A stretch of DNA of 64,000 nucleotides from a virus. Positions within the stretch are counted from its first letter, which is position 1, and each line of letters starts with the position of its first letter. The translations under genes and the position numbers were made by a program. The notes under the pieces are model-generated. The model worked only from the letters and a program-made list of their open reading frames with translations. It was not told where the DNA came from and did not search any database. The stretch is taken from the IMG/VR virus record IMGVR_UViG_3300028027_000061. One strand, written 5' to 3'. Positions 1 through 64,000 of this stretch are shown in pieces.

Positions 1-143
1 ATCCAGACCCTAAACATAAATCTAACATTGCTGTTAAAGAAGCATTGGGGTATGTTAAGGGAACTACTGGTCTTGATGCTAAAATCAAACCAGATTCTTT
101 CGCAGCAACACATGCTGCTGATCACGTGGTAAGACATTAATTT

Positions 144-218
144 GCAGGATTAGCTCAGCGGTAGAGCATCTCGTTTACACCGAGGCGGTCGGCGGTTCAA
201 TCCCGTCATCCTGTACCA
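144..218 (+). tRNA. tRNA-Val (anticodon TAC)
   Basis: Cloverleaf folds by eye. Acceptor gcaggat/atcctgt, anticodon loop tttacac, T-loop ttcaatc, encoded CCA. Confidence 0.7.
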
Positions 219-219
219 G

Positions 220-295
220 TGCCCCATGGTGCAATTGGCAGCACGTCTGATTTTGATTCAGAAGGTTCCACGTTCGAGTCGTGGTGGGGCATCCA
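220..295 (+). tRNA. tRNA-Gln (anticodon TTG)
   Basis: Acceptor tgcccca/tggggca, anticodon stem tctga/tcaga with loop ttttgat, T-arm ccacg-ttcgagt-cgtgg, CCA present. Confidence 0.7.
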
Positions 296-300
296 GATTA

Positions 301-390
<90 letters not shown>

Positions 391-397
391 TAATAAA

Positions 398-434
398 AAG
401 TGCCAAGGAAAAAAACTTGGCACTTTTTTTATTT
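398..434 (+). terminator. rho-independent terminator after tRNA cluster 1
   Basis: Hairpin gtgccaag-(loop)-cttggcac followed by T7-ATTTT. Confidence 0.6.
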
Positions 435-436
435 TA

Positions 437-469
437 GGGCTTGACAATTTCTACATTTCGAGGTATAGT
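437..469 (+). promoter_or_regulatory. early sigma70-like promoter (GGGCTTGACA-N17-TATAGT)
   Basis: TTGACA at 441-446 and TATAGT at 464-469. Member of a repeated promoter family. Followed by RBS aaaggaaat and an ATG. Confidence 0.6.
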
Positions 470-496
470 GATATTATAGTTTGAAAGGAAATCGTT

Positions 497-682
497 ATGG
501 AAGTTTTTGTTTTGAAGGGTGGCATCGGGGTTCAGTTGGGCGTCTATGCATCTGAAGATGAAGCACGGGATGCCCACGGTGTATACATTCGTGACGGCGG
601 TCGGTTCCTCGATTCCTACTATATCGTGCGGCAAGTAGTTGGTGCAACTGCAGATGCCGATGCGGATCGGATCTGGATCTAA
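497..682 (+). CDS. small protein, first of three tandem paralogs (MEVFVL...GVYASEDEA)
   Basis: ORF with RBS aaaggaaatcgttATG just downstream of the promoter. Paralogous to 699-902 and 924-1100. Confidence 0.5.
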   Translation: MEVFVLKGGIGVQLGVYASEDEARDAHGVYIRDGGRFLDSYYIVRQVVGATADADADRIWI

Positions 683-698
683 AGAAAGGAAATTGGTT

Positions 699-902
699 AT
701 GGAAGTTTTTGTTTTGATGGGTGCGATGGATCACGATGCGCATTACGTTCTTGGTGTTTATGCTTCTGAACAAGAAGCAGTAGATGCTTTGGGTGTTTAC
801 CTTCGTGACCTCGATGAATCGTGGCATGATGAGTATTATGTCGATCGCCGTGTGCTCGGTGCACATGCGGAATATGATTCCGATCCTCATCGGTACCTCT
901 AA
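699..902 (+). CDS. small protein, tandem paralog 2 (MEVFVLMG...GVYASEQEA)
   Basis: Same N-terminus and same RBS (aaaggaaattggttATG) as 497-682. Confidence 0.5.
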   Translation: MEVFVLMGAMDHDAHYVLGVYASEQEAVDALGVYLRDLDESWHDEYYVDRRVLGAHAEYDSDPHRYL

Positions 903-923
903 AGTTTTTATGGAAGGTTGATT

Positions 924-1100
924 ATGCAAGTTTATGTCGTGAACAATGAATCTCCTGGTGGAGATCACTCGATTATGGTTGGTATCTACTCGACCGAAGA
1001 AAAGGCGAGAGAGATGATCAAATTCTTGGAACGTGAAACTCCTGAATGGTATCCTACCTACTCAGTTGAAGACGTTGATCCAGAAGATCCGATGTATTAA
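924..1100 (+). CDS. small protein, tandem paralog 3 (MQVYVVNN...GIYSTEEKA)
   Basis: Shares the V-hydrophobic-x-x-G-hydrophobic-Y-[AS]-[ST]-E-[DEQ]-[EK]-A motif. The track start at 918 is a TTG, so the ATG at 924 is the more likely start. Confidence 0.45.
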   Translation: MQVYVVNNESPGGDHSIMVGIYSTEEKAREMIKFLERETPEWYPTYSVEDVDPEDPMY

Positions 1101-1105
1101 AGTTT

Positions 1106-1181
1106 AGACGAGTAGCTCAATGGTTAGAGCCGACCGCTCATAACGGTTTGGTTGGGGGTTCGAGTCCCTCCTCGTCTACCA
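1106..1181 (+). tRNA. tRNA-Met (anticodon CAT)
   Basis: Acceptor agacgag/ctcgtct, anticodon loop ctcataa, three G-C pairs in the anticodon stem, T-loop ttcgagt, CCA. Confidence 0.7.
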
Positions 1182-1241
1182 GTTAGGGTTGCTACTTAAT
1201 AGGCACGCGAGGAATCACGGTTAGTTCCTCAACCAGTTTAC

Positions 1242-1317
1242 GGATCATTAGCTCAGTTGGTAGAGCAGCGGACTCTTAATCCGCTTGTCGTAGGTTCGAT
1301 CCCTACATGATCCACCA
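1242..1317 (+). tRNA. tRNA-Lys (anticodon CTT)
   Basis: Acceptor ggatcat/atgatcc, anticodon stem gcgga/tccgc, loop ctcttaa, T-loop ttcgatc, CCA. Confidence 0.7.
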
Positions 1318-1322
1318 GTTTC

Positions 1323-1398
1323 GGACGCTTAGCTCAGTAGGTAGAGCAACGGGCTTTTAACCTGTTGGTCCTGGGTTCGAGTCCCAGAGCGTCCACCA
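1323..1398 (+). tRNA. tRNA-Lys (anticodon TTT)
   Basis: Acceptor ggacgct/agcgtcc, anticodon loop cttttaa, T-arm ctggg-ttcgagt-cccag, CCA. Confidence 0.7.
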
Positions 1399-1415
1399 TT
1401 TTAAAGGAGTTTGTT

Positions 1416-1592
1416 ATGAGTAAAATGATACTTGCATTTCTGTTCATTTTTACCTGTGTGTTCTTCGGTATTCAAATTGTTCGCGATTTGAATAAATCTG
1501 AAAAATTAAGCTTGACTAAATTGCTTGCTTATAGTATAGTGTGTACTGTGATTACGATGGTCGTGATTACTTCAATTGTTTTGATTTTCTAA
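1416..1592 (+). CDS. small hydrophobic membrane protein
   Basis: RBS aaaggagtttgttATG. Two predicted TM stretches. The track's N-terminal extension overlaps the tRNA and is rejected. Confidence 0.45.
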   Translation: MSKMILAFLFIFTCVFFGIQIVRDLNKSEKLSLTKLLAYSIVCTVITMVVITSIVLIF

Positions 1593-1606
1593 GGAATAAA
1601 GTTATT

Positions 1607-2404
1607 ATGAAAAGTGTTACTAAAGTCGTTCTTCTCGCTGGTCTGATGGCAACGACTGCTGCCTGTACTCGTATTGAAACAGGTGAAGTTGGTGTTCGGC
1701 GTTCGTTCGACAAGACCATTGAAACTACTGAGTTGATGCCAGGATCAATCAACCAGACAATGTTCGGTGATGTTATGACATTCCCAACCAAGGACGTGCA
1801 GGTTGATGTTTCTGACTTGACTCCACTTGCGTCGGACAACTCGACAGTTGCTGACTTTGACATGGCAGTAATCTATTCGATTAATCCTGGTTCGGTTGCC
1901 GAACTGTATATCGAAAAGAATCGTGGTTTCCATGCTGACACTGAAGAAGGCGATACACTTTTGATGTATAATTACATTCGTCAGTTGGGTCGTAATGCTG
2001 CCTACAAGGTTGCTCGTCGTTACGAGTCATTGAAGATGGCAGACAATCGTGCTGAGATTGAGCAACTGGTTCGCCAAGAGATTGTCGCGCAACTTGCTTC
2101 TGAGAAACTCGATGGTGCTATCTCGATTTCACAGGTTCTTGTTCGTCAGGTAAAACCTGCTGCGAATATCGTAGCGTCTGCTAACCAACTTGTCCAGGCA
2201 CAAAACGCTGAGAAGCAGAAGTTGGTAGAGGTTCGTACCGCAAAGTTGGAAGCAGAACGTATTGCTGCTCTTAATGCCAACGCTGGTGCTACTAAATACA
2301 TGGAAGCAACTGCTCTCGTGACAATCGCGGAAGCAGTTAAGGAAGGTAAGGTTTCTACCATTATTGTTCCTTATGACTTCAAGGGTATCGTGAACGTCAA
2401 GTAA
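1607..2404 (+). CDS. SPFH/band-7 (prohibitin/HflKC-like) lipoprotein
   Basis: Signal peptide with lipobox (LAGLMATTAAC). Central SPFH-like region followed by a coiled-coil A/E/Q-rich tail. Confidence 0.5.
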   Translation: MKSVTKVVLLAGLMATTAACTRIETGEVGVRRSFDKTIETTELMPGSINQTMFGDVMTFPTKDVQVDVSDLTPLASDNSTVADFDMAVIYSINPGSVAELYIEKNRGFHADTEEGDTLLMYNYIRQLGRNAAYKVARRYESLKMADNRAEIEQLVRQEIVAQLASEKLDGAISISQVLVRQVKPAANIVASANQLVQAQNAEKQKLVEVRTAKLEAERIAALNANAGATKYMEATALVTIAEAVKEGKVSTIIVPYDFKGIVNVK

Positions 2405-2413
2405 GTTTGAATG

Positions 2414-2499
2414 GAAGGTGGGCAGGACGGTAATGCAACGCACTGCTAATGCGTCTACCAGAAATGGTAGAGTGGGTTCGACTCCCACACCTTCCGCCA
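2414..2499 (+). tRNA. tRNA-Ser (anticodon GCT), class II
   Basis: Acceptor ggaaggt/accttcc, anticodon loop ctgctaa, long variable arm, T-arm gtggg-ttcgact-cccac, CCA. Confidence 0.7.
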
Positions 2500-2500
2500 T

Positions 2501-2578
2501 GGTGGATGTAGCTCAGTTGGTTAGAGTGTCGGCTTGTGATGCCGAATGTCGCGGGTTCAAGTCCCGTCATTCACCCCA
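2501..2578 (+). tRNA. tRNA-His (anticodon GTG) with encoded G-1
   Basis: Extra 5' G followed by acceptor gtggatg/cattcac. C discriminator (a His identity element). Anticodon loop ttgtgat. CCA. Confidence 0.7.
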
Positions 2579-2579
2579 T

Positions 2580-2655
2580 GGGGATGTAGTCCAAAGGCAG
2601 AGACAGAGGACTTAAAATCCTTCCAGTGTGGGTTCGAGTCCCACCATCCCTACCA
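2580..2655 (+). tRNA. tRNA with anticodon TAA (Leu by anticodon) but class-I architecture, with no long variable arm
   Basis: 76 nt. Acceptor ggggatg/catccct, anticodon stem gagga/tcctt with loop cttaaaa, 5-nt variable loop, T-arm gtggg-ttcgagt-cccac, CCA. Leu/Ser/Tyr tRNAs normally have a long arm. Confidence 0.5.
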
Positions 2656-2659
2656 TTTC

Positions 2660-2735
2660 GCGTCTGTAGCTCAGTTGGTAGAGCACTCCCCTGATAAGGG
2701 AGAGGTCGCAGGATCGAGGCCTGCCAGACGCACCA
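2660..2735 (+). tRNA. tRNA-Ile (anticodon GAT)
   Basis: Acceptor gcgtctg/cagacgc, anticodon stem ctccc/gggag with loop ctgataa. T-loop atcgagg is unusual (A at position 54). CCA. Confidence 0.65.
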
Positions 2736-2737
2736 AT

Positions 2738-2809
2738 GCCAGCAGTGCAAGTGCACGACTGACTCTCATAAGGTTGGTTCGGTAGGAGCGTTACCTACTG
2801 CTGGTACCA
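2738..2809 (+). ncRNA. degenerate tRNA-like element or small stable RNA (72 nt, ends ...tgctggtACCA)
   Basis: 7-bp acceptor-like pairing gccagca/tgctggt plus ACCA, and a CAT-containing loop. The D and T arms are non-canonical. Confidence 0.3.
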
Positions 2810-2810
2810 T

Positions 2811-2888
2811 GTCACGATGGCAGAGTGGTCCAATGCACAGGTCTGCAAAACCTGAAAACCGTGGGTTCGAATCCCACTCGTGACTCCA
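2811..2888 (+). tRNA. tRNA-Cys (anticodon GCA)
   Basis: Acceptor gtcacga/tcgtgac, anticodon stem caggt/acctg with loop ctgcaaa, T-arm gtggg-ttcgaat-cccac, CCA. Confidence 0.6.
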
Positions 2889-2905
2889 TTCTAAAGGAAT
2901 ATATA

Positions 2906-3142
2906 ATGACAGATGTTATTGCAATTGATAAGTATCGTTTGTTGGTTGAGCGTATCGAAACCATTGAACAAGAAATTGATGCCAAGAAACTAGATCGTAA
3001 GAATGTTTACGCTGATGTTAAGAGCGAAGGTTACGATGTTAAGGCAACTCGCCAGATTATTCGCCTCCGCAAAAAGGAAGCGCATGTTCGGCAAGAAGAA
3101 GATATGATTCTTGAAACATATCGCACTGCTATTGGTCTATGA
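2906..3142 (+). CDS. gapR: GapR/DUF2312-family DNA-binding protein
   Basis: 78 aa. ...LLVERIETIEQEIDAKKLDRKNVYADVKSEGYDVKATRQIIRLRKKE... resembles the alphaproteobacterial nucleoid protein GapR (recalled as IERIERLEEEK...DVYAEAKGNGFD.K.LRK...LRK). RBS aaaggaatatataATG. Confidence 0.65.
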   Translation: MTDVIAIDKYRLLVERIETIEQEIDAKKLDRKNVYADVKSEGYDVKATRQIIRLRKKEAHVRQEEDMILETYRTAIGL

Positions 3143-3147
3143 TTTAT

Positions 3148-3222
3148 GGCCCCGTCGTCTACTGGCTAGGACACGTCACTTTCACTGACGAGAAGGCGGA
3201 TCGAAACCGCTCGGGGCTACCA
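3148..3222 (+). tRNA. tRNA-Glu (anticodon TTC)
   Basis: Acceptor ggccccg/cggggct, anticodon stem cgtca/tgacg with loop ctttcac, T-arm ggcgg-atcgaaa-ccgct, CCA. Confidence 0.65.
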
Positions 3223-3234
3223 TAAAGGAATGAC

Positions 3235-3987
3235 ATGGATATATTAGTCGCATTACTTACGTCAAGAGACTCTATCAAACTAACCAGATGCATCGAGAGT
3301 GTTCTTCCTCAAACCAGTAATGTGGTTGTGGTATGCAACACTCTCGATTTTTCATATGTAGAACAGGCAAGAAAAGTTGCCGATGCATATAATCTAGAGT
3401 TTTTAGTTACTGAATCTAATGGCACACCAGCGAGAGGAAAGAACTCTGTTCTAGAGATTTTCCGATCGCGATCGCACGCATATTACATGCAAGTTGATGC
3501 GGATGATTATCTTACTCCCGATGCATTGATCAAACTTGACAAGATTGTAACTGAGAATCCAGATGTTGATGTCATTGGTTTAGTCGATGGAGCGATGACG
3601 TATAATGGAAGTGCAACAACCAGTAATGCATTTTTGTCCAATGGTAATGTGTTCAAATTTGCTGACGTGCAGGGTACACATAAACTGCGATTAGTAGAAC
3701 TTGGTAAATTATTATCGAGCAATCTACAGTATAATCGAATGCTGTTGTATTCAAGCAAGGCAATAAACACCTTTGACTTTGACGAGAAATTTATTGGATC
3801 AGAAGATATTGTTGCATCTTATAAATTATACTATGATCCAGATATAAATTATGTTCTAACGGATGAGCATCTTTATGTGTATGACTTGGAAGATAGTGGC
3901 AATTTCCATACCTTCTTGAGTAATGCGTCTGAAATTAAGAAAGTACTTAAAGAATTGAAAGTCATTTTGAATGAGTCTGCAGTATAA
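3235..3987 (+). CDS. GT-A fold (family-2-like) glycosyltransferase
   Basis: N-terminal beta-alpha start with a DxD-like motif (QVDADDYL). Confidence 0.4.
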   Translation: MDILVALLTSRDSIKLTRCIESVLPQTSNVVVVCNTLDFSYVEQARKVADAYNLEFLVTESNGTPARGKNSVLEIFRSRSHAYYMQVDADDYLTPDALIKLDKIVTENPDVDVIGLVDGAMTYNGSATTSNAFLSNGNVFKFADVQGTHKLRLVELGKLLSSNLQYNRMLLYSSKAINTFDFDEKFIGSEDIVASYKLYYDPDINYVLTDEHLYVYDLEDSGNFHTFLSNASEIKKVLKELKVILNESAV

Positions 3988-4606
3988 AACAGATCTGAAA
4001 ACAGCAATAAAGATTGTGGGTAAATTGATTAAAAAACCACACAACACAATCTTTTTGTTTCAGTTACTGCATGCTACGAACGCACCTTCTTTGAAGTGGA
4101 CATATCAAAAACTACTGGAAACAGAGCAGGGTGGTGGGGTCGCATATTCATCAGAAGAAGTATACGAATACTTTCCTACTCTTGTGAATAGACCAGAAGG
4201 TTCTGTCGGTAAACACTGCTACGATATGTTCCCGAACCAAGAACTCCTGATAAAAATAAGCAAACGAAAATCTAACGATACCTGGATTGAAGCGAAGCAT
4301 CCATACAATTGGATGGCAAGAAGATACAGAGATACACACGACACATGGCACATACTAACAGGGTATGATACAACCATACTGGGGGAGATGTGTCTTGCGA
4401 TGTTCTCCTTTGCGCAAACTAAATCGCTCGGTTGGTTGCTCATTTCATTTGTTGGGTTTGTCCACAGAGGGATGAAACTGTCTGACATTGGTTTGATACG
4501 ACAAGCATATTTACGAGGAAAGAATGCCAAGTTCTTACTTGCAGAGAATTATGATAAATTGTTCGATGAGGATTTAATCGCAGCAAGAGCACGGTTGGGT
4601 CTATGA
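3971..4606 (+). CDS. COQ4-family protein (HDxxH-x11-E zinc motif)
   Basis: Motif RDTHDTWHILTGYDTTILGE matches the COQ4 signature HDxxH(x)11E. Confidence 0.45.
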   Translation: MSLQYKTDLKTAIKIVGKLIKKPHNTIFLFQLLHATNAPSLKWTYQKLLETEQGGGVAYSSEEVYEYFPTLVNRPEGSVGKHCYDMFPNQELLIKISKRKSNDTWIEAKHPYNWMARRYRDTHDTWHILTGYDTTILGEMCLAMFSFAQTKSLGWLLISFVGFVHRGMKLSDIGLIRQAYLRGKNAKFLLAENYDKLFDEDLIAARARLGL

Positions 4607-5226
4607 TTCGTATTGACAGTAATTATCCTATAGAAGAAATGTTGGAATTCTGTAAAGAATCCAAGAATGACACACGTCCTGGTGCCGTTAATATGGATTT
4701 CGTTGACTGGGAAAACAAACCACATACTCTACTATATCTTCTGTATAAAGAGAAGAGATTCGATGGCCCCACAAACGGATATGTAATCTGCAAGAAAGGT
4801 GATCGAATTGTTTGTGGTCATGGATTTTATGTCTCAGAAATAGATAGAATGGTATGCATGGGATGCCGCACCTATACTGTTCCAGGTATAAATTGTCATG
4901 CATTACAGGGCGACATCAAAGACTTCATTTTCGATATTGTTAGAAAAAATGGGATGGCAGGGTTTTTTATCTCGATGAACGAATATAATAAACGATTCGT
5001 CCATGGGTATAATAAAATTAATGATCCCGTCAATTTCAAAACTTCTTTTCGTGATGAAACTGGACAGTGGTGGGCGAGGAAAGATAGAAAAATCTCTCCG
5101 ACAGTACCATGCGACTTCCCGATTAACTTGAAAAATGTAAAACAGTGGATTATATATCATTTGTGGGATTCTTCCTATGAAGAAGAATTGAATGTGAAAT
5201 TGAAAACTTTGGAATGGATTGATTGA
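4603..5226 (+). CDS. hypothetical protein
   Basis: 207-aa ORF. Its start overlaps the upstream stop (ATGA). Confidence 0.4.
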   Translation: MIRIDSNYPIEEMLEFCKESKNDTRPGAVNMDFVDWENKPHTLLYLLYKEKRFDGPTNGYVICKKGDRIVCGHGFYVSEIDRMVCMGCRTYTVPGINCHALQGDIKDFIFDIVRKNGMAGFFISMNEYNKRFVHGYNKINDPVNFKTSFRDETGQWWARKDRKISPTVPCDFPINLKNVKQWIIYHLWDSSYEEELNVKLKTLEWID

Positions 5227-6824
5227 TGGCATTAGATGGTATCATTTTTGGTGGGATGATCAATTCAGACGAACCAACACGACCACAGGATTTGTCTGGC
5301 ATCAGTTATAGTTCTGTTCACAGAAGCGCAGGTTCTCATAGAATTGCCTCGTTCTTACGTCAACATGGACTTGACATTGAAGTCGTAGATTTCGCCCCAT
5401 CTTGGAAATTTGAAGAATTTCAAGAGTTGATTCGTTCCCGAATGACACCAACAATGAAGTTTGTTGGACTCGGTGCGGTGTTCAATATGAACACGCAAAC
5501 TCTCTTTCGGTGTTTTGCTTGGTTGAAACAGACTTATCCAGATGTACTGTTGGTAACAGGATCCACTGATTTTTATAATCTTCACTTCATTCCAGTAGAC
5601 TACATGGTGGTTGGTTATGGCGAACTCGCTATTTTGGAGATCTTAAACGGTACTGCAAAATATACTGACGAGGTTATTGATAAGGAAGGTAACAAGCGTC
5701 GAACGGTTCATGCACTTAAACAGTATCCTGCGTATCCAATGCGTAATCTTTCAATCGATTATGAAAAACGAGATTTCCTACAACCATTTGAGTTGCTTAC
5801 TATGGAAACAAGTCGTGGGTGTAGATTTAAGTGTGCGTTTTGCACTTATCCTGTTTTGGGAGTGAAAGATGATCATACCAGATGCTCTGATGACTTTCAT
5901 GATAATCTTATGCGTAACTATGATAACTATGGTGTCTATCGATATTCGATCGCAGACGAAACTTTTAATGATCACAGCGAGAAAATTGTCAAGTACGCAG
6001 ACGTTGTAGAGAAACTTCCATTTAAACCAAATTTCGGTGGATATATCAGAGCAGATTTGCTGCACACAAGACCACAAGATATAGAACAGTTAGCAAGAAT
6101 GCGATTCAACGGGCAGTTCTATGGTGTCGAATCCTTCCATCGTCCAAGTGCTGCTGCCATTGGTAAAGGGATGGATCCTGCTAAAATACAGCAAGCAATT
6201 CTTGACACCAAGGATTACTTCATGAAACACAATGGATACTATCGAGGAACCCTCAGTTTTATTGTAGGATTGCCGCACGAGACAGAAGAAACTATGAACG
6301 AAACAATTAAATGGTGTGACGAAAACTGGAAAACCAACAGTATGCAATGGACTTCATTGATTATTGCCAGCGATCACGCCAATGTTAAGCAAAACACATT
6401 ATCTACGACGTATGAAAAGCAAGGTTATACTCTTGTTGATTCAGAAGAAATTATGCTCGATGAATCTCATCCTGATCTCAAACGAATACTGCAAAGCAAT
6501 TTTGTAGTCCCGGAATTAAAGACTTACATGCAGACCATTGTCCGTAATCTAAAACCAACGGTATTGTTACATCACTGGAAAAGCAATACAGGTATGACAG
6601 AAAGAGATGCCTTGTTGTGGATTGCCAATAATGTCTGGGGTGCCGAAAAGTATATGAATTTCGGAGTAGAACATTGGAAAATGGCAGAATGGTATGTTGC
6701 AGGTAAAACTGATCAGGATATGATGGGTTCGTATCAGGATCTAGGTGGTGTTAGACCGTCACTACATACTAAAATTGATTTTATTGAAAAATATAAGCAA
6801 CAAAAACTTAATGTCACGCAGTAA
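5223..6824 (+). CDS. B12-binding (class B) radical SAM enzyme
   Basis: N-terminal Rossmann/cobalamin-binding-like region. CxxxCxxC motif TSRGCRFKCAFCTYP. 533 aa. Confidence 0.6.
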   Translation: MMALDGIIFGGMINSDEPTRPQDLSGISYSSVHRSAGSHRIASFLRQHGLDIEVVDFAPSWKFEEFQELIRSRMTPTMKFVGLGAVFNMNTQTLFRCFAWLKQTYPDVLLVTGSTDFYNLHFIPVDYMVVGYGELAILEILNGTAKYTDEVIDKEGNKRRTVHALKQYPAYPMRNLSIDYEKRDFLQPFELLTMETSRGCRFKCAFCTYPVLGVKDDHTRCSDDFHDNLMRNYDNYGVYRYSIADETFNDHSEKIVKYADVVEKLPFKPNFGGYIRADLLHTRPQDIEQLARMRFNGQFYGVESFHRPSAAAIGKGMDPAKIQQAILDTKDYFMKHNGYYRGTLSFIVGLPHETEETMNETIKWCDENWKTNSMQWTSLIIASDHANVKQNTLSTTYEKQGYTLVDSEEIMLDESHPDLKRILQSNFVVPELKTYMQTIVRNLKPTVLLHHWKSNTGMTERDALLWIANNVWGAEKYMNFGVEHWKMAEWYVAGKTDQDMMGSYQDLGGVRPSLHTKIDFIEKYKQQKLNVTQ

Positions 6825-6835
6825 TAAATATTGCC

Positions 6836-7396
6836 ATGACAGAAAAAATGAAAATCGCAATTACAGGACATACTAGTGGACTTGGGCTTAGCATATACAA
6901 CCACTTCAATCAAAAACCTGAATGCGCAGTGAGAGGAATAAGCAGGGCAACAGGATTCGATCTAACAACTGATGCAGATGAAGTTATCCAACTAATCAAA
7001 TCAAACAACTTTGATTATTTCTTCAATAATGCATATGTTGATGGTGTTCAATCTAAACTGTTGCGGGAATTGTCTGAGCATACATGCGTAATATCATCTG
7101 GGTCTATGGCAGCAGATGCAGCGCAGGTAAAACGCGAACCATATTATGTGAACAAATTTGATTTAGAGTGCACGCATAGATCGATTAAAAGAAATAATAA
7201 ATTACCTATGTTATTGCTGAAGATGGGATATCTGGAGAACTATGTGGATAAAGAACCTGTCTCATATGACACAATCGTAAGTGCTATAGATTTCTGGATG
7301 CAGAATCCTAGAGTGAGTATGATTGAATTTGACAACATAAACTATTCAAAAAACTTTCCAGAAATTAACAAATACATCGAACAAAAAAATGATTAA
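6836..7396 (+). CDS. Rossmann-fold NAD(P)-binding protein (SDR-like)
   Basis: N-terminal KIAITGHTSGLGLSIY, a TGxxxGxG-type dinucleotide-binding motif. Confidence 0.45.
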   Translation: MTEKMKIAITGHTSGLGLSIYNHFNQKPECAVRGISRATGFDLTTDADEVIQLIKSNNFDYFFNNAYVDGVQSKLLRELSEHTCVISSGSMAADAAQVKREPYYVNKFDLECTHRSIKRNNKLPMLLLKMGYLENYVDKEPVSYDTIVSAIDFWMQNPRVSMIEFDNINYSKNFPEINKYIEQKND

Positions 7397-7907
7397 GGTT
7401 ATCGGTAACATAGATATAGATCTGGTCGTTAACCAGTACAAGGCGATTGAAGACCAAATACAGTGGGTGGAGATGCCTCCACACCACAAACAAGCAGGTT
7501 TGCAGTATGCCGAAGAAACAGAAAATCTCTGGGCAGGTGGAACAGGAAAACTGACAGGTCTGGTCAATCCAGAGCATCAATATAACAATCTAAATCCATT
7601 GTTACGAGGAACTATTTTCGAAGATATTATCAATGAGCACAAATTGGTAAGAACTCGCTTTATGTGGGTAAATCGTATGAGTTGTTACAGTGTGCATAGA
7701 GATCTGAGTCCTAGAGTGCATGTTCCAATAATTACAAATCCAGAATGCTATTTCGTACTCAAACAAGGTTCAGAAGGATTGATTGAGCACCTACCAGCAG
7801 GTAAGGTTTACTGGGCTGACACACGCATACACCACACATTCATGAATTGCTCACTGGAACCAAGATTGCACCTGATTGGTGTTCCTGTCAGCGAACAAAA
7901 TTATTAG
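7389..7907 (+). CDS. cupin-type 2OG/Fe(II) oxygenase-like (Asp/Asn beta-hydroxylase-like)
   Basis: HRD...RIHH pattern (YSVHRD ... DTRIHHTF). Weak. Confidence 0.3.
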   Translation: MIKVIGNIDIDLVVNQYKAIEDQIQWVEMPPHHKQAGLQYAEETENLWAGGTGKLTGLVNPEHQYNNLNPLLRGTIFEDIINEHKLVRTRFMWVNRMSCYSVHRDLSPRVHVPIITNPECYFVLKQGSEGLIEHLPAGKVYWADTRIHHTFMNCSLEPRLHLIGVPVSEQNY

Positions 7908-7915
7908 GAGTTATT

Positions 7916-8233
7916 ATGCCAGTATATGATTTTATAAACACAGAAACAGGTGAAGAGTGGGAAGAAAAGATGTCATACGATGACATGAAAACACTCACGA
8001 ACGATGGAACAGTTAAGATTCTCTACAAGAAGATTAACTTCTTGCATGCTCCTGGTTCCGACGGTGGCGGGAAGGTTCCTGATCACTTCAAGGAAGTCAT
8101 GTCTCGCGTCGCCGATGCCAATCCCAATTCTCCTCTCGCAAAGGAGTATGGTTCTAAATCTGCCAAGGATGTTAAGACACGTGATGTGGTAGAAAAAATC
8201 AGAAAAAAAGCAGGTGGATCTCTAATTGGATGA
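7916..8233 (+). CDS. hypothetical protein
   Basis: RBS ggagttattATG. The track's N-terminal extension is rejected. Confidence 0.4.
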   Translation: MPVYDFINTETGEEWEEKMSYDDMKTLTNDGTVKILYKKINFLHAPGSDGGGKVPDHFKEVMSRVADANPNSPLAKEYGSKSAKDVKTRDVVEKIRKKAGGSLIG

Positions 8234-8237
8234 TTTA

Positions 8238-8271
8238 GGGGCTTGACATTTTCTCATTTTTAGGGTAGAAT
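8238..8271 (+). promoter_or_regulatory. early promoter (GGGGCTTGACA...TAGAAT)
   Basis: TTGACA 8243-8248, TAGAAT 8266-8271. Same family as the others. Confidence 0.55.
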
Positions 8272-8302
8272 GAAATATAAGATGAGAAAAGGAAAAGTGA
8301 AA

Positions 8303-8617
8303 ATGATTAAAGTTTACCAAATCCAGTTGACCGACGCTGAAATCGCTGCCGTAAACAACGGCGAAACTAGCGACCGCATTAAAGCGTACTTCGACCGTTC
8401 GTTTGAACGCACCTTCAAGGCGGAGAACTTCCAGCACTACACCCATGTTGCTAACGTTGATACCAATGACATGGAAGAAGCATTCGCTGCCATGAATCTT
8501 TGGGAAGGTGCTACGGTTGAGAAACTCGGTCCCTGCTCCTCGATGTCGGTTGGTGACATTCTTGAGGTTGACGGTAAACTGTTCCGTTGCGCTTCTTGTG
8601 GGTTTGATGCAATTTAA
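8303..8617 (+). CDS. hypothetical protein
   Basis: RBS aaaggaaaagtgaaaATG downstream of the promoter. C-terminal CxxC. Confidence 0.45.
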   Translation: MIKVYQIQLTDAEIAAVNNGETSDRIKAYFDRSFERTFKAENFQHYTHVANVDTNDMEEAFAAMNLWEGATVEKLGPCSSMSVGDILEVDGKLFRCASCGFDAI

Positions 8618-8628
8618 GGATATTTGAT

Positions 8629-8862
8629 ATGACTGAAGTTGTGCAAAAGAACATGTTCCTCGAAACTATGAAGTGGGCAGGCACTGCATGTGTCGTCGTC
8701 GCCGCGACCTGTCGTGCATTTGATTATCACACGGCAGATCTGTTGATCTCTATCGCTGGTGCTGGTCTCTGGGGTTATGCTGGGTTCGCTATGAAGGATA
8801 AGGCACTGATTGCAGTAAATGCGTTTGTGGTTGGTATTTTGATTGTAGGAGTTATCGTATGA
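8629..8862 (+). CDS. small membrane protein
   Basis: Hydrophobic 77 aa. Confidence 0.4.
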   Translation: MTEVVQKNMFLETMKWAGTACVVVAATCRAFDYHTADLLISIAGAGLWGYAGFAMKDKALIAVNAFVVGILIVGVIV

Positions 8863-9071
8863 GTTATTGGCTTTTAGTATTCCTGTTCACGCCAGAAGGT
8901 GAGTTCTTGGCTAAGGACGTTTATGAGACTGCGGGCAAGGAGCAATGCGTTGCCTTTGCTGGTGATGTAGCAAAGACCTTGGTGAATAGCAAAATTCAGG
9001 CCCAGTTTCATTGCGTAAGCGATGACCATTATATGGGTCGTGAACAGGATGAGGGTGTAGACTATGACTAA
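8859..9071 (+). CDS. hypothetical protein
   Basis: ATGA start/stop overlap, which suggests translational coupling. Confidence 0.35.
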   Translation: MSYWLLVFLFTPEGEFLAKDVYETAGKEQCVAFAGDVAKTLVNSKIQAQFHCVSDDHYMGREQDEGVDYD

Positions 9072-9252
9072 ATCGGATTTCTGGACTATTATGGTTCTAC
9101 AGTGGGCATTGTTTACTGCCATTCTGTTTATTGGTTGGATTATCATGTCTACAAATAATCTTGAAACAGAACTAGAATACATGAAGAATTACAATAGTGT
9201 TATTACCACGGAAAATCTACAAGATATTATGTGCAATGGGAATCCAGTATGA
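9064..9252 (+). CDS. small membrane protein
   Basis: One TM helix. Overlapping starts. Confidence 0.35.
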   Translation: MTKSDFWTIMVLQWALFTAILFIGWIIMSTNNLETELEYMKNYNSVITTENLQDIMCNGNPV

Positions 9253-9683
9253 TGACTAAATGGACTGAGCGATTTCTAGATCTTGCCGAACATATCGGCA
9301 CGTGGTCATATGACCCTCGTACCAAGCTGGGTGCAGTGATTGTTGATGACCGCAATCGTATCATTTCCATTGGTTACAACGGATTCCCTCGTGGTGTATT
9401 AGATAAGGCGGAACGATATGAAGACCGTCCCACTAAGCATCTGTTTGTAGCACACGCTGAACGTAATGCGCTGGACAATTCACCCATGAGTGTTGAGGGA
9501 TGTACGCTGTATGTCCCACTGCTCCCATGCAACGAATGCGCCAAGAGCATCATCCAACGTGGTATCTCGAAGGTGGTCAGTTACCATCCCGATCGCGAGG
9601 ACACATTCAACTGGGATATTACCAAGCAGATGTTCCACGAAGCAGCTGTTGCATTGCAATTGGTGCATAAAAATGAAGTTTGA
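9249..9683 (+). CDS. cd: dCMP (deoxycytidylate) deaminase
   Basis: Zinc-binding CDA motifs HAERNA ... PCNECAKSI. Size matches T4 Cd. The exact start (9231, 9249 or 9252) is uncertain. Confidence 0.75.
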   Translation: MMTKWTERFLDLAEHIGTWSYDPRTKLGAVIVDDRNRIISIGYNGFPRGVLDKAERYEDRPTKHLFVAHAERNALDNSPMSVEGCTLYVPLLPCNECAKSIIQRGISKVVSYHPDREDTFNWDITKQMFHEAAVALQLVHKNEV

Positions 9684-10233
9684 TGTTCTACAAAACGCAG
9701 TCGTCTTCAGGAACGTGTTTGAAGATCTTTCGGCGTTTATCGAAAACCAGAAAGAAAAAACACTCATCGAAAGCGGAATTGTTCGATCAAATAATGCTGG
9801 TTATGACAAAGACTTTCGGTATTCATCACAAGCAAATGTTAGTTCTTCAAATCCTGTAGTAGAGAAGATTCGTGAGTTGTCCAGGTATGCGAATGAAAAT
9901 CACTTTAGGATAAACATCTCGAAATATTCGCATGAGAATCATTTTGTGCAGTATGATGTGAATGGTAAGTTTGATGCACATAGTGATATTATCTGGAGGG
10001 CAGATGTCGACAATCTAGACATGTATCCTGTTCGTAAAATCACTTGTGTTACACTACTGAATGATGATTTCGCAGGTGGTAAGTTGGCACTCTGGTATAC
10101 AGGGCAGAGATACAGTTTTCCCTTCAATAAGGGCGACGTGATTCTGTTTCCCTCATATGTTCAACATAAAGTTGATCCAGTCGAGTCAGGTGTCAGATAC
10201 AGTTTAGTTTCATGGTCTTATGGTGAATTTTAA
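9673..10233 (+). CDS. 2OG-Fe(II) oxygenase (prolyl-4-hydroxylase/PhyH-like)
   Basis: HxD...H facial triad (DAHSD ... VQHKV) in a jelly-roll-like context. Confidence 0.45.
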   Translation: MKFDVLQNAVVFRNVFEDLSAFIENQKEKTLIESGIVRSNNAGYDKDFRYSSQANVSSSNPVVEKIRELSRYANENHFRINISKYSHENHFVQYDVNGKFDAHSDIIWRADVDNLDMYPVRKITCVTLLNDDFAGGKLALWYTGQRYSFPFNKGDVILFPSYVQHKVDPVESGVRYSLVSWSYGEF

Positions 10234-10244
10234 TCAAAATTCTA

Positions 10245-10273
10245 TTGACAAATACCGTGAAACAGCGTATAAT
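10245..10273 (+). promoter_or_regulatory. sigma70-like promoter TTGACA-N17-TATAAT
   Basis: Exact consensus hexamers with a 17-nt spacer. Confidence 0.55.
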
Positions 10274-10305
10274 GCTAATAATGATTGAGTCGAGGAGTAA
10301 ATAAT

Positions 10306-10476
10306 ATGGATATTCAATTGACAATGGAACGTATTCAGAATGCTCGGCGAGCGATGGTTCGTGCTCAAAATCCTGCGTTCCGAAAGTTGTGGGATGATAT
10401 TGCGAACAAGTTGTTTGCTGAACTCGAAGATTATGGGCAACCATGGTTGCGAACTTATGATGGAAAGTTGAATTAA
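10306..10476 (+). CDS. hypothetical small protein
   Basis: RBS gaggagtaaataatATG. Confidence 0.4.
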   Translation: MDIQLTMERIQNARRAMVRAQNPAFRKLWDDIANKLFAELEDYGQPWLRTYDGKLN

Positions 10477-10751
10477 TGCCAAAATATCTTGTAGAAACTG
10501 TTAGTGTATTCCGCATGCGGTATGTAGTCGAGGCGAAGACTGCATCTGATGCTAGGGATGAGGTCACCATGAGTGTTGGTGATGATTTTAAAGAGTTCTC
10601 GCAACTCCATCTCGACGAGATGATTTCATCCACTCGCGAGATTGATCAGGCAGAGTATCTTCGCATTTTTGATGAGGATAATGTTTATCTGAAAGACTGG
10701 ACTGAAGAGCAGAAACTTCAATTCGTGAATGTGATTAATTATGACGAGTGA
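10476..10751 (+). CDS. hypothetical protein
   Basis: ATGA overlap with the upstream gene. Confidence 0.4.
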   Translation: MPKYLVETVSVFRMRYVVEAKTASDARDEVTMSVGDDFKEFSQLHLDEMISSTREIDQAEYLRIFDEDNVYLKDWTEEQKLQFVNVINYDE

Positions 10752-10868
10752 TAATATTCTATTCATTATCATAATTCTATTGCTTTCTGTGACAGTTTAT
10801 AGTATATTCACCTCTAAAGTCACTGCTGAAGAGCGCGACGAAATGTTAAATGATAAGGAAATGTTCCC

Positions 10869-11270
10869 GTGATTATTCAGAATGCCGTAACATGTCTCGG
10901 TTGCGGGGACTTCATTGTCTCCAAGCATCGCCATGACTTTGTGACATGCACTTGTGGTGCCATCTCTGTAGATGGTGGGCAATCCTACCTTCGTCGTGTT
11001 GGTGATTTTGGCAATTCGATCGATCTCTCTTGGAGTCTGCCCGATGCTGTTTACGAAGATTGCGCAGAGGCAGTACAGAATGCCATGGATAGTGGTCGCA
11101 ATAAGTTTGGCATCGCTAATGCTGTGATGCGCACTCTGCGTGAGTATGAACGCATCGTCGCAGAAGGCGAGCAACGTGTGTTGGCAAAGAGCATAGGTCT
11201 CGACGAGATTATGGTCGAGGAAGCAGACGGAAGTTATAACCGTTATAAGAAGGTGAATGAAGATGACTAA
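10869..11270 (+). CDS. zinc-ribbon protein
   Basis: CxxC...CxC pattern (CLGCGD ... CTCG). Likely GTG start. Confidence 0.35.
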   Translation: MIIQNAVTCLGCGDFIVSKHRHDFVTCTCGAISVDGGQSYLRRVGDFGNSIDLSWSLPDAVYEDCAEAVQNAMDSGRNKFGIANAVMRTLREYERIVAEGEQRVLAKSIGLDEIMVEEADGSYNRYKKVNEDD

Positions 11271-11502
11271 GATTTCAGTAGAACTTGATGTTGAGCAGTT
11301 TGATAAACTAGTTGTAGAAGAATTGATCAGAACTCGCGAGGCATTTCTCAATGATCTCGGCGCAAACAATCATGTGTTTGTGTATGGTGATCAGGAAGCA
11401 GATGACATCGAGATTCAGAAGCATATTGATTCCCTTGATGATTTGATCAAGTGGTTTGGCACACCAGAGCAAGTAAAAAAGGTGTTTGGTGATGAAGACT
11501 GA
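11257..11502 (+). CDS. hypothetical protein
   Basis: Acidic 81 aa. Confidence 0.35.
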   Translation: MKMTKISVELDVEQFDKLVVEELIRTREAFLNDLGANNHVFVYGDQEADDIEIQKHIDSLDDLIKWFGTPEQVKKVFGDED

Positions 11503-11677
11503 TGAAATTAAAGGCAAGATGATTGAAGCAATCCCGTATGTTGCAGTGTTTGGCATCGCCGCACTTGCTGTATATGGGGTAACAAAACTCGTTGAGGCAA
11601 CAAAAGAACTTGACTTTCCACTTGATTTCGGGTATGATGAATATCTAGATAAAATTATTGATGAACAAGGAAAATAA
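11486..11677 (+). CDS. small membrane protein
   Basis: TM helix AIPYVAVFGIAALAVYGV. Confidence 0.35.
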   Translation: MVMKTDEIKGKMIEAIPYVAVFGIAALAVYGVTKLVEATKELDFPLDFGYDEYLDKIIDEQGK

Positions 11678-12784
11678 GTGACATATTATATTCGTAATGC
11701 AAATACCTATCGCGTAACAGATAAGAACTCTGTCGACATCGCGACATCTCTACCTGCTGGCAACTATGTTGTCAAGGCAGACCAGTTTGGTGCTCTTTTC
11801 CTCGAAACCGTTGAACCGTTCGAACCGCTGAAGAAGTATTATGGTGATACACTTCGCAATGCTGATCGCATCATGCGCACGTTCAATGACCGAACATCAT
11901 CAACTGGTGTGCTGCTGACTGGCGAGAAGGGTTCGGGTAAGACTCTGCTGGCAAAGCACCTGTCTATCATGGGTTATGCTGCAGGTATGCCGACAATCAC
12001 TATCAACTCTGCGTGGGTTGGTGACTCATTCAACAAACTTATTCAGGATATTGAGCAACCATCCATCGTTCTGTTCGATGAATTCGAAAAGGTGTATAAT
12101 CGCGAGGAGCAAGCAAAGATGCTGACTCTACTCGACGGTGTGTATGCAAGCAAGACGCTGTTCATTCTTACCTGTAATGACAAATGGCGCATCGATAATC
12201 ACATGCGTAACCGTCCTGGTCGTATCTTCTACTCGATTGACTTCAATGGTCTGTCGGAAGAGTTTATTCGCCAGTATTGCGAAGACGTTCTTGATGACAA
12301 GAGTCACATCGACCAGATTACTAAGATTGCTACGCTCTTTGGTGAGTTTAACTTTGACATGCTCAAGGCAATGGTTGAAGACATGAATCGTTATAAGGAA
12401 ACTCCACAAGAAACAATGCGTCTCTTGAATGCGAAACCTGAGTATGATCAAACCGAACCCAAGTATGACATTGAGTTGATCATCGATGGTGAAGCAATTG
12501 CAAAGGAAGATCTCGACGATTACGAGGTTGATTTCAATCCTCTGACGCGAGATGAATTCACGATTTATTATGACTTGGTCGAACCAGATGAAGACGATGA
12601 TGAAGACGATGTGTTGACAACAAAAGTTCGGAGTCGTACTACTGGGGTGCATTTTGTCCCATCTGACTTGAAGCATGTTAATGCTAAGGCAGGTACGTTC
12701 ATCTTCACAAACGCTGATGGCGCCACCGTTCAATTCACCAAGAAGTCACCTGACAAGAAGAGTTTCTACTGGGGTGCGCTGTAA
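11678..12784 (+). CDS. AAA-family ATPase
   Basis: Walker A GEKGSGKTLLAKHL, Walker B IVLFDEFEK. Acidic C-terminal tail. GTG start. Confidence 0.55.
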   Translation: MTYYIRNANTYRVTDKNSVDIATSLPAGNYVVKADQFGALFLETVEPFEPLKKYYGDTLRNADRIMRTFNDRTSSTGVLLTGEKGSGKTLLAKHLSIMGYAAGMPTITINSAWVGDSFNKLIQDIEQPSIVLFDEFEKVYNREEQAKMLTLLDGVYASKTLFILTCNDKWRIDNHMRNRPGRIFYSIDFNGLSEEFIRQYCEDVLDDKSHIDQITKIATLFGEFNFDMLKAMVEDMNRYKETPQETMRLLNAKPEYDQTEPKYDIELIIDGEAIAKEDLDDYEVDFNPLTRDEFTIYYDLVEPDEDDDEDDVLTTKVRSRTTGVHFVPSDLKHVNAKAGTFIFTNADGATVQFTKKSPDKKSFYWGAL

Positions 12785-13335
12785 TGAAAGTCAATATAGG
12801 TCCATATCCTCGCTGGTTCGGTCCATACCAGATCGCAGAAAAGATTCTGTTCTGGAAGGACAAGGACGATGATGCAGTTTTTGCATTAGGGGAATGGTTG
12901 GACAAATACACACCAATTGCCAGAATAGCACAATGGTTTTTCCATAAGAGGAAGGTCAAGATTCGTATCGACCCATATGATACATGGAGCATGGACCACA
13001 CTCTTGGTTTGATCATTGTGCCTATGCTAAAGCAACTCAAGGCGACAAAGCATGGTTCTCCTTGCGTTGATGATGAAGATGTACCTGAAGAACTTCGTTC
13101 CACCTCTGCTCCAGCAAAGGAGAATGAATGGGATGTTGATGACAACCACCATAAGCGTTGGGATTGGGTTATGGATGAGATGATCTGGGCATTCGAACAG
13201 AACATTGATGATTCTTTCCCCGATCGCTTCTGGACAGACTATGTGTATGACAGAGATGGTCACAAAAAACACGAAGAACGTATCGATAATGGCATATTGT
13301 TATTTGGGAAATATTATAGAGGACTATGGGACTGA
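12784..13335 (+). CDS. hypothetical protein
   Basis: 183-aa ORF. Confidence 0.4.
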   Translation: MKVNIGPYPRWFGPYQIAEKILFWKDKDDDAVFALGEWLDKYTPIARIAQWFFHKRKVKIRIDPYDTWSMDHTLGLIIVPMLKQLKATKHGSPCVDDEDVPEELRSTSAPAKENEWDVDDNHHKRWDWVMDEMIWAFEQNIDDSFPDRFWTDYVYDRDGHKKHEERIDNGILLFGKYYRGLWD

Positions 13336-13514
13336 TGGTTAAAGAATCAAAGGGTGGTGTCTTTGCACCGACAGATTATCCTGTAATTAAACGTGCGTTG
13401 CACTCGTATCTTATTGAGTGCATGCGAACAGAAGGTGTCAGCGAACGAGACCCACATCCAGATACAGCAATCATTTCTAATTTACTACACAGATTGGGTC
13501 GCATTCAATCATGA
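13326..13514 (+). CDS. hypothetical protein
   Basis: 62-aa ORF in an operon context. Confidence 0.3.
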   Translation: MGLMVKESKGGVFAPTDYPVIKRALHSYLIECMRTEGVSERDPHPDTAIISNLLHRLGRIQS

Positions 13515-13819
13515 TAAATAAGTCTATGATTGAACCTACTAAAGACCCCAAGTTGAGACTTAACTTTCAAGAGAGGCAGCAGAAACGCATGGCTCTCATG
13601 AGTGATGTCAGTGACTACATAAAAGAAACAATTCTATATTGTGATGATGAAGAAGAAATGATTGCCCTCGGATCTGTGTTGCAGATTCTGTCTAAAGATA
13701 TTCTTACGACAGTGATGGCACGAAATGATTGGAAAAATGCAATCACAGAATTCGCCTCTGATGTGGAAAAAGAAACAGATTACGCCAGCATTCGGAAACA
13801 ATATAGAGATTACTTGTAA
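13511..13819 (+). CDS. hypothetical protein
   Basis: 102-aa ORF. Confidence 0.35.
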   Translation: MINKSMIEPTKDPKLRLNFQERQQKRMALMSDVSDYIKETILYCDDEEEMIALGSVLQILSKDILTTVMARNDWKNAITEFASDVEKETDYASIRKQYRDYL

Positions 13820-14436
13820 TGGCATTTCAAGTTCCCAATATCGCACACGACCCAGAGTTCGAGTTCCCTAACTGGAACCACAAATGGGGTGGTGGTCTAT
13901 ACAAAGGTATCTTTACCCAACAAAATAAGAACTTTTATTCTGCATTTGAAAAACTCATTGCACAGGAGAATATTGTTCGTGTGCTAGAGATAGGTACCGC
14001 AAATGGTGGTTTTATTCGTGCAGTGAGGGATTTAACAGATGCCGAGATTATTACCTATGATGTAATAGAAACTAAGCATAAAGCGACCCTCGAAGAGAAT
14101 AATATTTCGGTAAACGTCAAAAGCGTATTCGATGATTTCGATGCTGTAGAAGAATATATCTCTGGAAAAGGGCAGGTTCTTGTCCTATGCGACGGGGGAG
14201 ATAAGAGATACGAATTTCATGTGTTCTCTAAAATGCTGAAGTCTGGGGATATTATCATGGCGCATGACTATTCCTATGATGAGGCAATGTATCGCGCATA
14301 CATACGTGAGAATGTATGGCGTTGGTGCGAACTCCAGTATAAAGACATTGCCTTCGCCGTAGAAACTCAAAATCTAGAACCGCTTATGACTGAAGATTTT
14401 CAAGAAGCAGTATGGACCTGTTGGAAAAAGGCTTGA
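13819..14436 (+). CDS. class I SAM-dependent methyltransferase-like
   Basis: Motif I-like VLEIGTANGG. Acidic motif II-like ITYD. Confidence 0.4.
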   Translation: MAFQVPNIAHDPEFEFPNWNHKWGGGLYKGIFTQQNKNFYSAFEKLIAQENIVRVLEIGTANGGFIRAVRDLTDAEIITYDVIETKHKATLEENNISVNVKSVFDDFDAVEEYISGKGQVLVLCDGGDKRYEFHVFSKMLKSGDIIMAHDYSYDEAMYRAYIRENVWRWCELQYKDIAFAVETQNLEPLMTEDFQEAVWTCWKKA

Positions 14437-14461
14437 CATTTATCCCATAATATAGTATTAT
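14431..14461 (+). promoter_or_regulatory. early promoter (GGCTTGACA ... TATTAT); the downstream ORF may be nearly leaderless
   Basis: TTGACA 14433-14438, -10 about 14456-14461. The ATG lies at 14468. Confidence 0.45.
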
Positions 14462-14467
14462 GGGAAC

Positions 14468-14737
14468 ATGACTGATAGAAGAAACCCAAAAGTTCGCCGT
14501 TCCAAGTGGGACAAAGTCCTGAAGATTCCAGGATACAATTACAAAAAATCATTTTACACAGGTTTTGTGTGGACATACACCAACTGTATGGGCAAGGATT
14601 ATCACAGTGAACTCACCGATCGTGGGTGGAAATGTGACTGTCCTGGATTCTCATTTCACGGTAAGTGCAAACATGTTCATAAATTCCACAAACAATTGAC
14701 AGGTGACATTTATGAACCAAAGTATGCAATATGTTAA
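14468..14737 (+). CDS. SWIM-type zinc-finger protein
   Basis: CxC-x(n)-CxH pattern (WKCDCPGFSFHGKCKHVH). Confidence 0.4.
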   Translation: MTDRRNPKVRRSKWDKVLKIPGYNYKKSFYTGFVWTYTNCMGKDYHSELTDRGWKCDCPGFSFHGKCKHVHKFHKQLTGDIYEPKYAIC

Positions 14738-14946
14738 TCGCTAGATTTCTAGTAGAGAATGCAATCCGAGGATTCCTATTCGCGTTGCTGTATGCTGCTG
14801 CCAAGTTTTTCATTACAGGCGAGCACATCGGTGAGATGTTGTTTCTTATCTGGTTTGTCGCTGGCACCATGTTGTCGTTATTACTCAAGTTAATTGAAGC
14901 AATCGAAATTTATCATAAACTAAAGGAAATGAATAATGATCATTAA
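14731..14946 (+). CDS. small membrane protein
   Basis: Two TM helices. Confidence 0.35.
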   Translation: MLIARFLVENAIRGFLFALLYAAAKFFITGEHIGEMLFLIWFVAGTMLSLLLKLIEAIEIYHKLKEMNNDH

Positions 14947-15139
14947 TACACAACTTTTGACCAATGAAATGCTCAACGACATGCAAGAAGAAGCAGGTGA
15001 GATGGGACTGACTGGTAACATCTATGTCGATGCTCGTGGTGCTTCACCCAAGGAACGTGATGAAGTCCGCCGCATTCTTGCTGAACATTATGATGCATTA
15101 CGCACTGCATTGAAAAATGTAGGATCTCACTGGGGTTAA
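14936..15139 (+). CDS. hypothetical protein
   Basis: 67 aa. Confidence 0.35.
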   Translation: MIINTQLLTNEMLNDMQEEAGEMGLTGNIYVDARGASPKERDEVRRILAEHYDALRTALKNVGSHWG

Positions 15140-15144
15140 ACTAA

Positions 15145-15705
15145 ATGTTTGATGATGATGAACGTATTAACATTATGTTGATCAGGGATGTGGTAAAGAG
15201 TAAGTTTCGCGAACTCTTATCCGATCTGCCTGTCGACACATATCCATATTTCAAGGATTCCATTCTAACTGGTGGGTGTTTTGCATCTTTGTTCAACGGT
15301 GAAATTACAAACGACTGGGATGTGTATCTCAGGGATGTTGATACTGCTGATCGGTTCGAATCATTTGTCATGAGTGATACTCCGACTCTGAATGTAGTCA
15401 AAGATGCGACTCCTGGGTACATGGCAGAAGTAAAGGTGCAGGGCAAGTTAGTTACTGCCAATGCAATAACGTTTAAGAATAAACTGCAGGTTATCACTCG
15501 CACATGCAAGGCACATCGTGAGACGTTCGACTTCATTCATTGCATGCCATACTTTGACATGGCAACACAGCAGTTGTTTATCTCTCGTGCGCAGTATGAC
15601 AGCATTAAGCAGAAGAAACTCGTGAAGAATCCTGCGCATGTGCAACGGTTGTCAGCGCATAGAAGAGATAAATTTTTAGAGCGTGGATGGACGTTTGGGG
15701 CTTGA
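15145..15705 (+). CDS. nucleotidyltransferase-fold protein (Pol-beta superfamily)
   Basis: h[GS]GS ... DhD pattern (ILTGGCFASL ... DWDVYLRDVD). Confidence 0.35.
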   Translation: MFDDDERINIMLIRDVVKSKFRELLSDLPVDTYPYFKDSILTGGCFASLFNGEITNDWDVYLRDVDTADRFESFVMSDTPTLNVVKDATPGYMAEVKVQGKLVTANAITFKNKLQVITRTCKAHRETFDFIHCMPYFDMATQQLFISRAQYDSIKQKKLVKNPAHVQRLSAHRRDKFLERGWTFGA

Positions 15706-15730
15706 CTTTTATCACATTTCGAGGTATAGT
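15697..15730 (+). promoter_or_regulatory. early promoter GGGGCTTGACT-N17-TATAGT
   Basis: Near-identical to the 437-469 promoter, including the downstream gtattatagtttgaaaggaa. Confidence 0.6.
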
Positions 15731-15756
15731 GGTATTATAGTTTGAAAGGAATTGTT

Positions 15757-15909
15757 ATGCCATATTTTTTGATTTTCGCTGGTTTGCTGACGATGTGTGT
15801 TCCTGAAGATGCAGGATTTCTTCAATTCGCTTTACAGGGTGCTGCTGGTCTTGCTCTGTTTCTGATTGGCACTGTCAACCTGATCAATACGCCTACTACT
15901 GTTCGTTAA
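15757..15909 (+). CDS. small membrane protein (51 aa)
   Basis: RBS aaaggaattgttATG after the promoter. Hydrophobic. Confidence 0.35.
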   Translation: MPYFLIFAGLLTMCVPEDAGFLQFALQGAAGLALFLIGTVNLINTPTTVR

Positions 15910-15924
15910 TAAGGGAATTATACT

Positions 15925-16485
15925 ATGGCAAATCATGTTACATCGCGTGTCGAAATAGATTGTAATGAAGCAGCACAAGTCCTTGTTGAGCAGTGGGCAT
16001 CTGCTATTGATGCAATGGAAGTTGATCCGCCCAATGGTAATGGTTGTAAATATGTCTGGAACATAATGGAAAATGTTCCTGCTGATGTGACACATCAGTG
16101 GACTGCTGACAACATCGGCACCAAGTGGTGTTACTTTGACGACATGTATGACAATACATTTGTCATGACATCTGCGTGGGACTGGCCGATTAAATTCATA
16201 GATTGGATGACGGCACAAATTCTAGCAATCGATGAAGATGCATGTATCACAGTCACCTTTGAAGACGAAGGTGCAAACTTTGCTGGGTATCATATCTACA
16301 CGAAACTCGGTGAACGTGGTGATACCATTGATTGGGATGACCTCGTGCAGATGGTATCTGAGGCATTACCAGAGATAACTGAACTCGAAGAAGGCAGTGA
16401 TGCATATTTTGACATGTTGTATGATAACATCTGGGATGCTATTTACAAATGGCAAGAAGAACAAATCGACCAAAAAGGAAACTGA
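15925..16485 (+). CDS. acidic hypothetical protein
   Basis: 186 aa, rich in D/E/W. Confidence 0.4.
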   Translation: MANHVTSRVEIDCNEAAQVLVEQWASAIDAMEVDPPNGNGCKYVWNIMENVPADVTHQWTADNIGTKWCYFDDMYDNTFVMTSAWDWPIKFIDWMTAQILAIDEDACITVTFEDEGANFAGYHIYTKLGERGDTIDWDDLVQMVSEALPEITELEEGSDAYFDMLYDNIWDAIYKWQEEQIDQKGN

Positions 16486-16487
16486 GT

Positions 16488-16691
16488 ATGATTCATAGTG
16501 TATTTGATATTGTTCCACGCAATGTAGCAATTTCTCTTGTTTGTGGTGATGCTGACATTTTTAATGTTGGGTATTATGATAAATTGTATGCATATTATGC
16601 ATCTGACATGCCATATGGTGTTGCCAAGGCACGGACAGGTGATCCAGATGAGTGGATTCTTAATCGACTAGAAGAAGATCTCGGTGTATGA
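16488..16691 (+). CDS. hypothetical protein
   Basis: ATG overlapping the upstream stop. The track's longer 16449 start is rejected. Confidence 0.35.
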   Translation: MIHSVFDIVPRNVAISLVCGDADIFNVGYYDKLYAYYASDMPYGVAKARTGDPDEWILNRLEEDLGV

Positions 16692-17020
16692 GGTACGAAC
16701 TCCGCCGTTGGACTGATCAGTCTAGATCTTCGTTTGTAGTCAGACAAAAGTCTGATGATTACGGTGCAATCAACCAGCAGTTTAATCGTGCGTTTTTTGC
16801 ATCCAGCGAACCAAATTTGTTACACATTGTAGATACGGAGGAAGAACATGCGATGCAGAATTAACAGTGACGATTGGGAAGATTTAGGTAAAGTATATTT
16901 CGTGCACGCACTGAACAATCGGGCAAACTCTACCGCAGTGGCACTTGTTCTAGAGGATGATGGCGGTAACATCCACAAGCGAGTCGTGGCATCGCATCAG
17001 ATTGAATGGGTTGAAGAATA

Positions 17021-17410
17021 ATGGCAATTTATAATGGACCTCCTACTGGAAATCCAGGAGCAACACCGTTCAAACCGATGGACTGGGATAGTATCAGTAT
17101 CCCATATGATCAATCGCATAGCATTACAGCGGTCAACACTCTCGGAACGACCATCAGTCTTCCAGGTGAACTGCTTGATTTCCAGATGAAGCATGATCTT
17201 GATTACATTAGAGCATCTGGTCTTCCCGAGGAAGACTTGAATAATCTTCTGAAAAAAGAAATGGCAACGAAATTGGCACAGAAGATGATGGACGATGGTC
17301 ATATCCTGTTCACCAAGCAGACAGATTTGGCAGATAATTCTATTCGCTATCGTGCATACACATGGGTGGGCAACAAAGATTTCATTGAACAGCAGAGAAA
17401 AAGAAAATAG
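17021..17410 (+). CDS. hypothetical protein
   Basis: 129 aa. Confidence 0.4.
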   Translation: MAIYNGPPTGNPGATPFKPMDWDSISIPYDQSHSITAVNTLGTTISLPGELLDFQMKHDLDYIRASGLPEEDLNNLLKKEMATKLAQKMMDDGHILFTKQTDLADNSIRYRAYTWVGNKDFIEQQRKRK

Positions 17411-17443
17411 GGGCTTGACTTTTTCGAGAAAATCGAGTATAGT
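17411..17443 (+). promoter_or_regulatory. early promoter GGGGCTTGACT-N17-TATAGT
   Basis: Consensus hexamers. Downstream gaaaaggaaaattgattATG. Confidence 0.55.
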
Positions 17444-17477
17444 GGTTATATTGATTGAGTGAAAAGGAAAATTGATT

Positions 17478-17828
17478 ATGACGATTTCGAAGTTTGACCG
17501 CACCTCGCTGAACACCCTCCGCTCTGACCTGCAGGCAGTGCTTGATGCATATGCCGCCAACCATGGTCTTGAGTTTGACATTGGCGGCATTCGCTTCAGC
17601 GAAGCAGAAGCAACCATCAAGGTTGTGTCAAAGATCAAGGGTGCTGTGACTCGCACCGACCTGAACCTTCAGCGCATGATGCAGGCATATGGTCTGGTTG
17701 CAGAAAAGAACGGTCGCAAGTTGGTTCGCTACGATGTCCGTAAACCAAAGTATCCGTTCATCTATGAAGAAAACGGCAAGCAGTTTAAGACGACTGCCGA
17801 CCGTGCTAAGTATCTTTTTGCAGCGTAA
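17478..17828 (+). CDS. hypothetical protein
   Basis: ATG at 17478. The track start at 17472 is a TTG. Confidence 0.4.
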   Translation: MTISKFDRTSLNTLRSDLQAVLDAYAANHGLEFDIGGIRFSEAEATIKVVSKIKGAVTRTDLNLQRMMQAYGLVAEKNGRKLVRYDVRKPKYPFIYEENGKQFKTTADRAKYLFAA

Positions 17829-17834
17829 GGAAGT

Positions 17835-18074
17835 TTGATTATGTTTGGATTGTATGTAATTGTTGCCATTGTTCTTGGTTTGTTTTGTGCGTATCGTATG
17901 GGACAGGTAGATGACTACACTCGCCGAGAGATTGGTCCGCTATTGTCCTTTTGTGTTTTGTTCTGGCCGCTAGTGCTTATCTTTGGTATCATAGCAGGTC
18001 CATTCGTTGGTGTCTATTACCTCGGACATAGGAAGCGTGAAGCAGCACGTGCTGCAGCAAAGGACAAGCAATGA
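17835..18074 (+). CDS. small membrane protein
   Basis: Two TM helices. Confidence 0.35.
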   Translation: MIMFGLYVIVAIVLGLFCAYRMGQVDDYTRREIGPLLSFCVLFWPLVLIFGIIAGPFVGVYYLGHRKREAARAAAKDKQ

Positions 18075-18328
18075 GCAACACTGGCATGACATTGTGTCCT
18101 CCTAGTTTTGTTCATGCCCCACCACCGCCACCAGCATGGACCATGTTTCTACCTGAGAAGATGGAACTGCGTGTTGTAGAGTATACCAAGACAGATAACA
18201 GTGGTATCGAACGCATTGTCAAGGTAGAACTGCAATATTGCATGCACAATTTCGACCAATATGGTAACAGAACACACTCAACTCCATGGGAATCAGTCGA
18301 GCGTGTGAAGATTAACATGGATGCTTGA
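18071..18328 (+). CDS. hypothetical protein
   Basis: 85 aa. Confidence 0.35.
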   Translation: MSNTGMTLCPPSFVHAPPPPPAWTMFLPEKMELRVVEYTKTDNSGIERIVKVELQYCMHNFDQYGNRTHSTPWESVERVKINMDA

Positions 18329-18599
18329 TCTGCGCGAACCACATGAGATAATTCGCCAGCGTCGACACCAGATGCTGGTGCACTCATATCTGTATTATGT
18401 CAAGGATTCTCCCGTAATCACTGATGACAAGTGGCAGCAGTGGGCAAATGAACTGACAGATCTACAAACACGACATCCAGAAGCAGCAAAACTGGACTTC
18501 TATGATGAAGTGTTTGTTGATTGGGATGGTTCAACTGGCATGCACTTACCATTTGATCCTTGGTTAGAGAAAAGAGTAAAGGAACTATATAATGTCTGA
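18321..18599 (+). CDS. hypothetical protein
   Basis: 92 aa. Confidence 0.35.
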   Translation: MLDLREPHEIIRQRRHQMLVHSYLYYVKDSPVITDDKWQQWANELTDLQTRHPEAAKLDFYDEVFVDWDGSTGMHLPFDPWLEKRVKELYNV

Positions 18600-18760
18600 G
18601 AAATTGAACTTGCTTCGTGAAGAAACACGACGCTACTATCATCGCCAAGATGGCGGTATCATCTTGAAGATTGAAGAAAAGACTTTCATCGGAATGAGAG
18701 ATGGCGAAGAAATTTGGGAAACTAAAGTAAAAACAATCCCGTTAATTGAGGAGTAATAAC

Positions 18761-19306
18761 ATGGAAAATTGGAAAGTACACCCTGACATTGTTCCCAATG
18801 TCGTATTTAAGACTCGCGTTCGCGATGACTCCATCGAGGGTCCAAATCCCTATCGTTGGCAGGAACGGACTAGTTTCGATTACTTTGCAAATAAGCGAGT
18901 AGTTCTGTTCTCCCTTCCAGGTGCATTCACACCCACCTGTTCTACTTACCAACTGCCTGATTTTGAGAAACTGCATCTGGAGTTTCATGATCATGGTATT
19001 GATGAGATCTACTGCATGTCAGTGAACGATGCATTCGTAATGAACTGCTGGGCGAAGGATCAGAATCTAGAGAATGTCAAGGTAATTCCTGATGGTTCTG
19101 GTGTCTTTACTCGTGATATGGGCATGCTGGTAAGCAAGGACAATCTTGGATTCGGTATTCGTTCATGGCGGTATGCAGTCATTGTTGACAATGGTCGCAT
19201 TGAACAGTGGTTCATCGAACCAGGAAAGACTCATGAAGCAGAGGATGATCCATATGGTGAAACTTCGCCGCAGAACATTCTAGAATGGTTAAAGAAAAAT
19301 CATTGA
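18761..19306 (+). CDS. peroxiredoxin (Prx5/AhpC-TSA family)
   Basis: Motif VVLFSLPGAFTPTCS, typical of the Prx5-type peroxidatic Cys context. RBS gaggagtaataacATG. Confidence 0.65.
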   Translation: MENWKVHPDIVPNVVFKTRVRDDSIEGPNPYRWQERTSFDYFANKRVVLFSLPGAFTPTCSTYQLPDFEKLHLEFHDHGIDEIYCMSVNDAFVMNCWAKDQNLENVKVIPDGSGVFTRDMGMLVSKDNLGFGIRSWRYAVIVDNGRIEQWFIEPGKTHEAEDDPYGETSPQNILEWLKKNH

Positions 19307-19331
19307 CTTTTGCCTAGTTTTAGGGTAGAAT
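19304..19331 (+). promoter_or_regulatory. early promoter TTGACT-N16-TAGAAT
   Basis: Same family. Downstream aaaaggaactagattATG. Confidence 0.5.
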
Positions 19332-19358
19332 GGTAATACTAAGAAAAGGAACTAGATT

Positions 19359-19646
19359 ATGATTGATATTTTGACCAATACTAAAGATGCCAGTGTTTTT
19401 GACAAGTTTGACCAACTGCGTATCTCTGAATCTCGACTAGATTCCACCATTCGTTACTTCCCTGAGAGCAGTGAGATTGCTCGGCAGAAGTTTATCATTG
19501 CAGATCTACAGTCCAACATGACCAGTGCTGAACTGGTTGAGTATGATACAATCAAGAATGCAGTTGCCACTGCTGAAGAACTCAAGAAGCAACGTGCTGC
19601 TGACATCAAGCGCATGAACGAAAACCGTGATAGTCAGAGCATCTAA
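19359..19646 (+). CDS. hypothetical protein
   Basis: 95 aa. Confidence 0.4.
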   Translation: MIDILTNTKDASVFDKFDQLRISESRLDSTIRYFPESSEIARQKFIIADLQSNMTSAELVEYDTIKNAVATAEELKKQRAADIKRMNENRDSQSI

Positions 19647-19843
19647 TGGGACACTATGATGATGAACCACGTCGTCCATGGGGGCAAACTTGGCGTGATC
19701 AGTGGCCGCACAACATCCGAGGTAAGTCGGCAGATGTTGTCATTCTGGATGAATACACTGAAAATCTAGGTGATGCACTGAATACGCACATGGCAGACTC
19801 ATACAAGCAGACTGCATTAGATAAACTGTTCGGAGTAAAATAA
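19646..19843 (+). CDS. hypothetical protein
   Basis: 65 aa. Confidence 0.3.
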   Translation: MGHYDDEPRRPWGQTWRDQWPHNIRGKSADVVILDEYTENLGDALNTHMADSYKQTALDKLFGVK

Positions 19844-19928
19844 TGACTGAGCAAGAATGGAAGAAACTACCACTACCAACTGAATCACCACTGATTCCGT
19901 ATAAGCGATATCGTGGTAGCAAGGTAAC

Positions 19929-20207
19929 ATGGTCGAGTGGCAAGACTGCCTACTACTGGGTGGAGTATCACTTTTGATTGTAACTTACCTACCATGGTTG
20001 ATGTCTGCCATGACTATCTGGATGACGTTGCTGGCAGGTAACAATCATCCACGTGCATGGGCAGTTGGACTGATCAATCAGGTGTTCTGGGTAACATGGA
20101 TTATTGCCAGTCAGACGTGGGGACTGATTCCCATGAGCATTGCACTGGGCATTGTCTATGCTCGTAATCATTTTAAATGGAATACAAAGGAGAAATCTAA
20201 TGCTTGA
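19929..20207 (+). CDS. small multi-TM membrane protein
   Basis: Three hydrophobic helices. Confidence 0.35.
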   Translation: MVEWQDCLLLGGVSLLIVTYLPWLMSAMTIWMTLLAGNNHPRAWAVGLINQVFWVTWIIASQTWGLIPMSIALGIVYARNHFKWNTKEKSNA

Positions 20208-20616
20208 ATGTTTAATTATGGGTGACAGTATCGCAGTTGGCACCAAGATGTTTGCACCCACTGAGTGCGTATCCTACTCCAAGGGTGGATACAACACGTG
20301 GCAGTGGAACAAACGCTGGGGTAGCACACCACTGGAAGCAAAGACTGTAGTAATCAGTCTGGGTACCAATGATCACAACGGTGTGAATACCTTCAAAGAA
20401 CTGTCGAAGGTTCGATATCGTATTCGCTCCGTGAAGGTCGTATGGATTATGCCTCCGTGTAACAGTGGATTCTGCAAACCCAAGGTAAATGCCGTCGTAA
20501 AGCAGATTGCTGCACAATACAATGATGTCACTATCTCTACATCCTATGTCCAACCTGACAAAATCCATCCATCATGGCGTGGATACAAGGATCTGGTAAA
20601 GAAGTCTGGTATCTGA
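20200..20616 (+). CDS. SGNH/GDSL-type hydrolase
   Basis: Block I MGDSIAVG and block III GTNDH. Confidence 0.5.
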   Translation: MLECLIMGDSIAVGTKMFAPTECVSYSKGGYNTWQWNKRWGSTPLEAKTVVISLGTNDHNGVNTFKELSKVRYRIRSVKVVWIMPPCNSGFCKPKVNAVVKQIAAQYNDVTISTSYVQPDKIHPSWRGYKDLVKKSGI

Positions 20617-20744
20617 CATGAATCAGAAGGAAAAACTCCTTCAACGATATAAAGAGGCACTCGAGCGTATCGAAAGGTTCGGACACTCACATGGACACGG
20701 ACATGGATACACCTGTGCAAATATAGCAGAGAAGGCACTGAAGA

Positions 20745-20948
20745 ATGAGTGATGCACCATATCTCGGTCGAACACTTGAGGATGCACTGAATCGTGCTGA
20801 TCTAGACAAGAAAATCCTACCACAATTTGCACAGGTATTTCCAGCAGACTATGATTGTATTATCCTTGCTGAGTATATACGTATACTCGAGGCAGTCTGC
20901 GGTCCACATCTAAAACTTGGCAATGCTGGGTATCCTGTGGATGACTAG
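20745..20948 (+). CDS. hypothetical protein
   Basis: 67 aa. Confidence 0.3.
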   Translation: MSDAPYLGRTLEDALNRADLDKKILPQFAQVFPADYDCIILAEYIRILEAVCGPHLKLGNAGYPVDD

Positions 20949-21489
20949 AGAGGAAAAGATCCAAGCAGCAATAGAAGCAGCAATGGAACGTGCTCGCAAT
21001 GATCCTGTGAATCGCGAAGCATTTGTATATCTCTGGTATGATGGTAACACACATAAATTCTATCTCGGTTGGCATCTTGGAACTCCTAATGATGGATATA
21101 CCCATTCCTCAACTGTAATGCCAAAATTTACTGCTGACAACATTCCTCCTGGATTTCGCAGACGCATTCTTGCGTATGGAACACGTGATGAGATGATTGC
21201 ACTAGAAGAACGATTATTGACTGATCGATACTTCCATGGTAAAAAGATGAAAGATCTGAATGAGGCAGAAACAAACCGAATCTTAGAGAAACACTATGGT
21301 ATAAAATCCAAGGAAGATAAACATAAACCTACTTCTCGCTGGCACAAGTATTACAACGAAGGAATCGAGTGGAAATTTAAAAAGAAGCACCAGTATGATA
21401 GTGACAAGGATCGCGAAGTAAGAGCATTTAAAAAGTGGCGTCGTGTAGGTGGCATGAGTGCTAGTAAAGCAATGAAGAATGTGTGGTAA
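20941..21489 (+). CDS. GIY-YIG family homing-endonuclease-like protein
   Basis: N-terminal FVYLWYDGNTHKFYLGWH fits the GIY-(x10)-YIG spacing. Lys-rich C-terminal DNA-binding-like tail. Confidence 0.45.
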   Translation: MTREEKIQAAIEAAMERARNDPVNREAFVYLWYDGNTHKFYLGWHLGTPNDGYTHSSTVMPKFTADNIPPGFRRRILAYGTRDEMIALEERLLTDRYFHGKKMKDLNEAETNRILEKHYGIKSKEDKHKPTSRWHKYYNEGIEWKFKKKHQYDSDKDREVRAFKKWRRVGGMSASKAMKNVW

Positions 21490-21495
21490 AAACAA

Positions 21496-21524
21496 TTGAC
21501 TTTTGTGTAGATTTTTAGTATAAT
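21496..21524 (+). promoter_or_regulatory. early promoter TTGACT-N17-TATAAT
   Basis: Consensus. Confidence 0.55.
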
Positions 21525-21562
21525 GTATGAATAATGGTGAAACAATAAGGAGTGATTATATT

Positions 21563-21838
21563 ATGAAACGTAGCAAAACACACGGTGTTGTATATCGCAA
21601 AACAGTCAGTGAACGGCATCTAACATTACCATTCGAGGGTGTCCCAAAACTCGTAGTAACAACTAAGTACTGCCCATGCTGTGATAGTCATCTACCACTG
21701 GCACACTTTTATCTGAAGTCTGAATTTCCTGGTGATGAACGACTGCGCAATCAATGCGTAGAGTGCTGGGATGAACATAATGGACGCAATCGCGAAAAAT
21801 CTCCTGATGCATCTGCCTCTCTGGTAGCGCTGTTCTAA
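21563..21838 (+). CDS. zinc-ribbon protein (CPCC ... CVEC), possible HNH-like
   Basis: RBS aaggagtgattatattATG. Two CxxC pairs. Confidence 0.35.
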   Translation: MKRSKTHGVVYRKTVSERHLTLPFEGVPKLVVTTKYCPCCDSHLPLAHFYLKSEFPGDERLRNQCVECWDEHNGRNREKSPDASASLVALF

Positions 21839-22107
21839 ATGACTGATGAACAACTAATCGCCCATGCGCTGTATGTATACTGGCAACAGGCACAGTATAC
21901 CCCAGAACATAAACTCGCTACTCGTGCGTATGAATTATATGAAAAATATAGCAACAATCCCACTCGATAAGAACAATCGTATGCTGCGTATCGGATTCGG
22001 TAAGCACAATGGCAGATGGTTTGCACGTATAGATCTATGGTATATTGGAGTAAGAATCTCATGATAAAATACATAGTTGAAAACATCAGTGAATATGGTC
22101 CACTGGA

Positions 22108-22536
22108 ATGGAGCATGGTAGTATCAATCCTAGTAGCACTGATACTCCTGGCATGATATTTCACGCTGATAGAACAACACCCAAGGACGGTCGCATCTTT
22201 GTATTCGGATCGAATCGAGGCGGCAAGCATGGTGCAGGTGCTGCACTGGAAGCAAGACTACGATTCGGTGCATTGCTAGGTCATGGTGAAGGTTTGGTGG
22301 GTAATTCATATGCAATCCCCACCAAGACTGCGAACTTCGAATGCCTGTCACTGGAAGAAATCGAGCAATATGTGGAAACATTTGTTCTATTCACGCTGGA
22401 GAATCCAGACATGCAGTTCTTCGTAACACGTGTCGGATGCGGTCTGGCAGGCAATAAAGACGAGGACGTTGCACCCATGTTCCGTGGTGCAATCAACTGT
22501 TCATTCCCAGAGAACTGGAGGAGTTATCTGACATGA
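22108..22536 (+). CDS. Rossmann-like (SLOG/DprA/LOG-like) nucleotide-binding protein
   Basis: Motif IFVFGSNRGGKHGAGAALEA. Weak family call. Confidence 0.3.
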   Translation: MEHGSINPSSTDTPGMIFHADRTTPKDGRIFVFGSNRGGKHGAGAALEARLRFGALLGHGEGLVGNSYAIPTKTANFECLSLEEIEQYVETFVLFTLENPDMQFFVTRVGCGLAGNKDEDVAPMFRGAINCSFPENWRSYLT

Positions 22537-22856
22537 CTGATGATGGTTACCCAACTGATGAAGAACTGCGGTTAATCTCTAACTGGTCTGTGAAGGATAT
22601 TCCTGGATGGTTTGCATTTGTTCAATCTCTCTGGGCATTGACTGACTGGAAGATCGAAGATGCAGTAGATGATATATCCGAACGTCCTGTAACTCGCTAC
22701 ACAATAAGCACTGGTGGATGGTCTGGTAATGAGGAACTGATTGGTGCAATGCAACGTAACTGGTTGCTGTGGAGTCTTACATGGGTGCAGTCTCGCCGTG
22801 GTGGACAGTATATTTTTGAAGAATACCCATTGTTTCCTGCGAGTAAACAAAAATGA
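22533..22856 (+). CDS. hypothetical protein
   Basis: 107 aa. Confidence 0.35.
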   Translation: MTDDGYPTDEELRLISNWSVKDIPGWFAFVQSLWALTDWKIEDAVDDISERPVTRYTISTGGWSGNEELIGAMQRNWLLWSLTWVQSRRGGQYIFEEYPLFPASKQK

Positions 22857-23508
22857 ATAATTTTCTCATCGAAAAAGACCTAGGATATACGAACTACACC
22901 AATGGTAAGTATGTCACTGAGGATAATGCTACACACATTGCAGTGCATGAACATGGTGCATTAGTAATAAAGGAATATGAGAGAGCATCATTGGAGTCAG
23001 TGATACTGGAGGTGATGAATGGGTGATGATTATAAAGATGCACTGATAGAGAAAATCCACACATGGACGTATGATACACTGAATGATGATGCTAAACTTG
23101 CTGCGTGGAAGGCATATGGTAACTTCCGTATTCCATCTGAGAAAGAAATCGCATTAGATGAACTGTTCGAGGGAGTAAAGTAAATGATAATGATTGGTGT
23201 AGCATTATTGTTATTGAATGTAATGTTTGTAGTGATTGATGTAAAGAATGAGCGTATACGTAAGGGAACACTAATGAATGCAGCAGCAGTTGGTTGTATA
23301 TTGACTACTCTATTGCATTTGGTATTATAAAGTTAGTACTTTTCGCTAACTTTTAGTGTTTTGCACGTCTTGAACTGGTCTTGAATTAGGTGGATGTGTG
23401 GATGCCTGTAGTGACCTGTGGAGACTGGTATAAAAGGACACCCAAAGAAATCCCACACATCGCGCCACACTGATTTAAAAAATTAATCACACAGTCACCA
23501 CATTTCCC

Positions 23509-23537
23509 TTGACATTTCTCCATAAATACGGTATAAT
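23509..23537 (+). promoter_or_regulatory. early promoter TTGACA-N17-TATAAT
   Basis: Consensus. Downstream aggagaactgctATG, 56-aa ORF at 23561-23731. Confidence 0.55.
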
Positions 23538-23560
23538 GGTTACTTAATAGGAGAACTGCT

Positions 23561-23731
23561 ATGCGTGACTACACAATTACTAAGATCCGTCCTGGTACCT
23601 ACGAACTGGACCTATATGTCAATGGTTCATGGGTGGACACCAAGCGTGGCACCAAGGGTGAGGTGGAGCAATTCGCCTCGAACTACATCAACAAGCGCAT
23701 GCCTCGTGCGTTTCGCGCAATCATGTCCTAG
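23561..23731 (+). CDS. small hypothetical protein (56 aa)
   Basis: Promoter plus RBS. Followed by a terminator. Confidence 0.4.
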   Translation: MRDYTITKIRPGTYELDLYVNGSWVDTKRGTKGEVEQFASNYINKRMPRAFRAIMS

Positions 23732-23754
23732 ACTTTATCCTTTTCACTAGGGCA

Positions 23755-23793
23755 AAGAAGCACCCTGCCAGCGATGGTGGGGTGTTTTTTTTT
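23755..23793 (+). terminator. rho-independent terminator
   Basis: Stem caccc ... ggggtg followed by T9. Confidence 0.45.
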
Positions 23794-23800
23794 AATTTTA

Positions 23801-23832
23801 GGCTTGACAACTGTCCTGTTTCGAGGTATAAT
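23801..23832 (+). promoter_or_regulatory. early promoter GGCTTGACA-N17-TATAAT
   Basis: Consensus. Downstream gaaaaggaaataaagcttATG, 48-aa ORF at 23868-24014. Confidence 0.55.
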
Positions 23833-24027
23833 GACTATGTCGTATTGATGAAAAGGAAATAAAGCTTATGACTAATAATTACGTTTACACCCTTCAAGAC
23901 CTTTATAAGATATTTCAACAGGCAGAGGATAAGGTAGCGCAACTCAAAGAGTTTCAATCACTCAACCTAGAGTACCGCATCAACTGGGATAAATTAATTT
24001 CACTTTATTCATAAAAAAGCGATTTAG

Positions 24028-24059
24028 GGGCTTGCTATTTCTGCAGTTTCAGGTATAGT
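24028..24059 (+). promoter_or_regulatory. early promoter GGGGCTTGCTA-N16-TATAGT (degenerate -35)
   Basis: Downstream block gaattatagtttgaaaggaattgattATG identical to the 437/15697 promoters. Confidence 0.5.
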
Positions 24060-24086
24060 GGAATTATAGTTTGAAAGGAATTGATT

Positions 24087-24326
24087 ATGACCAAGTTTGA
24101 AGTTCGCAAAACCCTCGCTCCCTACGGTTTCCAGGTGATTGATAACACCACTGGCACCGTTCTTGACACGTTCAAGCGTAAGTACCAAGCGAATGCCCAT
24201 GCGTTCTACCTTGGTCAGACCACCATGAAGACGGTTACCAACCTGATGACTGGTAAGGAAATCGAGATCGCTGAGAACACTCCTTGGCATTGCAATCCTG
24301 CCTCTGAATCATACTGGAGCATGTAA
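24087..24326 (+). CDS. hypothetical protein
   Basis: ATG 24087 after the promoter and RBS. Confidence 0.4.
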   Translation: MTKFEVRKTLAPYGFQVIDNTTGTVLDTFKRKYQANAHAFYLGQTTMKTVTNLMTGKEIEIAENTPWHCNPASESYWSM

Positions 24327-24592
24327 TGAATATTCTTTACGACGCAGAAGATATAGCAGAATTCCACCGTCTTGAAAAGATCAAGTCTGAAAAGGAAGTA
24401 GAAAATATGACTGATGCTGATCTGACTCAGTTCCTCGTGAATGATGCAATTCCTCAGGACATTGGTAATGCTCGTATGGCATATGCCGCTGGATACTTCG
24501 AGTCCACCATTCTCTCACTGATGGCACGTTTCCCAGAGGTGCGTAAAGAGATCGAAGACCGTGTAAACTTTCGTAAAGGAGAAGCAGTATGA
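24326..24592 (+). CDS. hypothetical protein
   Basis: 88 aa. Confidence 0.35.
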   Translation: MNILYDAEDIAEFHRLEKIKSEKEVENMTDADLTQFLVNDAIPQDIGNARMAYAAGYFESTILSLMARFPEVRKEIEDRVNFRKGEAV

Positions 24593-24822
24593 TGGACATG
24601 ATAGGTTTTGACAATGAATTCATGAGTGATCCATGCACTCACTCGAAGATTCTCCTCCCGATCCCTGAGAATGCACGAGAAATTCCGTGTGATGGATGTG
24701 CACGTGAGAATGAATGTGCGATGCGTATGACCGAATGTGTCGCGTTTCGCGTGTGGAGTGCCACTGGAGATTTCCTCGATAAGGATGTGACTCGTTTGAT
24801 GCGTGTCCCTCGTGGTGTCTGA
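24589..24822 (+). CDS. Cys-rich hypothetical protein
   Basis: 77 aa with six Cys. Confidence 0.35.
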   Translation: MMDMIGFDNEFMSDPCTHSKILLPIPENAREIPCDGCARENECAMRMTECVAFRVWSATGDFLDKDVTRLMRVPRGV

Positions 24823-24975
24823 TTGCTGAATGATGAGTAGTTGAGACCCATGTGAGATTTGAGCTATGGTTTTGAAATTCGGGTCCCCTCTCCATAAAAT
24901 GGGTTTAGCGTCGACTTGTTTTAACATCGACCAACAGTTCACGACACATACCCTGCACATATAAAAGGATTCAAA

Positions 24976-25212
24976 ATGCCAAGAAAAAAAATTGCTGCGG
25001 CCAACACAGAGTCTCCAGAGGTCGCACAGGAAACTGTGGTGGAAACTGCACCTACATACTACGAATACATAACACCTGATGGTATCTCTGTGCTGCTCGA
25101 CCGCTATGAATGGTCAAGGGGTCTTGGTCTATCAGATAAGAACGTAAAGAAAGCGCAAGCAGCACGGCATCGTGAGGTTGCCAAGGGGTTTGCCAGAACT
25201 GAGGAAGCATAA
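24976..25212 (+). CDS. hypothetical protein
   Basis: 78 aa. Confidence 0.35.
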   Translation: MPRKKIAAANTESPEVAQETVVETAPTYYEYITPDGISVLLDRYEWSRGLGLSDKNVKKAQAARHREVAKGFARTEEA

Positions 25213-25820
25213 TGGAATACCAACAATATATCGACTCTAATGGAAACATCATAAGAATGCTAAGTCATGATGCCACATACACTGCATCAACTACAGATTA
25301 TCTAATGGATAATGGTTATGGTCACGTAACTGGACAGATATCTGATCATGACACATTGGCATTTAGAGCGATTATTGAAAAAATGCCACAGCATTTTCGT
25401 ATGGTAGAACTGGGTTCAATGTATGGTGCATCAGCAGTTACATTTGCACTACTTGCTTATGAGATGCGTAAGACCTGCGAAATTCTTTGTATTGATTGCT
25501 TTGGATTGCCAAACCAACTGGAAACATTCAAACAAAACACTATGGACTTCAGTAATATCAGTTATCGAGCAGAATACTTTAATGATGCTTTTGAGTACGA
25601 TGGTGGGCCGATTGACTTATACTTTGACGATGCGAGTCATATCGAAAGACCTACATATAAGCAGTTGGTGTATTGGAGTCAGTATGCCAAGAACATTGCG
25701 GTTCATGACTACACTGCAGAGTGGGAAGGTAACATTGCCGCAGTGGATAAATTTGCTTCCGAGCGAGCAGCGACTGTGCAGCGATTTGATGAATCGAGTG
25801 TCGTGTTACTGGAGTTGTAA
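25212..25820 (+). CDS. class I SAM-dependent methyltransferase-like
   Basis: Motif I-like VELGSMYGASAV. Motif post-I LYFDDASH. Confidence 0.4.
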   Translation: MEYQQYIDSNGNIIRMLSHDATYTASTTDYLMDNGYGHVTGQISDHDTLAFRAIIEKMPQHFRMVELGSMYGASAVTFALLAYEMRKTCEILCIDCFGLPNQLETFKQNTMDFSNISYRAEYFNDAFEYDGGPIDLYFDDASHIERPTYKQLVYWSQYAKNIAVHDYTAEWEGNIAAVDKFASERAATVQRFDESSVVLLEL

Positions 25821-25864
25821 ATGGAGTTGGGCCCTGCCCTTCGGTATCTTAGGAAAGACAAGTA

Positions 25865-26383
25865 ATGTTTATCCACAATAATGGTAATTGTGCTGTTATG
25901 GCAAACCTACGTTGTGGATCAACGAACATGTTTAATTACTTTGAAACGGAAGTAAATAATTTTGGACTGCGGGGTTGGTTGAACCACCGCAATCCCATTG
26001 TAGTTCTTCGTAACCCGATAGACCGTGTTGTTTCTTCGATGGCATTCTTCTGGAGTGATAAAGGAACACCAGAGTTTCGACTCGCTGAGTTTGCTCGACA
26101 TTCAGCCCCATATCTACACAATCTAACAATAAGTAACTTTCGCATCATAGATTTCAACATTCTCGAGCAGTATATTCCAAGGAAGGATACTGTGCGACTG
26201 CAGTCTGTTCGTACTGACACACGCTGCCATCCTTTCACAGCGGCAGAAGATGCTTATGTGCCGAATCCTCTATACACACTGGAAGACTTGCAAAAATGCG
26301 TCGAGGACTATAAAGATTTTATCGCGAATAAAGAACGAGTTACGGTTGATGAGTGGAAAGAACTTACAATCGAAAGGGCTTGA
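25865..26383 (+). CDS. sulfotransferase-family protein
   Basis: 5'-PSB-like NLRCGSTNM and 3'-PB-like RNPIDRVVSS motifs. Confidence 0.4.
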   Translation: MFIHNNGNCAVMANLRCGSTNMFNYFETEVNNFGLRGWLNHRNPIVVLRNPIDRVVSSMAFFWSDKGTPEFRLAEFARHSAPYLHNLTISNFRIIDFNILEQYIPRKDTVRLQSVRTDTRCHPFTAAEDAYVPNPLYTLEDLQKCVEDYKDFIANKERVTVDEWKELTIERA

Positions 26384-26408
26384 CTTTCACTGTGTTTTTT
26401 AGTATAAT
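26380..26408 (+). promoter_or_regulatory. early promoter GGGCTTGACT-N17-TATAAT
   Basis: Consensus. Drives the 56-aa membrane ORF at 26419-26589. Confidence 0.55.
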
Positions 26409-26418
26409 GGATTTATTA

Positions 26419-26589
26419 TGAATATTGGTTTGTTTTTACTCTTCGCAGTCCTAGCATGGATAATCTTTGCAGTGGTTATTTTTCCGCTGCTCGTAATGTT
26501 TATTTTTGCCATACCTATTATCCTCCCATATGTTCTGGGTGCAGCAGCGCTGTATCTTTTATGGAAGTTTGTGAAAAAGAGGGCTTGAC
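26419..26589 (+). CDS. small membrane protein (56 aa)
   Basis: Two TM helices. Its last codons (KKRA*) are encoded by the GGGCTTGA of the next promoter. Confidence 0.4.
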
Positions 26590-26613
26590 ATTTGCATCAT
26601 TTTAGGGTATAGT
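26585..26613 (+). promoter_or_regulatory. early promoter GGGCTTGACA-N17-TATAGT
   Basis: Consensus. Overlaps the 3' end of the previous ORF. Confidence 0.55.
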
Positions 26614-26619
26614 GGAACT

Positions 26620-27111
26620 ATGATGATGAAGGATGTGAATATGAATATCACGGTTACAGGTTTGATTGGTCGTCGTGCTGACAAGAAGAAGTTGATTGAG
26701 GCAGCAGAGTTCTTTGCTGCGCAACTAATGGACCCTCGCATGGTTCGCAATCTGACGTTGGATATCGAAGTCTGGAAAGACTTTGACCTTGAGGGTGAGT
26801 GCGTCGATGAGGATGGCACGAAGAACCCTCGGTGGTTCACGATCGGTCTTAAGAACCAAGACGTGAATGAAATGATCAAGGTGCTTGGTCACGAAATGGT
26901 TCATGTCAAGCAACATGCCAAGAACGAACTCCAGACTGGTCATGCGGTTGCTGCTCGTGGTGGTCTTAAGATCTTCAGCAAGTGGATGGGTCAAATCTGG
27001 AAACCCAAGGGCAAGGAAGATGCCTATTTCGATGCTCCTTGGGAGATCGAAGCATATGGTCGCGAAGTCGGTCTTTATCACAAGTGGTGTGCAACACAGG
27101 AGGCAGCATGA
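26620..27111 (+). CDS. HExxH zinc metallopeptidase-like protein (SprT/WLM-like)
   Basis: Motif VLGHEMVHVKQH. Confidence 0.4.
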   Translation: MMMKDVNMNITVTGLIGRRADKKKLIEAAEFFAAQLMDPRMVRNLTLDIEVWKDFDLEGECVDEDGTKNPRWFTIGLKNQDVNEMIKVLGHEMVHVKQHAKNELQTGHAVAARGGLKIFSKWMGQIWKPKGKEDAYFDAPWEIEAYGREVGLYHKWCATQEAA

Positions 27112-27410
27112 TGGTAACTGAGTATTGGGTAGTTCGCATCAATTATAATCAAATTGACCGTGATCATGTTCTTGTAGATGCTGCAACAGCAAAAGAAGCA
27201 GAGCAACGTCTCCGTGATAATGGATGTAATGCTCCTTATATTAAGGCGATGTATAAAGCAAAGGTTTCGAAGTAATGAATTTAAGTCGTAAAGAACGTAT
27301 CACTGCATACATCGCCAAGTGGATTGTTTTGAACATCGCTTGTCGTATCAATGCAACTGCCGTATTGTCGCTCAGTATGGAAGCGACCCGAATATACATT
27401 GGAAAGCAAA

Positions 27411-27932
27411 ATGCCAGCTAGATTTCTAATCAGTGATACCCATTTTGGTCATGCCAGCACATGGGAAAAGTTTACTCTAGAGGATGGTAGTCCTCTCCGT
27501 CCGTTCACCTCCACTGAGGAGATGGACGAGACAATGGTAGACAACTGGAACAAGACAGTTCGTCCGCAAGATACAGTGTATCATCTTGGGGATGTAGTAA
27601 TCGCCCGACGCCATCTGGAAACAGTGAAGCGTCTGAATGGGCGGAAAATCCTTATCCGTGGAAACCATGACATTTACAAGGATAAGGACTATTATGGGGC
27701 AGGATTCGAGCAGATTCATGGCGTTCGCGTGTTTGTGGATCAGTTCATCCTGTCTCATATTCCCCTTCACCCAGACTGTGTAGGTGAGCGGTTCAAACGT
27801 AACGTCCACGGTCACCTGCACGGTAATCGGATTATGCTTTATAATCAAGTCGATCCTCGGTACCTGTGTGTATGCGTGGAGCAGATTAACTACACACCGA
27901 TTTCTTTTGACGATGTGTTGAAAATGACTTGA
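27411..27932 (+). CDS. calcineurin-like metallophosphoesterase
   Basis: Motifs ISDTHFGH, GNHD, GHLHG. Confidence 0.6.
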   Translation: MPARFLISDTHFGHASTWEKFTLEDGSPLRPFTSTEEMDETMVDNWNKTVRPQDTVYHLGDVVIARRHLETVKRLNGRKILIRGNHDIYKDKDYYGAGFEQIHGVRVFVDQFILSHIPLHPDCVGERFKRNVHGHLHGNRIMLYNQVDPRYLCVCVEQINYTPISFDDVLKMT

Positions 27933-27957
27933 CAAACCATACAACTTATAGTATAAT
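27929..27957 (+). promoter_or_regulatory. early promoter TTGACA-N17-TATAAT
   Basis: Consensus. Confidence 0.5.
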
Positions 27958-27983
27958 GGTTCTTTATTATGAAAGGTGAAATT

Positions 27984-28535
27984 ATGATTGATACGAGCAA
28001 GATTATCCATGTTTCTGAATGGCGTAAGGTTTCGGAACTTCCGTCGACTCCTGCGCGACAGACTGCTCTAGATGAGAAGTATAGCAAGTATGGTGTGTAT
28101 CAGGTTGCCGAGGAAGCAGATATTGACTTGATTGGTGATGACTTAGTAAGTCCCCACATCGGTTATACTGGTAAGTCAGGAAATATCCACGATCGAACTT
28201 ATCATATCCGAATGACGGCAAATTCTAAGACTGCTACTTCGCATGGCGCAGGAGTGTTCATTCGTAAAAATCTTGATATTGATAACTGTTATGTTCGCTG
28301 TTTGTATACCGACGAAAATTCATTTGCGTTGTTGGAGCAAGATATTCAACAAGAAACTATGAAGCAATTCGGATACACGTTTAAGTGGCGTGAAGCATCA
28401 GGTGGAACAGATGGCAATTACACTAATGCTACTGTTCTCGCTGAGAAACTTTCAAACGAAGAACGTAAGAATCTTATCTTTTATCTCAACGAACTGATCA
28501 AAGAAGATTTACTTGCTGAATTTATGTCTCGTTGA
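27984..28535 (+). CDS. hypothetical protein
   Basis: RBS gaaaggtgaaattATG. 183 aa. Confidence 0.4.
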   Translation: MIDTSKIIHVSEWRKVSELPSTPARQTALDEKYSKYGVYQVAEEADIDLIGDDLVSPHIGYTGKSGNIHDRTYHIRMTANSKTATSHGAGVFIRKNLDIDNCYVRCLYTDENSFALLEQDIQQETMKQFGYTFKWREASGGTDGNYTNATVLAEKLSNEERKNLIFYLNELIKEDLLAEFMSR

Positions 28536-28575
28536 CCCTGTCTATATACTAGGTAGGTTTTAATAAGGAGTTTAT

Positions 28576-29913
28576 ATGGTTAAAGTTATTGTCGCCGATT
28601 CTAAACTAGATTGCGAGCATCTGCTCGGTCAATATCTAGATGAGAGTCATTTCGACATTGTGGTCAATGAAGATACAGACTGTTATAAAGAGTCTGATTC
28701 TCTGCTCGATACAGAGTTGACTGAAAACAGGATTGCATTTAAGTTTCGTAAGAACTTCTTCTCGCCAGAAGAACAGGAGCAGGCATACATTGGTCTGCGC
28801 GAAGCAGCAACCGAATCACAGAATCGTGGTCTGGCAGCAGGTCCACGTGGTGAGTTGCTAGGCGTAGAAGGTCGCGGTGGTCGCGACTGGGTAACTGATT
28901 ACGAACTCGAGATTCTTGATTTTCTGATGACAGATAAGGGTCGACTGATCGACGAACTTAGTATCGAGAGCATTCGTGCTAAGCATGCAGGTGCACCACG
29001 ATCTAATGCAGATGAAACTCGAGGCGCAGTCTGGTTGCGCAGTCAAGTATGTAAAGTATATCCAGAATATTTTGGTTGGTTCGACGTATGGGTCGACAGT
29101 CTAGAAACAAAGAGTAAAGAAGATGTTGCAAAGGAAGCGCGAAATATCGCAGAGAACTGGATTTCAACAACCAACTATGCTAAGTCGGTTTTCTCAGGCG
29201 TTGCTGGATGGTATGACCGATATCCTAGAATTCCTTTCGGTCGTGCTACTACTTACACTCGTGACAATTTTGATAAGTTTAAGTTGGCCTTTCCTTTTCT
29301 ACAATCTCTTAATCGCGGGTTTAAAGAACTCCTCCCTCGGCGTTGGTCTAACCAAAAGAGTGCCGTGGATACAATCGATAGTCGATTCGTGGTCCCAGAA
29401 ACAGTATTCACCACGATCACCGTCAACAAGTCTTTCCGAACGGCAGCGCATCGTGACGCAGGCGATTTTGCTGATGGTCTCAGTAATCTTCTGGTCGTTG
29501 GTAGTGGTGACTATACTGGCGGTTATCTAATCTTTCCTGAGTATCGCATCGCAGTGAATGTTCGTCCAGGTGACTTGTTGCTAGTCAGCAATCATGAGAT
29601 CATTCACGGTAACACCGAGATTAAACTGACAAGTCCAGATGCTGAGCGTATTTCGTTGGTTTGCTATTTGCGCGAGAACATGCTAGAACTTGGTTCATAT
29701 GAATATGAAACAACTCGCGAGCAATATGTCATTGACCGCAGAACTAATAGAGAACACCACCACTATCGTCCACTCTGGAATGGCGTATCTCCAGGAATGT
29801 GGGACGAACAAGAATGGTATGACTACCTCGAAACTAAACTTGGTCGAGATACAGTTGCCAAGTATCATCCTAAAGCATACCAAACAACATCAACACTTGG
29901 AGATCTATTTTAA
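28576..29913 (+). CDS. TET/JBP-family 2OG-Fe(II) dioxygenase (nucleobase hydroxylase-like)
   Basis: HxD ... H core: TAAHRDAGDFADG ... GGYLIFPEY ... GDLLLVSNHEIIHG. 445 aa. Sits directly upstream of a GT-A glycosyltransferase. Confidence 0.5.
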   Translation: MVKVIVADSKLDCEHLLGQYLDESHFDIVVNEDTDCYKESDSLLDTELTENRIAFKFRKNFFSPEEQEQAYIGLREAATESQNRGLAAGPRGELLGVEGRGGRDWVTDYELEILDFLMTDKGRLIDELSIESIRAKHAGAPRSNADETRGAVWLRSQVCKVYPEYFGWFDVWVDSLETKSKEDVAKEARNIAENWISTTNYAKSVFSGVAGWYDRYPRIPFGRATTYTRDNFDKFKLAFPFLQSLNRGFKELLPRRWSNQKSAVDTIDSRFVVPETVFTTITVNKSFRTAAHRDAGDFADGLSNLLVVGSGDYTGGYLIFPEYRIAVNVRPGDLLLVSNHEIIHGNTEIKLTSPDAERISLVCYLRENMLELGSYEYETTREQYVIDRRTNREHHHYRPLWNGVSPGMWDEQEWYDYLETKLGRDTVAKYHPKAYQTTSTLGDLF

Positions 29914-30722
29914 TGGAATATAGTATTGCTATTCCGTCTTATCATCGTGAACATACTATTCAGAATAAGACGTTGAAAGTTCTTGAATCATATAACATCG
30001 ATCCTGCTAAAATCACGATCTTTGTTAATGATCAGGATGAAGGCGAATATGATCGATATGCTAATGCGTTGAAGGAAAACCCTTACGCAAAGGATATCCA
30101 GATTGTTCGTGGTGTTCCAACTATCGGAAAACAACGTAACTTTATTGAACGTTGGTATCCGGAAGGCACACGACTGATGATGTTCGATGATGATATTGAA
30201 GAAGTTCAAGTCAAAGTCAGTGAACAGAAGTTGGGTCGTGTCGAAGATCTCGAGCGAGAAATCTTTATTCGTGGATTTGAGGAATGCGAGAAGGTAGGTG
30301 CTAAGACCTTTGGTATCTACGCAGCATCGAATGCATTCTTTATGAAAGATCGAGTATACAATGACATTTGCTATATCATTGCCTCGATGTTTGGTGTGAT
30401 TGTTGAACATGATGATTTTCTCGCTCGAGTAACCAACCATGGTGAAGACTACGAATATTCTATTCGCCAGTATATTAAGAATGGTGTTCTTGCTCGCCTT
30501 GACAACTACACAGTCAAGTCTCGGTACTACAAGGAAGAAGGTGGACTTCAAGATGTTCGCACTAAGGAATATGTGTATGACAGTGTGAAGATTATTGCGG
30601 ACGAGTTCCCCGACCTTTGCACGATGTATATCCGCGAAACTACTGGACATGCTGAATTGAAACTGCATGACCGCAACAAGAAGTATCGTAAAGTAGAATC
30701 TTCACTAGAGGATCTATTTTAG
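29913..30722 (+). CDS. GT-A glycosyltransferase (TET-associated-like)
   Basis: IAIPSYHRE start and DxD-like MFDDDIEE. ATGG overlap with the upstream gene. Confidence 0.45.
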   Translation: MEYSIAIPSYHREHTIQNKTLKVLESYNIDPAKITIFVNDQDEGEYDRYANALKENPYAKDIQIVRGVPTIGKQRNFIERWYPEGTRLMMFDDDIEEVQVKVSEQKLGRVEDLEREIFIRGFEECEKVGAKTFGIYAASNAFFMKDRVYNDICYIIASMFGVIVEHDDFLARVTNHGEDYEYSIRQYIKNGVLARLDNYTVKSRYYKEEGGLQDVRTKEYVYDSVKIIADEFPDLCTMYIRETTGHAELKLHDRNKKYRKVESSLEDLF

Positions 30723-30759
30723 TATTGACTTATCCCTGTAAATGTAGTATAGTCAGTTA

Positions 30760-31878
30760 ATGATACTAGAAAAAACAGATGCAGAATACATTGGTCGTCG
30801 ATTTATTGATTATATGTCAAACTATAATCGTATCGACGACCACATGCGTATGAAAAAACTTGAGCGATTAAAAACTCTTCCTTCCACACTTCCAGGATAT
30901 GAACCAGAGAATATGTTGTTCTCTGATTTTAGTATGCACCCAGAAGATATGGAATTTGAGATCTTTGAACCAACTGCCAGCGAGTTCTCGACTATGGTTG
31001 AGATTACTTCTTCTTTCTGCAACGAGAACTCATTCGGCAAAGAAATTAAATTTATTGTTCGCGAGAAGAACAGTGGTAAGTATGTTGGTTTCTGTCGAGT
31101 CGCAAGCCCATTCATCAATTCTAGACCGAGGAATGAATGGTTCGGGCAAGTCCCCGATCTAAAGTCATTCAACAAGCATGCAGTAATGGGATTCATTATT
31201 GTTCCAACACAACCGTTCGGTTTTAATTATCTCGGCGGTAAACTGCTTGCACTTCTTTGCGCATCTCATGAATTTCGTGAAATGTTCAATAAGAAGTATG
31301 ATATGGAAACTTGTCTCTTTGAAACGACATCATTATACGGAAATATCAAGCAAGCATCGCAGTATGATGGTCTTAAACCATTTTTACGGTACACTGGCGA
31401 CACTGTTAGCAATTTTCTCCTCTCATTCTCCGATGATTTTTGGTTTGAGACCTTAAATTGGTTTGCAAGCAAAAATAATGGCGAACCTTTGTTCGGCAGA
31501 GAGGGAATTGCGTCGTATAAGATGAAAATGCAAAATAAAATGATGTCAATTATCAAAAATTCGCTAAAATATCATAATTCTAGCGAACTTTTGGCGTTTA
31601 CAGACGCAATTCAGGCGAACAAAGACGTTACGACGCAAAAAAGATTTTATATTTCAACTTATGGGTACGAAAATTCGAAAAATTACATCCTCGGAACCGA
31701 TAAAACGCTGATCAAGAGCAAAGAAAACTTCGACAAGCACTATTCAGATAATATTATTCGCTGGTGGAAGAAAAAAGCGTCTTCAAGATACGAAAATCTG
31801 AAGTCAGACGGAAGATTGCGTAACAATCTTGAAATTTGGAACAATGACACCATTGATACAATTGATATCATCCGTTGA
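30760..31878 (+). CDS. hypothetical protein (372 aa)
   Basis: Long ORF in the same operon. No confident family. Confidence 0.4.
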   Translation: MILEKTDAEYIGRRFIDYMSNYNRIDDHMRMKKLERLKTLPSTLPGYEPENMLFSDFSMHPEDMEFEIFEPTASEFSTMVEITSSFCNENSFGKEIKFIVREKNSGKYVGFCRVASPFINSRPRNEWFGQVPDLKSFNKHAVMGFIIVPTQPFGFNYLGGKLLALLCASHEFREMFNKKYDMETCLFETTSLYGNIKQASQYDGLKPFLRYTGDTVSNFLLSFSDDFWFETLNWFASKNNGEPLFGREGIASYKMKMQNKMMSIIKNSLKYHNSSELLAFTDAIQANKDVTTQKRFYISTYGYENSKNYILGTDKTLIKSKENFDKHYSDNIIRWWKKKASSRYENLKSDGRLRNNLEIWNNDTIDTIDIIR

Positions 31879-31886
31879 TATAAATA
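31879..31886 (+). promoter_or_regulatory. T4-type late promoter candidate (TATAAATA)
   Basis: Exact TATAAATA octamer 14 nt upstream of ATG 31900. Confidence 0.35.
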
Positions 31887-31899
31887 CTACATAACATAT

Positions 31900-33177
31900 G
31901 TGAGTATAACAATGGCAACAATAGAGCAACTCAATAATATTAAACAAATCATCGAGGGTGTAGATGGGTTCTCTATAAGAACCTCTACACCCTCAAAGAT
32001 TGTAGTCGATTGCGACAAAGACAGACAAGAAGCAAAAACTCTTCTTGAGTCTACATTCAAAGACAACGACATTAAATTTAAAGAACAGATTGTTTCTGGT
32101 TCTTCTTTTCCTGCAACAGTGATTGATGGGCAAAGTCTCAATATCATTTACAAGAACAAACGTGGTGGAGGGATGCAAGAAACAACACTAAATTCTTCGA
32201 TCACCGAACTGTTTCCTTGTATTGCATTCTTGACAAAGATTGAAAATCAAGATTTAAGCACGATTGATAAGTTTTACGCTGCAATATTAAAAAATAACAG
32301 CACAGATCTAAGTTGTTACATTAGAAATGACAATATTGCTGGAAAAGAATTCGTAGATAAAGCAGAAACCTCTTCGAAGTTCAAACAGAAAACAACTGGC
32401 GCACTTGCTGTCCTAAAATTCATCCGAGAACAAGATAAAGGTAAACCAATAACTGATGTTTATTGGGGATATAGAAACAAACCAACTGGTGTTCTTCCAA
32501 ACCACAAAGGTGACATATTTTTAAAGTTCAATGATAACTCTATGGTTGGTGTCTCGATAAAATCAGGCGGTGCCAAAACACAAGAACCTAAATTGAACAC
32601 ATATGTAAATCCTATTATGGAGTGGTTTGGTAAAAAAGCAGAATTCGATAAAATGAAAGTAGAAGCATTTAATCTGTTCTATACTGATATTCCAGGAATG
32701 CCGAAAGATCCCAAGAAAGTTGGATCTAGAGAGTTCTACGATTCACTGGGTAAATACGAACTTTCCAACAAACAAGATTATGATAAGAAGTATGATGCTG
32801 TGTTGGAGTATATGCGTTCTAAACTGGTAGAACTATTATCAGCGAATGATGCTAAAACAAAGAAATGGTTGACGGAAGTCGTTGCTGGTGAACAAGAGGG
32901 TGTTCCTCTGGTCGTGGTAAAGGCAATCGAAACAACAGGCGACTTTGAGTTGCAGACAGATGAAGATGTTATTAAATCATGCGTAGTCAGATCTAAAAAG
33001 ACGGGTGGATTGAAGATAGAGAAATCCACTACATCAAAACAGAATTTTGACATATCATTGACTTGCAATCTCAGAGTTACTAAACTTAATTTCAGTATAA
33101 GATCGAACAAGGTGGGTGTTCAACATAAGTTGGGGCAATTCCTAAATTTGGCAGTTAAATTTAACGGTGCCAAGTAA
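31900..33177 (+). CDS. putative PD-(D/E)xK-type nuclease
   Basis: Candidate D-x(n)-[ES]xK core (HKGDIFLKF ... VGVSIKSGG). Weak family call. Confidence 0.3.
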   Translation: MSITMATIEQLNNIKQIIEGVDGFSIRTSTPSKIVVDCDKDRQEAKTLLESTFKDNDIKFKEQIVSGSSFPATVIDGQSLNIIYKNKRGGGMQETTLNSSITELFPCIAFLTKIENQDLSTIDKFYAAILKNNSTDLSCYIRNDNIAGKEFVDKAETSSKFKQKTTGALAVLKFIREQDKGKPITDVYWGYRNKPTGVLPNHKGDIFLKFNDNSMVGVSIKSGGAKTQEPKLNTYVNPIMEWFGKKAEFDKMKVEAFNLFYTDIPGMPKDPKKVGSREFYDSLGKYELSNKQDYDKKYDAVLEYMRSKLVELLSANDAKTKKWLTEVVAGEQEGVPLVVVKAIETTGDFELQTDEDVIKSCVVRSKKTGGLKIEKSTTSKQNFDISLTCNLRVTKLNFSIRSNKVGVQHKLGQFLNLAVKFNGAK

Positions 33178-33183
33178 AATCTT

Positions 33184-33191
33184 ATAAATAG
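33184..33191 (+). promoter_or_regulatory. T4-type late promoter candidate (TATAAATA)
   Basis: Exact octamer 7 nt upstream of ATG 33198. Confidence 0.35.
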
Positions 33192-33197
33192 TCGTAT

Positions 33198-33485
33198 ATG
33201 ACATACGATGCAATATTTAAATTAATTGGAGACGTGGGTTTCCCAATCGCAGGCGCTTTACTTGCGGGTGTCTTTGTGTATTTTGTAATCAACTACATTC
33301 TGGAGAGCGTTGTTAAGGCGCTCAAGGGAATGCAGGGTATTATTATGGGACTCGACAATCGAGTCAAGACAATGAACCATGATATTATTCGCGTTGATGC
33401 AGTTGTTAGTTCCGCTTTAGGTCTTAAACCAGATCTAGATAGAATAGCACGAGCAGACGGGAAAAACGATGCTCGGAAAGATTAA
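33198..33485 (+). CDS. small membrane protein, tandem paralog A (holin-like?)
   Basis: One N-terminal TM helix (FPIAGALLAGVFVYFVINYIL). Paralogous to the next ORF. Both end in ...KD. Confidence 0.4.
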   Translation: MTYDAIFKLIGDVGFPIAGALLAGVFVYFVINYILESVVKALKGMQGIIMGLDNRVKTMNHDIIRVDAVVSSALGLKPDLDRIARADGKNDARKD

Positions 33486-33751
33486 TGGACCCATTAATTA
33501 TAACAGAACTAGTTAAACAATATGGATTCCCGATCGTCGCCTCTGTCGGCATGGGTTACTTTGTTTGGTTCATTTATAAGTTCGTAACTGATAAATTAAT
33601 GCCGTTGATTAGTGAAACCAATGTGATTTTGATTGCGTTGATTGACCGTGTTCGCATGCTTGACAACGATTTAATTAGATTAAACCAGAAGGTGAGCGTA
33701 GTTTTACAAATAAAAGAGGATCATAGCAATGACAATCAACCTAAAGATTGA
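33485..33751 (+). CDS. small membrane protein, tandem paralog B
   Basis: Same architecture (GFPIVASVGMGYFVWFIY). ATGG overlap. Confidence 0.4.
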   Translation: MDPLIITELVKQYGFPIVASVGMGYFVWFIYKFVTDKLMPLISETNVILIALIDRVRMLDNDLIRLNQKVSVVLQIKEDHSNDNQPKD

Positions 33752-33819
33752 ATTACTAAAGGTCTTCACAATTGATTTTAATTTTTCTTCTGACAACAAA
33801 AACAAAAAGGAAGAGAAAA

Positions 33820-34269
33820 ATGCTAAAACGAGCGATGATGCTCCTGACGCTACTAAGTCTAAGTAGTCCAGCATACGCAGATCCTATAGTCCAACAGTTT
33901 AAATCACCTTCCTTTACAGGTTACGGGTGGTCTTCACACGTGCAGTCAATCGACGCACAAGAGCGTTCGCGAGAGCAGGCAATTAAAGATGCTGAGGCAG
34001 CAAAGGCAGCATTAGCAAGAGCAGAGGCATCTAATACGCCACTCGCCAAATTCATGGCGCTGTTTACCTCTCAGGTATATGCCCAACTTGCTACACAACT
34101 TTCGAACAATTTGTTCGCAGAAGGTGGGAATGCCAGTGCTGGAACATTTAACCTCGACGGTAACTCTGTGAGTTATGTAAAGACTGGGACAGAAGTTAGA
34201 CTAACAGTTGTCGATAAGAATGGCAATACTACAGTTGTTGTCGTTCCTATTGCTACATTCGCGTTTTAA
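33820..34269 (+). CDS. csgF: CsgF-like curli assembly protein
   Basis: Signal peptide (MLKRAMMLLTLLSLSSPAYA). The C-terminal ...SYVKTGTEVRLTVVDKNGNTTVVVVP resembles the CsgF beta-rich C-terminus. Immediately upstream of csgG. Confidence 0.45.
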   Translation: MLKRAMMLLTLLSLSSPAYADPIVQQFKSPSFTGYGWSSHVQSIDAQERSREQAIKDAEAAKAALARAEASNTPLAKFMALFTSQVYAQLATQLSNNLFAEGGNASAGTFNLDGNSVSYVKTGTEVRLTVVDKNGNTTVVVVPIATFAF

Positions 34270-34278
34270 GGCAGAGTT

Positions 34279-35103
34279 ATGAAAAAAATAATTCTCCTTC
34301 CAATTCTACTAGCAACTTCTGGTTGTGTTGGTGCGCTTCATCCTACTGCCAACCAATCATATCTGTTCAGAGATGATGCAGAAGTCAAACGTTTTGCGAA
34401 TCCAAAATTGTTCAAGAATCTTCCTGAATTAGATGGCCAACCAATTCCTATCGCGCTGTATTCATTTACTGATAGAACTGGTCAACGTAAACCATCTTCA
34501 ACTCTTGCAAGTTTCTCGACTGCAGTAACTCAAGGTGCAGATGCTTATCTGATCAAAACACTGCAAGATACAGGAGACGGTAAGTGGTTTACACCAGTCG
34601 AGCGTGTTGGTATTGATTCGCTGATCAAAGAACGTCAACTTGTTCGTCAAATGCGCGAACAACTTTCTGGCGAGAGTGCTGAACCTCTTCCACCACTCAA
34701 GGTTGCTGGTATCATCTTAGAAGGTGGTATTATTGACTATAACTCGAATATTAAAACAGGTGGTACTGGTGCTAGATTCCTTGGCATCGGTCCATATCAA
34801 CAATACACCCAAGATCAGGTAACAATTAGTCTTCGTCTGGTTTCTGTCCAAACTGGCGAAGTTCTAAATTCAGTTACAGTGGAAAAGACAGTTCTCTCGA
34901 CTTCCGAGGGGGTGACTGCGTTCACATTCTTCGACATGGCGACTAGAGCATTTGAATTTGATGGACAACAAACAAGTAATGAAGCAGGTAGTTATGCGAT
35001 CCGTTCTGCCATAGAAACGGCCGTTGTTGAGTTGATCAAGGATGGTGAAAGAAAGAATCTATGGAGATTCAAACAAAAGGAAACGACAAATGAAACTAAG
35101 TAA
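34279..35103 (+). CDS. csgG: CsgG-family curli secretion channel lipoprotein
   Basis: Lipoprotein signal with lipobox LLATSGC. 274 aa. CsgG-like central region (...IDSLIKERQLVRQM ... ILEGGIIDYNSNIKTGG...). Confidence 0.6.
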   Translation: MKKIILLPILLATSGCVGALHPTANQSYLFRDDAEVKRFANPKLFKNLPELDGQPIPIALYSFTDRTGQRKPSSTLASFSTAVTQGADAYLIKTLQDTGDGKWFTPVERVGIDSLIKERQLVRQMREQLSGESAEPLPPLKVAGIILEGGIIDYNSNIKTGGTGARFLGIGPYQQYTQDQVTISLRLVSVQTGEVLNSVTVEKTVLSTSEGVTAFTFFDMATRAFEFDGQQTSNEAGSYAIRSAIETAVVELIKDGERKNLWRFKQKETTNETK

Positions 35104-35863
35104 GTTTTTATTAGTTGGTGCTGCTCTTTGTTATGGAACATCTGTGATTGCACAAACTGTACTGCCAACAGCACCAACTCCTCCAGCAATTGTAACAACT
35201 TCGCCAAATGAAACAGAGGCAAATACTGTTGCAACTACAAATAAGGTATATATCGATCAAGAAGGGGGCAACGTAGATGTTAACATCGTTCAAACTGGCA
35301 CTGCTAACGTTATCGGTTCTTCTATTGATCCTATTTACCTACGTGGTGATAACCAAAGCGTTATCGCAATACAAACAGGCAATGGAAACCAACTTTATAT
35401 GGGTGTCGTATCCGACACAGGAGCACAAGGAATCGCCGATGTAACAATTCGTCAAATTGGCGATTTAAACACTGCTACTATTCGTTGTGGGACAGAAGTA
35501 ACTGACTCCTCATGTAATCAACTCGACATGAATGCCAAGTTCACTGGTAATAACAACTCGTTTGTTTTCCGTGGTTCGGGTGCTAATATCCGTAACTCTA
35601 TGGATTTCAACGGTAACAATAACACAATCAACATGGATGCACTATCACCAAATGCGTCACAAACTATTCTGGTGACAGGAAACTACAATGACTTTGATGT
35701 TACACAAACTGGTACTGGTGGAACATTCGGTCACTCGCTTTATGTTAATCTAACAGGTTCATTAAACACTATAACAACACAACAGTATGGTGTTTCTGAG
35801 ACTGTGATCAATATTAATAGTGTGGGATCAAATGGCACGTTTAATATCAAAACTGGTCACTAA
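35090..35863 (+). CDS. secreted curlin-repeat (CsgA/CsgB-like) amyloid subunit candidate
   Basis: Signal peptide. Imperfect ~22-aa repeats of the form x-Q-x-G-x-G/N-N-x-(A/V)-x-I, e.g. IDQEGGNVDVNIVQTGTANVI, IAIQTGNGNQLYM, FNGNNNTINM. N/Q/G/T-rich. Confidence 0.5.
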   Translation: MKLSKFLLVGAALCYGTSVIAQTVLPTAPTPPAIVTTSPNETEANTVATTNKVYIDQEGGNVDVNIVQTGTANVIGSSIDPIYLRGDNQSVIAIQTGNGNQLYMGVVSDTGAQGIADVTIRQIGDLNTATIRCGTEVTDSSCNQLDMNAKFTGNNNSFVFRGSGANIRNSMDFNGNNNTINMDALSPNASQTILVTGNYNDFDVTQTGTGGTFGHSLYVNLTGSLNTITTQQYGVSETVININSVGSNGTFNIKTGH

Positions 35864-36977
35864 TCTTCTACTGATATTTCTGTTATCGACTCCTGCCTTT
35901 GCGGATATTGGGTCGATAACAGATTTCAGAGGAGGTGGTGCCATTAAGCGTGGCGCCAAGACTACAGTTGCATCTAAGGGTGCAAGAGTTCAAAAGATGG
36001 ACACTGTTTCAACAAACAGTCAAGGCAGATTTAGGATAACATTTAATGACTCGACTACCGTCAATATTACAGAAAACTCTCGCCTTCTTGTGGATGACTT
36101 TGTGTATGATGGGGGAGGGAACACGAAGGGCAAACTTGGACTTCGGGTCGCGCTTGGCACCGTCAGATACGCATCAGGTAAAGTCGCAAAAACAAATCCA
36201 CGAGGCGTAAACATTCGCACACCGACTGCCACTATCGCAGTCCGTGGCACAGACTTCGTTATGTCGGTTGATGAAGCAGGTCGTTCTACGGTCGTGCTGG
36301 TTCCCGAATGTTATAACGAACTAGACATTACAAAACAAACTGCGGAATGTCCGAATGGAATGATAGATGTCATTACAGCATCTGGCGTAGTTACATTAAC
36401 ACAACCATTCCAAGCAACAGTTGTGGAAAACAACTTTGCGCCACCTGCTCCGCCAGTAGTTATCAATCCATTAGTTAAGACATTAGATAACAATGTTCAA
36501 ATTGTTCCGTTGGAAACAGATGATGGTCAGAGTTTGCTCCAACTTGCCAGAGATAGTCTAAAGAAATTTACGAATCCCGCAAAAGCAGCATCGGATGATA
36601 ACAAAGACCCAGATGCAGGCACAAACGATAACGTGGAACAAGTTACAGTTGCTATGCTTCGCCAAGCAACACCGCAAGAACTTCTGGATGTTTATGCCGA
36701 GTTCAACGAAGGAACCAAACCAGCAGAAACAATCTATACTAATGTATCGCCAACATTCAAGAAGAACGTTCAGGTTGGTTGGGTGTATACTCGATTATCG
36801 GACGACAAACAACAAGCAATTACTGTTTGGTTAGAAAAAGGAACAGAAGCGCAAGTCGTATCTGTTCAAAATGGATTAGTAGATGTTTACAACTTTATGG
36901 ACGACAAGTGGACAACATCGGGAACTGGTAGACCACAGGGCAATATCACAGTGATGCAAGAAACAGGTGCAAGATGA
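35832..36977 (+). CDS. secreted FecR-domain-like protein
   Basis: Signal peptide (LLLIFLLSTPAFA). Central beta-rich region RFRITFNDSTTVNITENSRLLVDDF ... LRVALGTVRYASGK. Confidence 0.35.
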   Translation: MARLISKLVTNLLLIFLLSTPAFADIGSITDFRGGGAIKRGAKTTVASKGARVQKMDTVSTNSQGRFRITFNDSTTVNITENSRLLVDDFVYDGGGNTKGKLGLRVALGTVRYASGKVAKTNPRGVNIRTPTATIAVRGTDFVMSVDEAGRSTVVLVPECYNELDITKQTAECPNGMIDVITASGVVTLTQPFQATVVENNFAPPAPPVVINPLVKTLDNNVQIVPLETDDGQSLLQLARDSLKKFTNPAKAASDDNKDPDAGTNDNVEQVTVAMLRQATPQELLDVYAEFNEGTKPAETIYTNVSPTFKKNVQVGWVYTRLSDDKQQAITVWLEKGTEAQVVSVQNGLVDVYNFMDDKWTTSGTGRPQGNITVMQETGAR

Positions 36978-38428
36978 AAAAACTAATCGCTCTATTCCTA
37001 CTATTCTTTGCAATTCCAGCATTCGCACAAGTTACAAACTATGGATTTGAGAATGGCGACTATGCTGGGTGGACAGCAAGTAATGGTAGCACAACACTAA
37101 GAACATCTTGGAGCGATTCAGGTAATGGCGTCCAAGTAACTACTGGTGTGCAAAATTATTGTCCAGGTGGTGGTAAGTGTTGGACAATTACACCATACGG
37201 TTCATACATGGTTTCTCTGCAAGCAGGCGGTAGTTCTCCACAATTTAATGCTGCAATGACAACACTTGGTCTGCAAAGTTCTACCATCACAACAATTAGA
37301 AATACCATTTACTCCAATGGTAACATGTATCCAACTAATGCTACTTCGATTAGTAGAACAGTCTTTCTTCAGGCAGGTGTTACATACACCTATGCTTGGC
37401 AATATCTTTCAACTGATTATGTTCCATACAATGATGGATCGATGATCACTGTTACTGGTGGACCTGGAACTGCGACTATTAATGGTCAGACACAAGACTA
37501 TGCTCTACTCGGATTTACGAACCAAGGTACTGGTAATTATTCGGTAGGATCTTATGGTGCTACTGGTTGGCAGGTCGCAGTGTTTACTGTTCCTACTGAT
37601 GGTAACTATCTTCTAGGATTTGCTTCGTTCAATCTAGGTGATACTGCATTGTCACCAATTCTATTCATCGACCAGATGCAAGGAACAACTTCACTGAATG
37701 GCACAACATTTACACCTGTTGCACCAAACGCTGGTTCTACTGCGCCACCGCCTCCTGCACCTGAACCACCTGCTCCAACATATCCTCTCGCTTCTATCAG
37801 CGCAAACCAATCATTGAAGATTAATCAAACAAATGCGATTACACAAAACTCTATCTATATCAATGTAACGGGCTCTAGCAATTCTGTTTACATCGAACAG
37901 TTCTCTAAGCAGAACCAAATCCGTGGTGTGAATGGCGCACAAGCAATGACGATTAATGGCAACAGCAACAGCGTAACTATTAATCAGGGAACAGCGACAA
38001 CACCAATTGGTAAGAACTTAGCAGAAGTTTCCGTTACTGGTAATAACAACATAGTCTCATTGACGCAACAACAAGGTAGCAAATACGCCGAGATTATCAC
38101 TAATGGTCTCGGTAATCAAATCTCAGCGCAACAAAAAGATGCTGGAGGAAAATCGTTGTTTATCAATGCTTTAGGAAACTCTAATAATATCAGTACCTTA
38201 CAACAGGGAACTGCTAACCATTTTCTAGATATCAGCGCACCATTTGGTGGAGTTACTGCATCCGTCACTCAATTAGGTTCTTCGATGAAGCAATTTCAAC
38301 TTTTACTAAATAGTCCTGGAATTGGTGTAACTGTCACGCAAAATAACTTGACCGCTGCCGACTCTGCGAAAATGGAAATAACATGCACGACTGGACCATG
38401 TAATGGATACTCTTATACAAAAAACTAA
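36974..38428 (+). CDS. secreted protein with N-terminal beta-sandwich/lectin-like domain and C-terminal curlin-type repeats
   Basis: Signal peptide. Pro-rich linker (APPPPAPEPPAPT). C-terminal repeats SIYINVTGSSNSVYIEQ / AMTINGNSNSVTINQG / EVSVTGNNNIVSLTQQ / LFINALGNSNNISTLQQG. Confidence 0.45.
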   Translation: MKKLIALFLLFFAIPAFAQVTNYGFENGDYAGWTASNGSTTLRTSWSDSGNGVQVTTGVQNYCPGGGKCWTITPYGSYMVSLQAGGSSPQFNAAMTTLGLQSSTITTIRNTIYSNGNMYPTNATSISRTVFLQAGVTYTYAWQYLSTDYVPYNDGSMITVTGGPGTATINGQTQDYALLGFTNQGTGNYSVGSYGATGWQVAVFTVPTDGNYLLGFASFNLGDTALSPILFIDQMQGTTSLNGTTFTPVAPNAGSTAPPPPAPEPPAPTYPLASISANQSLKINQTNAITQNSIYINVTGSSNSVYIEQFSKQNQIRGVNGAQAMTINGNSNSVTINQGTATTPIGKNLAEVSVTGNNNIVSLTQQQGSKYAEIITNGLGNQISAQQKDAGGKSLFINALGNSNNISTLQQGTANHFLDISAPFGGVTASVTQLGSSMKQFQLLLNSPGIGVTVTQNNLTAADSAKMEITCTTGPCNGYSYTKN

Positions 38429-40457
38429 AAAAGTTCTACTCTCGCCTTGGTTGGCACTAATTACTTTTGCGGTATTGTTAACAGTAAAACTAGCAAACCC
38501 ATACTTGGTTGAATCCACAAGATTGAAGTTTTATGATTATTTGATGCTCGGTTCACCGACGCAATCCGAACAAATTGTAACTGTTAATATTGGGGAGAAA
38601 GCAATTGAAAAATATGGACAGTGGCCTTTCCCTCGCGAAGTCCACGCTAAAATTATTAGCGATATTTATGGCAGAGGGGCTGCTCTTGTTGGTAGCACTA
38701 TACTTATGCCTGAGCCTGATCGTCTCGGCACTGACGGAGCTCTTGCTGATGCTCTGAGCAAGTATCCAGTAGTCCTGAGTCAGACAGTAACCGATTCATG
38801 TAAGGCAGGGAACCAGAATATCGCTCGGACTGGCGTTGCCGTCGTCGGCGACGGAGAAGCAACTGAATTTCTTCCTCAATACCCGTGCGTTCTAAGTAAT
38901 ATTCCACCTCTGCAAGAAGCAGCCGTCGGTGTAGGGATAACGTCGACTCTACCCGAGACTGATGGGGTTGTGAGGCGAGTTCCTCTTCTATCTCAATCAA
39001 AAGGCGAATACTATCCTGCATTTGCGATAGAGATGCTGCGTGTAGCTGCAGGAGACTCTTCGTATCAAGCGAAGATAAATCAGACTGGGGTCGAAGCATT
39101 ACGAATTCCTTCTTTTGAAACTATTAACACAGATGAATATGGAAGAACGTTCATTAATCCTAACTACCAATTTCCGTCATACGAAATTGGAGAGGATCCT
39201 TTACCTGTCCTGAGTGGTAAAATCGTGATTGTTGGCGTAACTGCTGCTGGTATTTCGAATCCTGTAGCGACTCCTTCAGGTGCGCAACATCCCCATCAAC
39301 TCCAGGCGAGTATTCTTGAAACTCTGATAAATGGGGATTCTGTTTCGGTTCCGAACTGGTCAGCAATTGCGGATCTTGCTGCATTTCTTGGTCTTGCTCT
39401 GGCATTGATCATTCTTTCTCGTTTTAGATTCTCTATAATTTATATTGCTATTTTACTCGGTGGATATTTCTATCTACCTGTTTATCTGTTCGCGAGCAAA
39501 GGTATTCTGTTCGATGTAACATTTAACATATTTGCTATTGCTCTCATCTATATTCACATCTTTACCGCAAAGTATATTTCTGAATATCTACAGAAGCAAC
39601 AAATTAAGAAACAGTTCGGAACCTATCTGTCACCAGATCTTGTTGCTCAGTTACAGAGACAACCAGAACTTCTGGCGCTTGGTGGCGACTCCCGAGAACT
39701 ATCAATTATGTTTACAGACGTTCGTGGATTCACTACAATCAGTGAACACTACGGCGAAGATGTTCAAGGTCTTACTAAGATTATGAACCGCTACATGACA
39801 GTGATGACAAGAGCAATCCTCGAGAACAAGGGGACACTAGACAAGTATATCGGCGATGCTCAAATGGCATTCTGGAATGCACCATTAGATAATAATAAAC
39901 ATGCCGTAGACGCAGTAAGAACTGCTTTTCAGATGTTAAAAGATTTGGAGACTTTCAATGAAGATATTAAAGAAGAAGGCATTCCAGCTTTCGGTATGGG
40001 TCTTGGTATTAACACTGCCACTGTGGTTGTTGGTAATATGGGCAGCGATCAGCGTTTCGATTATACTTGTTTGGGCGATGGCGTTAATCTGGCTGCTCGT
40101 CTCGAAGGTCAATCCAAACCTTATGGCGTCAAACTCGTCCTCGGACCACAAACTGCCGAATTGGTTGGGGATGTATACCAAGTAGTAGAACTTGACTTGA
40201 TTGCAGTTAAAGGTAAGACAGAACCTGCTAGAATATATACGGCATTCCCGTTCTTTGATGCAGCAGGACATTTACAACATGATAAGTTCTTACAACTGTA
40301 TCGTGAAGGTAAATGGGAAACTGCTAAAAAGTTTGCCAGCGACTTAAAGAAGTGCTGGCAAGGGGAGTTGGTAAATTACTATGACATGATGCTCGAGCGC
40401 ATGGAGGGTGAACCTCCTGCTAACTTCGACGGAATATATCGTGCAACGTCCAAGTAA
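38403..40457 (+). CDS. CHASE2-domain class III adenylate/guanylate cyclase
   Basis: N-terminal TM plus a large periplasmic domain. About four TM helices. C-terminal CYCc catalytic core (FTDVRGFTTISE ... YIGDAQMAFWNAP ... GLGINTATVVVGNMGS ... DYTCLGDGVNLAARLEG). Confidence 0.6.
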   Translation: MDTLIQKTKKVLLSPWLALITFAVLLTVKLANPYLVESTRLKFYDYLMLGSPTQSEQIVTVNIGEKAIEKYGQWPFPREVHAKIISDIYGRGAALVGSTILMPEPDRLGTDGALADALSKYPVVLSQTVTDSCKAGNQNIARTGVAVVGDGEATEFLPQYPCVLSNIPPLQEAAVGVGITSTLPETDGVVRRVPLLSQSKGEYYPAFAIEMLRVAAGDSSYQAKINQTGVEALRIPSFETINTDEYGRTFINPNYQFPSYEIGEDPLPVLSGKIVIVGVTAAGISNPVATPSGAQHPHQLQASILETLINGDSVSVPNWSAIADLAAFLGLALALIILSRFRFSIIYIAILLGGYFYLPVYLFASKGILFDVTFNIFAIALIYIHIFTAKYISEYLQKQQIKKQFGTYLSPDLVAQLQRQPELLALGGDSRELSIMFTDVRGFTTISEHYGEDVQGLTKIMNRYMTVMTRAILENKGTLDKYIGDAQMAFWNAPLDNNKHAVDAVRTAFQMLKDLETFNEDIKEEGIPAFGMGLGINTATVVVGNMGSDQRFDYTCLGDGVNLAARLEGQSKPYGVKLVLGPQTAELVGDVYQVVELDLIAVKGKTEPARIYTAFPFFDAAGHLQHDKFLQLYREGKWETAKKFASDLKKCWQGELVNYYDMMLERMEGEPPANFDGIYRATSK

Positions 40458-40620
40458 GTAGGAATGTATTTGGATTCTTAAAATCAAAATACACAGTATC
40501 TTCTGTCGGTTCTTCCTTTAGTGAATAGAGTTCGCTCTCAACTCGACCGAAGTGTTGATCGAGTTCCTGATCGTGAATTGATGTAGACATTAAAAACTTC
40601 TCCCAATTGTATGTCGGCAA
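40420..40620 (-). CDS. hypothetical small protein (doubtful)
   Basis: ORF overlaps the cyclase 3' end by 37 nt. Confidence 0.2.
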   Translation of the reverse strand: MPTYNWEKFLMSTSIHDQELDQHFGRVESELYSLKEEPTEDTVYFDFKNPNTFLLTWTLHDIFRRS

Positions 40621-40805
40621 AATTGCCGAAATAGTTCCTCAAAATCGCCTCTCTTGTAGACCCATGCATCATAAAGACTCTGTGCGACAGGAATATCGCT
40701 ACTTGACTTACTAACGTAGTAACCTCGATCTGTGAGTTCTTCGATCAGATCCTGATCATCAAAGTCATCCATATAAACTTCGACTTCTGTAGTAATGCTA
40801 ACCAT
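40590..40805 (-). CDS. hypothetical acidic protein
   Basis: 71-aa ORF on the minus strand. Confidence 0.35.
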   Translation of the reverse strand: MVSITTEVEVYMDDFDDQDLIEELTDRGYYVSKSSSDIPVAQSLYDAWVYKRGDFEELFRQFCRHTIGRSF

Positions 40806-41011
40806 TATGCTGCAATCCTTTTCTTATATTCAAGACGACCTTCAAGGTATTCCTCGAAAGATTTATAAGTGGGAACACCGTTCGCTTCGAGTTCGAAGTT
40901 TATTTGAGCGAACTCTTCAAGTTCGTATCCCCAACCATTCCACGGAATCCCGAGGAGTTCCAACAATTCTTCTTCACGAGAAATTATTTCAACAGTCATC
41001 ATATTCTCCAT
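40805..41011 (-). CDS. hypothetical acidic protein (start MENMMTVEI...)
   Basis: The minus-strand promoter gggcttgactttt ... tatagt lies directly upstream (41015-41055). The track's longer 149-aa version would run through that promoter, so it is rejected. Confidence 0.4.
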   Translation of the reverse strand: MENMMTVEIISREEELLELLGIPWNGWGYELEEFAQINFELEANGVPTYKSFEEYLEGRLEYKKRIAA

Positions 41012-41014
41012 CAC

Positions 41015-41055
41015 AATATATTCACTATACCCTAGTTTATGGTAAAAGTCAAGCC
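41015..41055 (-). promoter_or_regulatory. minus-strand early promoter (GGGCTTGACT-N-TATAGT)
   Basis: The reverse complement reads ttagggcttgacttttaccataaactagggtatagtgaat. Confidence 0.5.
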
Positions 41056-41060
41056 CTAAA

Positions 41061-41339
41061 TTACATTCGGTAATATTTTTGTCGATAATATAGGGCGGAC
41101 TCAAGATGAAATTCGTCGTGGCGTTCCCAGAAAGACATTTTCCGTTCAGCGATTTCAATTTCTTTTCCGGCTTGAATTTTCTCTTTAGGATCAGGCGAAT
41201 TCCCAAAAATGTGACGCAGAACAAAATGGTTATAGGAATGATTCGCCCAAGCACTATTAGGGTTCATTTTACGAATCAGGAACGGATCAAAATCCTTTTT
41301 GTTCTTGGCATTACCAGACGTTTCATAAAAAATAGACAT
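41061..41339 (-). CDS. hypothetical protein
   Basis: Minus-strand ORF with RBS ggagg. Preceded by a minus-strand promoter. Confidence 0.4.
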   Translation of the reverse strand: MSIFYETSGNAKNKKDFDPFLIRKMNPNSAWANHSYNHFVLRHIFGNSPDPKEKIQAGKEIEIAERKMSFWERHDEFHLESALYYRQKYYRM

Positions 41340-41354
41340 TATTTTTCCTCCAAT

Positions 41355-41394
41355 CGTGAATGTTCATTCTACTCCATTTTAATCAAATTGTCAA
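41355..41394 (-). promoter_or_regulatory. minus-strand early promoter GGGGCTTGACA-N17-TAGAAT
   Basis: Reverse complement ggggcttgacaatttgattaaaatggagtagaatg. Back-to-back with the plus-strand promoter at 41400-41437. Confidence 0.5.
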
Positions 41395-41399
41395 GCCCC

Positions 41400-41437
41400 T
41401 ATTTTTAGCTTGACATTTTCCATTAGATAAGGTATAA
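41400..41437 (+). promoter_or_regulatory. plus-strand early promoter TTGACA-N17-TATAAG (divergent pair)
   Basis: agcttgacattttccattagataaggtataagagt. Confidence 0.45.
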
Positions 41438-41468
41438 GAGTATGTTGAGTTAGAAAAAGGATTTTGTT

Positions 41469-41870
41469 ATGACTATGCACCTGATGTCTCATGCGTATAC
41501 CACCACTAATACGAAGAAGCGCAAGACTTCTAATAAGGGTGTGACTGCCAAGTATGCACAGGACTGGGTGGATTACAACAAGCAGATGAAGCGGATTGGT
41601 TGTAAGACCAAAACGTTCGACGAGTATGTCCAATATCGTCAAGGCAATTACAAACCCAAGTTGCGTGGCACACCTCTCCCTGACTACCAAGTCAGCGACC
41701 ATCGTCAGAAGTATCCTTCTGGTGACGGTATTGGCGTAACCTTCGCTCGCAAAGAGAATACATATACAGGTACGCTGATCAAAGGAATCGCCACCATGCA
41801 TAAATCTAATGCAGTTCCCATTATAAATGATGAGCAAGCAATTGAAGTAGCAAGGATGCGACGAGGATGA
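41469..41870 (+). CDS. basic hypothetical protein (first gene of the radical-SAM operon)
   Basis: 133 aa. K/R/T-rich N-terminus. Confidence 0.4.
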   Translation: MTMHLMSHAYTTTNTKKRKTSNKGVTAKYAQDWVDYNKQMKRIGCKTKTFDEYVQYRQGNYKPKLRGTPLPDYQVSDHRQKYPSGDGIGVTFARKENTYTGTLIKGIATMHKSNAVPIINDEQAIEVARMRRG

Positions 41871-43186
41871 ATGTACGGGAAACATTAGATTCCGTTGGTA
41901 AGGGATTTTGTCCACAGAAATGGAGATGGCTTGGTCTCTCTTTACATACAGGACAATCTCATAGTTGTTATCATCCTCCATTTTTAACAGTTCCACTCGA
42001 TGAGATTAAATTAGATCCGTCTGCTCTACATAACAATTCTTCTGCAAAACAAGATCGAAAGAAAATGCTCGAGGGCGGAAGACCTGACGGGTGCACATTT
42101 TGTTGGAACATCGAGGATATCGGAGGAAAAAGCGATCGTATTTTACGAAACTATCCGTCAAAAAATAGTATGCTCGATTACATGTCCGAAACAGAAGTTC
42201 TACGCAATACTCCATGGGATTCTAATGTAAATCCATACATGGTAGAAGTTAGTTTTTCTAACTCCTGTAATTTTAAGTGTGGTTACTGTTGTCCGTCGGT
42301 CTCTTCTCTGTGGGAAGATGAAGTAAACCAACATGGTAATTATGATTTACAGTACGACCAATATGGGATAAACGGTAAGATATATTCTGAGAAAGAATAC
42401 AATCCATATGTTGAAGCATTCTGGAAATGGTGGCCTGATTTAAAAAATGATTTGAGGATTTTTCGAATTACTGGCGGTGAACCTCTGATGACAACAAACA
42501 CATTCAAACTATTAGATATGCTGAAGGAAGACGGTAATCCTGAATTATCGCTCCAAATAAACACAAATCTGGGAGTGAGTAATCGCAAAGTTAAAGATTT
42601 CTGTGGGCGAGTGCAGGAATTGGTTGAAATAAACCATATTAAAAATTTTAGACTATTCACCAGTCTTGAGTGCACAGATAAGCAAGCAGAATATATTCGT
42701 CGTGGTCTAAACTATGAATTGTTCTTGGAAAATGTTAACACTGTTCTAGAAACGGTGCCGACTGCATATCTAAGTTTCATGTCAACATATAACGTTCTTA
42801 CGGTTCCCTACTTCAAAGATTTTTTGCAGTTAATTGTAGAACTTCGCAAAAAGTGGGGTGATCGGATTCTTATGGATATTCCGCACCTTAAAGAACCACC
42901 TCATTGGACAATGAATATTCTTCCAAAATCATGGGGTGTGCACATAGATAATGACGTTGAATTTATGCTCCTGGATGGAGGATTTCGAGATGTTGAGATT
43001 GCTAAAATGAAACGGGTGCGTGATTATTTTTATAATGACACACATAACATAACAGAAGAATATAGATTGAATGCTAGAAAAGATTTTGCCAAGTTCTTTC
43101 CGGAATATGACCGTAGAAGCAACAGTAATTTGGCAGAAACGTTTCCCGAATTTATAGAATTTTTAGAATGGTGTAAGGAATTATAA
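41867..43186 (+). CDS. radical SAM enzyme, paralog 1 (N-terminal Cys motif read as SPASM-like)
   Basis: CxxxCxxC SNSCNFKCGYCCP. GGEP motif FRITGGEPLM. N-terminal FCPQKW ... SCYHP ... GCTFCW Cys motif. Confidence 0.6.
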   Translation: MNVRETLDSVGKGFCPQKWRWLGLSLHTGQSHSCYHPPFLTVPLDEIKLDPSALHNNSSAKQDRKKMLEGGRPDGCTFCWNIEDIGGKSDRILRNYPSKNSMLDYMSETEVLRNTPWDSNVNPYMVEVSFSNSCNFKCGYCCPSVSSLWEDEVNQHGNYDLQYDQYGINGKIYSEKEYNPYVEAFWKWWPDLKNDLRIFRITGGEPLMTTNTFKLLDMLKEDGNPELSLQINTNLGVSNRKVKDFCGRVQELVEINHIKNFRLFTSLECTDKQAEYIRRGLNYELFLENVNTVLETVPTAYLSFMSTYNVLTVPYFKDFLQLIVELRKKWGDRILMDIPHLKEPPHWTMNILPKSWGVHIDNDVEFMLLDGGFRDVEIAKMKRVRDYFYNDTHNITEEYRLNARKDFAKFFPEYDRRSNSNLAETFPEFIEFLEWCKEL

Positions 43187-43189
43187 GAC

Positions 43190-43774
43190 ATGGTTAATTT
43201 TGATGTTGTAATGTTATGGATGCAATACATCCGTAATAATCCAGAGAATGCATATCGTTTCTCGGAAAACTTTTGGCCGAGTCAGATCGAAAGTAAGAAA
43301 TGGTTGCTTGAACACGTAACTCCAATGGATCGATCTATCGTAATTTTCGGTGGATGGTATGGAGTTCTTGCACAGTTTATTGCACATAAATTTCCAGATG
43401 CCCGAATTCTAACCACAGATTTAGATTCTAGTTGTAGGCATGTATTCGCTGCTATCGACGAATGTTATCACGATATTGTCTTCCGTCAACATGACATGAA
43501 AAATGGTATGCCAATCAACGTACACCCCGATCTGGTGATCAATACCAGCAGCGAGCATGTTACGCAAGAAGTTTACGATGCTTGGTGGGACTCTATCCCT
43601 AGCACGACTAAATATATCGTCCAAGGAAATAATCTAGAAAATCCTGAGCATGTTCGTCTTGCTAATAGTCTAGAGGAATTCTTAAAAATCAACAACATTG
43701 AAGATCCGCAATATGCAGGTATGTTGAAGTGTGGGCATTTCTATAGATACATGGCAGTGGGTTATAAAAAATGA
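43190..43774 (+). CDS. small class I SAM-dependent methyltransferase-like
   Basis: Rossmann motif VIFGGWYGVLAQ. Acidic TTDLD. Later VINTSSEH. Confidence 0.4.
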   Translation: MVNFDVVMLWMQYIRNNPENAYRFSENFWPSQIESKKWLLEHVTPMDRSIVIFGGWYGVLAQFIAHKFPDARILTTDLDSSCRHVFAAIDECYHDIVFRQHDMKNGMPINVHPDLVINTSSEHVTQEVYDAWWDSIPSTTKYIVQGNNLENPEHVRLANSLEEFLKINNIEDPQYAGMLKCGHFYRYMAVGYKK

Positions 43775-45195
43775 GTGATAGTGCGCACGAAGAGCATAAT
43801 CTAGACGTCCATTCAGTAGATTCATACTGGAATTTTCTCAAAGAAAAACGAGAAGTAATCAACGCAGTTAGTCCATCTTTTTGTGCAGCAAAATGGAAAC
43901 AATCAACCATTCTTTTGTATAGCGGTGAGACACATAGTTGCCACCATCCCTCGCGACACAAGATTACTCTAGAAGATATTAAAGATAATCCACGTGGTAT
44001 TCACAATACTGCTGTTAAAAAGGCAGCACGTATTGACATGCTTAATGGCGTACAAACCAAAGAATGCGATTATTGTTGGAAGATTGAGAATCTAAACAAA
44101 GATTGGATGAGTGATCGGATATACAAATCCACATATTCGTGGGCGCTACCGCACATTGATGAAATTGTCAAATCTGGCGATGGTGCGAATATCGATCCGT
44201 CATATCTGGAAGTTGCATTCGAATCTACTTGCAATTTTAAATGCGTATATTGTAGTCCAGAAAGTTCTTCTAGATGGCAAGAAGAAATCGAAACTCATGG
44301 TCCGATCGAACTAGAAGATTTCAAATTACACGATCTTGAATGGTTGAAGGAAGTTGGAAAACTTCCAATTCATCGCAAAGAACAAAATCCATATATTGAT
44401 GCTTTCTGGGAGTGGTGGCCTGACCTCTATCCCAATTTACATACGTTTAGAATAACTGGTGGTGAACCCTTGCTCAGTAAACATACTTGGCGAGTTCTTG
44501 ATTATATCGCGGAGAACCCAAATCCTAATTTGACACTCGCGATTAATACTAATCTCAATGTTCCTGATAAATTAGTCGAGAAATTGGTGGAATACATCAA
44601 TAGAATCTCTTGCAATATTAAACTGTTTGACGTATACACATCATTAGAGAGCACTGGTAAACATGCTGAGTATTCTAGATTTGGTATGCAATTTGATGAG
44701 TTTAAGAAGAACTGTAAGTATGTCTTAGATAATACGCCGAATACAACACGGTTGCATTACATGACAACCATAAATTTAACAAGCGCACCAACTCTTCTGG
44801 AATATTTGGAATATATCAGAGAAATGCGATTGAAATATTACAGTAAGATACATGAATTTAGAGTAAGAACTCATCTGTCATATCTACGGTGGCCGAGAAT
44901 GTTATGCTTAACCTTACTTTCAGAAGAAGATAAAAAACGATTTGGCGATTCTTGGATAGAATATGTTGACAAACATAAATTAACTTCTAGAAAATCAATC
45001 GAGGAAACGTTTTACTTAGAAGAAGTTGATCAAGTAAAGCGATTAGTTGACTACATGAGATCGACAAAAGAATCGCAGTCTTTATATAAAGATTTTAGAA
45101 ACTATACTCGCAGTTTGGATAAACGCAGGAAAACATCTTTCGTAGACACCTTCCCAGAACTTGCATATTTGATGGATGATGACTATTATGGATGA
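43771..45195 (+). CDS. radical SAM enzyme, paralog 2
   Basis: STCNFKCVYCSP. FRITGGEPLL. N-terminal FCAAKW ... SCHHP ... ECDYCW. Confidence 0.6.
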   Translation: MSDSAHEEHNLDVHSVDSYWNFLKEKREVINAVSPSFCAAKWKQSTILLYSGETHSCHHPSRHKITLEDIKDNPRGIHNTAVKKAARIDMLNGVQTKECDYCWKIENLNKDWMSDRIYKSTYSWALPHIDEIVKSGDGANIDPSYLEVAFESTCNFKCVYCSPESSSRWQEEIETHGPIELEDFKLHDLEWLKEVGKLPIHRKEQNPYIDAFWEWWPDLYPNLHTFRITGGEPLLSKHTWRVLDYIAENPNPNLTLAINTNLNVPDKLVEKLVEYINRISCNIKLFDVYTSLESTGKHAEYSRFGMQFDEFKKNCKYVLDNTPNTTRLHYMTTINLTSAPTLLEYLEYIREMRLKYYSKIHEFRVRTHLSYLRWPRMLCLTLLSEEDKKRFGDSWIEYVDKHKLTSRKSIEETFYLEEVDQVKRLVDYMRSTKESQSLYKDFRNYTRSLDKRRKTSFVDTFPELAYLMDDDYYG

Positions 45196-46513
45196 CGGAT
45201 TACTTCAATTCAGAAACAGTATACTAAATTCTAAATCTGCATCGTTTTGCGGCGCAAAATGGGGCAATAGTACACTGTGGTTAAACAGTGGAGAAACCAG
45301 CAGCTGCCATCTTCCTCCTGTTCATAAAATAGATCCAGAGCAAATTTTATCAGATCCAGCAAAACTGCATAATACTGATCATAAAAGTAAGATGCGACAA
45401 CTTATGAAAGATGGGCATAAACCTTCTGAGTGCGATTACTGCTGGAAGATCGAGAGCATGGGACCCGATTATATTTCAGATCGTGTTTTTAAGTCGTTGC
45501 AGTTTACACCAGAAGAAATGCAATCTTGGTTTGATAAACCAGCAGATGCTCGTATTATCCCGCCTACATTAGAAGTTATGTTTGATAGAACCTGTAATTT
45601 TGCATGCAGTTATTGTAATGCAAATTTTAGCACAACTTGGGAACGAGATATAAAGAAGCACGGACATTATAATCTTGAAACTGCAGGTGGTGGGGCGTTC
45701 AAGCATGATGGTACTACAAATAATTGTCACGAGAAAACAGAAAATCCATATATCAAAGCATTTTGGGAATGGTGGCCAGAACTTAGTAAAGAACTTCGCA
45801 CACTAAGAGTTACTGGTGGTGAACCGCTGATGAGCACAGATGTTTGGAAATTAATAGATCTGTTTGCAGAAGAGAAATACAAATTCGAATTAGGAATCAA
45901 TAGCAACCTTGGTGCAAAAAAATCCATCATAGATAGACTAATAGAGAGATCGCACGATATTAATAATCTTACTATCTTCACAAGTATGGAAACTACGGGT
46001 GCGCAAGCAGAGTATATTCGTGATGGATTAGATTATAACTCTTGGTGCGATAATGTTGAGCGGATTCTTGGAGAATCTAATGTGAAACGTATCGTTGTTA
46101 TGATGACGATTAATGCATTGTGTCTCTTCAACGTAACTGAAATTATGGATCAAATTATGCTATGGAAACGTCGTTATGGAAATCGTATAAGCATGAGTAT
46201 AAACTTTCTTCGGTTTCCTGCGTTTCAGAGTCTAACTGTTTTGCCAGATTCTATTAGGGAAACTGCTTACCAGAATCTTAGTGATTGGATCCAGAAAAAT
46301 AGAGACAATCCCGATCTTATGTTTACCGAGAAGAGTGATGTTGAACGATTAATTTCGTATGTAAATATCATTGAAACACCGCATTCTTACGATACTGATC
46401 TTGAGAAGAATCGCAAAGATTTTAAAAAGTTTTATTCTCAATATAGTTATCGTAGGAATAAACCAATAGATGTATTTCCACAGGAGTTTTTACAATGGTT
46501 CAATACTCTTTAA
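45176..46513 (+). CDS. radical SAM enzyme, paralog 3
   Basis: RTCNFACSYCNA. LRVTGGEPLM. N-terminal FCGAKW ... SCHLP ... ECDYCW. Confidence 0.6.
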   Translation: MMTIMDDGLLQFRNSILNSKSASFCGAKWGNSTLWLNSGETSSCHLPPVHKIDPEQILSDPAKLHNTDHKSKMRQLMKDGHKPSECDYCWKIESMGPDYISDRVFKSLQFTPEEMQSWFDKPADARIIPPTLEVMFDRTCNFACSYCNANFSTTWERDIKKHGHYNLETAGGGAFKHDGTTNNCHEKTENPYIKAFWEWWPELSKELRTLRVTGGEPLMSTDVWKLIDLFAEEKYKFELGINSNLGAKKSIIDRLIERSHDINNLTIFTSMETTGAQAEYIRDGLDYNSWCDNVERILGESNVKRIVVMMTINALCLFNVTEIMDQIMLWKRRYGNRISMSINFLRFPAFQSLTVLPDSIRETAYQNLSDWIQKNRDNPDLMFTEKSDVERLISYVNIIETPHSYDTDLEKNRKDFKKFYSQYSYRRNKPIDVFPQEFLQWFNTL

Positions 46514-47688
46514 GAAATGACGGGTATTGTGCCCTGCCATTCAATCACATGAATCTTCATCCGAACGGAAACGTTTCTGTTTGTTGTGTTTCTAAGATGG
46601 ATGGACCTGACAGTGGATTTGCTAAGGATCAGGATGGAAACTTATTCAACCTAAAAACGCATACGCTTGATGAAATTTTTAATAGTTATTCTACGAATAA
46701 AATTCGTTCAGAAATGTTAACACAACAGTATCCCTCTGCGTGTGAAGGTTGTTACAAGATTGAGCAATATGGCGGAAAGTCGCGACGAATTACTGAAAAT
46801 AATCGATGGGAAAATATTGAGAAACCTAAATTAGAATTTCTAGATATTAGATTAAGCAACCTTTGTAATTTAAAGTGTTTGATGTGTTATCCTGATTCTA
46901 GTTCTTCTCTAGTCTCAGACTACAAAGAATGGTCAGACCAACTTCCGTTTATGACAAAAAACAGTGCCGATTATGAGTTATTCCAGTGGTTCGACGAAAG
47001 TATTATTGATCAACTATATGCACATAAAGACACTCTGAAGTATCTCTATATTAATGGTGGTGAACCTTTTATTATGCCGATGCATTGGAAATTACTCGAA
47101 AAACTAATAGAATGGGGTGTTGCTAGTAACATTCATATTAGTTACAACACCAATTGCACAACTTACGATGAATCGTTTAGTGATTATTGGAAACACTTTA
47201 AGGTTGTTACTGTTGGTTGTAGTATGGATGCAGTAGGAGATAGAAATAAGTTTATCCGATACCCAAATGATTGGGAAAAGGCAAATACGAATATTCGAAA
47301 GTTGTTAGAAAATCCCCATATCGCTGCCTTAAACATTACATGTAGCATCCAATGGTTGAATGCACCTTATTTACCTGAGTTTTATGAATGGGCAGTTCCA
47401 CTCACAAAACTCAAACCCCACACAACTATCAATCAGAACTTTATTGTGTTTCCTGAGTATCTCTCGCTAAACTGTGCATCGAAACAATTCAAAGAAGATT
47501 TGAAAATGCTATATGAAGAATCACCACATTCAAACTGGATTCTTACTGAAACAATGAAATCATATCTTCGCACAGAGTCACAGGACAATGATCTTTGGAT
47601 CAAGGGCAATAAATACTTAGACGTTGTTCAACTGAGTAGAAAAATGGGACCGTGGAAAGACATATTTAACTATGACTATCAATACTGA
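46495..47688 (+). CDS. radical SAM enzyme, paralog 4
   Basis: SNLCNLKCLMCYP. YINGGEPF. N-terminal CALPFNHMNLHPNGNVSVCC ... CEGCYKIE. Confidence 0.6.
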   Translation: MVQYSLRNDGYCALPFNHMNLHPNGNVSVCCVSKMDGPDSGFAKDQDGNLFNLKTHTLDEIFNSYSTNKIRSEMLTQQYPSACEGCYKIEQYGGKSRRITENNRWENIEKPKLEFLDIRLSNLCNLKCLMCYPDSSSSLVSDYKEWSDQLPFMTKNSADYELFQWFDESIIDQLYAHKDTLKYLYINGGEPFIMPMHWKLLEKLIEWGVASNIHISYNTNCTTYDESFSDYWKHFKVVTVGCSMDAVGDRNKFIRYPNDWEKANTNIRKLLENPHIAALNITCSIQWLNAPYLPEFYEWAVPLTKLKPHTTINQNFIVFPEYLSLNCASKQFKEDLKMLYEESPHSNWILTETMKSYLRTESQDNDLWIKGNKYLDVVQLSRKMGPWKDIFNYDYQY

Positions 47689-48961
47689 AAATAACAAAAG
47701 TATTTGTAAATATCCATGGGATCATAGTTACATAGGATCGCAGTACGAGCGGAAACTTTGCTGTATATCAGATGACATTGTCTCACAGGAAAAGACGGAA
47801 ACCAAAGATTTCTGGAATTCTGATGTGATGAAAGATGTTCGAAAAAAGATGCTCGCTGGAGAAAAGGTTGATGCCTGTTCAGTTTGTTATAAAAACGAAG
47901 AACAGAACATTGAATCTTTACGTCAACAGAGTTGGAAGAGTCCCTGTAGCGAAGAAGAAATGATCTCTGAGGTCATAAGCAAGACTAATGAAGATGGTTC
48001 TACGGTAGAACTTCCCACATATTTTGACTATCGAACCATTCACTGTAATTTGCAGTGTATAAGTTGTGGATCGCTATACAGTTCGAAACATGCCTCATTA
48101 TATTCCGAAATGTGGAACAGTCGCCCTAAAATGTTTCCTTCTGGTAAAGAATTTGTCATTGATTATGAGTTCGAAGATTCGATGGCGGAGGAAATTATTG
48201 AATGTCTTGATACGCGAAGGTTGACAAAAATTTATTGGGCTGGTGGTGAACCAATGATGTCAGGCGTGCATTGGAAAGTAGTCGACAAATTGTTGGAGAT
48301 TCAATCAACAGATCCACAATATATATTCAGTATCTTTGTTCATTACAATACCAATCTAACACGCCTTCACTGGAAGGGAAAGATTATTCCTGAGTTATTG
48401 GAGTTTTACCAACCAAGCATACAGGCAAGTTTAGATGGGACGCATGAAACTTTTGAATTTTGTCGAGATGGTGCATCCTGGGAAACAGTTTCTACTAACT
48501 GGAAAGAATATCATTCTAGACTGAACAAGAGAAATCAATTTGGTCTTTCTAGTATTATGTCTGCGCCAGTTCTTATGGATATAGACAGATGGTTTGAATT
48601 TTATGAACCGTATGACCCAGAACTGCATTCGCACAAATTATTTAATCATATTAATCGAAAAACTCAACAAGGATTCCTAGACATTCGGTTATACCCACAA
48701 CAAATTTTTGACCGAATAATTGATCATGCCATTAAGCGGTTTGAAGAGTGTTCTTTGAGAGGAAAAGAAAGAACGATTGCAATATTAAAATCGTATAGAT
48801 TGGACAAAAGCAATAACCCGATTTATTCGGATCTGGAAATGTTAAAACTGATGAAGAAAAACTGGCAATACAGAGAAAAGTTTCTTCTAGGAAAACACAC
48901 CTTTGAGAGTCTAACTGCAATTATTGACCCAGAGGTAAGAGATTGGTATTTGTCAATATGA
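47672..48961 (+). CDS. radical SAM enzyme, paralog 5
   Basis: IHCNLQCISCGS. YWAGGEPMM. N-terminal ICKYPW ... LCCIS ... CSVCYK. Confidence 0.6.
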   Translation: MTINTENNKSICKYPWDHSYIGSQYERKLCCISDDIVSQEKTETKDFWNSDVMKDVRKKMLAGEKVDACSVCYKNEEQNIESLRQQSWKSPCSEEEMISEVISKTNEDGSTVELPTYFDYRTIHCNLQCISCGSLYSSKHASLYSEMWNSRPKMFPSGKEFVIDYEFEDSMAEEIIECLDTRRLTKIYWAGGEPMMSGVHWKVVDKLLEIQSTDPQYIFSIFVHYNTNLTRLHWKGKIIPELLEFYQPSIQASLDGTHETFEFCRDGASWETVSTNWKEYHSRLNKRNQFGLSSIMSAPVLMDIDRWFEFYEPYDPELHSHKLFNHINRKTQQGFLDIRLYPQQIFDRIIDHAIKRFEECSLRGKERTIAILKSYRLDKSNNPIYSDLEMLKLMKKNWQYREKFLLGKHTFESLTAIIDPEVRDWYLSI

Positions 48962-50103
48962 GCGAAACTAAAATTTATTGTCCATCTATGTGGAAATCAG
49001 TGCATGTTGATACCGATGGTTACCTTACTCCATGTTGCCTTTTCATCCACAGAGAAGATAAAAAAAGTAAACTTGTAGATATACAACATGCTGAGAGTGT
49101 CCTACAAGAAGAATTCCAGGAATATCGTGATCAACTATCGAACGGTGTTTGGCCGAGCGGGTGCAACCAGTGTAAATTCGCAGAAGACGAAGGGCGAGAT
49201 AGCAAACGTCAACAAGATATGTGGATGTTACACAATGGAACGATGAAAACGCCACCCGAAGACGTTTCTCTTGAATATTTACAGTTAAAAACTGGAAGAT
49301 TATGTAATCTCCGTTGCACGATTTGCACTCCTGCATGCTCAACTGCAATTTCAACCGAACTTTTACGCATAGGAAAATTGGATCGAGCAACATATGATCG
49401 TCTCAATGAAGAGATTGCTTGGTCTTATGATTTAGAACAGTATAAAAAACTTAATCCTGGTGATGATGGTTACTTTAGAATTGATATTGCTGGTGGCGAA
49501 CCTCTACTAAATAAGACACACTTTGAGTGGTTGGATCAATTATCTAATCCAGAAAAAACAATATTACAATACAATACGAATGGAACACAAAGACCAACCA
49601 GGAAAGAGATTGATATCTGGAAAAAATTCAAAGGTATAGTTTTGTCTTTCAGTATAGATTCTTATGGCGATAAGTTCGAGAAACTTAGAGTTGGTGCTAA
49701 GTGGGATCAAGTTCTGGATAATTTAAAATACTGCCAAGAAGAAATTATTACAAAGGAATTTGATTTACAAACATCAAATGTTTCTATCGTTATGACAGTA
49801 AGTAAAATGAACGTTAGAGACCCAATTACCCTTTATAAGATATTGACTCAATATGTGCAGTTTACTAATTCAGAACCATTAAATTTCAACTATTTGTATT
49901 ATCCCGATCACATGGCATGCCACAATATGTCTCGCCAGGAACTTGAAGAAGTAATTGCATTGTATGATGCTGAAATACCTTCGTTACCCGAAAATAGTAA
50001 GATGCGAAAACAATGTTTGGATTTACGAAACAGTCTATTTACCTTCTTAGATGGAAAGGAAGTAGAAAACCCAAGACCAATGCCGAAAGATCATAGAGAA
50101 TGA
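48943..50103 (+). CDS. radical SAM enzyme, paralog 6
   Basis: GRLCNLRCTICTP. IDIAGGEPLL. N-terminal YCPSMW ... PCCLF ... CNQCKF. Confidence 0.6.
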   Translation: MVFVNMSETKIYCPSMWKSVHVDTDGYLTPCCLFIHREDKKSKLVDIQHAESVLQEEFQEYRDQLSNGVWPSGCNQCKFAEDEGRDSKRQQDMWMLHNGTMKTPPEDVSLEYLQLKTGRLCNLRCTICTPACSTAISTELLRIGKLDRATYDRLNEEIAWSYDLEQYKKLNPGDDGYFRIDIAGGEPLLNKTHFEWLDQLSNPEKTILQYNTNGTQRPTRKEIDIWKKFKGIVLSFSIDSYGDKFEKLRVGAKWDQVLDNLKYCQEEIITKEFDLQTSNVSIVMTVSKMNVRDPITLYKILTQYVQFTNSEPLNFNYLYYPDHMACHNMSRQELEEVIALYDAEIPSLPENSKMRKQCLDLRNSLFTFLDGKEVENPRPMPKDHRE

Positions 50104-50930
50104 AACTCGAAGGAAAAACACGACTAATTTCATTTGGATGCTCATTTACTTCTGGTGCTGAATTAATAGACCATGAAATACTTGGTATTAGTTTTGAAGA
50201 CTGCAATAAAATGAAGCGTCAGTGGACTGCAGATAAAAAACAACTGGTTGAGTTTGAAAACTATGTTGTTCGTGCGGGTAAGACTAACTGGAAAGAGTAT
50301 ATTAATAATTGTTCGAAAAGAAGTTATGCTGCCAAATTAGCAACTAAACTCGGTTTAGAACATGTTAATTGCGCTATACCTGGATCTGCGGTGGATCACA
50401 TGGTTTTAGATTTATTTCGAGAACACTATACTGAGAAATTGAATTCGACAACAGACCTACTATTATTAGGAATGACGATGCCACATAGATACCTGTGTTT
50501 TACAGAACGTGGCATCCCTGTTTCTAGAGTCTTGAGTGAGCGTGATTTTATAACGAGCGACGAGCATTATAATGATTATAAAGTTATGCAAACTTATATG
50601 TGTGCGCTGCAAAATTTTAAGAATTTTTGCATTGTAAATAACTATGATTTTTATATACAACCAATTCTGCCAAAGGAACTTCTTTTTTATAATGCTCCGG
50701 AATCAAAGCATGGTAATATTTTTCCAGATATGCATTTTAACTGGCAATATTTACCGACGTTCAAAAAAACATTTCAAGAGTTACTAGATTGTAGTATTGA
50801 TGGAAACATATCTTTGTTTAGTAGGTCTGAAGAATACGGGATGGTGTGTGGATTTAAACACCCACCTGAACAAGCCCATGTGTTTTTTGCGGAGGCATTA
50901 TATGATAAAATTATTAATACAAAAAATTAG
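50100..50930 (+). CDS. SGNH-hydrolase-like protein (non-canonical block I, GCSFT)
   Basis: ISFGCSFTSG near the N-terminus. HP..QAH near the C-terminus. Confidence 0.35.
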   Translation: MKLEGKTRLISFGCSFTSGAELIDHEILGISFEDCNKMKRQWTADKKQLVEFENYVVRAGKTNWKEYINNCSKRSYAAKLATKLGLEHVNCAIPGSAVDHMVLDLFREHYTEKLNSTTDLLLLGMTMPHRYLCFTERGIPVSRVLSERDFITSDEHYNDYKVMQTYMCALQNFKNFCIVNNYDFYIQPILPKELLFYNAPESKHGNIFPDMHFNWQYLPTFKKTFQELLDCSIDGNISLFSRSEEYGMVCGFKHPPEQAHVFFAEALYDKIINTKN

Positions 50931-50998
50931 AACTTATTTTGTTAAACGTTCGCACATCCGCCGAATGAAGAAAATAAGAAAACTAGATCCCTTTATCT

Positions 50999-52423
50999 AT
51001 GATTGAGTGGGGGATATCTGCTGCAGCGCATGATGCTGCTCTTACTGTAGTTGATGGTGAACAAATTTTATTTGCTTCGCACGCAGAACGGTATAGTGGA
51101 ATAAAAAATGACAAACATCTAAATGCCGATCTGATCAACGCAGCGTTGAAGTTCGGTAAACCAGAGAAGATACATTGGTATGAAAAACCAAAACTTAGAG
51201 GTATGCGTAGATTTCTTTCTGGACAGGGTTTGGTTCGATTTAGCGTAAGGCAGTATCTTAAAGAATTTGGTCTTGACGTTCCTGTTGAGTTTGCTTCACA
51301 CCATGAGTCACATGCCGCTGCAGGTTTCTATACTTCTCAGTTCGAATCTGCGACTGCTCTTGTAATCGATGCGATCGGTGAATTTGACACTGTATCTATT
51401 TGGTTGTGTGATGGTGAAGGGATGATGAAGAAGTGGAGTATGGATTATCCGAAATCTCTCGGATTGTTTTATTCTGCTATAACAGACAGAGTTGGATTGA
51501 AACCAAACGAAGATGAGTATATCCTCATGGGTATGGCAGCGTATGGTAATCCCGACAAATATTATTGGGACATGCGCGAACTCTATGAGAAAGTAAATCT
51601 ACATCGTGGATGTAAGTGGTGGTTGAAAGACGAAGATCCTGATCACTACGATCTTGCCGCATCAGCGCAGAAGATTTATGAGGAAGAATTCGACAAATTA
51701 CTCGTTCGCGCAAAGATGAAAGACACTTTCCAAAATAATCTAGTATTATCAGGGGGTTGCGCACTTAATTGCTCTGCCAATCATATTGCTAAAAAATACT
51801 TTAAGAACGTTTGGATTATTCCGAATCCTGGAGATGCAGGTAGTTCCCTCGGTGCTATTGCTGCAAACAACCGCCGAAAACTAAACTGGCAGGGTCCATA
51901 TCTTGGCGAGAATATTGATACCGAATATCCTGTAGAAAATCTATTGACTTCTTTGCTTAAAGAGGGTATAGTTGGAGTTGCTAGTGGAAGAGCGGAGTTC
52001 GGTCCGAGAGCATTCGGTAACCGAAGTCTCCTTGCCGATCCAACTAGAACAGACATTAAGGACAGAGTAAATGCAATCAAACGCAGACAAAAGTTTAGAC
52101 CATTCGCACCAGTCATCCTTGAGCAACATGCAGCAGAGTATTTTGACATGCCAGTTGAAGTATCCCCTTACATGCAGTTTACTGCAAGATGTAAATTTCC
52201 TACAAAGTTCCCTGCTATCGTTCACGTTGATGGCACATCTCGCGTCCAAACTGTAAACAAGCAACAGCATCCAGGATTGTTTGAATTACTAACTCGATGG
52301 TATGAAGAAACAGGTTGTCCGATGTTACTTAATACTAGTCTGAACATTAAAGGGTTTCCGATGGTAAATGATGAAAAGGATGCTGCCATGTTCCAAGGTA
52401 TGTATAATGTGGACGTATTTTAA
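50999..52423 (+). CDS. NodU/CmcH-family carbamoyltransferase
   Basis: Motifs HHESHAAAGFY and GGCALNCSAN. About 474 aa, typical of O-carbamoyltransferases. Confidence 0.65.
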   Translation: MIEWGISAAAHDAALTVVDGEQILFASHAERYSGIKNDKHLNADLINAALKFGKPEKIHWYEKPKLRGMRRFLSGQGLVRFSVRQYLKEFGLDVPVEFASHHESHAAAGFYTSQFESATALVIDAIGEFDTVSIWLCDGEGMMKKWSMDYPKSLGLFYSAITDRVGLKPNEDEYILMGMAAYGNPDKYYWDMRELYEKVNLHRGCKWWLKDEDPDHYDLAASAQKIYEEEFDKLLVRAKMKDTFQNNLVLSGGCALNCSANHIAKKYFKNVWIIPNPGDAGSSLGAIAANNRRKLNWQGPYLGENIDTEYPVENLLTSLLKEGIVGVASGRAEFGPRAFGNRSLLADPTRTDIKDRVNAIKRRQKFRPFAPVILEQHAAEYFDMPVEVSPYMQFTARCKFPTKFPAIVHVDGTSRVQTVNKQQHPGLFELLTRWYEETGCPMLLNTSLNIKGFPMVNDEKDAAMFQGMYNVDVF

Positions 52424-52434
52424 TAAATAAACAT

Positions 52435-52722
52435 ATGGCGGATATACTGAAATTCCCTGATAAGTTTATTAACGGAAAGCGGTTATACCGAATACCGTTA
52501 TATTCGGACATGGACATTGATGTTGTTTTATTTTGTGTTAATGCATTTGGCGAAACTGATAACCGTGTAATTATCGACGATTTAATTAAAATGGATCCTG
52601 TTGATGTCATAAAATGTATTGACTTTTCACTTGAATCAGAGTATATTTCTAATACTACGAAAGCGCATATCGAATGCATTCGTAAGTCAATCGAGGAAAT
52701 TCCCTTTAAACTTGAGAACTAA
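52435..52722 (+). CDS. hypothetical protein
   Basis: 95 aa. Confidence 0.35.
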   Translation: MADILKFPDKFINGKRLYRIPLYSDMDIDVVLFCVNAFGETDNRVIIDDLIKMDPVDVIKCIDFSLESEYISNTTKAHIECIRKSIEEIPFKLEN

Positions 52723-52728
52723 TATATT

Positions 52729-53271
52729 ATGAATATTTTTTACCTTGACCGTGACGTCAAAACTTGTGCTACATATCACAACGATAAGCATGTTGTTAAA
52801 ATGATTTTAGAGTATGCCCAATTACTGTCAACAGCACATCGCATGCTCGACGGCAAAGAATATATTGATGCCTCTTCTGGGCGTCGAATCAAGCGTTGGC
52901 GACTTGAAGATGATAAGATGGAAAATATGCTTTACAAAGCATCACATATTAATCACCCCAGTGCTATTTGGGCGCGACAGTCCAACAATAATTACAATTG
53001 GTTGATGTGTTTATTTCAGGAACTGTTACAAGAATATACGTATCGCTACGGTAAGATTCATGCAACCGATCGTCTAGTATACTGGTTACGTCAACCACCT
53101 GCTAATATTCCTATTGGATATCTGACACAACCTACACCTGCTATGCCAGACGAATACAAGGTGCAGGGTGACTCTCTACAGTCATATCGTAACTATTATA
53201 TCGGCGCAAAAAAAACTATGGCAAAGTGGAAAAATCGTCCTATTCCAGAGTGGTGGAGGGATACAGTTTAA
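52729..53271 (+). CDS. pyrimidine-dimer DNA glycosylase (DenV/Pyr_excise)-like protein
   Basis: N-terminal CATYHNDKHVVKMILEYAQLLS resembles the LCDKHLLGEHRELH region of that family. Tentative. Confidence 0.3.
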   Translation: MNIFYLDRDVKTCATYHNDKHVVKMILEYAQLLSTAHRMLDGKEYIDASSGRRIKRWRLEDDKMENMLYKASHINHPSAIWARQSNNNYNWLMCLFQELLQEYTYRYGKIHATDRLVYWLRQPPANIPIGYLTQPTPAMPDEYKVQGDSLQSYRNYYIGAKKTMAKWKNRPIPEWWRDTV

Positions 53272-53344
53272 TAAATACCTGTATGAGATTAAAAAGAACA
53301 ATCCCCATTCCAATTTCAGATACCGAGATCGTTCGGTAACAATA

Positions 53345-53377
53345 GGCGACTCCACCTTATGTGGGGTCGCCTTTTTT
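53345..53377 (+). terminator. rho-independent terminator
   Basis: Strong hairpin ggcgactccac-cttat-gtggggtcgcc followed by T6. Confidence 0.65.
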
Positions 53378-53409
53378 GTATTCACTCTAGACAAGATTAA
53401 GGACTGTTT

Positions 53410-54162
53410 ATGACAAGAAGAAAAAACAATCTCCAAGTTGTATCGAATTCTGAACCAAAAGTAACAATCGAAAAGAGTAAACTGTGCAAAGTTAAATATG
53501 AAGATCTAAAACACATTCAACCAAAAACTCAGAATCAACGACTCTTCTTCGATCTTTACAATCAACAGTCCAATGCAATTCTACTACACGGTGTAGCAGG
53601 AACAGGTAAAACATTTATTTCCATGTATAAGGCACTTGAAGAAGTTCTGGACCCAACAACAGATTATGAACGTGTTGTTGTTGTGCGTTCAGCAGTACCA
53701 TCAAGAGATATCGGACACCTTCCAGGTGACGAGAAGGAAAAAACAGAGGTCTATACTTTACCATATGTTGAGATATGTGATGATTTACTCAATCACATTC
53801 AACCATTCCTGCGGTTACAGGAACAAAAGACCGTTCATTTCCTAATCACCTCGTTCGTGCGTGGTATCACACTTGATAATTCAGTGATCATTGTTGATGA
53901 ATGTCAGAATATGACTGACATGGAACTGAACTCTATTATGACACGTATCGGTAAGAACTCCAAGATTATCTTCTGTGGAGACTTCCGACAAACAGACCTA
54001 TATAAAAAGAACGATATGTCTGGTTTGCAAAAGTTTATAACAATTGCTGACATGATGCCTTCGTTTAAAACAGTTGAGTTCTCTGTTAACGACATCGTCC
54101 GTTCTAAACTGGTCAAGGAGTATATCATTGCTCGTTTGGAATACGAAGAAAAATATAATTAG
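53410..54162 (+). CDS. phoH: PhoH-family ATPase
   Basis: Walker A LLHGVAGTGKTF. Walker B IIVDECQNMT. Confidence 0.7.
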   Translation: MTRRKNNLQVVSNSEPKVTIEKSKLCKVKYEDLKHIQPKTQNQRLFFDLYNQQSNAILLHGVAGTGKTFISMYKALEEVLDPTTDYERVVVVRSAVPSRDIGHLPGDEKEKTEVYTLPYVEICDDLLNHIQPFLRLQEQKTVHFLITSFVRGITLDNSVIIVDECQNMTDMELNSIMTRIGKNSKIIFCGDFRQTDLYKKNDMSGLQKFITIADMMPSFKTVEFSVNDIVRSKLVKEYIIARLEYEEKYN

Positions 54163-54165
54163 GGC

Positions 54166-54193
54166 TTGACTTTTCTGTAGAATATAGTATAAT
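54166..54193 (+). promoter_or_regulatory. early promoter GGGCTTGACT-N16-TATAAT
   Basis: Consensus. Confidence 0.55.
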
Positions 54194-54199
54194 GGATTT

Positions 54200-54883
54200 A
54201 TGATGTTTGAAACAATATATGAGTATGAAGATTTTGCCCAGTCAACTACGAGCGAAGATGGTGGTAGAGTTTATGTAAATGCCAGCGGCACTGCATATCC
54301 CTCTGCCACCACCGTTCTTGGTGTTCTCTCTCGCGACTCTATCGCTGCTTGGCGAAAGCGTGTTGGCGAAGAGGAAGCGGATAAGATTTCTAGACAAGCA
54401 TCAACTCGTGGAACTAAAATCCACACGCTAACTGAAGCATATCTTAAAAACGAAAACGTTAGCGACAAGATCGATGAAGTCAAGGCATCGATGCTCGACG
54501 TCGAGATGTTCAACAAATTTAAATCTATCTTAGATCCAATCAGCAACATTCATTGCCAGGAACTCGCGCTTTACAGTGATCACCTGCGTATGGCAGGTCG
54601 AGTAGACTGTATTGCTGAGTATCATGGTAAACGTGCTGTTATCGATTTTAAAACGTCAAATAGACCAAAGTCAAAATCATACATTGAGAGTTACTTTATG
54701 CAGACAGCAGCATATGCTATTATGTATGAAGAACGAACTGGTATTCCTGTTCCATGGTTAGTAATTCTAATCGCAGTTGAAGATGATGTTCCTCAGGTAT
54801 TCATCGAAAAGCGTGACGACTGGGTAAAGAAACTTCTTCGCACCCGCGACTATTATGAAAATGGATATTACACCAGTGAGTGA
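54200..54883 (+). CDS. PD-(D/E)xK (RecB/Cas4/YqaJ-like) exonuclease
   Basis: Core GRVDCIAEY ... AVIDFKTS ... QTAAYAIMY. Confidence 0.45.
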   Translation: MMFETIYEYEDFAQSTTSEDGGRVYVNASGTAYPSATTVLGVLSRDSIAAWRKRVGEEEADKISRQASTRGTKIHTLTEAYLKNENVSDKIDEVKASMLDVEMFNKFKSILDPISNIHCQELALYSDHLRMAGRVDCIAEYHGKRAVIDFKTSNRPKSKSYIESYFMQTAAYAIMYEERTGIPVPWLVILIAVEDDVPQVFIEKRDDWVKKLLRTRDYYENGYYTSE

Positions 54884-55052
54884 ACTGTCCGAACAACGGA
54901 TGAAAATATGCATGGAATGCGAACATCTAATACATAAGCGTATATGTAATCAATGTGGATGTTTGATGCCCGTAAAAACAAAACTTAATCGTGCATCCTG
55001 CCCCAAAGGTAAGTGGGGTCCAGTAGGAAAAAAACTTCCCTGGGAAGCATGA
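54855..55052 (+). CDS. zinc-ribbon protein
   Basis: CMECEH ... CNQCGC ... CPKG. Confidence 0.35.
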   Translation: MKMDITPVSELSEQRMKICMECEHLIHKRICNQCGCLMPVKTKLNRASCPKGKWGPVGKKLPWEA

Positions 55053-55074
55053 CAATTAATAAGAAGAACGTATT

Positions 55075-55989
55075 ATGCAAATTAAAAGATTAGATTATGG
55101 TGCAGTAGAAGTTTTGGGATTTGATATCACAAACTTCACACAGGAAGACAGTAATTATATCCGAGAATTGCTGTTAAAAGAATTAATTGTAGTGTTTAGA
55201 GAACAGGATACTAACACTTTAAATTTCGCAAGAATGATTCACGAGATTGGTGACATTGCTAATTGGAATCAATTAAGATTTGACTTTGATGGTAATATGC
55301 GCCCAATGCTTACAGAGTATCCTGACATACATAACTGGGATAAATCGGAATTTTTCCCAATACAGGCAGTGACTGGTAAGAAATCGAAAGATGGACAATT
55401 CACTGGGATTTTCCCTCTCGGTAAACTAGATTGGCATTGTAATCTCAATGGTCCAGATCGTGCCGATGGTGTTGCATTGCAAGGCATCAAAGGCGTAGAA
55501 GGAACTCGAACATCTTGGATGAACACTGCTATCGCATTAGCAGAAATGCCAGATGAATTGTATGAACGAGTAAAAGGTAAGTATGCGAACTTTCGGTATA
55601 ACTTCTTAAAATGGTCTGATGTAATGGACGAACGTCAGCGACAATACATGCTAAAGAATCAGCATGAATATAAGATGTGGTTAGAGCAAGAAAATGCTGG
55701 TGGTATCAAGGGTATCTATCTCTACACCAATAATGATTGTGAGATCGAAGGTGATGATGGATCATTGTTCCAAGATTTACAAGACTACTTCTTTCAAGAA
55801 AAGTTTTTATATCATCACGACTGGAAAGTTGGTGACATTGTTCTTAGCGACCAGTTATTGACATTACACAAGCGTCGACAAGAGGTTGATCAGGTTTTTG
55901 AGAATAGACTACTAAATCGACTGACATTTAAACTCTCCAATACGGGCGATCCACTGTATATCGTGGAAAGAAATAAGTTTGATGTTTGA
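55075..55989 (+). CDS. TauD/TfdA-like 2OG-Fe(II) oxygenase (tentative)
   Basis: WHCNLNG ... D ... H spacing reminiscent of TauD. Weak. Confidence 0.3.
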   Translation: MQIKRLDYGAVEVLGFDITNFTQEDSNYIRELLLKELIVVFREQDTNTLNFARMIHEIGDIANWNQLRFDFDGNMRPMLTEYPDIHNWDKSEFFPIQAVTGKKSKDGQFTGIFPLGKLDWHCNLNGPDRADGVALQGIKGVEGTRTSWMNTAIALAEMPDELYERVKGKYANFRYNFLKWSDVMDERQRQYMLKNQHEYKMWLEQENAGGIKGIYLYTNNDCEIEGDDGSLFQDLQDYFFQEKFLYHHDWKVGDIVLSDQLLTLHKRRQEVDQVFENRLLNRLTFKLSNTGDPLYIVERNKFDV

Positions 55990-56197
55990 AACTAAAACAC
56001 GAACTTTAGTTAGAGGTATTTCATATAGAGTATCTGCATGGTTATTCACAATTCTGTGGACATATCTGTTCACTGGAAATATTGGTGAAGCGACAGGATT
56101 TTCAACTATCCTACATTTGATGTTGAGTATAGACTACTACGTTCACGAAAGAATTTGGTTGAAAATTAAATGGGGAACTTTAGGAAAAAATACTTGA
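55979..56197 (+). CDS. small membrane protein
   Basis: 72 aa, two TM helices. Confidence 0.3.
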   Translation: MMFETKTRTLVRGISYRVSAWLFTILWTYLFTGNIGEATGFSTILHLMLSIDYYVHERIWLKIKWGTLGKNT

Positions 56198-56222
56198 CTT
56201 TCAAAGAAATCTATAGTATAAA
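56194..56222 (+). promoter_or_regulatory. promoter TTGACT-N17-TATAAA driving the tmRNA precursor
   Basis: Same family as the early promoters. No ORF follows. A structured RNA follows. Confidence 0.5.
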
Positions 56223-56225
56223 TAA

Positions 56226-56727
56226 TATATCAGTTGTTGATACAATCTGAATGCTGCGTAGGACAGGGGTGCAACTCCCCTCGCCTCCACCATAGATAAA
56301 GCAACAGGGACTATACAGCGTACGTAATATAGGAACTGGCTGACCGCATGGCTTGCCCCAAGGGATAATGTTTGGGGGCGTCGTAACTGGATGGGAGTCA
56401 TGACCTTGGATGTTACTTCAAGTTGGTGCTTTATCTATGATGGGGGCGTACTTAGGATTCGACTGCGAGTTGAAGGCGAGAGTAGACTGATTGACTGGGT
56501 AAAGTGCCCACAAAAAGTAAATGCAAACGATAACGTTGCCTTTGCAGGATATGCGCTAGCCGCATGATCCCATTGGGTTTTTGATAGTTTTTCCTCGAAA
56601 CAGAATAAAACTATCAACCGTTCGATTAAACGGGTGGACCGAGTTGCTCTGCGGTTCTATGCTTATAAATATTTGCATAACCCACTACGCCTCTACTTGA
56701 AAAAGCACGCATAGTGGGTTTTTTTTG
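56226..56727 (+). ncRNA. ssrA: circularly permuted (two-piece) tmRNA gene: acceptor piece about 56230-56292, intervening segment, coding piece from 56442. Tag ORF 56523-56567 (ANDNVAFAGYALAA*).
   Basis: 3' piece ...ggacaggggtgcaactcccctCGCCTCCaCCA (T-arm plus acceptor 3' strand plus ACCA, ending at 56292). 5' piece GGGGGCGtacttaGGATTCGAC (56442-). This gives a 7-bp acceptor stem with a G3:U70 wobble, the AlaRS identity element. Resume codon GCA and a tag ending ALAA-stop. Terminator at 56681-56727. Confidence 0.7.
56681..56727 (+). terminator. rho-independent terminator of the tmRNA transcript
   Basis: Hairpin cccactacgc ... gcatagtggg followed by T8. Confidence 0.6.
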
Positions 56728-56797
56728 TCTTCGGGCAACCAGTGTGGGGAGTCACTGGATAATACCCTCTCAAGTTTAACAAGTATTAGGAAATAAG

Positions 56798-57403
56798 ATG
56801 ACTTCCTTTAACAAGAAGTTTTTCAAGTTTCTTTCGATTTTTACAGTATTAGTATATAGTTTATATGGAATCAATTCATATGCTGAAGATGCTATCGAGA
56901 GAGATACGAGGGAATATTCCCTCGGCTTTGTAGAAGTAATCCAAGAGATTAAAGAAGATGCGGCAGAAGAAAAGAAGAAAACCGCACTAAGAAAAATTGA
57001 AACCCAAAACATACATTTAGCAAATAATCGCGAATTGAAGTGTCTAGCAGACAATATTTACTACGAGGCAGGAAACCAGTCAACTCAAGGAAAGTTGGCG
57101 GTTGCTGCAGTAACTATCAATCGCGTAAAAAGTCCCAAGTTCCCGAAGTCTGTATGCGCAGTCGTGTATCAGAGAACTAAGCGTGTTTGCCAGTTCTCAT
57201 GGGTATGCGAAGGTAAAAAAACTGTGCGCAGTGCCCAGCAATATTCAGAATCTAAAAAAGTTGCTGAAAAAGTATTGCTTTCTGGGGCAAATCACGGTAT
57301 ACTTGGACGTAACGTGCTATTCTACCATGCGGATTATGTAAATCCAAGATGGAACTTGAGGCGTGTTGCGAAAATCGGTGATCACATTTTTTATGCAGGA
57401 TAA
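56798..57403 (+). CDS. secreted SleB/Hydrolase_2-family cell-wall hydrolase (endolysin candidate)
   Basis: Signal peptide. Domain LAVAAVTINRVKSPKFPKSVCAVVYQ ... QFSWVCEG typical of SleB-like lytic transglycosylase/amidase_2. Confidence 0.6.
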   Translation: MTSFNKKFFKFLSIFTVLVYSLYGINSYAEDAIERDTREYSLGFVEVIQEIKEDAAEEKKKTALRKIETQNIHLANNRELKCLADNIYYEAGNQSTQGKLAVAAVTINRVKSPKFPKSVCAVVYQRTKRVCQFSWVCEGKKTVRSAQQYSESKKVAEKVLLSGANHGILGRNVLFYHADYVNPRWNLRRVAKIGDHIFYAG

Positions 57404-57408
57404 TAACT

Positions 57409-57684
57409 TTGAATATGGTAATGGATGGTTCTGAAGTAACCAATGAATTTTTAATTACGAAAGAGTATAATTCAGCAACTGAGTTCTCTCAATTTATTGA
57501 GAAACAATCATTCGAGAATGGTATTCCTTGTTTGGATATTCTTCTTGACTATTGTGTCAAAAAAGATATTGAGATGGAATCAGTTGCTGTTTTACTCACC
57601 ACTTCTCTCAAAGAGAAGATTCGAGCAGAAGCAGAAGAACTAAATATGTTAAAGCGCAAATCTGGTGGGAAATTACCTCTTTAA
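57409..57684 (+). CDS. small protein upstream of gp59 (gp33/DsbA-position protein)
   Basis: 91 aa. Same position as T4 33/dsbA next to gene 59. Sequence not diagnostic. Confidence 0.3.
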   Translation: MNMVMDGSEVTNEFLITKEYNSATEFSQFIEKQSFENGIPCLDILLDYCVKKDIEMESVAVLLTTSLKEKIRAEAEELNMLKRKSGGKLPL

Positions 57685-58286
57685 TGCAAGCATATGAAGT
57701 TTATCGCCTCTACATGGCACTTAAACTACACTTCACTACTGAGTCATATGACGTCACTGTTACTAAAGGTGCCGTCAAGTCATCAGAATCTGCCTTCTTA
57801 AAACGAAGAGATGTTTTCCTATTCAGGAAACTGGCGAAGAAGTTCGTCGCTCGTCAAGAAATTATCAACTACTTTGTTGCAAACTTTGCAGCAGGAGATA
57901 AGAACGGCGGCATCTTTAATGCAGATTCTGATGACATCTATGAAAAGTGGAAGGGTAGACAAGACAGATTGTCTTACATGTTCACAAACGATATTAATCG
58001 TTTACTCTTAGAAGCAGAGAAGGCAGAACAAGATCCCTTTGTATCTGTCAACAATCAACATCCAATAATTATTAAGATGTTATTGGGAAATAAAATTTCA
58101 CTAGAAACAGTTATTATACTTGACAAACTACTAGATTTCAGGTATAATGTAAATACTGAATTGTTGAATGATTTTATCTGGAATGATTTAAATCTTTTGA
58201 TAATTAAGTATCGTCCGTTCGTTCGTTTCGATCGGTCGAAATTCTCTCAACTATGGATCAAGGAGAAAGGCCAAGTGGTCTGTTAA
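57684..58286 (+). CDS. 59: gp59-like helicase loading protein
   Basis: N-terminal YEVYRLYMALKLHFT...YDV ... LKRRDVFLFRKLAKKF parallels T4 gp59 (VYKLYLMIKQHMNGKYDV ... QKRRDKYFFQKLSEKY). Directly upstream of gene 32. Confidence 0.6.
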   Translation: MQAYEVYRLYMALKLHFTTESYDVTVTKGAVKSSESAFLKRRDVFLFRKLAKKFVARQEIINYFVANFAAGDKNGGIFNADSDDIYEKWKGRQDRLSYMFTNDINRLLLEAEKAEQDPFVSVNNQHPIIIKMLLGNKISLETVIILDKLLDFRYNVNTELLNDFIWNDLNLLIIKYRPFVRFDRSKFSQLWIKEKGQVVC

Positions 58287-58463
58287 ATGGGTAACTCAAG
58301 AAGTAGGGACTATTGGGGAAATGATGAACCAAAAGTAAGAGAAGTACGTAAAGGTGTTGATAAATCAAATAAACACCGCAAGAACCTGTATAAATACTCA
58401 GGTAGTAATGATGCTGAAGAGTATGACGACTACGATGATTATGATACAAATCGCAAATACTAA
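58286..58463 (+). CDS. small acidic protein (58 aa)
   Basis: ORF between 59 and 32. Confidence 0.3.
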
Positions 58464-58492
58464 CATACAACGCAAATATAAGGACAATACAT

Positions 58493-59416
58493 ATGTCAAT
58501 TAATTCACTATCAGAACTCCGCAAAAATCGCGGAAACTTCGACTCACTCATGAAGGCAGTTGAGTCAATCGCAAACCCATCAAATGAAAAGCGTGGCGAC
58601 GACGATCGCTTCTGGAAACCGACTGTCGATAAGGCAGGTAACGGTCAAGCAGTGCTTCGTTTCCTCCCTGCTCCTGCAGGTGAAGAACTTCCTTGGGTTC
58701 GCGTCTTTGATCATGGTTTCCAGGGTCCAACTGGAAAGTGGTATATCGAAAACTCGTTGACCACAATCAACAAACCAGATCCCGTTGGCGAACTGAATTC
58801 CGAACTTTGGAACTCGGGTATCGAAGCGAATAAGGAAATTGCTCGTAAGCAGAAGCGTCGTCTTTCTTACATCTCAAATGTGCTGGTCGTTCGTGACCCT
58901 GCCAATCCTGAGAATGAAGGTAAGGTCTTCCTCTACAAGTATGGTAAGAAAATCTTTGACAAGATCAAGGATGTAATGCAACCAACCTTTGAAGATGAAA
59001 AACCAGTCAACCCATTTGACCTTTGGGAAGGTGCTAACTTCAAGTTGCGCATTCGTCAGGTTGAAGGTTATCGTAACTACGATAAGTCAGAATTCGATGG
59101 TCCAATGCCTCTTGATGATGATGAAGATAAGTTGGAGAAGATTTGGAAGAATGCGCATTCGCTTGCCACTTTCCTAGATCCTTCGAACTTTAAGTCATAT
59201 GATGAATTGAAGGCGAAGATGAATGCTGTTCTCACAGGTGGTGCTCGTATGGCAACTGCTGAGAAGGTTAATCCGCTTGATGCTGAGGATGAACTGTTCG
59301 TTGAAACCAAGATGCGCAATGCACCTGCTGCTAAGGCAACGGATGACACTCCACCTTGGAAAGAAGACAGTGACGATGACACGATGAATTACTTCTCGAG
59401 TCTCGCTGATGACTAA
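58493..59416 (+). CDS. 32: gp32 single-stranded DNA-binding protein
   Basis: Clear similarity to T4 gp32 blocks: DKAGNGQAVLRFLP, HGFQGPTGKWYIE, NVLVVRDPANPENEGKVFLYKYGKKI, WEGANFKLRIRQV, acidic C-terminal tail. Confidence 0.85.
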   Translation: MSINSLSELRKNRGNFDSLMKAVESIANPSNEKRGDDDRFWKPTVDKAGNGQAVLRFLPAPAGEELPWVRVFDHGFQGPTGKWYIENSLTTINKPDPVGELNSELWNSGIEANKEIARKQKRRLSYISNVLVVRDPANPENEGKVFLYKYGKKIFDKIKDVMQPTFEDEKPVNPFDLWEGANFKLRIRQVEGYRNYDKSEFDGPMPLDDDEDKLEKIWKNAHSLATFLDPSNFKSYDELKAKMNAVLTGGARMATAEKVNPLDAEDELFVETKMRNAPAAKATDDTPPWKEDSDDDTMNYFSSLADD

Positions 59417-59419
59417 AAA

Positions 59420-59450
59420 CTTGGGGGAGCGTTTCGCTCCCCCATTTCAT
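59420..59450. terminator. bidirectional rho-independent terminator between convergent genes
   Basis: Perfect hairpin gggggagcg-tttc-cgctccccc flanked by A-run and T-run. Confidence 0.6.
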
Positions 59451-61954
59451 TATGCTACTGCTCTTTTTTCCTGGAATCTCAACCACGTGCTATCAGTTGG
59501 TCTTGCGTTGATATAATCTCTACCAGAACCAAACACAGGAGATTGCTGCGTATTGGCAGGTGCTTGAATTACTGTTGGTGGTGGCACGTTTATTACTGGT
59601 GCAGCAGATTTAGCAGTCATATCAGTACCACGTTCAATTACTGCGCCATCTAGATTTCTTCCAGTTTCCAATCCTGCAGTCTTACCGACTGGTTTAATTT
59701 GTGAACCAGAATATTCACCAGATGCCATTTTTTCTTCAGTACTATCAACCAACCCAAAGGTCAACCCACTCGCAATATTTCTTCCTGCGTTGAGGAATTT
59801 TTGCCCTGTTGTTGCCTTTTCGTCTGCATTAAAACCTTTATAAGCATCGTATGCTGCCATACCTGCTGCGAGTGGTAAAGCAACTTTACCCAATACTCTA
59901 CCAGCAAATCTTCCTGCAGTTCCTAACCGTCTTCCAGCGGAACCAAGGAACGAAGATGCTTTAGCAGGCATTTTTTTCGCAGAACCCATAACTCTATTGA
60001 ACATGCTCGGTTTTTTCGCAGCACCAGCAGCAGTAGCACCAACAGCGCCTGTTGCCGCAGTAGATGCTAAAGAAGAAGTAGGTGCAGATGTAGGTGCAGA
60101 TGTAGGTGCAGATGTAGGTGCAGATGTAGGTGCAGATGTAGGTGTGTCGCCAGGAAGCGCATTGAGATCTCTCGCTGCCAAACCAGCATCAATTCCTAGT
60201 GAAGCTGCAGTTCCCAAAAACGGAACAGTTCCTGCTGCTCCTGATGCAACTTCTAATCCTGCGCCAACAAAGTCTCCCTGCAATGCTCTTTGTGCGCCAA
60301 AACCAAGGCCAGCAAGTATACTTACGCCTGGAATTTTTTTCAGTAGTGACTTACCTGCTGCCTTTGCACCGAGTTTACTTGCGCCAGATTTACCTATCCC
60401 AGTAGCACCCTTTACTTTATCCCATGCGTTGGACCAGAAACCACCTTTTGGTTTTGCTGATGGGACATCATTTGCAGCAGGAGGAATATTTGGTCTAGTT
60501 CTTGTAGAAGGTTCCGCAGTTCCTGGTTTTTTGGGTGGAGTTTTTTCTTCTGTTTCTGGACCTTGATATGTTGGGCGTTCGTTTACTCTCTTTTTTTGTT
60601 CCTCAACCATTCTGTCATCATCATTGGCAGCCGGAGGAATTTTTACTCCAGGATCATTCGCAGGAGTTGGTAAGGTTCTACTTGGTGTTTGTCCTGGAAC
60701 AGTTTTGGGTGCTTGACCTGGAACAGTTTTGGGTGCTTGACCTGGAACTCGAGTTACATCGTTCGCTGGGGCGTTTGGTGTGGTTCTTGTTCCTGGCATA
60801 GATTCGGGTGCACCGACACTCGATTTGCCGAACCCAAGTTTATCCTTTGCCCAATCCCAAGCACCAACTGCACCTGCTGCTAAACCAGCGGCTGCAGCAG
60901 CACCAGCAGCAAGAATACCAGTTCCTCTGCCTCTCACTCTTGCTCTTTGACTTTGTCCAGGTCTTCTTCGTGGGTCCGGAAGATCTATATCCGGAACAGG
61001 ACTATCACCCGTGCATTGACATGAACAAACACAATCTTTAATTTTGTTCAACATATCCATGAGGTCTGACCAACGAGTTTCCCATGGATCCATGGCGTCA
61101 GTAGCACTTCTGCTAAATGCAGGATCAGTTTCTCGGATTCCGGATTTTAATTCTTCTATATCGCTTCTTGATACCGCATCGGGTTTATTATCAGGATTTG
61201 ATAGACTTGTTGTTTGTTCTCCACCACCAGTTTCAAACTTATCTTGATCGGGCGAATTGGTATTCGATGAATTGACAGAATCTAATATTTTTCCAAAATC
61301 ACTGGCGCTGGACTCAGCGAGAGCAACTTTTTTGTTTTCGTAATCTGCCTTTGCTCGTATTCTTTCTCTTCTCTCTTCATCCTTAACAAAACTGCCACCA
61401 AGACCTTTTCTGAACCCATATGAAAAGTCTTTCAAGACGGATCCAAATATGCTAGTCCCTTGCACCTTTGCCTCGGCAGGCGTCTTCCCTGTGACATTAC
61501 GCATAAAGCGATTTTTGAATGTATCCTGATCACCCGTAAGCGTGGCGTTTGCGTCCTGGAATTTTTCTTGTAGAACAGATTCTTTTAATCGTTCACCAAC
61601 ACTCTTTAGTTGTTCATTGCCAGATTTATCTGCAGAAAGCATTATCTTTTCAGCAAGTTCTGCGAGACGCTTTAACTCTTCAGAATTTTTACCTTGAAGT
61701 TTGCTGATTTCTTTTACTACATCTTTCAATAATGTTTTGTCTTCATCAACAAGATTTTCTACTAGATCTTTGTTTGCAAGTTCTATTGATTTTGCAAAAT
61801 CAGTTACGATTCTTGCAACTGATGTATCAGAAACAGATTTCATTGACTCCGTGCTAACAGATGCAAGAACTTTAACGAGAATTTCGTCTCGTTGTTCAGG
61901 TGTCAGTTTCTGCGCACCCTTTTTAGTATTTTCTTGTTCAATATTAGGCAACAT
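59450..61954 (-). CDS. large virion protein with helical N-terminus and Gly/Ala/Pro-rich repeat region (tape-measure-like)
   Basis: 834 aa. Coiled-coil N-terminal third. Hydrophobic G/A stretches (GILAAGAAAAAGLAAGAVGAW). Tandem peptide repeats (TSAP)x5 and (QAPKTVPG)x3 encoded by nucleotide tandem repeats. Confidence 0.45.
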   Translation of the reverse strand: MLPNIEQENTKKGAQKLTPEQRDEILVKVLASVSTESMKSVSDTSVARIVTDFAKSIELANKDLVENLVDEDKTLLKDVVKEISKLQGKNSEELKRLAELAEKIMLSADKSGNEQLKSVGERLKESVLQEKFQDANATLTGDQDTFKNRFMRNVTGKTPAEAKVQGTSIFGSVLKDFSYGFRKGLGGSFVKDEERRERIRAKADYENKKVALAESSASDFGKILDSVNSSNTNSPDQDKFETGGGEQTTSLSNPDNKPDAVSRSDIEELKSGIRETDPAFSRSATDAMDPWETRWSDLMDMLNKIKDCVCSCQCTGDSPVPDIDLPDPRRRPGQSQRARVRGRGTGILAAGAAAAAGLAAGAVGAWDWAKDKLGFGKSSVGAPESMPGTRTTPNAPANDVTRVPGQAPKTVPGQAPKTVPGQTPSRTLPTPANDPGVKIPPAANDDDRMVEEQKKRVNERPTYQGPETEEKTPPKKPGTAEPSTRTRPNIPPAANDVPSAKPKGGFWSNAWDKVKGATGIGKSGASKLGAKAAGKSLLKKIPGVSILAGLGFGAQRALQGDFVGAGLEVASGAAGTVPFLGTAASLGIDAGLAARDLNALPGDTPTSAPTSAPTSAPTSAPTSAPTSSLASTAATGAVGATAAGAAKKPSMFNRVMGSAKKMPAKASSFLGSAGRRLGTAGRFAGRVLGKVALPLAAGMAAYDAYKGFNADEKATTGQKFLNAGRNIASGLTFGLVDSTEEKMASGEYSGSQIKPVGKTAGLETGRNLDGAVIERGTDMTAKSAAPVINVPPPTVIQAPANTQQSPVFGSGRDYINARPTDSTWLRFQEKRAVA

Positions 61955-62136
61955 GGAGTTTAATTATCCTTGATTCTGTTCTTCTTGTTTTTTCTTCAAG
62001 TGGGTCAGCAATAAACCAATATACACTTCCCTTTCCCAAGGTATCATATTCTCTAATTCGGTTAAACTATATTTATGCTCGTGCATCAATATGAAATTAG
62101 TTTTATAGAAATTCATCAAATTGTCATGAGAAAGGG

Positions 62137-62835
62137 TTACCCGAAAAAACTTTCTAGTCCATCAATTACCACGACATTTTCAGTCTCACATTTCGGGCAT
62201 TTGTATTCAATAACTTTCTCAACTCTTGGTGCAGTTTTGAAGAATTCTGAAATTTTTTCAAACTGTTCAGAGGTCAGACCGTCAACAAATTTAATCACTT
62301 CTTCGATTGGTTCATCGTTTGTTGAGAAAATTTCTTCTTTAGTATAAATCGCATCAATCGCCGCGACCATGATGTCGAATACCTTTAAGTCATCCTGGAT
62401 TAATGTCTCAGCGGCAGGATACTTCATGATCACACCAATATCATCTGTTAATTGGATCTTGTTGCTATGATTTTCTGTTATCTGTAGTTCTATGGTTGAT
62501 AGATCGAGTTCGAATGGAGTTCTGTGACTGCACTCACCACAAATTAAATTGAATTCAGAACTACCACCAATAGATTGCGAGCGCAATTTTACAAATATGT
62601 TTTGTAAATCAAAGAATGGAAGTTCTTTACCATTAACTGCCCCTTTACTGCAAGCAGTAATCACATCTTGCATTGCTTTAAGAATATCTGATTTATTACC
62701 AGATTCTTGCGCCATTATTAGAAGTTTTTCTTCTTTGACGAGGAATGGTCGAAATTCGACCTTTAGATTTTTTGAATAAATTTCAATTTCAAAAGTAGGT
62801 GTTTCTAACACGGGAATCATTATTATATTCTCCAA
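62137..62835 (-). CDS. structural/assembly protein with zinc-ribbon (CGEC ... CPKC)
   Basis: 232 aa in the late structural block. Confidence 0.4.
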   Translation of the reverse strand: MENIIMIPVLETPTFEIEIYSKNLKVEFRPFLVKEEKLLIMAQESGNKSDILKAMQDVITACSKGAVNGKELPFFDLQNIFVKLRSQSIGGSSEFNLICGECSHRTPFELDLSTIELQITENHSNKIQLTDDIGVIMKYPAAETLIQDDLKVFDIMVAAIDAIYTKEEIFSTNDEPIEEVIKFVDGLTSEQFEKISEFFKTAPRVEKVIEYKCPKCETENVVVIDGLESFFG

Positions 62836-62848
62836 ATAATTATATTGT

Positions 62849-63496
62849 TTAAATTACGACGTCGTCTTCTTCAGTTATATCTTCCGGAAATCCATCTGGT
62901 TGATCTTCCGCTGAAAATTGCATTGGATTACCTTCTGGGTCATATCCGCCAATTGCTCTCCAATTTTTATATGTGAAAGTCACAGGCATGCGTAAAACTT
63001 GCGCATTTGTTCCAGATGCTTGAATTGGTGCCAATGATCTCGGGAATGCGCCCTCAATTCTCCATTGCACAACAACTTCATCTTTGTTGTTCAGGGCGAC
63101 CAAGTCAATATCAGCAACATAATCGTCTGGGTATTCGACATATCTTGTTACTGGGTTAACAATTTGCCGCATCCAGTCTCCAAAAAAGTCTTTAACAGTC
63201 CACGATGCATCAACCAAAAATGTCATTGAGATCGAATCTCCACCGAAGTCAATAGACGTTGCACGTGGATAATTTAAATTGTTCAATCTATATGCTCTCG
63301 TTCCGATAAGCAATCCAGGAAAAATTATATCTTCCACCATCATGGAGATTATTTTTGGAGATTCTCCCTGTGAAGTATAATGACTTTGCATAATTTGTGG
63401 ATAATTGAACATTACCTCAAATCTATTAGATCTTGCTAAGTCAGTTTTCTTGACTTGTGAGATGAAATCTGATATACTGTGGAATGCCTGCACCAT
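62849..63496 (-). CDS. tail tube / baseplate tube family protein (gp19/gp48/gp54-like)
   Basis: N-terminal DLARSNRFEVMFNYP resembles T4 gp19 DFARPNLFQVEISY and gp48 NLFQCQLF. Confidence 0.5.
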   Translation of the reverse strand: MVQAFHSISDFISQVKKTDLARSNRFEVMFNYPQIMQSHYTSQGESPKIISMMVEDIIFPGLLIGTRAYRLNNLNYPRATSIDFGGDSISMTFLVDASWTVKDFFGDWMRQIVNPVTRYVEYPDDYVADIDLVALNNKDEVVVQWRIEGAFPRSLAPIQASGTNAQVLRMPVTFTYKNWRAIGGYDPEGNPMQFSAEDQPDGFPEDITEEDDVVI

Positions 63497-63993
63497 TAAA
63501 ATTTGCTCCTAGAATCTCTGAATACCTGTTCTTTTGTGGCACCCACAAAGTTCTCGATCGGCAAGAATATTGCTGCTTGCCAATCTTCAGGGTTGACTTT
63601 CATGAATTGTGAATTAACGTGGTTGGTCAAGTAATGTTTGATACACGGTTTGACCTCATTCGCATTCTTCAAGTTGTTTAATAGATTGTATGACATACGT
63701 AACTTGGTTGTTTCAGAATATGTCTTGGTTGTCTTGTAATCTAACAATTCGCCCAGAACTTGTGCTCGTAGCAGGTAAGGCAGGTAATGTAAGTTGATTC
63801 CATAGAATCCACCTTTTGCTGGACCGAATGGTAACACCAACGGAAAGGTGTCATAGAAAGGAAGTTCTTCCTTCAACTTTGGGTCGTAGAAATACAGATA
63901 CATTGAACCAATCTCGATATTGGTTTTCAATTCACCAATATCTGATTTCATTACGCTGCTCTGAGACAACCTCGCGCCAACGAGGTTTTTCAC
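63496..63993 (-). CDS. structural protein, probably 5'-truncated by the window edge
   Basis: Open frame continues to the end of the window. ATGA overlap with the downstream tube gene. Confidence 0.35.
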   Translation of the reverse strand: MKNLVGARLSQSSVMKSDIGELKTNIEIGSMYLYFYDPKLKEELPFYDTFPLVLPFGPAKGGFYGINLHYLPYLLRAQVLGELLDYKTTKTYSETTKLRMSYNLLNNLKNANEVKPCIKHYLTNHVNSQFMKVNPEDWQAAIFLPIENFVGATKEQVFRDSRSKF

Positions 63994-64000
63994 ATTGTTC

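Follow-up and report, generated by a model that had tools for sequence, protein, structure and literature searches.

The window, a stretch of 64,000 nucleotides from the virus record IMGVR_UViG_3300028027_000061, carries a curli module of a kind already known from marine phages (2013–2022), of which it is a new example. Its eight genes (sm1, sm2, CsgF, CsgG, curlin-1, FecR-domain, curlin-2 and CHASE2 cyclase) are predicted to form a late operon for type VIII secretion, and we tentatively favour a role in adhesion, by which the infected cell or its debris would be glued to neighbours or particles. The initial annotation had considered such a module very unusual in a T4-like virus. The virus, which is uncultured, is indeed T4-like, as it encodes gp32, a gp59-like helicase loader, a baseplate hub and a tail tube, but the eight-gene arrangement had already been annotated in Pelagibacter phage HTVC008M (2013) and Methylophilales phage Melnitz and the module described in PMC9599517, so it is neither rare nor new.

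Layout of the module and its first four genes

The six genes from csgF to the cyclase, originally proposed to form an operon, are co-directional ORFs on the + strand at 33820–40457, with unchanged coordinates. The operon reading was borne out by their junctions, namely a 9-nt gap between csgF and csgG followed by overlaps of 14 nt (csgG/curlin-1), 32 or 44 nt (curlin-1/FecR, with the ATG at 35832 used by gene callers or the GTG at 35820), 4 nt (FecR/curlin-2) and 26 nt (curlin-2/cyclase). The proposed identities of all six products were also confirmed, by Pfam for CsgF, CsgG, FecR and CHASE2/Guanylate_cyc and by family-level profiles for both curlin-repeat proteins. The six genes are present, but the unit starts further upstream, at 33183/33198, and includes two additional genes (Table 1). 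The cyclase is the final gene of the module, and the genes beyond it lie on the opposite strand. All five envelope proteins (CsgF, CsgG, curlin-1, FecR-domain and curlin-2) have N-terminal signal sequences of the Sec or lipoprotein type.

Table 1. Position and assignment of the features of the curli module in the window
Feature	Position	Strand	Assignment and remarks
T4-type late-promoter motif TATAAATA	33183..33190	+	exact match; ends 8 nt upstream of the module's first ATG
sm1, 95-aa single-pass membrane protein with helical C-terminal part	33198..33485	+	phrog_18771; first gene
sm2, 88-aa paralogue of sm1	33485..33751	+	phrog_18771; start overlaps sm1 stop by 1 nt
CsgF-like secreted protein	33820..34269	+	Pfam CsgF, E 2.9e-17, full model covered; phrog_35372
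CsgG outer-membrane lipoprotein secretion channel	34279..35103	+	Pfam CsgG, E 2.3e-53
Curlin-repeat protein 1, 257 aa, secreted beta-solenoid fibre subunit	35090..35863	+	Curlin_rpt, E 5e-4
Secreted FecR-domain protein, 381 aa (ATG 35832) or 385 aa (GTG 35820)	35832..36977	+	Pfam FecR, E 2.5e-13
Curlin-repeat protein 2, 484 aa	36974..38428	+	signal peptide, head, Pro-rich linker, curlin-repeat tail
Adhesin-type head of curlin-repeat protein 2, about 230 aa	37028..37723	+	
Inner-membrane CHASE2 sensor with class III adenylyl cyclase	38403..40457	+	Pfam CHASE2, E 2.5e-38; Guanylate_cyc, E 1.5e-17

The motif TATAAATA occurs five times in the window, against 3.2 expected, and is thus not above chance in number. 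Virtually all close relatives have it at −12 to −16 relative to the ATG, including those with an unrelated upstream flank, and we infer that it is the putative late promoter of the module. The hydrophobic segment of sm1 spans residues 5–42, and the GFPI and D-x-IR motifs are common to sm1 and sm2. Among 50,697 phage records, sm1 was restricted to six curli-carrying records, and the pair was confined to curli-carrying phages and absent from related phages without curli; sm1 was found in most of 80 viral loci. A gene of this type has been labelled 'histidine kinase' (PMC9599517). We rejected this identity, since proteins of only 88–95 aa leave no room for an ATPase domain, a Pfam search with sm1 and sm2 gave no match, and the candidate histidine, present in 33 of 40 sm1 sequences, is missing from all 36 sm2 sequences, in which the residue is always asparagine. 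The published label is therefore probably misleading.

The signal peptide of the CsgF-like protein ends in AYA, before DP. A comparison with solved CsgF chains gave no direct sequence match; by family, the protein may cap the channel or serve there as a nucleation factor. CsgG shares 39% identity with E. coli CsgG along almost its entire length (residues 2–268 aligned with the solved chains, E 3.4e-47), and ten diverse viral homologues all keep Gly15 and Cys16 of the lipobox. A tblastn search of the window with E. coli CsgE, CsgC and CsgD yielded a best E value of 1.3, and these three proteins are likewise missing from alphaproteobacterial systems (PMC9599517).

Curlin-repeat subunits and the probable sensor pair

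In the Pfam search, which matched CsgG, CsgF, FecR, CHASE2 and Guanylate_cyc, Curlin_rpt fell just under the cut-off for the 257-aa protein (20.4 bits against 20.7) and reached only E 0.066 for the 484-aa protein. These weak single-sequence calls nevertheless become firm at the family level, because Curlin_rpt was matched by 28 of the 39 relatives of the former and by 20 of the 35 of the latter, and comparing the profiles of the two proteins with those of bona fide alphaproteobacterial curlins gave probabilities of 99.3% (E 4.6e-20) and 98.5% (E 1.7e-15), respectively. Likeness to E. coli CsgA/CsgB was weak (hhalign probability 36–43%), and a Foldseek search of the PDB with the repeat protein model returned nothing significant. 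Both repeat proteins are predicted to form strand-turn-strand beta-solenoids, and AlphaFold models the 257-aa protein (pLDDT 81.7) as about eight such units. Tail fibre or tailspike identities were rejected, given the Sec signal peptides and the lack of a match of either protein to PHROG tail families.

The repeat tail of curlin protein 2 covers approximately residues 290–445. The beta-sandwich fold previously assigned to its N-terminal part could not be confirmed, as the model has low confidence in the head region. The orthologues carry interchangeable heads on one common tail: in HTVC008M and others the head is PA14, above the Pfam cut-off, whereas the autotransporter-type head in the window recurs N-terminally in adhesins of the type V autotransporter class, which also have ESPR, PATR and Autotransporter domains. 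These comparisons suggest that curlin protein 2 is an adhesin with swappable heads, the ligand of which is probably a glycan.

The FecR domain (residues 61–161) is the sole recognised domain of the protein encoded between the two curlin genes, which has a cleavable-looking signal peptide ending in AFA, before DI, and secreted LipL45-type proteins as its best named relatives. An identity as a FecR-type anti-sigma factor of the iron-citrate kind was rejected on the basis of this signal peptide, the lack of a cytoplasmic anti-sigma part and the presence of a CHASE2 cyclase as neighbour instead of FecI/FecA. The 'FecR' label used in the literature is thus probably misleading, and the protein is probably the periplasmic partner of the CHASE2 sensor. 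The cyclase, with transmembrane segments at 8–36 and 318–392, aligned with P. aeruginosa CyaB (E 1e-30) and has the class III residues D439, K481, D485, T555, N562 and R566. The metal-binding aspartates, the substrate lysine and the catalytic arginine are invariant in 45 viral homologues, and the enzyme is predicted to be a catalytically intact class III adenylyl cyclase. Since it is co-transcribed with the module, it looks less like a regulator of the operon, the role implied by the cNMP control initially considered possible, than like an output or sensor arm. The same pairing of a secreted or periplasmic FecR-domain protein with a CHASE2 class III cyclase is found in S. meliloti (SMc02177 beside CyaD1/Clr) and in a cAMP cluster of Campylobacterota. 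However, those cassettes have no curli linkage and include a Crp-type regulator or a phosphodiesterase, neither of which was identified in a non-exhaustive scan of the window.

Relatives of the module in phages and bacteria

The type VIII secretion module of pelagiphages (HTVC008M, pelagimyophage MAGs, HTVC023P-type podophages and Melnitz; PMC7029224, PMC9004378, PMC9599517) has a gene order identical to that of the window: two small membrane proteins, CsgF, CsgG, curlin, FecR-domain protein, second curlin and CHASE2 adenylyl cyclase. It was analysed in 2020 (PMC7029224) and 2022 (PMC9004378), and Wittmers et al. (2022; PMC9599517) described it in full, with both curlin genes, FecR and the cyclase named. 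In that study, every one of the 65 GOV2.0 ocean stations yielded viral curli proteins, and the module was expressed in ocean metatranscriptomes. The T4-like (Kyanoviridae-type) genome setting is also common to the two. However, the CsgG of the window is only 45–49% identical to those of the cultured phages, and no nucleotide-level match of the window (G+C about 36–44%) was found. The neighbourhood differs from that in pelagiphages, with gp32 not adjacent and flanks consisting of DNA-modification and radical-SAM genes. The gene order was retained in all 80 IMG/VR loci retrieved with CsgG and was also found in phages of 212–332 kb. Its maintenance at identities from about 27% to 98% points to selection on the whole unit.

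The closest cellular CsgG proteins (42–54% identity) come from Sphingomonadales, Methylobacterium, Caulobacterales and Hyphomonadaceae. These alphaproteobacterial loci are minimal systems without CsgC, CsgD or CsgE in which, as in the window, CsgF and CsgG are followed by at least one Curlin_rpt protein, some of them large and multidomain. Typical chromosomal csgFG loci accounted for 70 of the best 80 genome loci, and these lack a FecR-domain protein, a CHASE2 cyclase and sm1/sm2 within 10 kb. Nine others appear to be phage contigs that ended up in MAG bins: seven have sm1/sm2, and two (L088 and L091) are short contigs with phage-type gene order. The lone chromosomal exception (L093, Hyphomonadaceae; Henriciella / Hyphomonas TMED17) has CsgF and CsgG in a row with a curlin-like protein of 504 aa, a FecR-domain protein and a CHASE2 cyclase, but it differs from the window in having a single repeat protein and no sm1/sm2. 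This locus lies on a 397-kb contig flanked by ordinary metabolic genes, and its FecR protein occurs on contigs up to 705 kb; that protein is 39–49% identical to its next relatives, and the two of these that were checked sit on phage contigs. The E. coli csgBAC-csgDEFG system resembles the module in its CsgG (at the identity given above), a CsgF family match and strand-turn-strand solenoid subunits. In contrast to E. coli curli, the window has no CsgE, CsgC or CsgD, its subunits have about eight repeats and weak similarity to CsgA/CsgB, one of its subunits carries a globular head, and a cyclase sensor is attached.

Possible roles of the predicted fibres

The gene content predicts that the infected cell exports amyloid-type fibres, and this earlier proposal remains the best-supported reading. 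Late in infection, a gp55-type TATAAATA promoter would drive the operon, and the encoded proteins would be exported by Sec, with CsgG inserting into the host outer membrane and CsgF capping it. Unfolded curlin subunits would then cross the channel without CsgE, as in Alphaproteobacteria, to polymerise on the infected cell's surface, and curlin protein 2 would co-polymerise through its repeat tail and display its globular head on the proline-rich linker. Because this subunit presents an adhesin head, the fibres should be sticky for a ligand. Cytoplasmic cAMP production may be set by a sensing pair in the periplasm, made up of the FecR-domain protein and the CHASE2 domain. With the infected cell or its debris glued to neighbouring cells or particles, released virions could meet new hosts (the 'sibling capture' idea). 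However, cytometry and TEM of cultures infected with Melnitz revealed no clumping (Buchholz et al.; PMC9004378), and adhesion is our leading interpretation only in a tentative sense.

The absence of clumping fits a coat better than a glue, and the same machine and fibres could serve as a shield, with a late curli coat masking receptors on the infected cell and its debris, so that superinfecting phages would be excluded and progeny virions would not be wasted on fragments of lysed cells. The late-promoter placement is consistent with this purpose, and a protective role has been proposed (PMC9599517). We nevertheless consider shielding rather unlikely, because a passive coat leaves unexplained both the interchangeable lectin-like or autotransporter-type heads of the second subunit and the attached sensor cyclase.

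It is improbable that the CsgG-CsgF pore is the sole part that counts, gated so as to time lysis or depolarise the envelope, possibly with sm1/sm2 as holin-like partners. Such a 'pinholin/secretin' idea has been published (PMC9004378), and it would suit the apparently late transcription and the small single-pass membrane proteins with charged tails. However, CsgG belongs to the outer rather than the inner membrane, the absence of sm1/sm2 from related curli-free phages is unexpected for a general holin, and two curlin subunits with signal peptides are kept with the pore across approximately 80 loci, whereas the subunit genes were taken as missing in PMC9004378. An open CsgG channel has also been suggested to let nutrients or cofactors into the cell (PMC7029224, PMC9599517), with the FecR-like protein engaged in iron sensing. 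The lack of a CsgE gate in the window and the Pfam label FecR agree with this proposal, which we regard as very unlikely, since the FecR-domain protein has a signal peptide, lacks a cytoplasmic anti-sigma part and has CHASE2 cyclases as partners in bacteria, and since CsgF, the subunits and the adhesin heads are all left unexplained. That the repeat proteins are virion components, such as fibres or whiskers, as had been raised initially, is scarcely plausible despite the late-type promoter and a fold class also used by tailspikes, because T4-type virions assemble in the cytoplasm, whereas these proteins have Sec signal peptides, an outer-membrane export channel encoded alongside and no PHROG tail family counterpart.

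The adhesion reading could be extended to a programme combining sensing and sticking, which we consider decidedly unlikely. The late curli coat would carry exchangeable adhesin heads matched to local hosts or particles, and the FecR-domain/CHASE2 cyclase pair would read the envelope, the fibres or cell contact and, through cAMP, adjust phage timing, for example by delaying lysis via sm1/sm2 until neighbours are captured. If true, the phage would encode a behavioural switch of a new kind, and head swapping would constitute a second receptor-binding arms race, outside the virion.

The window adds no new kind of system, and it places the module in a further T4-like lineage, 45–49% identical to the cultured examples. 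What the present analysis contributes is the sm1/sm2 start of the unit, the conserved TATAAATA, the swappable head, the invariant cyclase residues and the rarity of the FecR and cyclase genes in alphaproteobacterial csgFG loci. The comparison sharpens the model to an eight-gene unit with an apparent late promoter, in which the 'missing' fibre subunits are present and one of them appears to be an adhesin with interchangeable heads. Phage-encoded curli secretion is real and widespread, and it may affect the aggregation, sinking, DNA exchange and phage resistance of abundant planktonic bacteria.

The curli-type module and its relatives

The initial annotation had described six same-strand ORFs with overlapping or abutting junctions at 33820-40457, and we recovered all of them on the plus strand, with the junctions as described. 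The Pfam check that it proposed matched CsgF, CsgG, FecR, CHASE2 and Guanylate_cyc, with Curlin_rpt marginal on the single proteins. Furthermore, the module is larger than initially reported, as the genes for two small proteins, sm1 and sm2, precede csgF.

Features of the module and its surroundings (window coordinates)
Feature	Coordinates	Strand	Pfam E value	Remarks
sm1	33198-33485			95 aa, single-pass membrane protein, paralogue of sm2
sm2	33485-33751			88 aa, single-pass membrane protein, paralogue of sm1
CsgF	33820-34269	+	2.9e-17	
CsgG	34279-35103	+	2.3e-53	
Curlin_rpt (protein 1)	35090-35863	+	5e-4	narrowly below cut-off
FecR	35820-36977	+	2.5e-13	
Curlin_rpt (protein 2)	36974-38428	+	0.066	
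CHASE2 + Guanylate_cyc	38403-40457	+	2.5e-38 and 1.5e-17	
tRNA array	144-3222			left end of window; twelve tRNAs
Three-gene cluster	28576-31878			directly upstream of module
Co-directional ORF run	41867-52423			
Radical-SAM proteins	41867-43186, 43771-45195, 45176-46513			PHROGs, Pfam
Nol-like carbamoyltransferase	50999-52423			after radical-SAM genes
Permuted tmRNA	56232-56567			Rfam RF04321, 83.9 bits

The solved E. coli CsgG aligned with the window CsgG over nearly its full length (39% identity, E 3.4e-47), the Gly-Cys of the CsgG lipobox was invariant across diverse homologues, and all five envelope proteins of the module carried signal sequences. No CsgE, CsgC or CsgD was found in the window, and phmmer searches of the PDB sequences with CsgF and protein 1 returned only noise. 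The window belongs to a T4-like phage, with a gp32 single-strand DNA-binding protein, a gp59-like helicase loader, a baseplate hub and a tail tube, and the presence of an identical 484-aa protein 2 on a metagenomic contig identifies the source as an uncultured phage.

A search of GenBank phage proteins with CsgG yielded Pelagibacter phage HTVC008M and four Melnitz isolates (45-49% identity), the records of which contain the same run (CsgF, CsgG, curlin, FecR-domain/hypothetical, curlin/hypothetical, adenylate/guanylate cyclase) preceded, as in the window, by two small hypothetical genes. The pelagimyophage 'curli operon' was described by Zaragoza-Solas et al. 2020 (PMC7029224), who proposed 'sibling capture'. 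A pore that times lysis was put forward by Buchholz et al. 2022 (PMC9004378), who observed no clumping with Melnitz. Names for every component, with FecR, the cyclase and both CsgA/B-like genes among them as well as one or two 'histidine kinases' upstream, were given by Wittmers et al. 2022 (PMC9599517). The same study reported the module from both podophages and myophages, from all 65 GOV2.0 stations and from metatranscriptomes, and inferred an alphaproteobacterial origin. In IMG/VR, every one of the 80 loci retrieved with the window CsgG (46-96% CsgG identity) carried the module, which was also present on phage contigs of 212-332 kb. Thus, the gene identities and the export module of the initial annotation stand, but its description of the module as very unusual does not, because the system has already been described in these three papers and is widespread in phages. 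The window adds an example to the known phage curli systems and is not a new kind of system.

At the nucleotide level, the module had no megablast match in 50,697 phage records, and the flanks matched only in tRNA genes and a short gp32 stretch. Of these 50,697 records, only the six that carry curli genes had homologues of sm1 and sm2, and in viral loci the two genes mostly occur together with the module. Neither protein has a Pfam match. The 'histidine kinase' label is unsupported, since the His that might accept a phosphate is not conserved and both proteins are too small to accommodate an ATPase domain. The very large T4-like contigs (L167-L170, 212-332 kb) have the order sm1-sm2-CsgF-CsgG-curlin-FecR-cyclase, lack the second curlin gene, and encode an OMP_b-brl outer-membrane protein, a NUDIX hydrolase or both after the module. 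In two other viral loci (L072 and L078), CsgG has C-terminal extensions of 150-170 residues that, by eye, resemble bacterial SH3-like domains.

Of the 80 loci in bacterial genomes with the closest CsgG, 70 had a typical alphaproteobacterial csgF-csgG-curlin arrangement without FecR, cyclase, sm1 or sm2. A single chromosomal exception, in a member of Hyphomonadaceae (Henriciella), had CsgF, CsgG, a curlin-like protein, FecR and the cyclase in a row, with ordinary metabolic genes on both sides. The other nine loci (seven with sm1/sm2, and the two short contigs L088 and L091 with phage-type gene order) have the appearance of phage contigs that were placed in MAGs. The contigs with a phage-type module filed in GenBank under bacterial MAGs (L086, L087-L091, L101 and L158; seven with sm1/sm2) bear labels that include Bacteroidetes, Rhodobacteraceae, Polynucleobacter, Flavobacteriaceae, Pirellulales and Sphingobacteriales (a 142-kb contig), and are probably phage contigs mis-binned into these bacterial genomes.

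The G+C content of the module (0.42-0.43) exceeds that of its immediate flanks (0.37-0.39), which may reflect either a foreign origin or a composition rich in Gln, Asn, Gly and Thr. GC skew is about 0 over the module and the convergent genes beyond it (34000-42000), versus about +0.1 in most other plus-strand blocks. The upstream three-gene cluster encodes a Tet/JBP-family dioxygenase (PF12851 is on record for the identical gene in related contigs), a glucosyltransferase-like protein (PHROG match: beta-glucosyl-HMC alpha-glucosyltransferase) and a protein of 372 aa in which Pfam recognises a Druantia DruA domain (E 6.7e-12), and looks like a cluster for DNA hypermodification or anti-defence. 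The co-directional run with the radical-SAM genes may encode a biosynthetic or modification pathway; radical SAM genes are mentioned in marine pelagimyophages by Zaragoza-Solas et al. (PMC7029224). The tRNA array comprises Val, Gln, Ser (two), Met, Lys (two), His, Leu, Ile, Cys and Glu, and the tmRNA (ARAGORN tag ANDNVAFAGYALAA) is of the two-piece type, as in Melnitz.

Curlin-type subunits and the head of protein 2

Curlin_rpt was matched by 28 of 39 relatives of protein 1 and by 20 of 35 relatives of protein 2. HMMs of the viral families picked out proteins adjoining csgFG on alphaproteobacterial chromosomes that are clear Curlin_rpt members (E as low as 2e-26). Both viral repeat families aligned weakly by hhalign with individual CsgA and CsgB sequences from E. 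coli (probability 4-43%), and these bona fide alphaproteobacterial curlins were therefore taken as a bridge. In profile-profile comparisons with them, the protein 1 family reached a probability of 99.3% (E 4.6e-20) and the C-terminal 150 residues of protein 2 a probability of 98.5% (E 1.7e-15). The AlphaFold model of protein 1 has about eight strand-turn-strand units (pLDDT 81.7, pTM 0.74), and Foldseek against the PDB gave no significant match. The two curlin-repeat proteins of the initial annotation are thus borne out by the family-level evidence: proteins 1 and 2, marginal when considered singly, are firmly predicted at the family level to be divergent curlin-type subunits of the alphaproteobacterial kind.

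Protein 2 is a chimera, consisting of a signal peptide, a head of about 230 aa, a proline-rich linker and a curlin tail. In its orthologues across phages the tail is constant and the head is exchanged: HTVC008M and several metagenomic phages have a PA14 domain in its place (above the Pfam cut-off), a third type occurs on its own or in tandem with that of the window, and one orthologue has no head. Between distant phages, the window-type head is 55-60% conserved, versus 25-33% for the tail. This head had 319 relatives among 1.84 billion representatives; of eight large ones sampled, five were type V autotransporter proteins (ESPR, PATR or Autotransporter beta-domain matches), one was another curlin-repeat protein and two lacked Pfam matches. 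This exchangeable head is not mentioned in PMC7029224, PMC9004378 or PMC9599517. A profile search found no solved relative of the head, which the initial annotation had called a beta-sandwich, and the confidence of its AF2 model was too low to name a fold.

Expression and proposed role

A late-promoter motif of the T4 type (TATAAATA, a perfect match) ends 8 nt upstream of the first ATG of the module, and this position is kept in essentially all close relatives, despite unrelated sequence further upstream. In the window, NATAAATA followed by ATG after 5-7 nt occurs at 6824, 13514, 33184 (the module) and 52423, ahead of ORFs of 95-186 aa that lack an evident Shine-Dalgarno sequence. These four sites suggest late promoters giving nearly leaderless mRNAs in this phage, and the motif likewise suggests late, nearly leaderless expression of the module, with the count of late-promoter motifs in the window not above chance. 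Scans for sigma-70 promoters and terminators gave counts at chance level and were uninformative. TATAAATA motifs also flank the tmRNA on both sides (56217 and 56664).

The cyclase retains every catalytic residue, and 45 viral homologues show no variation at the two metal-binding Asp, the substrate Lys or the catalytic Arg. It most resembles the class IIIb adenylyl cyclases, of which P. aeruginosa CyaB is one. What is labelled 'FecR' is a secreted protein that has a FecR domain but lacks an anti-sigma part, and on this architecture we reject its reading as an iron regulator. In Campylobacterota, genes for secreted FecR-domain proteins similarly adjoin those for CHASE2 cyclases, and in S. meliloti such a gene lies next to CyaD1; given these pairs and the missing anti-sigma part, we read the protein as a putative periplasmic partner of the CHASE2 sensor. 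In view of the conservation of the module and the invariant catalytic residues, we also reject its reading as decaying cargo.

Judged from its sequence, the module has a complete set of minimal type VIII secretion parts, together with two subunits competent for export and an intact cyclase that senses the envelope, and it is conserved as a block. We tentatively propose a role in adhesion or aggregation late in infection, which we consider possible, at somewhat less than even odds. The module would be transcribed late, its proteins would be exported via Sec, and the CsgG-CsgF channel would be placed in the host outer membrane; subunit 1 would polymerise on the surface and subunit 2 would present the adhesin heads, with the FecR-domain/CHASE2 pair governing cAMP output. 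A main weakness of this proposal is that Melnitz reportedly caused no clumping (PMC9004378). A protective or receptor-masking coat ranks next, and is unlikely. A lysis timer consisting of the pore only is improbable. The head of protein 2 shows a surface-adhesin pattern, which favours an adhesive role of the fibres over a pore-only role. We give very little credence to an import channel, and reject the reading of the repeat proteins as virion fibres as the least credible of all.

Follow-up and report, generated by a model that had tools for sequence, protein, structure and literature searches.

A phage-borne gene at positions 38403 to 40457 of the window, the whole 64,000-nucleotide stretch of DNA analysed here, encodes a class III nucleotide cyclase with an extracytoplasmic CHASE2 sensor and an intact class IIIb active site. 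We consider it likely that this protein, the last gene product of a phage envelope cassette, is a functional class IIIb adenylate cyclase that is anchored in the membrane and gated by a signal, and that its cAMP is read in the host cell.

The cassette begins with two small transmembrane (TM) proteins, which are followed by CsgF, CsgG, a curlin-like protein, a FecR-domain protein and a repeat protein, with the cyclase in last place. Overlaps between adjacent genes are 4–32 nt. The cyclase gene has the FecR and repeat protein genes and small reverse-strand ORFs as its neighbours. The features of the locus are as follows:

33183–33190, + strand: TATAAATA, a motif resembling T4-type late promoters, in the 20-nt gap upstream of the first small cassette ORF
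33198–33485, + strand: small single-TM/coiled-coil protein 1, 95 aa, no Pfam family
33485–33751, + strand: small single-TM/coiled-coil protein 2, 88 aa, paralogue of small protein 1
33820–34269, + strand: CsgF-like T8SS protein with signal peptide (Pfam CsgF, E = 4.1e-17)
34279–35103, + strand: CsgG outer-membrane curli pore lipoprotein (Pfam CsgG, E = 2.3e-53)
35090–35863, + strand: secreted curlin-like (CsgB-like) repeat protein, a weak assignment (Curlin_rpt, E = 6.9e-4, under the cut-off)
35832–36977, + strand: secreted FecR-domain protein, 381 aa, with signal peptide (Pfam FecR, E = 2.5e-13)
36974–38428, + strand: secreted 484-aa protein, no Pfam or NCBIfam family
38403–40457, + strand: CHASE2-sensor class IIIb adenylate cyclase, ATG start, 684 aa
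38472–39407, + strand: CHASE2 domain, aa 24–335, periplasmic between TM1 and TM2–4 (Pfam, hydropathy)
39579–39692, + strand: juxtamembrane linker, or cyclase-transducer-like segment, aa 393–430 (conservation, alignment)
39693–40232, + strand: class III cyclase catalytic domain, aa 431–610, with D439, K481, D485, T555, N562 and R566 (Pfam, alignments)

The domain structure of the cyclase agrees with the original prediction of a phage-encoded CHASE2-sensor class III enzyme. Pfam CHASE2 (PF05226) covers residues 24–335 with E = 2.5e-38 (132.6 bits against a cut-off of 26.3), and the domain is complete, since profile positions 5–255 of 257 are aligned. Guanylate_cyc (PF00211) covers residues 432–607 with E = 1.5e-17 (64.2 bits against 21.9); this family does not separate adenylate from guanylate cyclases. 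Hydropathy places one TM segment at about residues 10–33 and three at about 318–392, so that CHASE2 does lie between TM segments, as had been proposed, and the cytoplasmic output domain follows them. The linker aligns with the segment upstream of the catalytic domain of CyaB1 in 6fht. No NCBIfam model matched the cyclase or the 484-aa repeat protein. An AlphaFold2 monomer of the full-length cyclase, computed from an alignment of 25 metagenomic homologues at 83–95% identity, was unusable (mean pLDDT 46.5, pTM 0.34).

The catalytic motifs start at residues 437 (FTDVRGFT), 480 (DKYIGDAQMA) and 552 (FDYTCLGDGVNLAARLE). Loss of the catalytic Asp, Asn or Arg residues, named beforehand as the sign of a pseudo-cyclase, was looked for by alignment, and the six catalytic residues are all retained. 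The metal-binding pair D439/D485, the substrate pair K481/T555 and the transition-state residues N562/R566 match Pseudomonas aeruginosa CyaB (3r5g) and Spirulina CyaC (1wc0) residue for residue, and Synechocystis Cya1 (2w01) and Nostoc CyaB1 (6fht) have identical catalytic and Lys/Thr residues. The top 15 PDB matches of the catalytic domain are class IIIb adenylate cyclases (CyaB, CyaC, Cya1, CyaB1 and photoactivated enzymes), with E-values of 1e-23 to 6e-30 for the solved class IIIb enzymes and 1e-28 to 1e-30 for CyaB and CyaC. These solved enzymes carry MASE2, GAF/PAS or other sensors, whereas the phage cyclase has CHASE2. In the classification of Linder and Schultz, class IIIb cyclases are those in which a substrate-specifying Lys is combined with Thr in place of the class IIIa Asp. 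The choice between ATP and GTP, which the original prediction had left to an alignment, falls on this adenylate-cyclase pair, and the Glu/Cys (or Glu/Arg/Cys) set of guanylate cyclases is absent. Both the Lys/Thr pair and the best matches of known structure place the enzyme in class IIIb, and we therefore predict cAMP, not cGMP, as its product.

Conservation of the gene was evaluated in 71 phage orthologues. D439, K481, D485 and R566 are conserved in all of them, T555 in 69/71 and N562 in 70/71. Purifying selection is evident from dN/dS values of 0.13–0.19 overall (about 0.14 for the gene) and 0.08 in the catalytic domain. The mean conservation of the linker (0.87) equals that of the catalytic domain, and many of its residues are invariant even in comparison with the cyclases of phages Melnitz and HTVC008M. 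The residues of the CHASE2 motifs WPFPR and DGVVRR are likewise invariant across diverged phage homologues. The active site itself varies in these two phages: the window cyclase has the canonical Lys/Thr/Asn set, while the corresponding residues are Lys/Asp/Ser in Melnitz and Lys/Ser in HTVC008M, whose cyclase is also without the C-terminal tail. With Asp in place of T555 and Ser in place of the transition-state Asn in Melnitz, cyclase activity may differ in some members of the family.

The window belongs to a T4-like myophage, and it also encodes a gp59-type helicase loader, gp32 SSB, PhoH, an endolysin and a baseplate hub. Among deposited phages its closest relatives are two members of the Kyanoviridae, Melnitz (a Methylophilales phage) and HTVC008M (a Pelagibacter phage). 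Both are T4-like myophages with the same cassette order and the same two small upstream ORFs. A megablast search with the 20 kb surrounding the gene gave no match among deposited phages, and relatives were found by protein-level searches only. The cyclases of HTVC008M (AGE60353) and Melnitz (QZI94833) are homologous to that of the window over the full length at only 39% identity, gp32 is only 54–57% identical, and the window cassette lies about 18 kb upstream of gp32, whereas in both phages it is directly downstream of that gene. Relatives of the cyclase occur on at least 587 IMG/VR viral contigs.

Melnitz, HTVC008M and every IMG/VR locus with sufficient flanking sequence show the same gene order. 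Of the 48 viral CsgG loci that extend far enough downstream, all carry FecR and 45 carry both FecR and the cyclase; the cyclase is missing in the other 3/48. This strict synteny supports the link to co-encoded amyloid (curli/T8SS) genes that had been suggested for the cyclase. Wittmers et al. 2022 (PMC9599517) have described a viral module of T8SS, FecR and adenylate cyclase in pelagiphages, in which the cyclase is not always part, and have found it expressed in metatranscriptomes and present at every ocean station analysed. The window contains csgF, csgG, a curlin-like gene, fecR, a second repeat gene and the adenylate cyclase gene in the order that defines this module. Since annotated homologues had been available in HTVC008M (2013) and Melnitz and the module was already described, our locus is another example of a known viral module, and the novelty assigned to it originally was overstated. 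PMC9599517 does not mention CHASE2, cyclase class or topology; what is added here is the class IIIb/CHASE2 assignment, the ancestral FecR-CHASE2 pairing, a candidate late promoter and domain mosaicism. Our literature search found no follow-up to that work and no paper with wording such as 'phage-encoded adenylate cyclase'.

Several components of the cassette deserve separate comment. Small protein 1 shares 53% identity with the ORFs that occupy the corresponding place in HTVC008M and Melnitz. Its gene is also called in the relative L163, whose gene call provided the start codon adopted for CsgF. In the published viral module a 'histidine kinase' (HK) gene, sometimes two, precedes the others, and these HK genes are short, diverged or paralogous (PMC9599517). 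The small TM ORFs are probably the same genes, and a Pfam scan detected no kinase domain in them, neither HisKA nor HATPase_c, among the 25 of 27 families listed. The curlin-like protein matches NCBIfam CsgB far under the cut-off (E = 3e-4), and its position is conserved in all related loci. In the 484-aa protein a globular N-terminal part is followed by a Pro-rich linker and, at the C-terminus, by N/Q-rich curlin-like repeats, which resemble the curlin-like protein weakly (E = 0.006). Of the cassette members it is the variable one: many lineages lack it or have a diverged form. Curlin identity, as judged from these repeats, is a weak assignment for both proteins.

The motif TATAAATA upstream of the first small ORF is a candidate late promoter for the cassette. 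The window has five copies of it, each on the + strand, a count that is not enriched relative to shuffles. In Melnitz and about 24 close relatives it is found 588–687 nt upstream of CsgF and nowhere within the cassette; of the more distant loci, about half lack it there. Scans of the cassette for sigma-70 promoters and terminators gave background level. Judging from the motif, the cassette is probably transcribed late.

It is informative to compare the phage locus with its bacterial relatives. The best bacterial matches of the cyclase come from Alphaproteobacteria (Bradyrhizobium, Mesorhizobium and others), with 31–38% identity over the full length. A FecR-domain gene is present in 23 of the 80 nearest bacterial loci and directly adjoins the cyclase gene in at least 11; in Bradyrhizobium the paired protein is a 1,692-aa FecR+cadherin/Ig+RTX protein. 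In contrast to the phage cyclase, which is joined to CsgG/CsgF and curlin-like genes, none of these 80 loci has any of these genes within 10 kb. We read a FecR-domain gene with a CHASE2 cyclase as an ancestral alphaproteobacterial pairing. In S. meliloti the cyclases CyaD1, CyaD2 and CyaK, which have the same CHASE2 and class III layout, sense an extracellular protein via the outer-membrane beta-barrel NsrA and signal through cAMP-Clr (PMC13001267). There, the FecR-domain gene smc02177 adjoins cyaD1, and CyaD1 without CHASE2 is constitutive (PMC5498481). The window co-encodes an outer-membrane barrel, CsgG, with no homology to NsrA as tested, and unlike S. meliloti it has yielded no reader of the Clr/CRP type among the 25 of 27 Pfam families listed. 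The E. coli FecA-FecR-FecI system offers an analogy of working principle only, in that a periplasmic FecR-domain protein connects an outer-membrane protein with an output at the inner membrane or in the cytoplasm. Unlike E. coli FecR, the phage protein has a signal peptide and no detected anti-sigma N-terminal domain; the cassette encodes no sigma factor, and its presumed output is a cyclase.

The following mechanism is in our view the most likely. The signal would start from a periplasmic or cell-surface cue connected with the curli-like secretion apparatus, and the FecR-domain protein would probably relay it to the cyclase. The extracytoplasmic CHASE2 domain would control the cytoplasmic catalytic domain through three TM helices and the conserved linker; release of CHASE2 auto-inhibition by the cue would allow the catalytic domain, presumably a homodimer, to turn ATP into 3',5'-cAMP. 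The rise of cAMP in the infected cell would then be read by host cNMP-binding or CRP-family proteins or by a phage receptor. The cyclase is the only cassette component able to signal to the cytoplasm, because the others are exported, as signal peptides in their N-terminal sequences indicate, or are tiny membrane proteins. Tight co-adaptation of FecR and CHASE2 was not seen, and we count this against the mechanism: in one lineage the CHASE2 domain is 70–84% identical to that of the window, while the adjoining FecR protein is only about 40% identical, and a test for strict co-evolution of the two did not find it (Spearman 0.40). The module is a mosaic of domains, in which the cyclase and the upstream genes recombine independently.

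A bolder version of this mechanism, which we regard as rather doubtful, would make the whole cassette a virus-built trans-envelope sense organ. Here, a curli-like fibre bearing the globular head of the 484-aa protein, with the CsgG/CsgF pore, would register that nearby cells, particles or superinfecting phages have been touched. Surface contact would pass through FecR to the CHASE2 cyclase, and the pulse of cAMP would retune late infection, that is lysis timing, superinfection exclusion or aggregation. Such a function would resemble T4 lysis inhibition, but its basis would be an adhesin-FecR-CHASE2 signalling pair of bacterial origin that has been added to a T8SS. It is also conceivable, though in our opinion improbable, that the enzyme serves general host takeover. 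A flood of cAMP would switch on a CRP-type starvation or catabolic programme of the host that aids phage production, and the adjacency to T8SS would be historical linkage. The independent recombination of the cyclase fits this explanation, as do the viral T8SS loci that lack it, both among our 48 and in PMC9599517. It is also consistent with the search for a reader: no phage-encoded cAMP receptor was found, neither by the Pfam scan of 59 further ORFs of the 64-kb window, a part of the phage genome, where cNMP_binding, CRP, GAF and HK families were not detected (25 of 27 families listed), nor by tblastn of E. coli CRP against the phage collection, a test of low sensitivity that gave no match in Melnitz or HTVC008M. 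A host target is for this reason the default, and published work on cAMP/CRP in Pelagibacter gave nothing informative on the reader. However, constitutive flooding would need neither CHASE2 nor the linker, which are kept by purifying selection, and the overlapping, invariably ordered FecR and cyclase genes of 45/48 viral loci, together with the existence of the same pairing in bacteria, speak for a functional connection.

The remaining explanations are far less probable. The original prediction had also raised a decoy or counter-signal, in which the cyclic nucleotide would interfere with Pycsar, CBASS or related immune signalling. The catalytic domain does match PADLOC PycC models (best PDLC00734, E = 7.5e-25), but PycC has the same class III fold, which makes such matches expected and explains them. 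No solved pyrimidine (Pycsar) cyclase was matched in PDB even at E<=5, and Lys481/Thr555 is the adenine-binding pair of class IIIb cyclases. Pycsar has a cNMP-binding effector (TM or TIR), whereas no such gene adjoins the phage cyclase and no cNMP-binding family was found among the window ORFs (25 of 27 families listed). The phage protein is, moreover, a periplasm-sensing membrane protein inside an envelope cassette, an offensive context as opposed to the defensive one of Pycsar, and to our knowledge 3',5'-cAMP is not a signal of known cyclic-nucleotide defence systems. On residues, PDB ranking and gene context we rejected the Pycsar reading, and a decoy role is very unlikely. Equally slight are the chances of a guanylate cyclase or of a catalytically dead pseudo-cyclase that acts as a membrane scaffold for the secretion apparatus. 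PF00211 leaves room for the former and the Ser of Melnitz for the latter, but no guanine set is present, Lys/Thr occurs in 69/71 orthologues, and the conserved metal-binding and transition-state residues and a catalytic dN/dS of 0.08 are unexpected for a dead enzyme. That the locus is bacterial DNA, from a host island or a mis-binned contig, has a negligible probability. Every cassette gene has bacterial homologues; against this, T4-like replication, lysis and baseplate genes lie on both sides on the same contig, two cultured, sequenced phages carry the same cassette, the GC content of the cyclase gene matches its surroundings (window about 41%), and the bacterial homologues are only 31–38% identical and never have CsgG/CsgF nearby.

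Viral curli/T8SS modules are abundant in aquatic phages, and their purpose is still unexplained. The adenylate cyclase is a natural experimental handle on the module, because no other component has a cytoplasmic domain of any size, and it could show if the module serves for secretion, for sensing or for both. The class IIIb assignment, the CHASE2 gate and the ancestral FecR-domain/CHASE2 pairing sharpen the experiments, and nothing known is overturned by the finding.

Two minor observations concern cAMP turnover and regulation. A Metallophos protein at 27351–27932 was considered as a cAMP phosphodiesterase; we do not claim this function because the match is marginal, the gene is small and it lies 10 kb away. 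Stimulation by bicarbonate/CO2 has been reported for several solved class IIIb cyclases of the CyaB/CyaC/Cya1/CyaB1 group, and by analogy the phage cyclase is possibly CO2/bicarbonate-responsive.

The ORF at 38403-40457 encodes a protein of 684 aa. Pfam assigns residues 24-335 to CHASE2, in complete form (E=2.5e-38), and residues 432-607 to a class III cyclase domain (E=1.5e-17); each match is far over its curated cut-off. Hydropathy places one transmembrane (TM) segment at about residues 10-33 and three at about 318-392, which puts CHASE2 outside the cytoplasm and the cyclase domain inside it. The original prediction of a phage CHASE2-sensor class III cyclase was right about the identity of this protein, and the motifs on which it relied are found at residues 437, 480 and 552. 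The gene stands last in a cassette:

Genes of the cyclase cassette
33198-33751, plus strand, two small paralogous ORFs (about 90 aa each, single TM helix and coiled coil) preceding CsgF
33820-34269, plus strand, CsgF
34279-35103, plus strand, CsgG
35090-35863, plus strand, curlin-like protein
35832-36977, plus strand, secreted FecR-domain protein
36974-38428, plus strand, secreted repeat protein, 484 aa
38403-40457, plus strand, cyclase, 684 aa

All upstream genes lie on the strand of the cyclase, with overlaps of 4-32 nt in the cassette. The remaining products carry an N-terminal signal-peptide-like sequence or are tiny membrane proteins, and therefore the cyclase alone has a substantial cytoplasmic domain. 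The gene order is identical in phages Melnitz and HTVC008M and in all IMG/VR loci that extend far enough upstream; the sole variable member among the IMG/VR loci is the fifth gene, coding for the repeat protein. When linkage was counted independently of the cyclase, with CsgG as the anchor, FecR was present in all 48 viral loci having at least 6 kb downstream, and FecR together with the cyclase in 45 of them. The gap ahead of the first small ORF contains TATAAATA (33183-33190), a motif of the T4 late-promoter type. The motif is found at the corresponding place in Melnitz and in about 24 close relatives, none of which has a copy inside the cassette. After the cyclase, the genes switch to the opposite strand. 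The position of the motif suggests, without proving it, a single late transcript running from this candidate promoter and ending at the cyclase.

The small paralogous ORFs are 53% identical to ORFs at the equivalent site in HTVC008M (3920-4482 of its locus) and Melnitz (4267-4905), and are better conserved across these distant phages than CsgF or the cyclase. They are probably the short 'histidine kinases' of PMC9599517; no kinase domain was detectable in the pair. On the other side of the cassette, between the cyclase and a radical SAM cluster, there are three or four small minus-strand ORFs (66, 71, 149 aa; 40420-41254) without known family, with counterparts called at the equivalent site in the relative L163.

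The DNA that carries this cassette is of phage origin:

Phage genes of the window
57684-58286, gp59-type helicase loader
58493-59416, gp32 single-stranded DNA-binding protein
62137-62835, minus strand, baseplate hub

The window further encodes PhoH, a RecE-like exonuclease, an endolysin, a clamp-loader-like ATPase and a late-transcription coactivator domain. Among deposited phages, the window is closest in gp32 to two Kyanoviridae, Methylophilales phage Melnitz (57%) and Pelagibacter phage HTVC008M (54%); for the 20 kb around the cyclase gene no nucleotide-level match to deposited phages was found. Close relatives are numerous in metagenomes, where more than 120 protein clusters with 83-95% identity occur on contigs of up to 174 kb, and at least 587 IMG/VR viral contigs contain a relative of the cyclase. 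Twelve tRNA genes (Val, Gln, Ser x2, Met, Lys x2, His, Leu, Ile, Cys, Glu) are clustered at the start of the window (144-3222). A permuted, two-piece tmRNA occupies 56200-56658 (Rfam match 56232-56567), with the tag peptide ANDNVAFAGYALAA, as in Melnitz; copies of TATAAATA lie at 56217, inside the 5′ end of the tmRNA gene, and at 56664, a short way downstream. The window has no riboswitch, the glutamine type included, that attains the Rfam gathering score.

The novelty of the finding had been overstated in the original prediction. The annotation 'adenylate/guanylyl cyclase' has stood in HTVC008M since its deposition and has an equivalent in Melnitz; two myophage papers treat the curli genes and leave the cyclase unmentioned. 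Wittmers et al. 2022 (PMC9599517) explicitly described viral curli secretion systems (T8SS) with FecR and adenylate cyclase (AC), reported their metatranscriptomic expression, and found that the AC phylogeny points to Alphaproteobacteria; CHASE2, cyclase class, topology and bicarbonate are not mentioned there. We found no later work on this viral module. The window cyclase, with 39% identity to the proteins of the cultured phages, therefore adds a divergent new member to a known viral module. Our analysis contributes a predicted class IIIb assignment with cAMP as product and an architecture of CHASE2, TM helices and linker. It also puts numbers on selection and linkage, and adds the neighbouring FecR-adhesin and CHASE2 genes of Bradyrhizobium, a candidate late promoter and mosaicism at the level of domains. 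The existence of the module was already in the literature, and its biology is testable.

Which nucleotide does the cyclase use? The top matches among PDB sequences (phmmer) are class IIIb adenylate cyclases: P. aeruginosa CyaB (3r5g, 6e-30) and Spirulina CyaC (1wc0/1wc1, about 1e-28), followed by Synechocystis Cya1 (2w01), the Nostoc CyaB1 domain in 6fht and then photoactivated cyclases. Aligned with CyaB and CyaC, the metal-binding D439 and D485, the substrate lysine K481, T555 in place of the class IIIa Asp, and the transition-state residues N562/R566 are all identical. Lys/Thr is the adenine-specifying pair of class IIIb, and the enzyme lacks the guanylate-cyclase Glu/Cys set. The choice between ATP and GTP, which the original prediction had left to such an alignment, thus falls towards ATP, and the predicted product is cAMP. 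D439, K481, D485 and R566 do not vary among 71 phage orthologues; T555 is found in 69 of them (Asp in Melnitz, Ser in HTVC008M) and N562 in 70 (Ser in Melnitz). The Melnitz enzyme (8974-11025 of its locus) thus departs at both the specificity and the transition-state position, and that of HTVC008M (8992-10827) has no C-terminal helical tail of about 70 aa; because of these differences, activity may vary between cultured phages.

In pairwise comparisons with the window gene, dN/dS lies at 0.13-0.19; taken by region, CHASE2 has 0.19, the TM block 0.09 and the catalytic domain 0.08. Among phage orthologues, the juxtamembrane linker (393-430) equals the catalytic core in conservation, and many of its residues are unchanged even in comparison with the 39%-identical marine proteins. 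This invariance argues that selection has kept signal transmission besides catalysis.

The best-characterised CHASE2 cyclases, S. meliloti CyaD1/D2/K, serve as the model for the phage enzyme. Loss of CHASE2 makes CyaD1 constitutively active, and cyaD1 has a FecR-domain gene, smc02177, as its neighbour (PMC5498481). By analogy, CHASE2 would hold the phage cyclase off until a signal in the periplasm or at the surface, tied to the curli-like apparatus, switched it on; the FecR-domain protein would probably relay this signal, and cAMP would then rise in the infected cell. No cAMP reader was found in the window among the 25 Pfam families listed of 27 matched, nor in Melnitz and HTVC008M by a low-sensitivity search. 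A small calcineurin-like metallophosphoesterase (193 aa, 27351-27932, marginal Pfam match) belongs to a superfamily that includes cAMP phosphodiesterases and has no tie to the cyclase.

It is possible that the cyclase hijacks a host regulon independently of the T8SS, but this would leave the conserved sensor and the linkage unexplained. The decoy or counter-signal role raised in the original prediction is unsupported. Fold-level PADLOC matches are the sole sign of a Pycsar-type or anti-defence function, and specificity residues, PDB ranking and gene context speak against it. A guanylate cyclase or a pseudo-enzyme is contradicted by the residue alignment, by conservation in the 71 orthologues and by dN/dS, and a bacterial origin of the contig by the phage genes of the window and the equivalent cassette in Melnitz and HTVC008M.

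The nearest proteins in bacteria, full-length CHASE2 cyclases, are only 31-38% identical; most come from Alphaproteobacteria (Bradyrhizobium, Mesorhizobium, Methylobacterium, Rhodospirillales) and some from SAR86 and Elusimicrobia. Within 10 kb of these cyclases CsgG/CsgF was found in none of 80 loci; a FecR-domain gene occurs in 23 of the 80 and abuts the cyclase in at least 11. On the Bradyrhizobium centrosematis chromosome (4748-12136 of locus L102), a protein of 1,692 aa that has a FecR domain at its N-terminus, cadherin-like/Ig repeats and a C-terminus of RTX type is encoded immediately upstream of a CHASE2 adenylate cyclase; equivalent arrangements, with ORFs of 1,200-2,100 aa, are present in other Bradyrhizobium and Methylobacterium loci. 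Because FecR genes adjoin these cyclases and CsgG/CsgF are absent there, a FecR-domain surface protein and a CHASE2 adenylate cyclase look like an ancestral bacterial signalling pair; its union with a T8SS was apparently an innovation of phages, in line with the published statement that FecR and AC are no part of bacterial T8SS operons (PMC9599517).

The cassette is also mosaic among viruses. Comparison of the window cyclase with loci L070-L080 and L022-L041 revealed one lineage with a window-like cyclase (CHASE2 70-84% identical) beside FecR, CsgG and CsgF proteins only about 40% identical, and another in which the catalytic half is 82-89% (about 85%) identical and the CHASE2 half falls to about 45%. 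This suggests recombination within and beside the cyclase gene, and makes a lock-and-key FecR-CHASE2 interface unlikely.

Upstream of the cassette lies a DNA-hypermodification island (28576-31878) with a TET/JBP oxygenase (28576-29913), a TET-associated glycosyltransferase (29913-30722) and then a DruA/DUF4338-like gene (30760-31878). In the corresponding stretch (2121-4777) of L163, a 92%-identical relative, a module of ADDT and a P-loop kinase replaces the oxygenase and glycosyltransferase, and the DruA-like gene is retained. The modification genes thus look like an exchangeable cassette beside a Druantia-like domain in a phage. An ORF of 425 aa (31900-33177) between the DruA-like gene and the cyclase cassette has its own preceding TATAAATA (31879) and is missing from L163; its best family match, fimbrial-adhesin-like, is weak (E=0.0075), and none is convincing. 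Beyond the cyclase, about seven co-directional genes (41867-50930), several of them radical SAM/SPASM (41867-43186, 43771-45195, 45176-46513 and others to 50103), are followed by a Nol-like carbamoyltransferase (50999-52423). The run is conserved in L163 and may represent a peptide- or sugar-modification pathway.

Follow-up and report, generated by a model that had tools for sequence, protein, structure and literature searches.

The window, that is the whole 64,000-nucleotide stretch of viral DNA analysed, derives from a T4-like phage. It carries six consecutive plus-strand radical SAM genes (R1 to R6) between 41867 and 50103, and all coordinates given for them in the first-pass annotation were confirmed (Table 1). 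From the b133 gene through the u276 gene, neighbours overlap by 4-20 nt (4 nt for b133/R1); the six radical SAM genes are translationally coupled, and b133 is the first gene of the coupled run. By start context R6 begins at TTG 48943 or ATG 48958, and the true start may be 48958; its ortholog in locus L143 has 381 aa. The two small genes that follow CT, with gaps of 11 and 6 nt, belong to the same transcription unit, were syntenic in close relatives only, and are probably outside the pathway. The hairpin downstream of them was the sole strong one within 40300-53500 and likely marks the 3' end of the transcription unit; the overall count of terminator-like sites was no higher than in shuffles. 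The operon is surrounded by DNA-metabolism genes (PhoH, PD-(D/E)XK nuclease, gp59 and gp32).

Table 1. Features of the radical SAM operon and its 3' end, with positions in the window.
Feature	Position	Strand	Description
b133	41469-41870	+	basic 133-aa protein, pI 9.9, PHROG 27048
R1	41867-43186	+	439 aa, N-terminal-twitch radical SAM, group A; NF033640 292 bits; Radical_SAM 128-313
MT	43190-43774	+	small class I SAM-methyltransferase-like protein; profile match and motifs
R2	43771-45195	+	474 aa, N-terminal-twitch radical SAM; NF033640 314 bits
R3	45176-46513	+	445 aa, N-terminal-twitch radical SAM, group A; NF033640 276 bits
R4	46495-47688	+	397 aa, N-terminal-twitch radical SAM, group B; NF033640 309 bits; SPASM 39 bits, residues 12-87
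R5	47672-48961	+	429 aa, N-terminal-twitch radical SAM, group B; NF033640 231 bits
R6	48943-50103	+	386 aa, N-terminal-twitch radical SAM, group B; NF033640 223 bits; SPASM 24.8 bits, residues 13-78
u276	50100-50930	+	276 aa, SGNH/GDSL-fold hydrolase or acyltransferase; AF2 and Foldseek
CT	50999-52423	+	474 aa, NodU/CmcH/TobZ-family O-carbamoyltransferase; Carbam_trans_N and Carbam_trans_C
Two small genes after CT	52435-53271	+	95-aa acidic protein (u95); 180-aa protein, PHROG 624, Pyr_excise-like
Intrinsic-terminator-like hairpin	53344-53372	+	12-bp stem, 8 GC, T-run

Exactly one CxxxCxxC and one GGEP motif were found in each of the six paralogs, as had been claimed, and each is a radical SAM enzyme of family NF033640 with a SAM-cleaving [4Fe-4S] site. 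Pairwise identity was 19-33%, and the proposed sub-groups 1-3 and 4-6 were recovered (about 33% identity for R1-R3, 22-26% for R4-R6). All six matched NF033640 (N_Twi_rSAM) end to end at about 222-314 bits (curated cutoff 170 bits), with the same domain order. The profile searches suggested earlier held in part: the Pfam Radical_SAM gathering cutoff of 29.5 bits was passed by R1, R2, R4 and R6, with R3 and R5 at 22.6-23.0 bits, Pfam SPASM matched at the N-terminus of R4 and R6, and TIGR04085 scores fell below cutoff. Because dN/dS against orthologs in related contigs was 0.02-0.11 for all six paralogs (R1 0.08, R2 0.023), the array reflects neither chance nor decay; with CxxxCxxC intact throughout, the earlier view that it is not pseudogenised was upheld. 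The AF2 model of R2 was confident (pLDDT 94) and shows a (beta-alpha)6-type fold in which a beta-hairpin separates Cys1 from Cys2.

Four N-terminal cysteines are invariant in all six paralogs (C15, C34, C76 and C79 in R1 numbering), and the spacing from the first to the second is 19 in 79 NF033640 members. The domain order is an N-terminal four-Cys twitch domain, the CxxxCxxC core and a helical C-terminal region. When a profile of the N-terminal region was compared with the PDB, the sole significant match was the twitch domain of BtrN (E 0.003, 4/4 Cys aligned), the same C...G-x4-C...CxxC pattern being aligned in both, which bears out the reading of this motif as a genuine SPASM-related (twitch) auxiliary-cluster domain placed before the core. 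BtrN is the founding twitch radical SAM enzyme, the 2-deoxy-scyllo-inosamine dehydrogenase of butirosin biosynthesis; its four cysteines bind an auxiliary [4Fe-4S] cluster, and it oxidises a secondary alcohol of a sugar-like aminocyclitol. By analogy, the four invariant cysteines of each twitch domain should hold one auxiliary Fe-S cluster. The SPASM domains of anSME, AlbA/SkfB, PqqE and SuiB are C-terminal and have seven or eight cysteines and two clusters, whereas the window domain is N-terminal with only four conserved cysteines. The architecture is not the novelty it was taken for, being that of a curated NCBIfam subfamily, NF033640, with at least 5,684 clusters at 50% identity. This family is a curated sequence model, and no reaction, structure or paper was found for it in a literature and structure search.

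Nor is the tandem expansion a rarity among viruses, as had been supposed: the paralogs belong to old subfamilies, each conserved in its own right, and arrays of 6-7 are common in IMG/VR contigs. Arrays of 6-8 paralogs were present at 20 of 62 distant viral loci and also in Bdellovibrionota genomes, where the family lies on long chromosomal contigs. R1 to R5 each represent an old subfamily whose orthologs occur at a further 13-27 loci, viral and cellular (R1 clade 13, mostly cellular; R3 clade 23; R4 clade 25; R5 clade 27). R2 orthologs with 35-65% identity were found at 62 distant loci of viruses and at some 40 loci in genomes; R3 usually comes directly after R2 in other arrays, so that the R2-R3 order recurs. 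Each of the six belongs to a different subfamily of ancient divergence, and they have been inherited as a set, with R2 the core and most conserved radical SAM enzyme of the module. Among cultured phages, an NF033640 member was found only in Ralstonia phage RsoM2USA, and no arrays of the family were found.

Among the companion genes, membership of the pathway is uncertain for b133. It was syntenic in close relatives and in L149; its sequence contains a single Cys and shows neither repeats nor leader/core features. The suggestion that it serves as substrate or scaffold is disfavoured, since cultured phages without the radical SAM family have proteins homologous to its C-terminal part. The class I methyltransferase-like assignment of MT stands, on a profile match to the putative methyltransferase 3dtn (E 4e-5) and the motifs GGWYG, D77 and INTSxEH. 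MT was found in 17 distant loci immediately upstream of an R2/R1-like gene, and MT and R2 form a conserved pair. For u276, the proposed SGNH fold was borne out by an AF2 model (pLDDT 85.5), for which the top 50 Foldseek PDB matches were with few exceptions esterases of the SGNH/GDSL type, TesA and acetyl-xylan esterases included; carbohydrate esterases are among its matches. Block I (GCSFTxG) is invariant, and the 34 homologs were confined to this phage clade. The gene is fast-evolving (dN/dS 0.22-0.27; 42-71% amino acid identity vs. mostly 76-94% for its neighbours). CT has both Carbam_trans domains of NodU/CmcH/TobZ/NovN, and its best PDB matches, at E 1e-37 to 1e-51, were NovN (2e-51), GdmN and TobZ, in agreement with its earlier naming as an O-carbamoyltransferase of this type; at 474 aa, however, it is about 100-200 residues shorter, and its NodU equivalog score was 149 against a cutoff of 1000. 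At 19 distant loci a CT gene accompanies R2-like genes.

The operon is read here as a multistep carbohydrate-tailoring pathway, with a probability of about 0.5. Among the substrates first put forward (glycan, nucleotide or DNA, peptide), a glycan or sugar was favoured by context. In other loci, arrays are adjoined by three glycosyltransferase classes, sugar-nucleotide enzymes and polysaccharide-type ABC transporters. Viral neighbour ORFs included GT7 + Laminin_G_3 fusion glycosyltransferases (13 of 140), epimerase/dehydratase, UDP-glucose dehydrogenase and GT2; glycogenin/GT8-like pairs occurred at 39 loci, and pooled neighbours at cellular loci included GT1, ABC/ABC-2 transporters and DegT. 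In a jumbo phage, DegT and an epimerase adjoin three radical SAM genes, and in the T4-like relative L146 a 208-aa gene and an R2-like gene are flanked by IMPDH, HAD and a sugar-phosphate nucleotidyltransferase. N_Twi_rSAM is found naturally fused to domains of GT2 type (E 1e-6) or GT7 type (E 0.003) or to a ~310-aa partner family (E 7e-66), and double and triple radical SAM fusions also occur. In distant phages the module adjoins probable tail-fibre or baseplate genes.

In such a pathway, hydrogen-atom abstraction by each radical SAM enzyme would occur at its own position on the sugar, or on its own intermediate; the sugar would be nucleotide-activated or already within a glycan, and the auxiliary cluster would accept an electron or otherwise control the substrate radical. 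Outcomes may be of the BtrN/DesII/BlsE type, i.e. keto-sugar oxidation, epimerisation, deoxygenation, decarboxylation or C-C bond formation. Later modification of hydroxyl or amino groups would fall to MT, the partner of R2, to u276 with its SGNH fold, which would handle O-acyl groups, and to CT; the substrates of NovN and TobZ are sugar hydroxyls. The final acceptor could be a glycoconjugate made by the phage and carried on a virion protein, on the cell envelope or on DNA. As no glycosyltransferase was found within the operon, and only two in the window (GT2 at 3235-3987 and TAGT at 29913-30722), one of these or a host enzyme would act, or the pathway would operate at the sugar-nucleotide level.

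An unlikely alternative is DNA hypermodification: the TET/JBP dioxygenase (28576-29913) would make 5-hydroxymethyl-pyrimidines, TAGT would glycosylate them, and the operon would tailor the attached sugar or the hydroxymethyl group itself, with carbamoylation following as in 5-carbamoyloxymethylcytosine and restriction evasion as the purpose. TET and TAGT share the operon's orientation and sit 11-13 kb upstream of it, TAGT being the glycosyltransferase nearest to the operon; in a relative that lacks the curli/cyclase cargo, only ~2 kb separate the end of the TET cassette from b133-MT-R2. The surrounding DNA-metabolism genes and the diversity of phage DNA glycans (bioRxiv 2023.12.21.572611) would also fit. 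A phage carbamoyltransferase of the CT superfamily carbamoylates 5hmC in DNA (PMC8670742), but its identity to CT is only 27%. Like published phage TET/5mYOX-glycosyltransferase clusters, the window has Tet_JBP followed directly by TAGT, but the radical SAM operon is a separate unit, and the papers describing those clusters name no radical SAM or carbamoyltransferase partners (PMC8256090; bioRxiv 2023.12.21.572611). Co-occurrence gave no support to the suggested DNA hypermodification link: no TET/TAGT homologs were found within 10 kb of arrays at any distant viral or cellular locus, L150 and L151 have TET cassettes without radical SAM genes, and the family also occurs on Bdellovibrionota chromosomal contigs, with GT1 and ABC transporter genes among pooled cellular neighbours. 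In L149, GATase/GNAT/ADDT/nucleotide-kinase genes (amino-acid-type thymidine hypermodification) replace TAGT and are followed by the b133-MT-R2 operon; since the same operon stands behind both cassette types, it is improbable that one radical SAM set would act in both chemistries. The annotated window genes included no thymidylate-synthase-like partner. The TET/glycosyltransferase cassette assorts independently of the radical SAM operon.

Equally doubtful is a free small-molecule product, with the operon making or remodelling a soluble antimetabolite or signal that resembles an aminoglycoside, aminocyclitol or nucleoside, rather than a polymer-bound glycan. The nearest characterised relatives all come from antibiotic pathways (BtrN for the twitch domain, BlsE of blasticidin S for the core, NovN/GdmN/TobZ for CT), the operon has no glycosyltransferase, flippase or polymerase, and the L146 neighbours are compatible with such a product. 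Against this, fusions and tight linkage to GT2, GT7, GT8-like and ConA-like domains are what glycoconjugate assembly more typically shows, the module of distant phages lies near probable tail-fibre or baseplate genes, and no exporter or self-resistance gene lies in the operon. BlsE, DesII and AprD4, sugar-acting radical SAM enzymes of nucleoside and aminoglycoside antibiotics, were only 12-17% identical to the window enzymes and scored no better than MoaA, anSME and viperin, so the similarity is at superfamily level only; they act singly, whereas the window has a six-paralog array. RiPP-like maturation, with six SPASM/twitch-type enzymes crosslinking or epimerising a peptide such as b133 or another small ORF, is very improbable: peptide maturases are very frequent among SPASM/twitch enzymes, NCBIfam and structural comparisons showed weak similarity to SkfB, SuiB, PapB and anSME, and b133 is translationally coupled to R1, but maturase models all scored far below cutoffs, no Pfam/NCBIfam match extended beyond the twitch and radical SAM regions, so that no RRE/PqqD-like recognition domain was detected, no precursor peptide was found for the window enzymes and no peptidase or exporter in the operon, b133 has the features and homologs described above, and the recurrent partners are glycosyltransferases, carbamoyltransferase and methyltransferase, not small peptides.

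The literature search gave no paper describing this system, in line with the first-pass annotation; the arrays, their distribution across phages and Bdellovibrionota and the glycosyltransferase fusions were absent from the literature found. Gene content varies among close relatives: R1, an accessory step, is missing from L001, L002, L004, L005, L006 and L013, and MT from L007, L008, L012 and L014. The differences in R1, MT, u276 and an extra radical SAM gene among near-identical phages suggest that the product has diversified between strains. Uncultured phages and predatory bacteria commonly carry the module.

The six radical SAM paralogs encoded in tandem in the window (R1-R6) are full-length members of the N_Twi_rSAM family ('twitch domain-containing radical SAM protein', NCBIfam NF033640), a curated family that is already known but uncharacterised. 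HMM scores were 292, 314, 276, 309, 231 and 223 bits for R1 to R6, respectively (curated cutoff 170 bits), and alignments covered from about 1-360 to 1-397 of the 398 model positions. The Pfam Radical_SAM model matched R1, R2, R4 and R6 above its gathering cutoff of 29.5 bits, and R3 and R5 at 22.6-23.0 bits. Each protein carries a single CxxxCxxC and a single GGEP motif in aligned columns, as well as four invariant cysteines upstream of the radical SAM core. Pairwise identities were 19-33%, and two sub-groups were recovered (group A, R1-R3; group B, R4-R6). The six-paralog array described in the first-pass annotation was therefore borne out in each of these features.

The N-terminal cysteine region had been read as SPASM-like. 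A profile of this region alone (73 family members) was compared with all PDB sequences and returned one significant match (E = 0.003). This was to BtrN, in its C-terminal twitch domain, where the cysteines of the C...G-x4-C...CxxC pattern align. Cys1 and Cys2 are 19 residues apart in 79 members, and Cys2 and Cys3 about 40-44. The auxiliary [4Fe-4S] cluster of BtrN has four cysteine ligands at nearly the same spacing. Pfam SPASM matched the N-terminus of R4 (residues 12-87) and R6 (residues 13-78). The AlphaFold model of R2 (pLDDT 94, pTM 0.91) places a beta-hairpin between the first two of these cysteines; its core has six strands and its C-terminal region is helical. On sequence comparison, the N-terminal region is a genuine twitch domain whose position is permuted, and a predicted auxiliary-cluster domain. 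It is not a full SPASM domain: that domain (PF13186/TIGR04085) lies C-terminal to the core and has a seven-to-eight-Cys motif (CxxCxxxxxCxxxC plus flanking cysteines) for two auxiliary clusters, whereas R1-R6 have four conserved cysteines, none further after CxxC, in an N-terminal placement, and TIGR04085 scores of 13-20 bits (cutoff 27).

The refuting cases named in the first-pass annotation (zinc ribbon, QueE duplicates, pseudogenes) each came out negative. An unrelated zinc ribbon was rejected, as zinc-finger matches had E >= 1 and the BtrN twitch was the sole significant PDB match. The best QueE-model scores were 15-25 bits against cutoffs of 200-300, and PHROG QueE-like matches to the radical SAM proteins reached only E = 5e-4 to 2e-3. 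Scores for any other single known equivalog family were all far below cutoffs. The same was true of radical SAM/SPASM RiPP maturase equivalogs; no RRE/PqqD-like domain was found in R1-R6, where Pfam and NCBIfam matches were confined to the twitch and radical SAM regions. A pseudogenised array was rejected on intact motifs and on dN/dS of 0.02-0.11 across R1-R6 (lowest in R2, 0.023), which indicates strong purifying selection.

Features of the window and of the related module in a cultured phage
Feature	Coordinates	Strand	Description
Second putative tailoring cluster	3235-7907		GT2 (3235-3987), Coq4-like protein, 207-aa unknown, 533-aa B12-binding-type radical SAM, 186-aa unknown, Asp/Arg-hydroxylase-like 2OG oxygenase
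Small GDSL-type gene	20140-20616		lipase/acylhydrolase
TET block	28576-33177		TET/JBP, TAGT, DruA-like gene, PHROG-2496 gene
TET	28576-29913		TET/JBP dioxygenase (Tet_JBP), followed directly by TAGT
TAGT	29913-30722		TET-associated glycosyltransferase
Cargo block	33772-40457		curli secretion genes CsgF and CsgG, curlin-repeat-like protein, FecR-domain protein, 484-aa unknown, CHASE2-adenylate/guanylate cyclase
Antisense ORF	41391-41996	-	201 aa, overlaps b133 and start of R1
b133	41469-41870	+	basic 133-aa protein, first gene of run 41469-53271
R1	41867-43186	+	radical SAM
MT	43190-43774	+	methyltransferase-like, 194 aa
R2	43771-45195	+	radical SAM
R3	45176-46513	+	radical SAM
R4	46495-47688	+	radical SAM
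R5	47672-48961	+	radical SAM
R6	48943-50103	+	radical SAM
u276	50100-50930	+	SGNH-fold, 276 aa
CT	50999-52423	+	carbamoyltransferase
Two small genes	52435-53271	+	end of run
Hairpin	53344-53372		strong terminator-like
RsoM2USA module	L086, 208363-227694		genes RsoM2USA_346-354, all annotated hypothetical; sole cultured phage with the module

The window phage is T4-like, encoding gp59, gp32, a T4 baseplate protein and PhoH, and no near-identical relative was present among 50,697 GenBank phage records. From b133 to u276, adjacent genes share 4-20 nt or sit 3 nt apart. This spacing, together with the hairpin downstream of the two small genes, the sole strong terminator-like one in the operon region, is the reason the run was read as one transcription unit. 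A promoter scan of the operon region performed no better than on shuffled sequence. The antisense ORF is longer than b133, and naive longest-ORF calling would displace the latter; b133 is the conserved gene, with synteny and a PHROG match.

The calls of an O-carbamoyltransferase and an SGNH-like protein were upheld. CT contains both carbamoyltransferase domains, and its nearest solved relatives are NovN, GdmN and TobZ. The u276 model (pLDDT 85.5) had Foldseek top matches that were almost all SGNH/GDSL enzymes, including carbohydrate esterases (best E = 2.6e-5, TM normalized to target about 0.6), and its GCSFTxG block (block I Ser motif) was invariant in 31 homologs; no sequence-family match was found in Pfam or NCBIfam. 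The predicted fold and the block I motif place u276 in the SGNH/GDSL superfamily. MT is a candidate class I SAM-dependent methyltransferase: a profile of 13 homologs matched one putative methyltransferase (3dtn, E = 4e-5); its GGWYG, acidic D77 and INTSxEH motifs are conserved, and Pfam and NCBIfam matches were below cutoffs. A role of b133 as a dedicated substrate was rejected: the protein (pI 9.9, one Cys) is without precursor-like features, and homologs of its C-terminal part occur in cultured phages without the radical SAM family, an observation that also counted against the RiPP maturase assignment.

Gene content varied among close relatives. The b133-R2 slot in near-identical phages (L001-L019) had three configurations (b133-MT-R2, b133-R1-R2 and b133-R1-MT-R2), u276 alleles were 42-71% identical against mostly 76-94% for flanking genes, and one relative had a seventh radical SAM gene between u276 and CT (L019:9902-11110). 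Together these fit a product diversified between strains. Such variation in R1, MT, the SGNH gene and the seventh radical SAM gene is the pattern expected under arms-race selection, e.g. on virion or DNA decoration.

A profile of the six paralogs recovered at least 5,684 clusters (50% identity) at E = 1e-30 or better. R2-like genes were found in 79 IMG/VR loci, 62 of them not close relatives of the window phage; 28 of these 62 distant loci had at least 4 paralogs and 20 had at least 6 (loci not fully dereplicated), so such an expansion is not rare in viruses. In the species-representative genome collection, the great majority of R2-like genes came from Bdellovibrionota MAGs, in some cases on contigs of 0.2-2.6 Mb, and arrays there reached 8 paralogs. 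Non-viral R2-like genes (L087-L128) were concentrated in predatory Bdellovibrio, Bacteriovorax, Halobacteriovorax and Pseudobdellovibrio. Some short 'cellular' contigs with phage-like neighbour families may be mis-binned phage DNA.

In a neighbor-joining tree of 188 dereplicated members, R1, R2, R3, R4 and R5 each fell in a separate clade that also contains members from 13-27 further loci, both viral and cellular, which rejects recent duplication within the phage. In other loci, too, R2 is repeatedly followed by R3 and then by group-B paralogs. On both grounds, the array is an ancient pathway of several enzymes that has been passed on as a unit. Among cultured phages, a clear homolog was found only in the Ralstonia jumbo phage RsoM2USA (51% identity, annotated hypothetical). 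Its module is ordered as a small family-4 gene, two GT8-like genes, a 184-aa gene, a gene of a ~310-aa family, the R2-like radical SAM gene (gene 349), a short ~310-aa-family paralog and an MT-family gene.

The only window genes recurring beside arrays elsewhere were MT (17 distant loci), CT (19) and, rarely, u276. Directly upstream of the R2-like gene was a gene of either the MT family or the ~310-aa family, at a median distance of 2 bp. The ~310-aa family has the motifs SYDEP...VDGDN...NGLxYGNGG...QAWRAGFREGVKM and no PDB or Pfam match; a TAGT-like or GT8/GT2-like identity was rejected (hhalign probability <1%, only a DxD-like segment aligned). Upstream families 3 and 5 returned nothing in PDB profile searches, and the interspersed genes of a Haliscomenobacter array almost nothing in Pfam.

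Pfam enrichment was calculated for 140 ORFs neighbouring arrays in distant viral loci. The top domains were GT7-type glycosyltransferase and Laminin_G_3/ConA-like (13 each), which are fused in neighbour proteins of ~474 aa, followed by epimerase/dehydratase, UDP-glucose dehydrogenase, GT2, GNAT, Asp/Arg hydroxylases and extra radical SAM proteins. A neighbour family with two copies per locus (39 loci) matched glycogenin (GT8, E = 4e-7). Neighbours in cellular loci included GT1, ABC and ABC-2 transporters and DegT, and in a jumbo phage three paralogs adjoin DegT and an epimerase. A T4-like relative that shares the PhoH/PD-(D/E)XK synteny carries IMPDH, a 208-aa gene and an R2-like gene, together with genes for a HAD phosphatase and a sugar-phosphate nucleotidyltransferase. 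In distant phages, large proteins that weakly match tail-fibre, baseplate-wedge or virion proteins are encoded immediately upstream of the glycosyltransferase and radical SAM module.

Natural fusions were found among the best family matches (P0275-P0278, P0282, P0307, P0322, P0381; P0297, P0323, P0340, P0357, P0410, P0298). These comprised two or three N_Twi_rSAM units per chain, a radical SAM protein joined to the ~310-aa partner family (E = 7e-66), one with a C-terminal GT2-type glycosyltransferase (TarS, GalT1, PglI; E = 1e-6) and, weakly, one with an N-terminal GT7-type region (beta4GalT1; E = 0.003). The radical SAM-glycosyltransferase fusions are the strongest single argument for a role in glycan assembly. 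Three further candidate fusions were noted by eye, in which the partner domain is ConA-like (P0357), GNAT (P0410) or subtilase-like (P0298).

An alternative is that the substrate is DNA: TET and TAGT would lay a sugar on hydroxymethyl-pyrimidines, and the radical SAM, MT, SGNH and CT proteins would rebuild it, a new DNA hypermodification and, if true, the first radical-SAM-tailored DNA glycan. In its favour, of the two glycosyltransferases found in the window, TAGT and a GT2 (3235-3987), TAGT is the nearer to the operon. The remaining evidence makes the DNA reading improbable. The 10 kb to either side of arrays in distant loci contained no TET or TAGT homologs, two TET cassettes have no radical SAM genes within 10 kb, and CT is 27% identical over 441 columns to the characterised 5hmC carbamoyltransferase, i.e. 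at superfamily level (PMC8670742). Radical SAM and carbamoyl genes go unmentioned in the published studies of TET and associated glycosyltransferases (PMC8256090; bioRxiv 2023.12.21.572611). In locus L149, a TET 74% identical to that of the window is followed by GATase, GNAT, amino-acid:DNA transferase and P-loop nucleotide kinase instead of TAGT, and the DruA...b133-MT-R2 arrangement is retained about 2 kb downstream of the swapped cassette. The same operon thus accompanies a chemically different DNA modification, which speaks for independent TET and radical SAM modules; judged from gene content, the TET-operon link does not hold up on comparison of loci. A scan with the last TET-block gene as a single protein returned one locus only.

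The host-like cargo block lies between the TET block and the operon in this T4-like phage; it is present in close relatives and absent in L149, where the TET cassette adjoins the operon. No C5-cytosine methyltransferase and no ThyS-like gene were seen among annotated window genes; a dCMP-hydroxymethylase-type thymidylate synthase homolog would be the expected partner of a 5hmC carbamoyltransferase. In L149 and L150, the window's TET clade is partnered with GATase, GNAT/amidoligase, ADDT and P-loop nucleotide kinase; this suggests thymine (5hmU) as the target of the TET and an exchangeable cassette downstream of it. GDSL-type lipase/acylhydrolase and Methyltransf_24 families were also observed about 5-6 kb upstream of TET in L149 (L149:440-1675), and both occur in the window, the latter somewhere in 1-28.5 kb and not mapped to an ORF. 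The 533-aa radical SAM protein of the separate 3235-7907 cluster has CxxxCxxC at residue 200 and weakly matches an ORF inside a Legionellales-MAG array (L125:8762-10273).

The operon, which is conserved and under selection, combines six different two-cluster-type radical SAM enzymes with a methyltransferase-like protein, an SGNH-fold protein and an O-carbamoyltransferase. The first-pass annotation was confirmed as an observation and borne out only in part as an interpretation. In the most likely mechanism, a proposed sugar-tailoring pathway, the radical SAM enzymes would modify a sugar step by step through radical chemistry, the sugar being nucleotide-activated or part of a glycan. The chemistry would be BtrN/DesII/BlsE-like: an H atom would be abstracted, and the twitch cluster would deal with the radical or electron. 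Methylation, acyl handling and carbamoylation would come afterwards. No description of the pathway was found in the literature searched. The proposed pathway would be a form of radical-SAM-assisted sugar tailoring in which phages use a permuted twitch architecture and arrays that combine six to eight subfamilies.

About 9 kb of phage genome is devoted to six oxygen-sensitive Fe-S enzymes, and the product must matter, since strong purifying selection maintains this array in many uncultured phages and predatory bacteria. RsoM2USA (genes 346-353) provides a cultured entry point. The family comprises more than 5,000 clusters (50% identity), yet is without a characterised reaction; if sugar tailoring is true, the six distinct subfamilies would point to several radical reactions on carbohydrates that are new, and to an extensively modified sugar.
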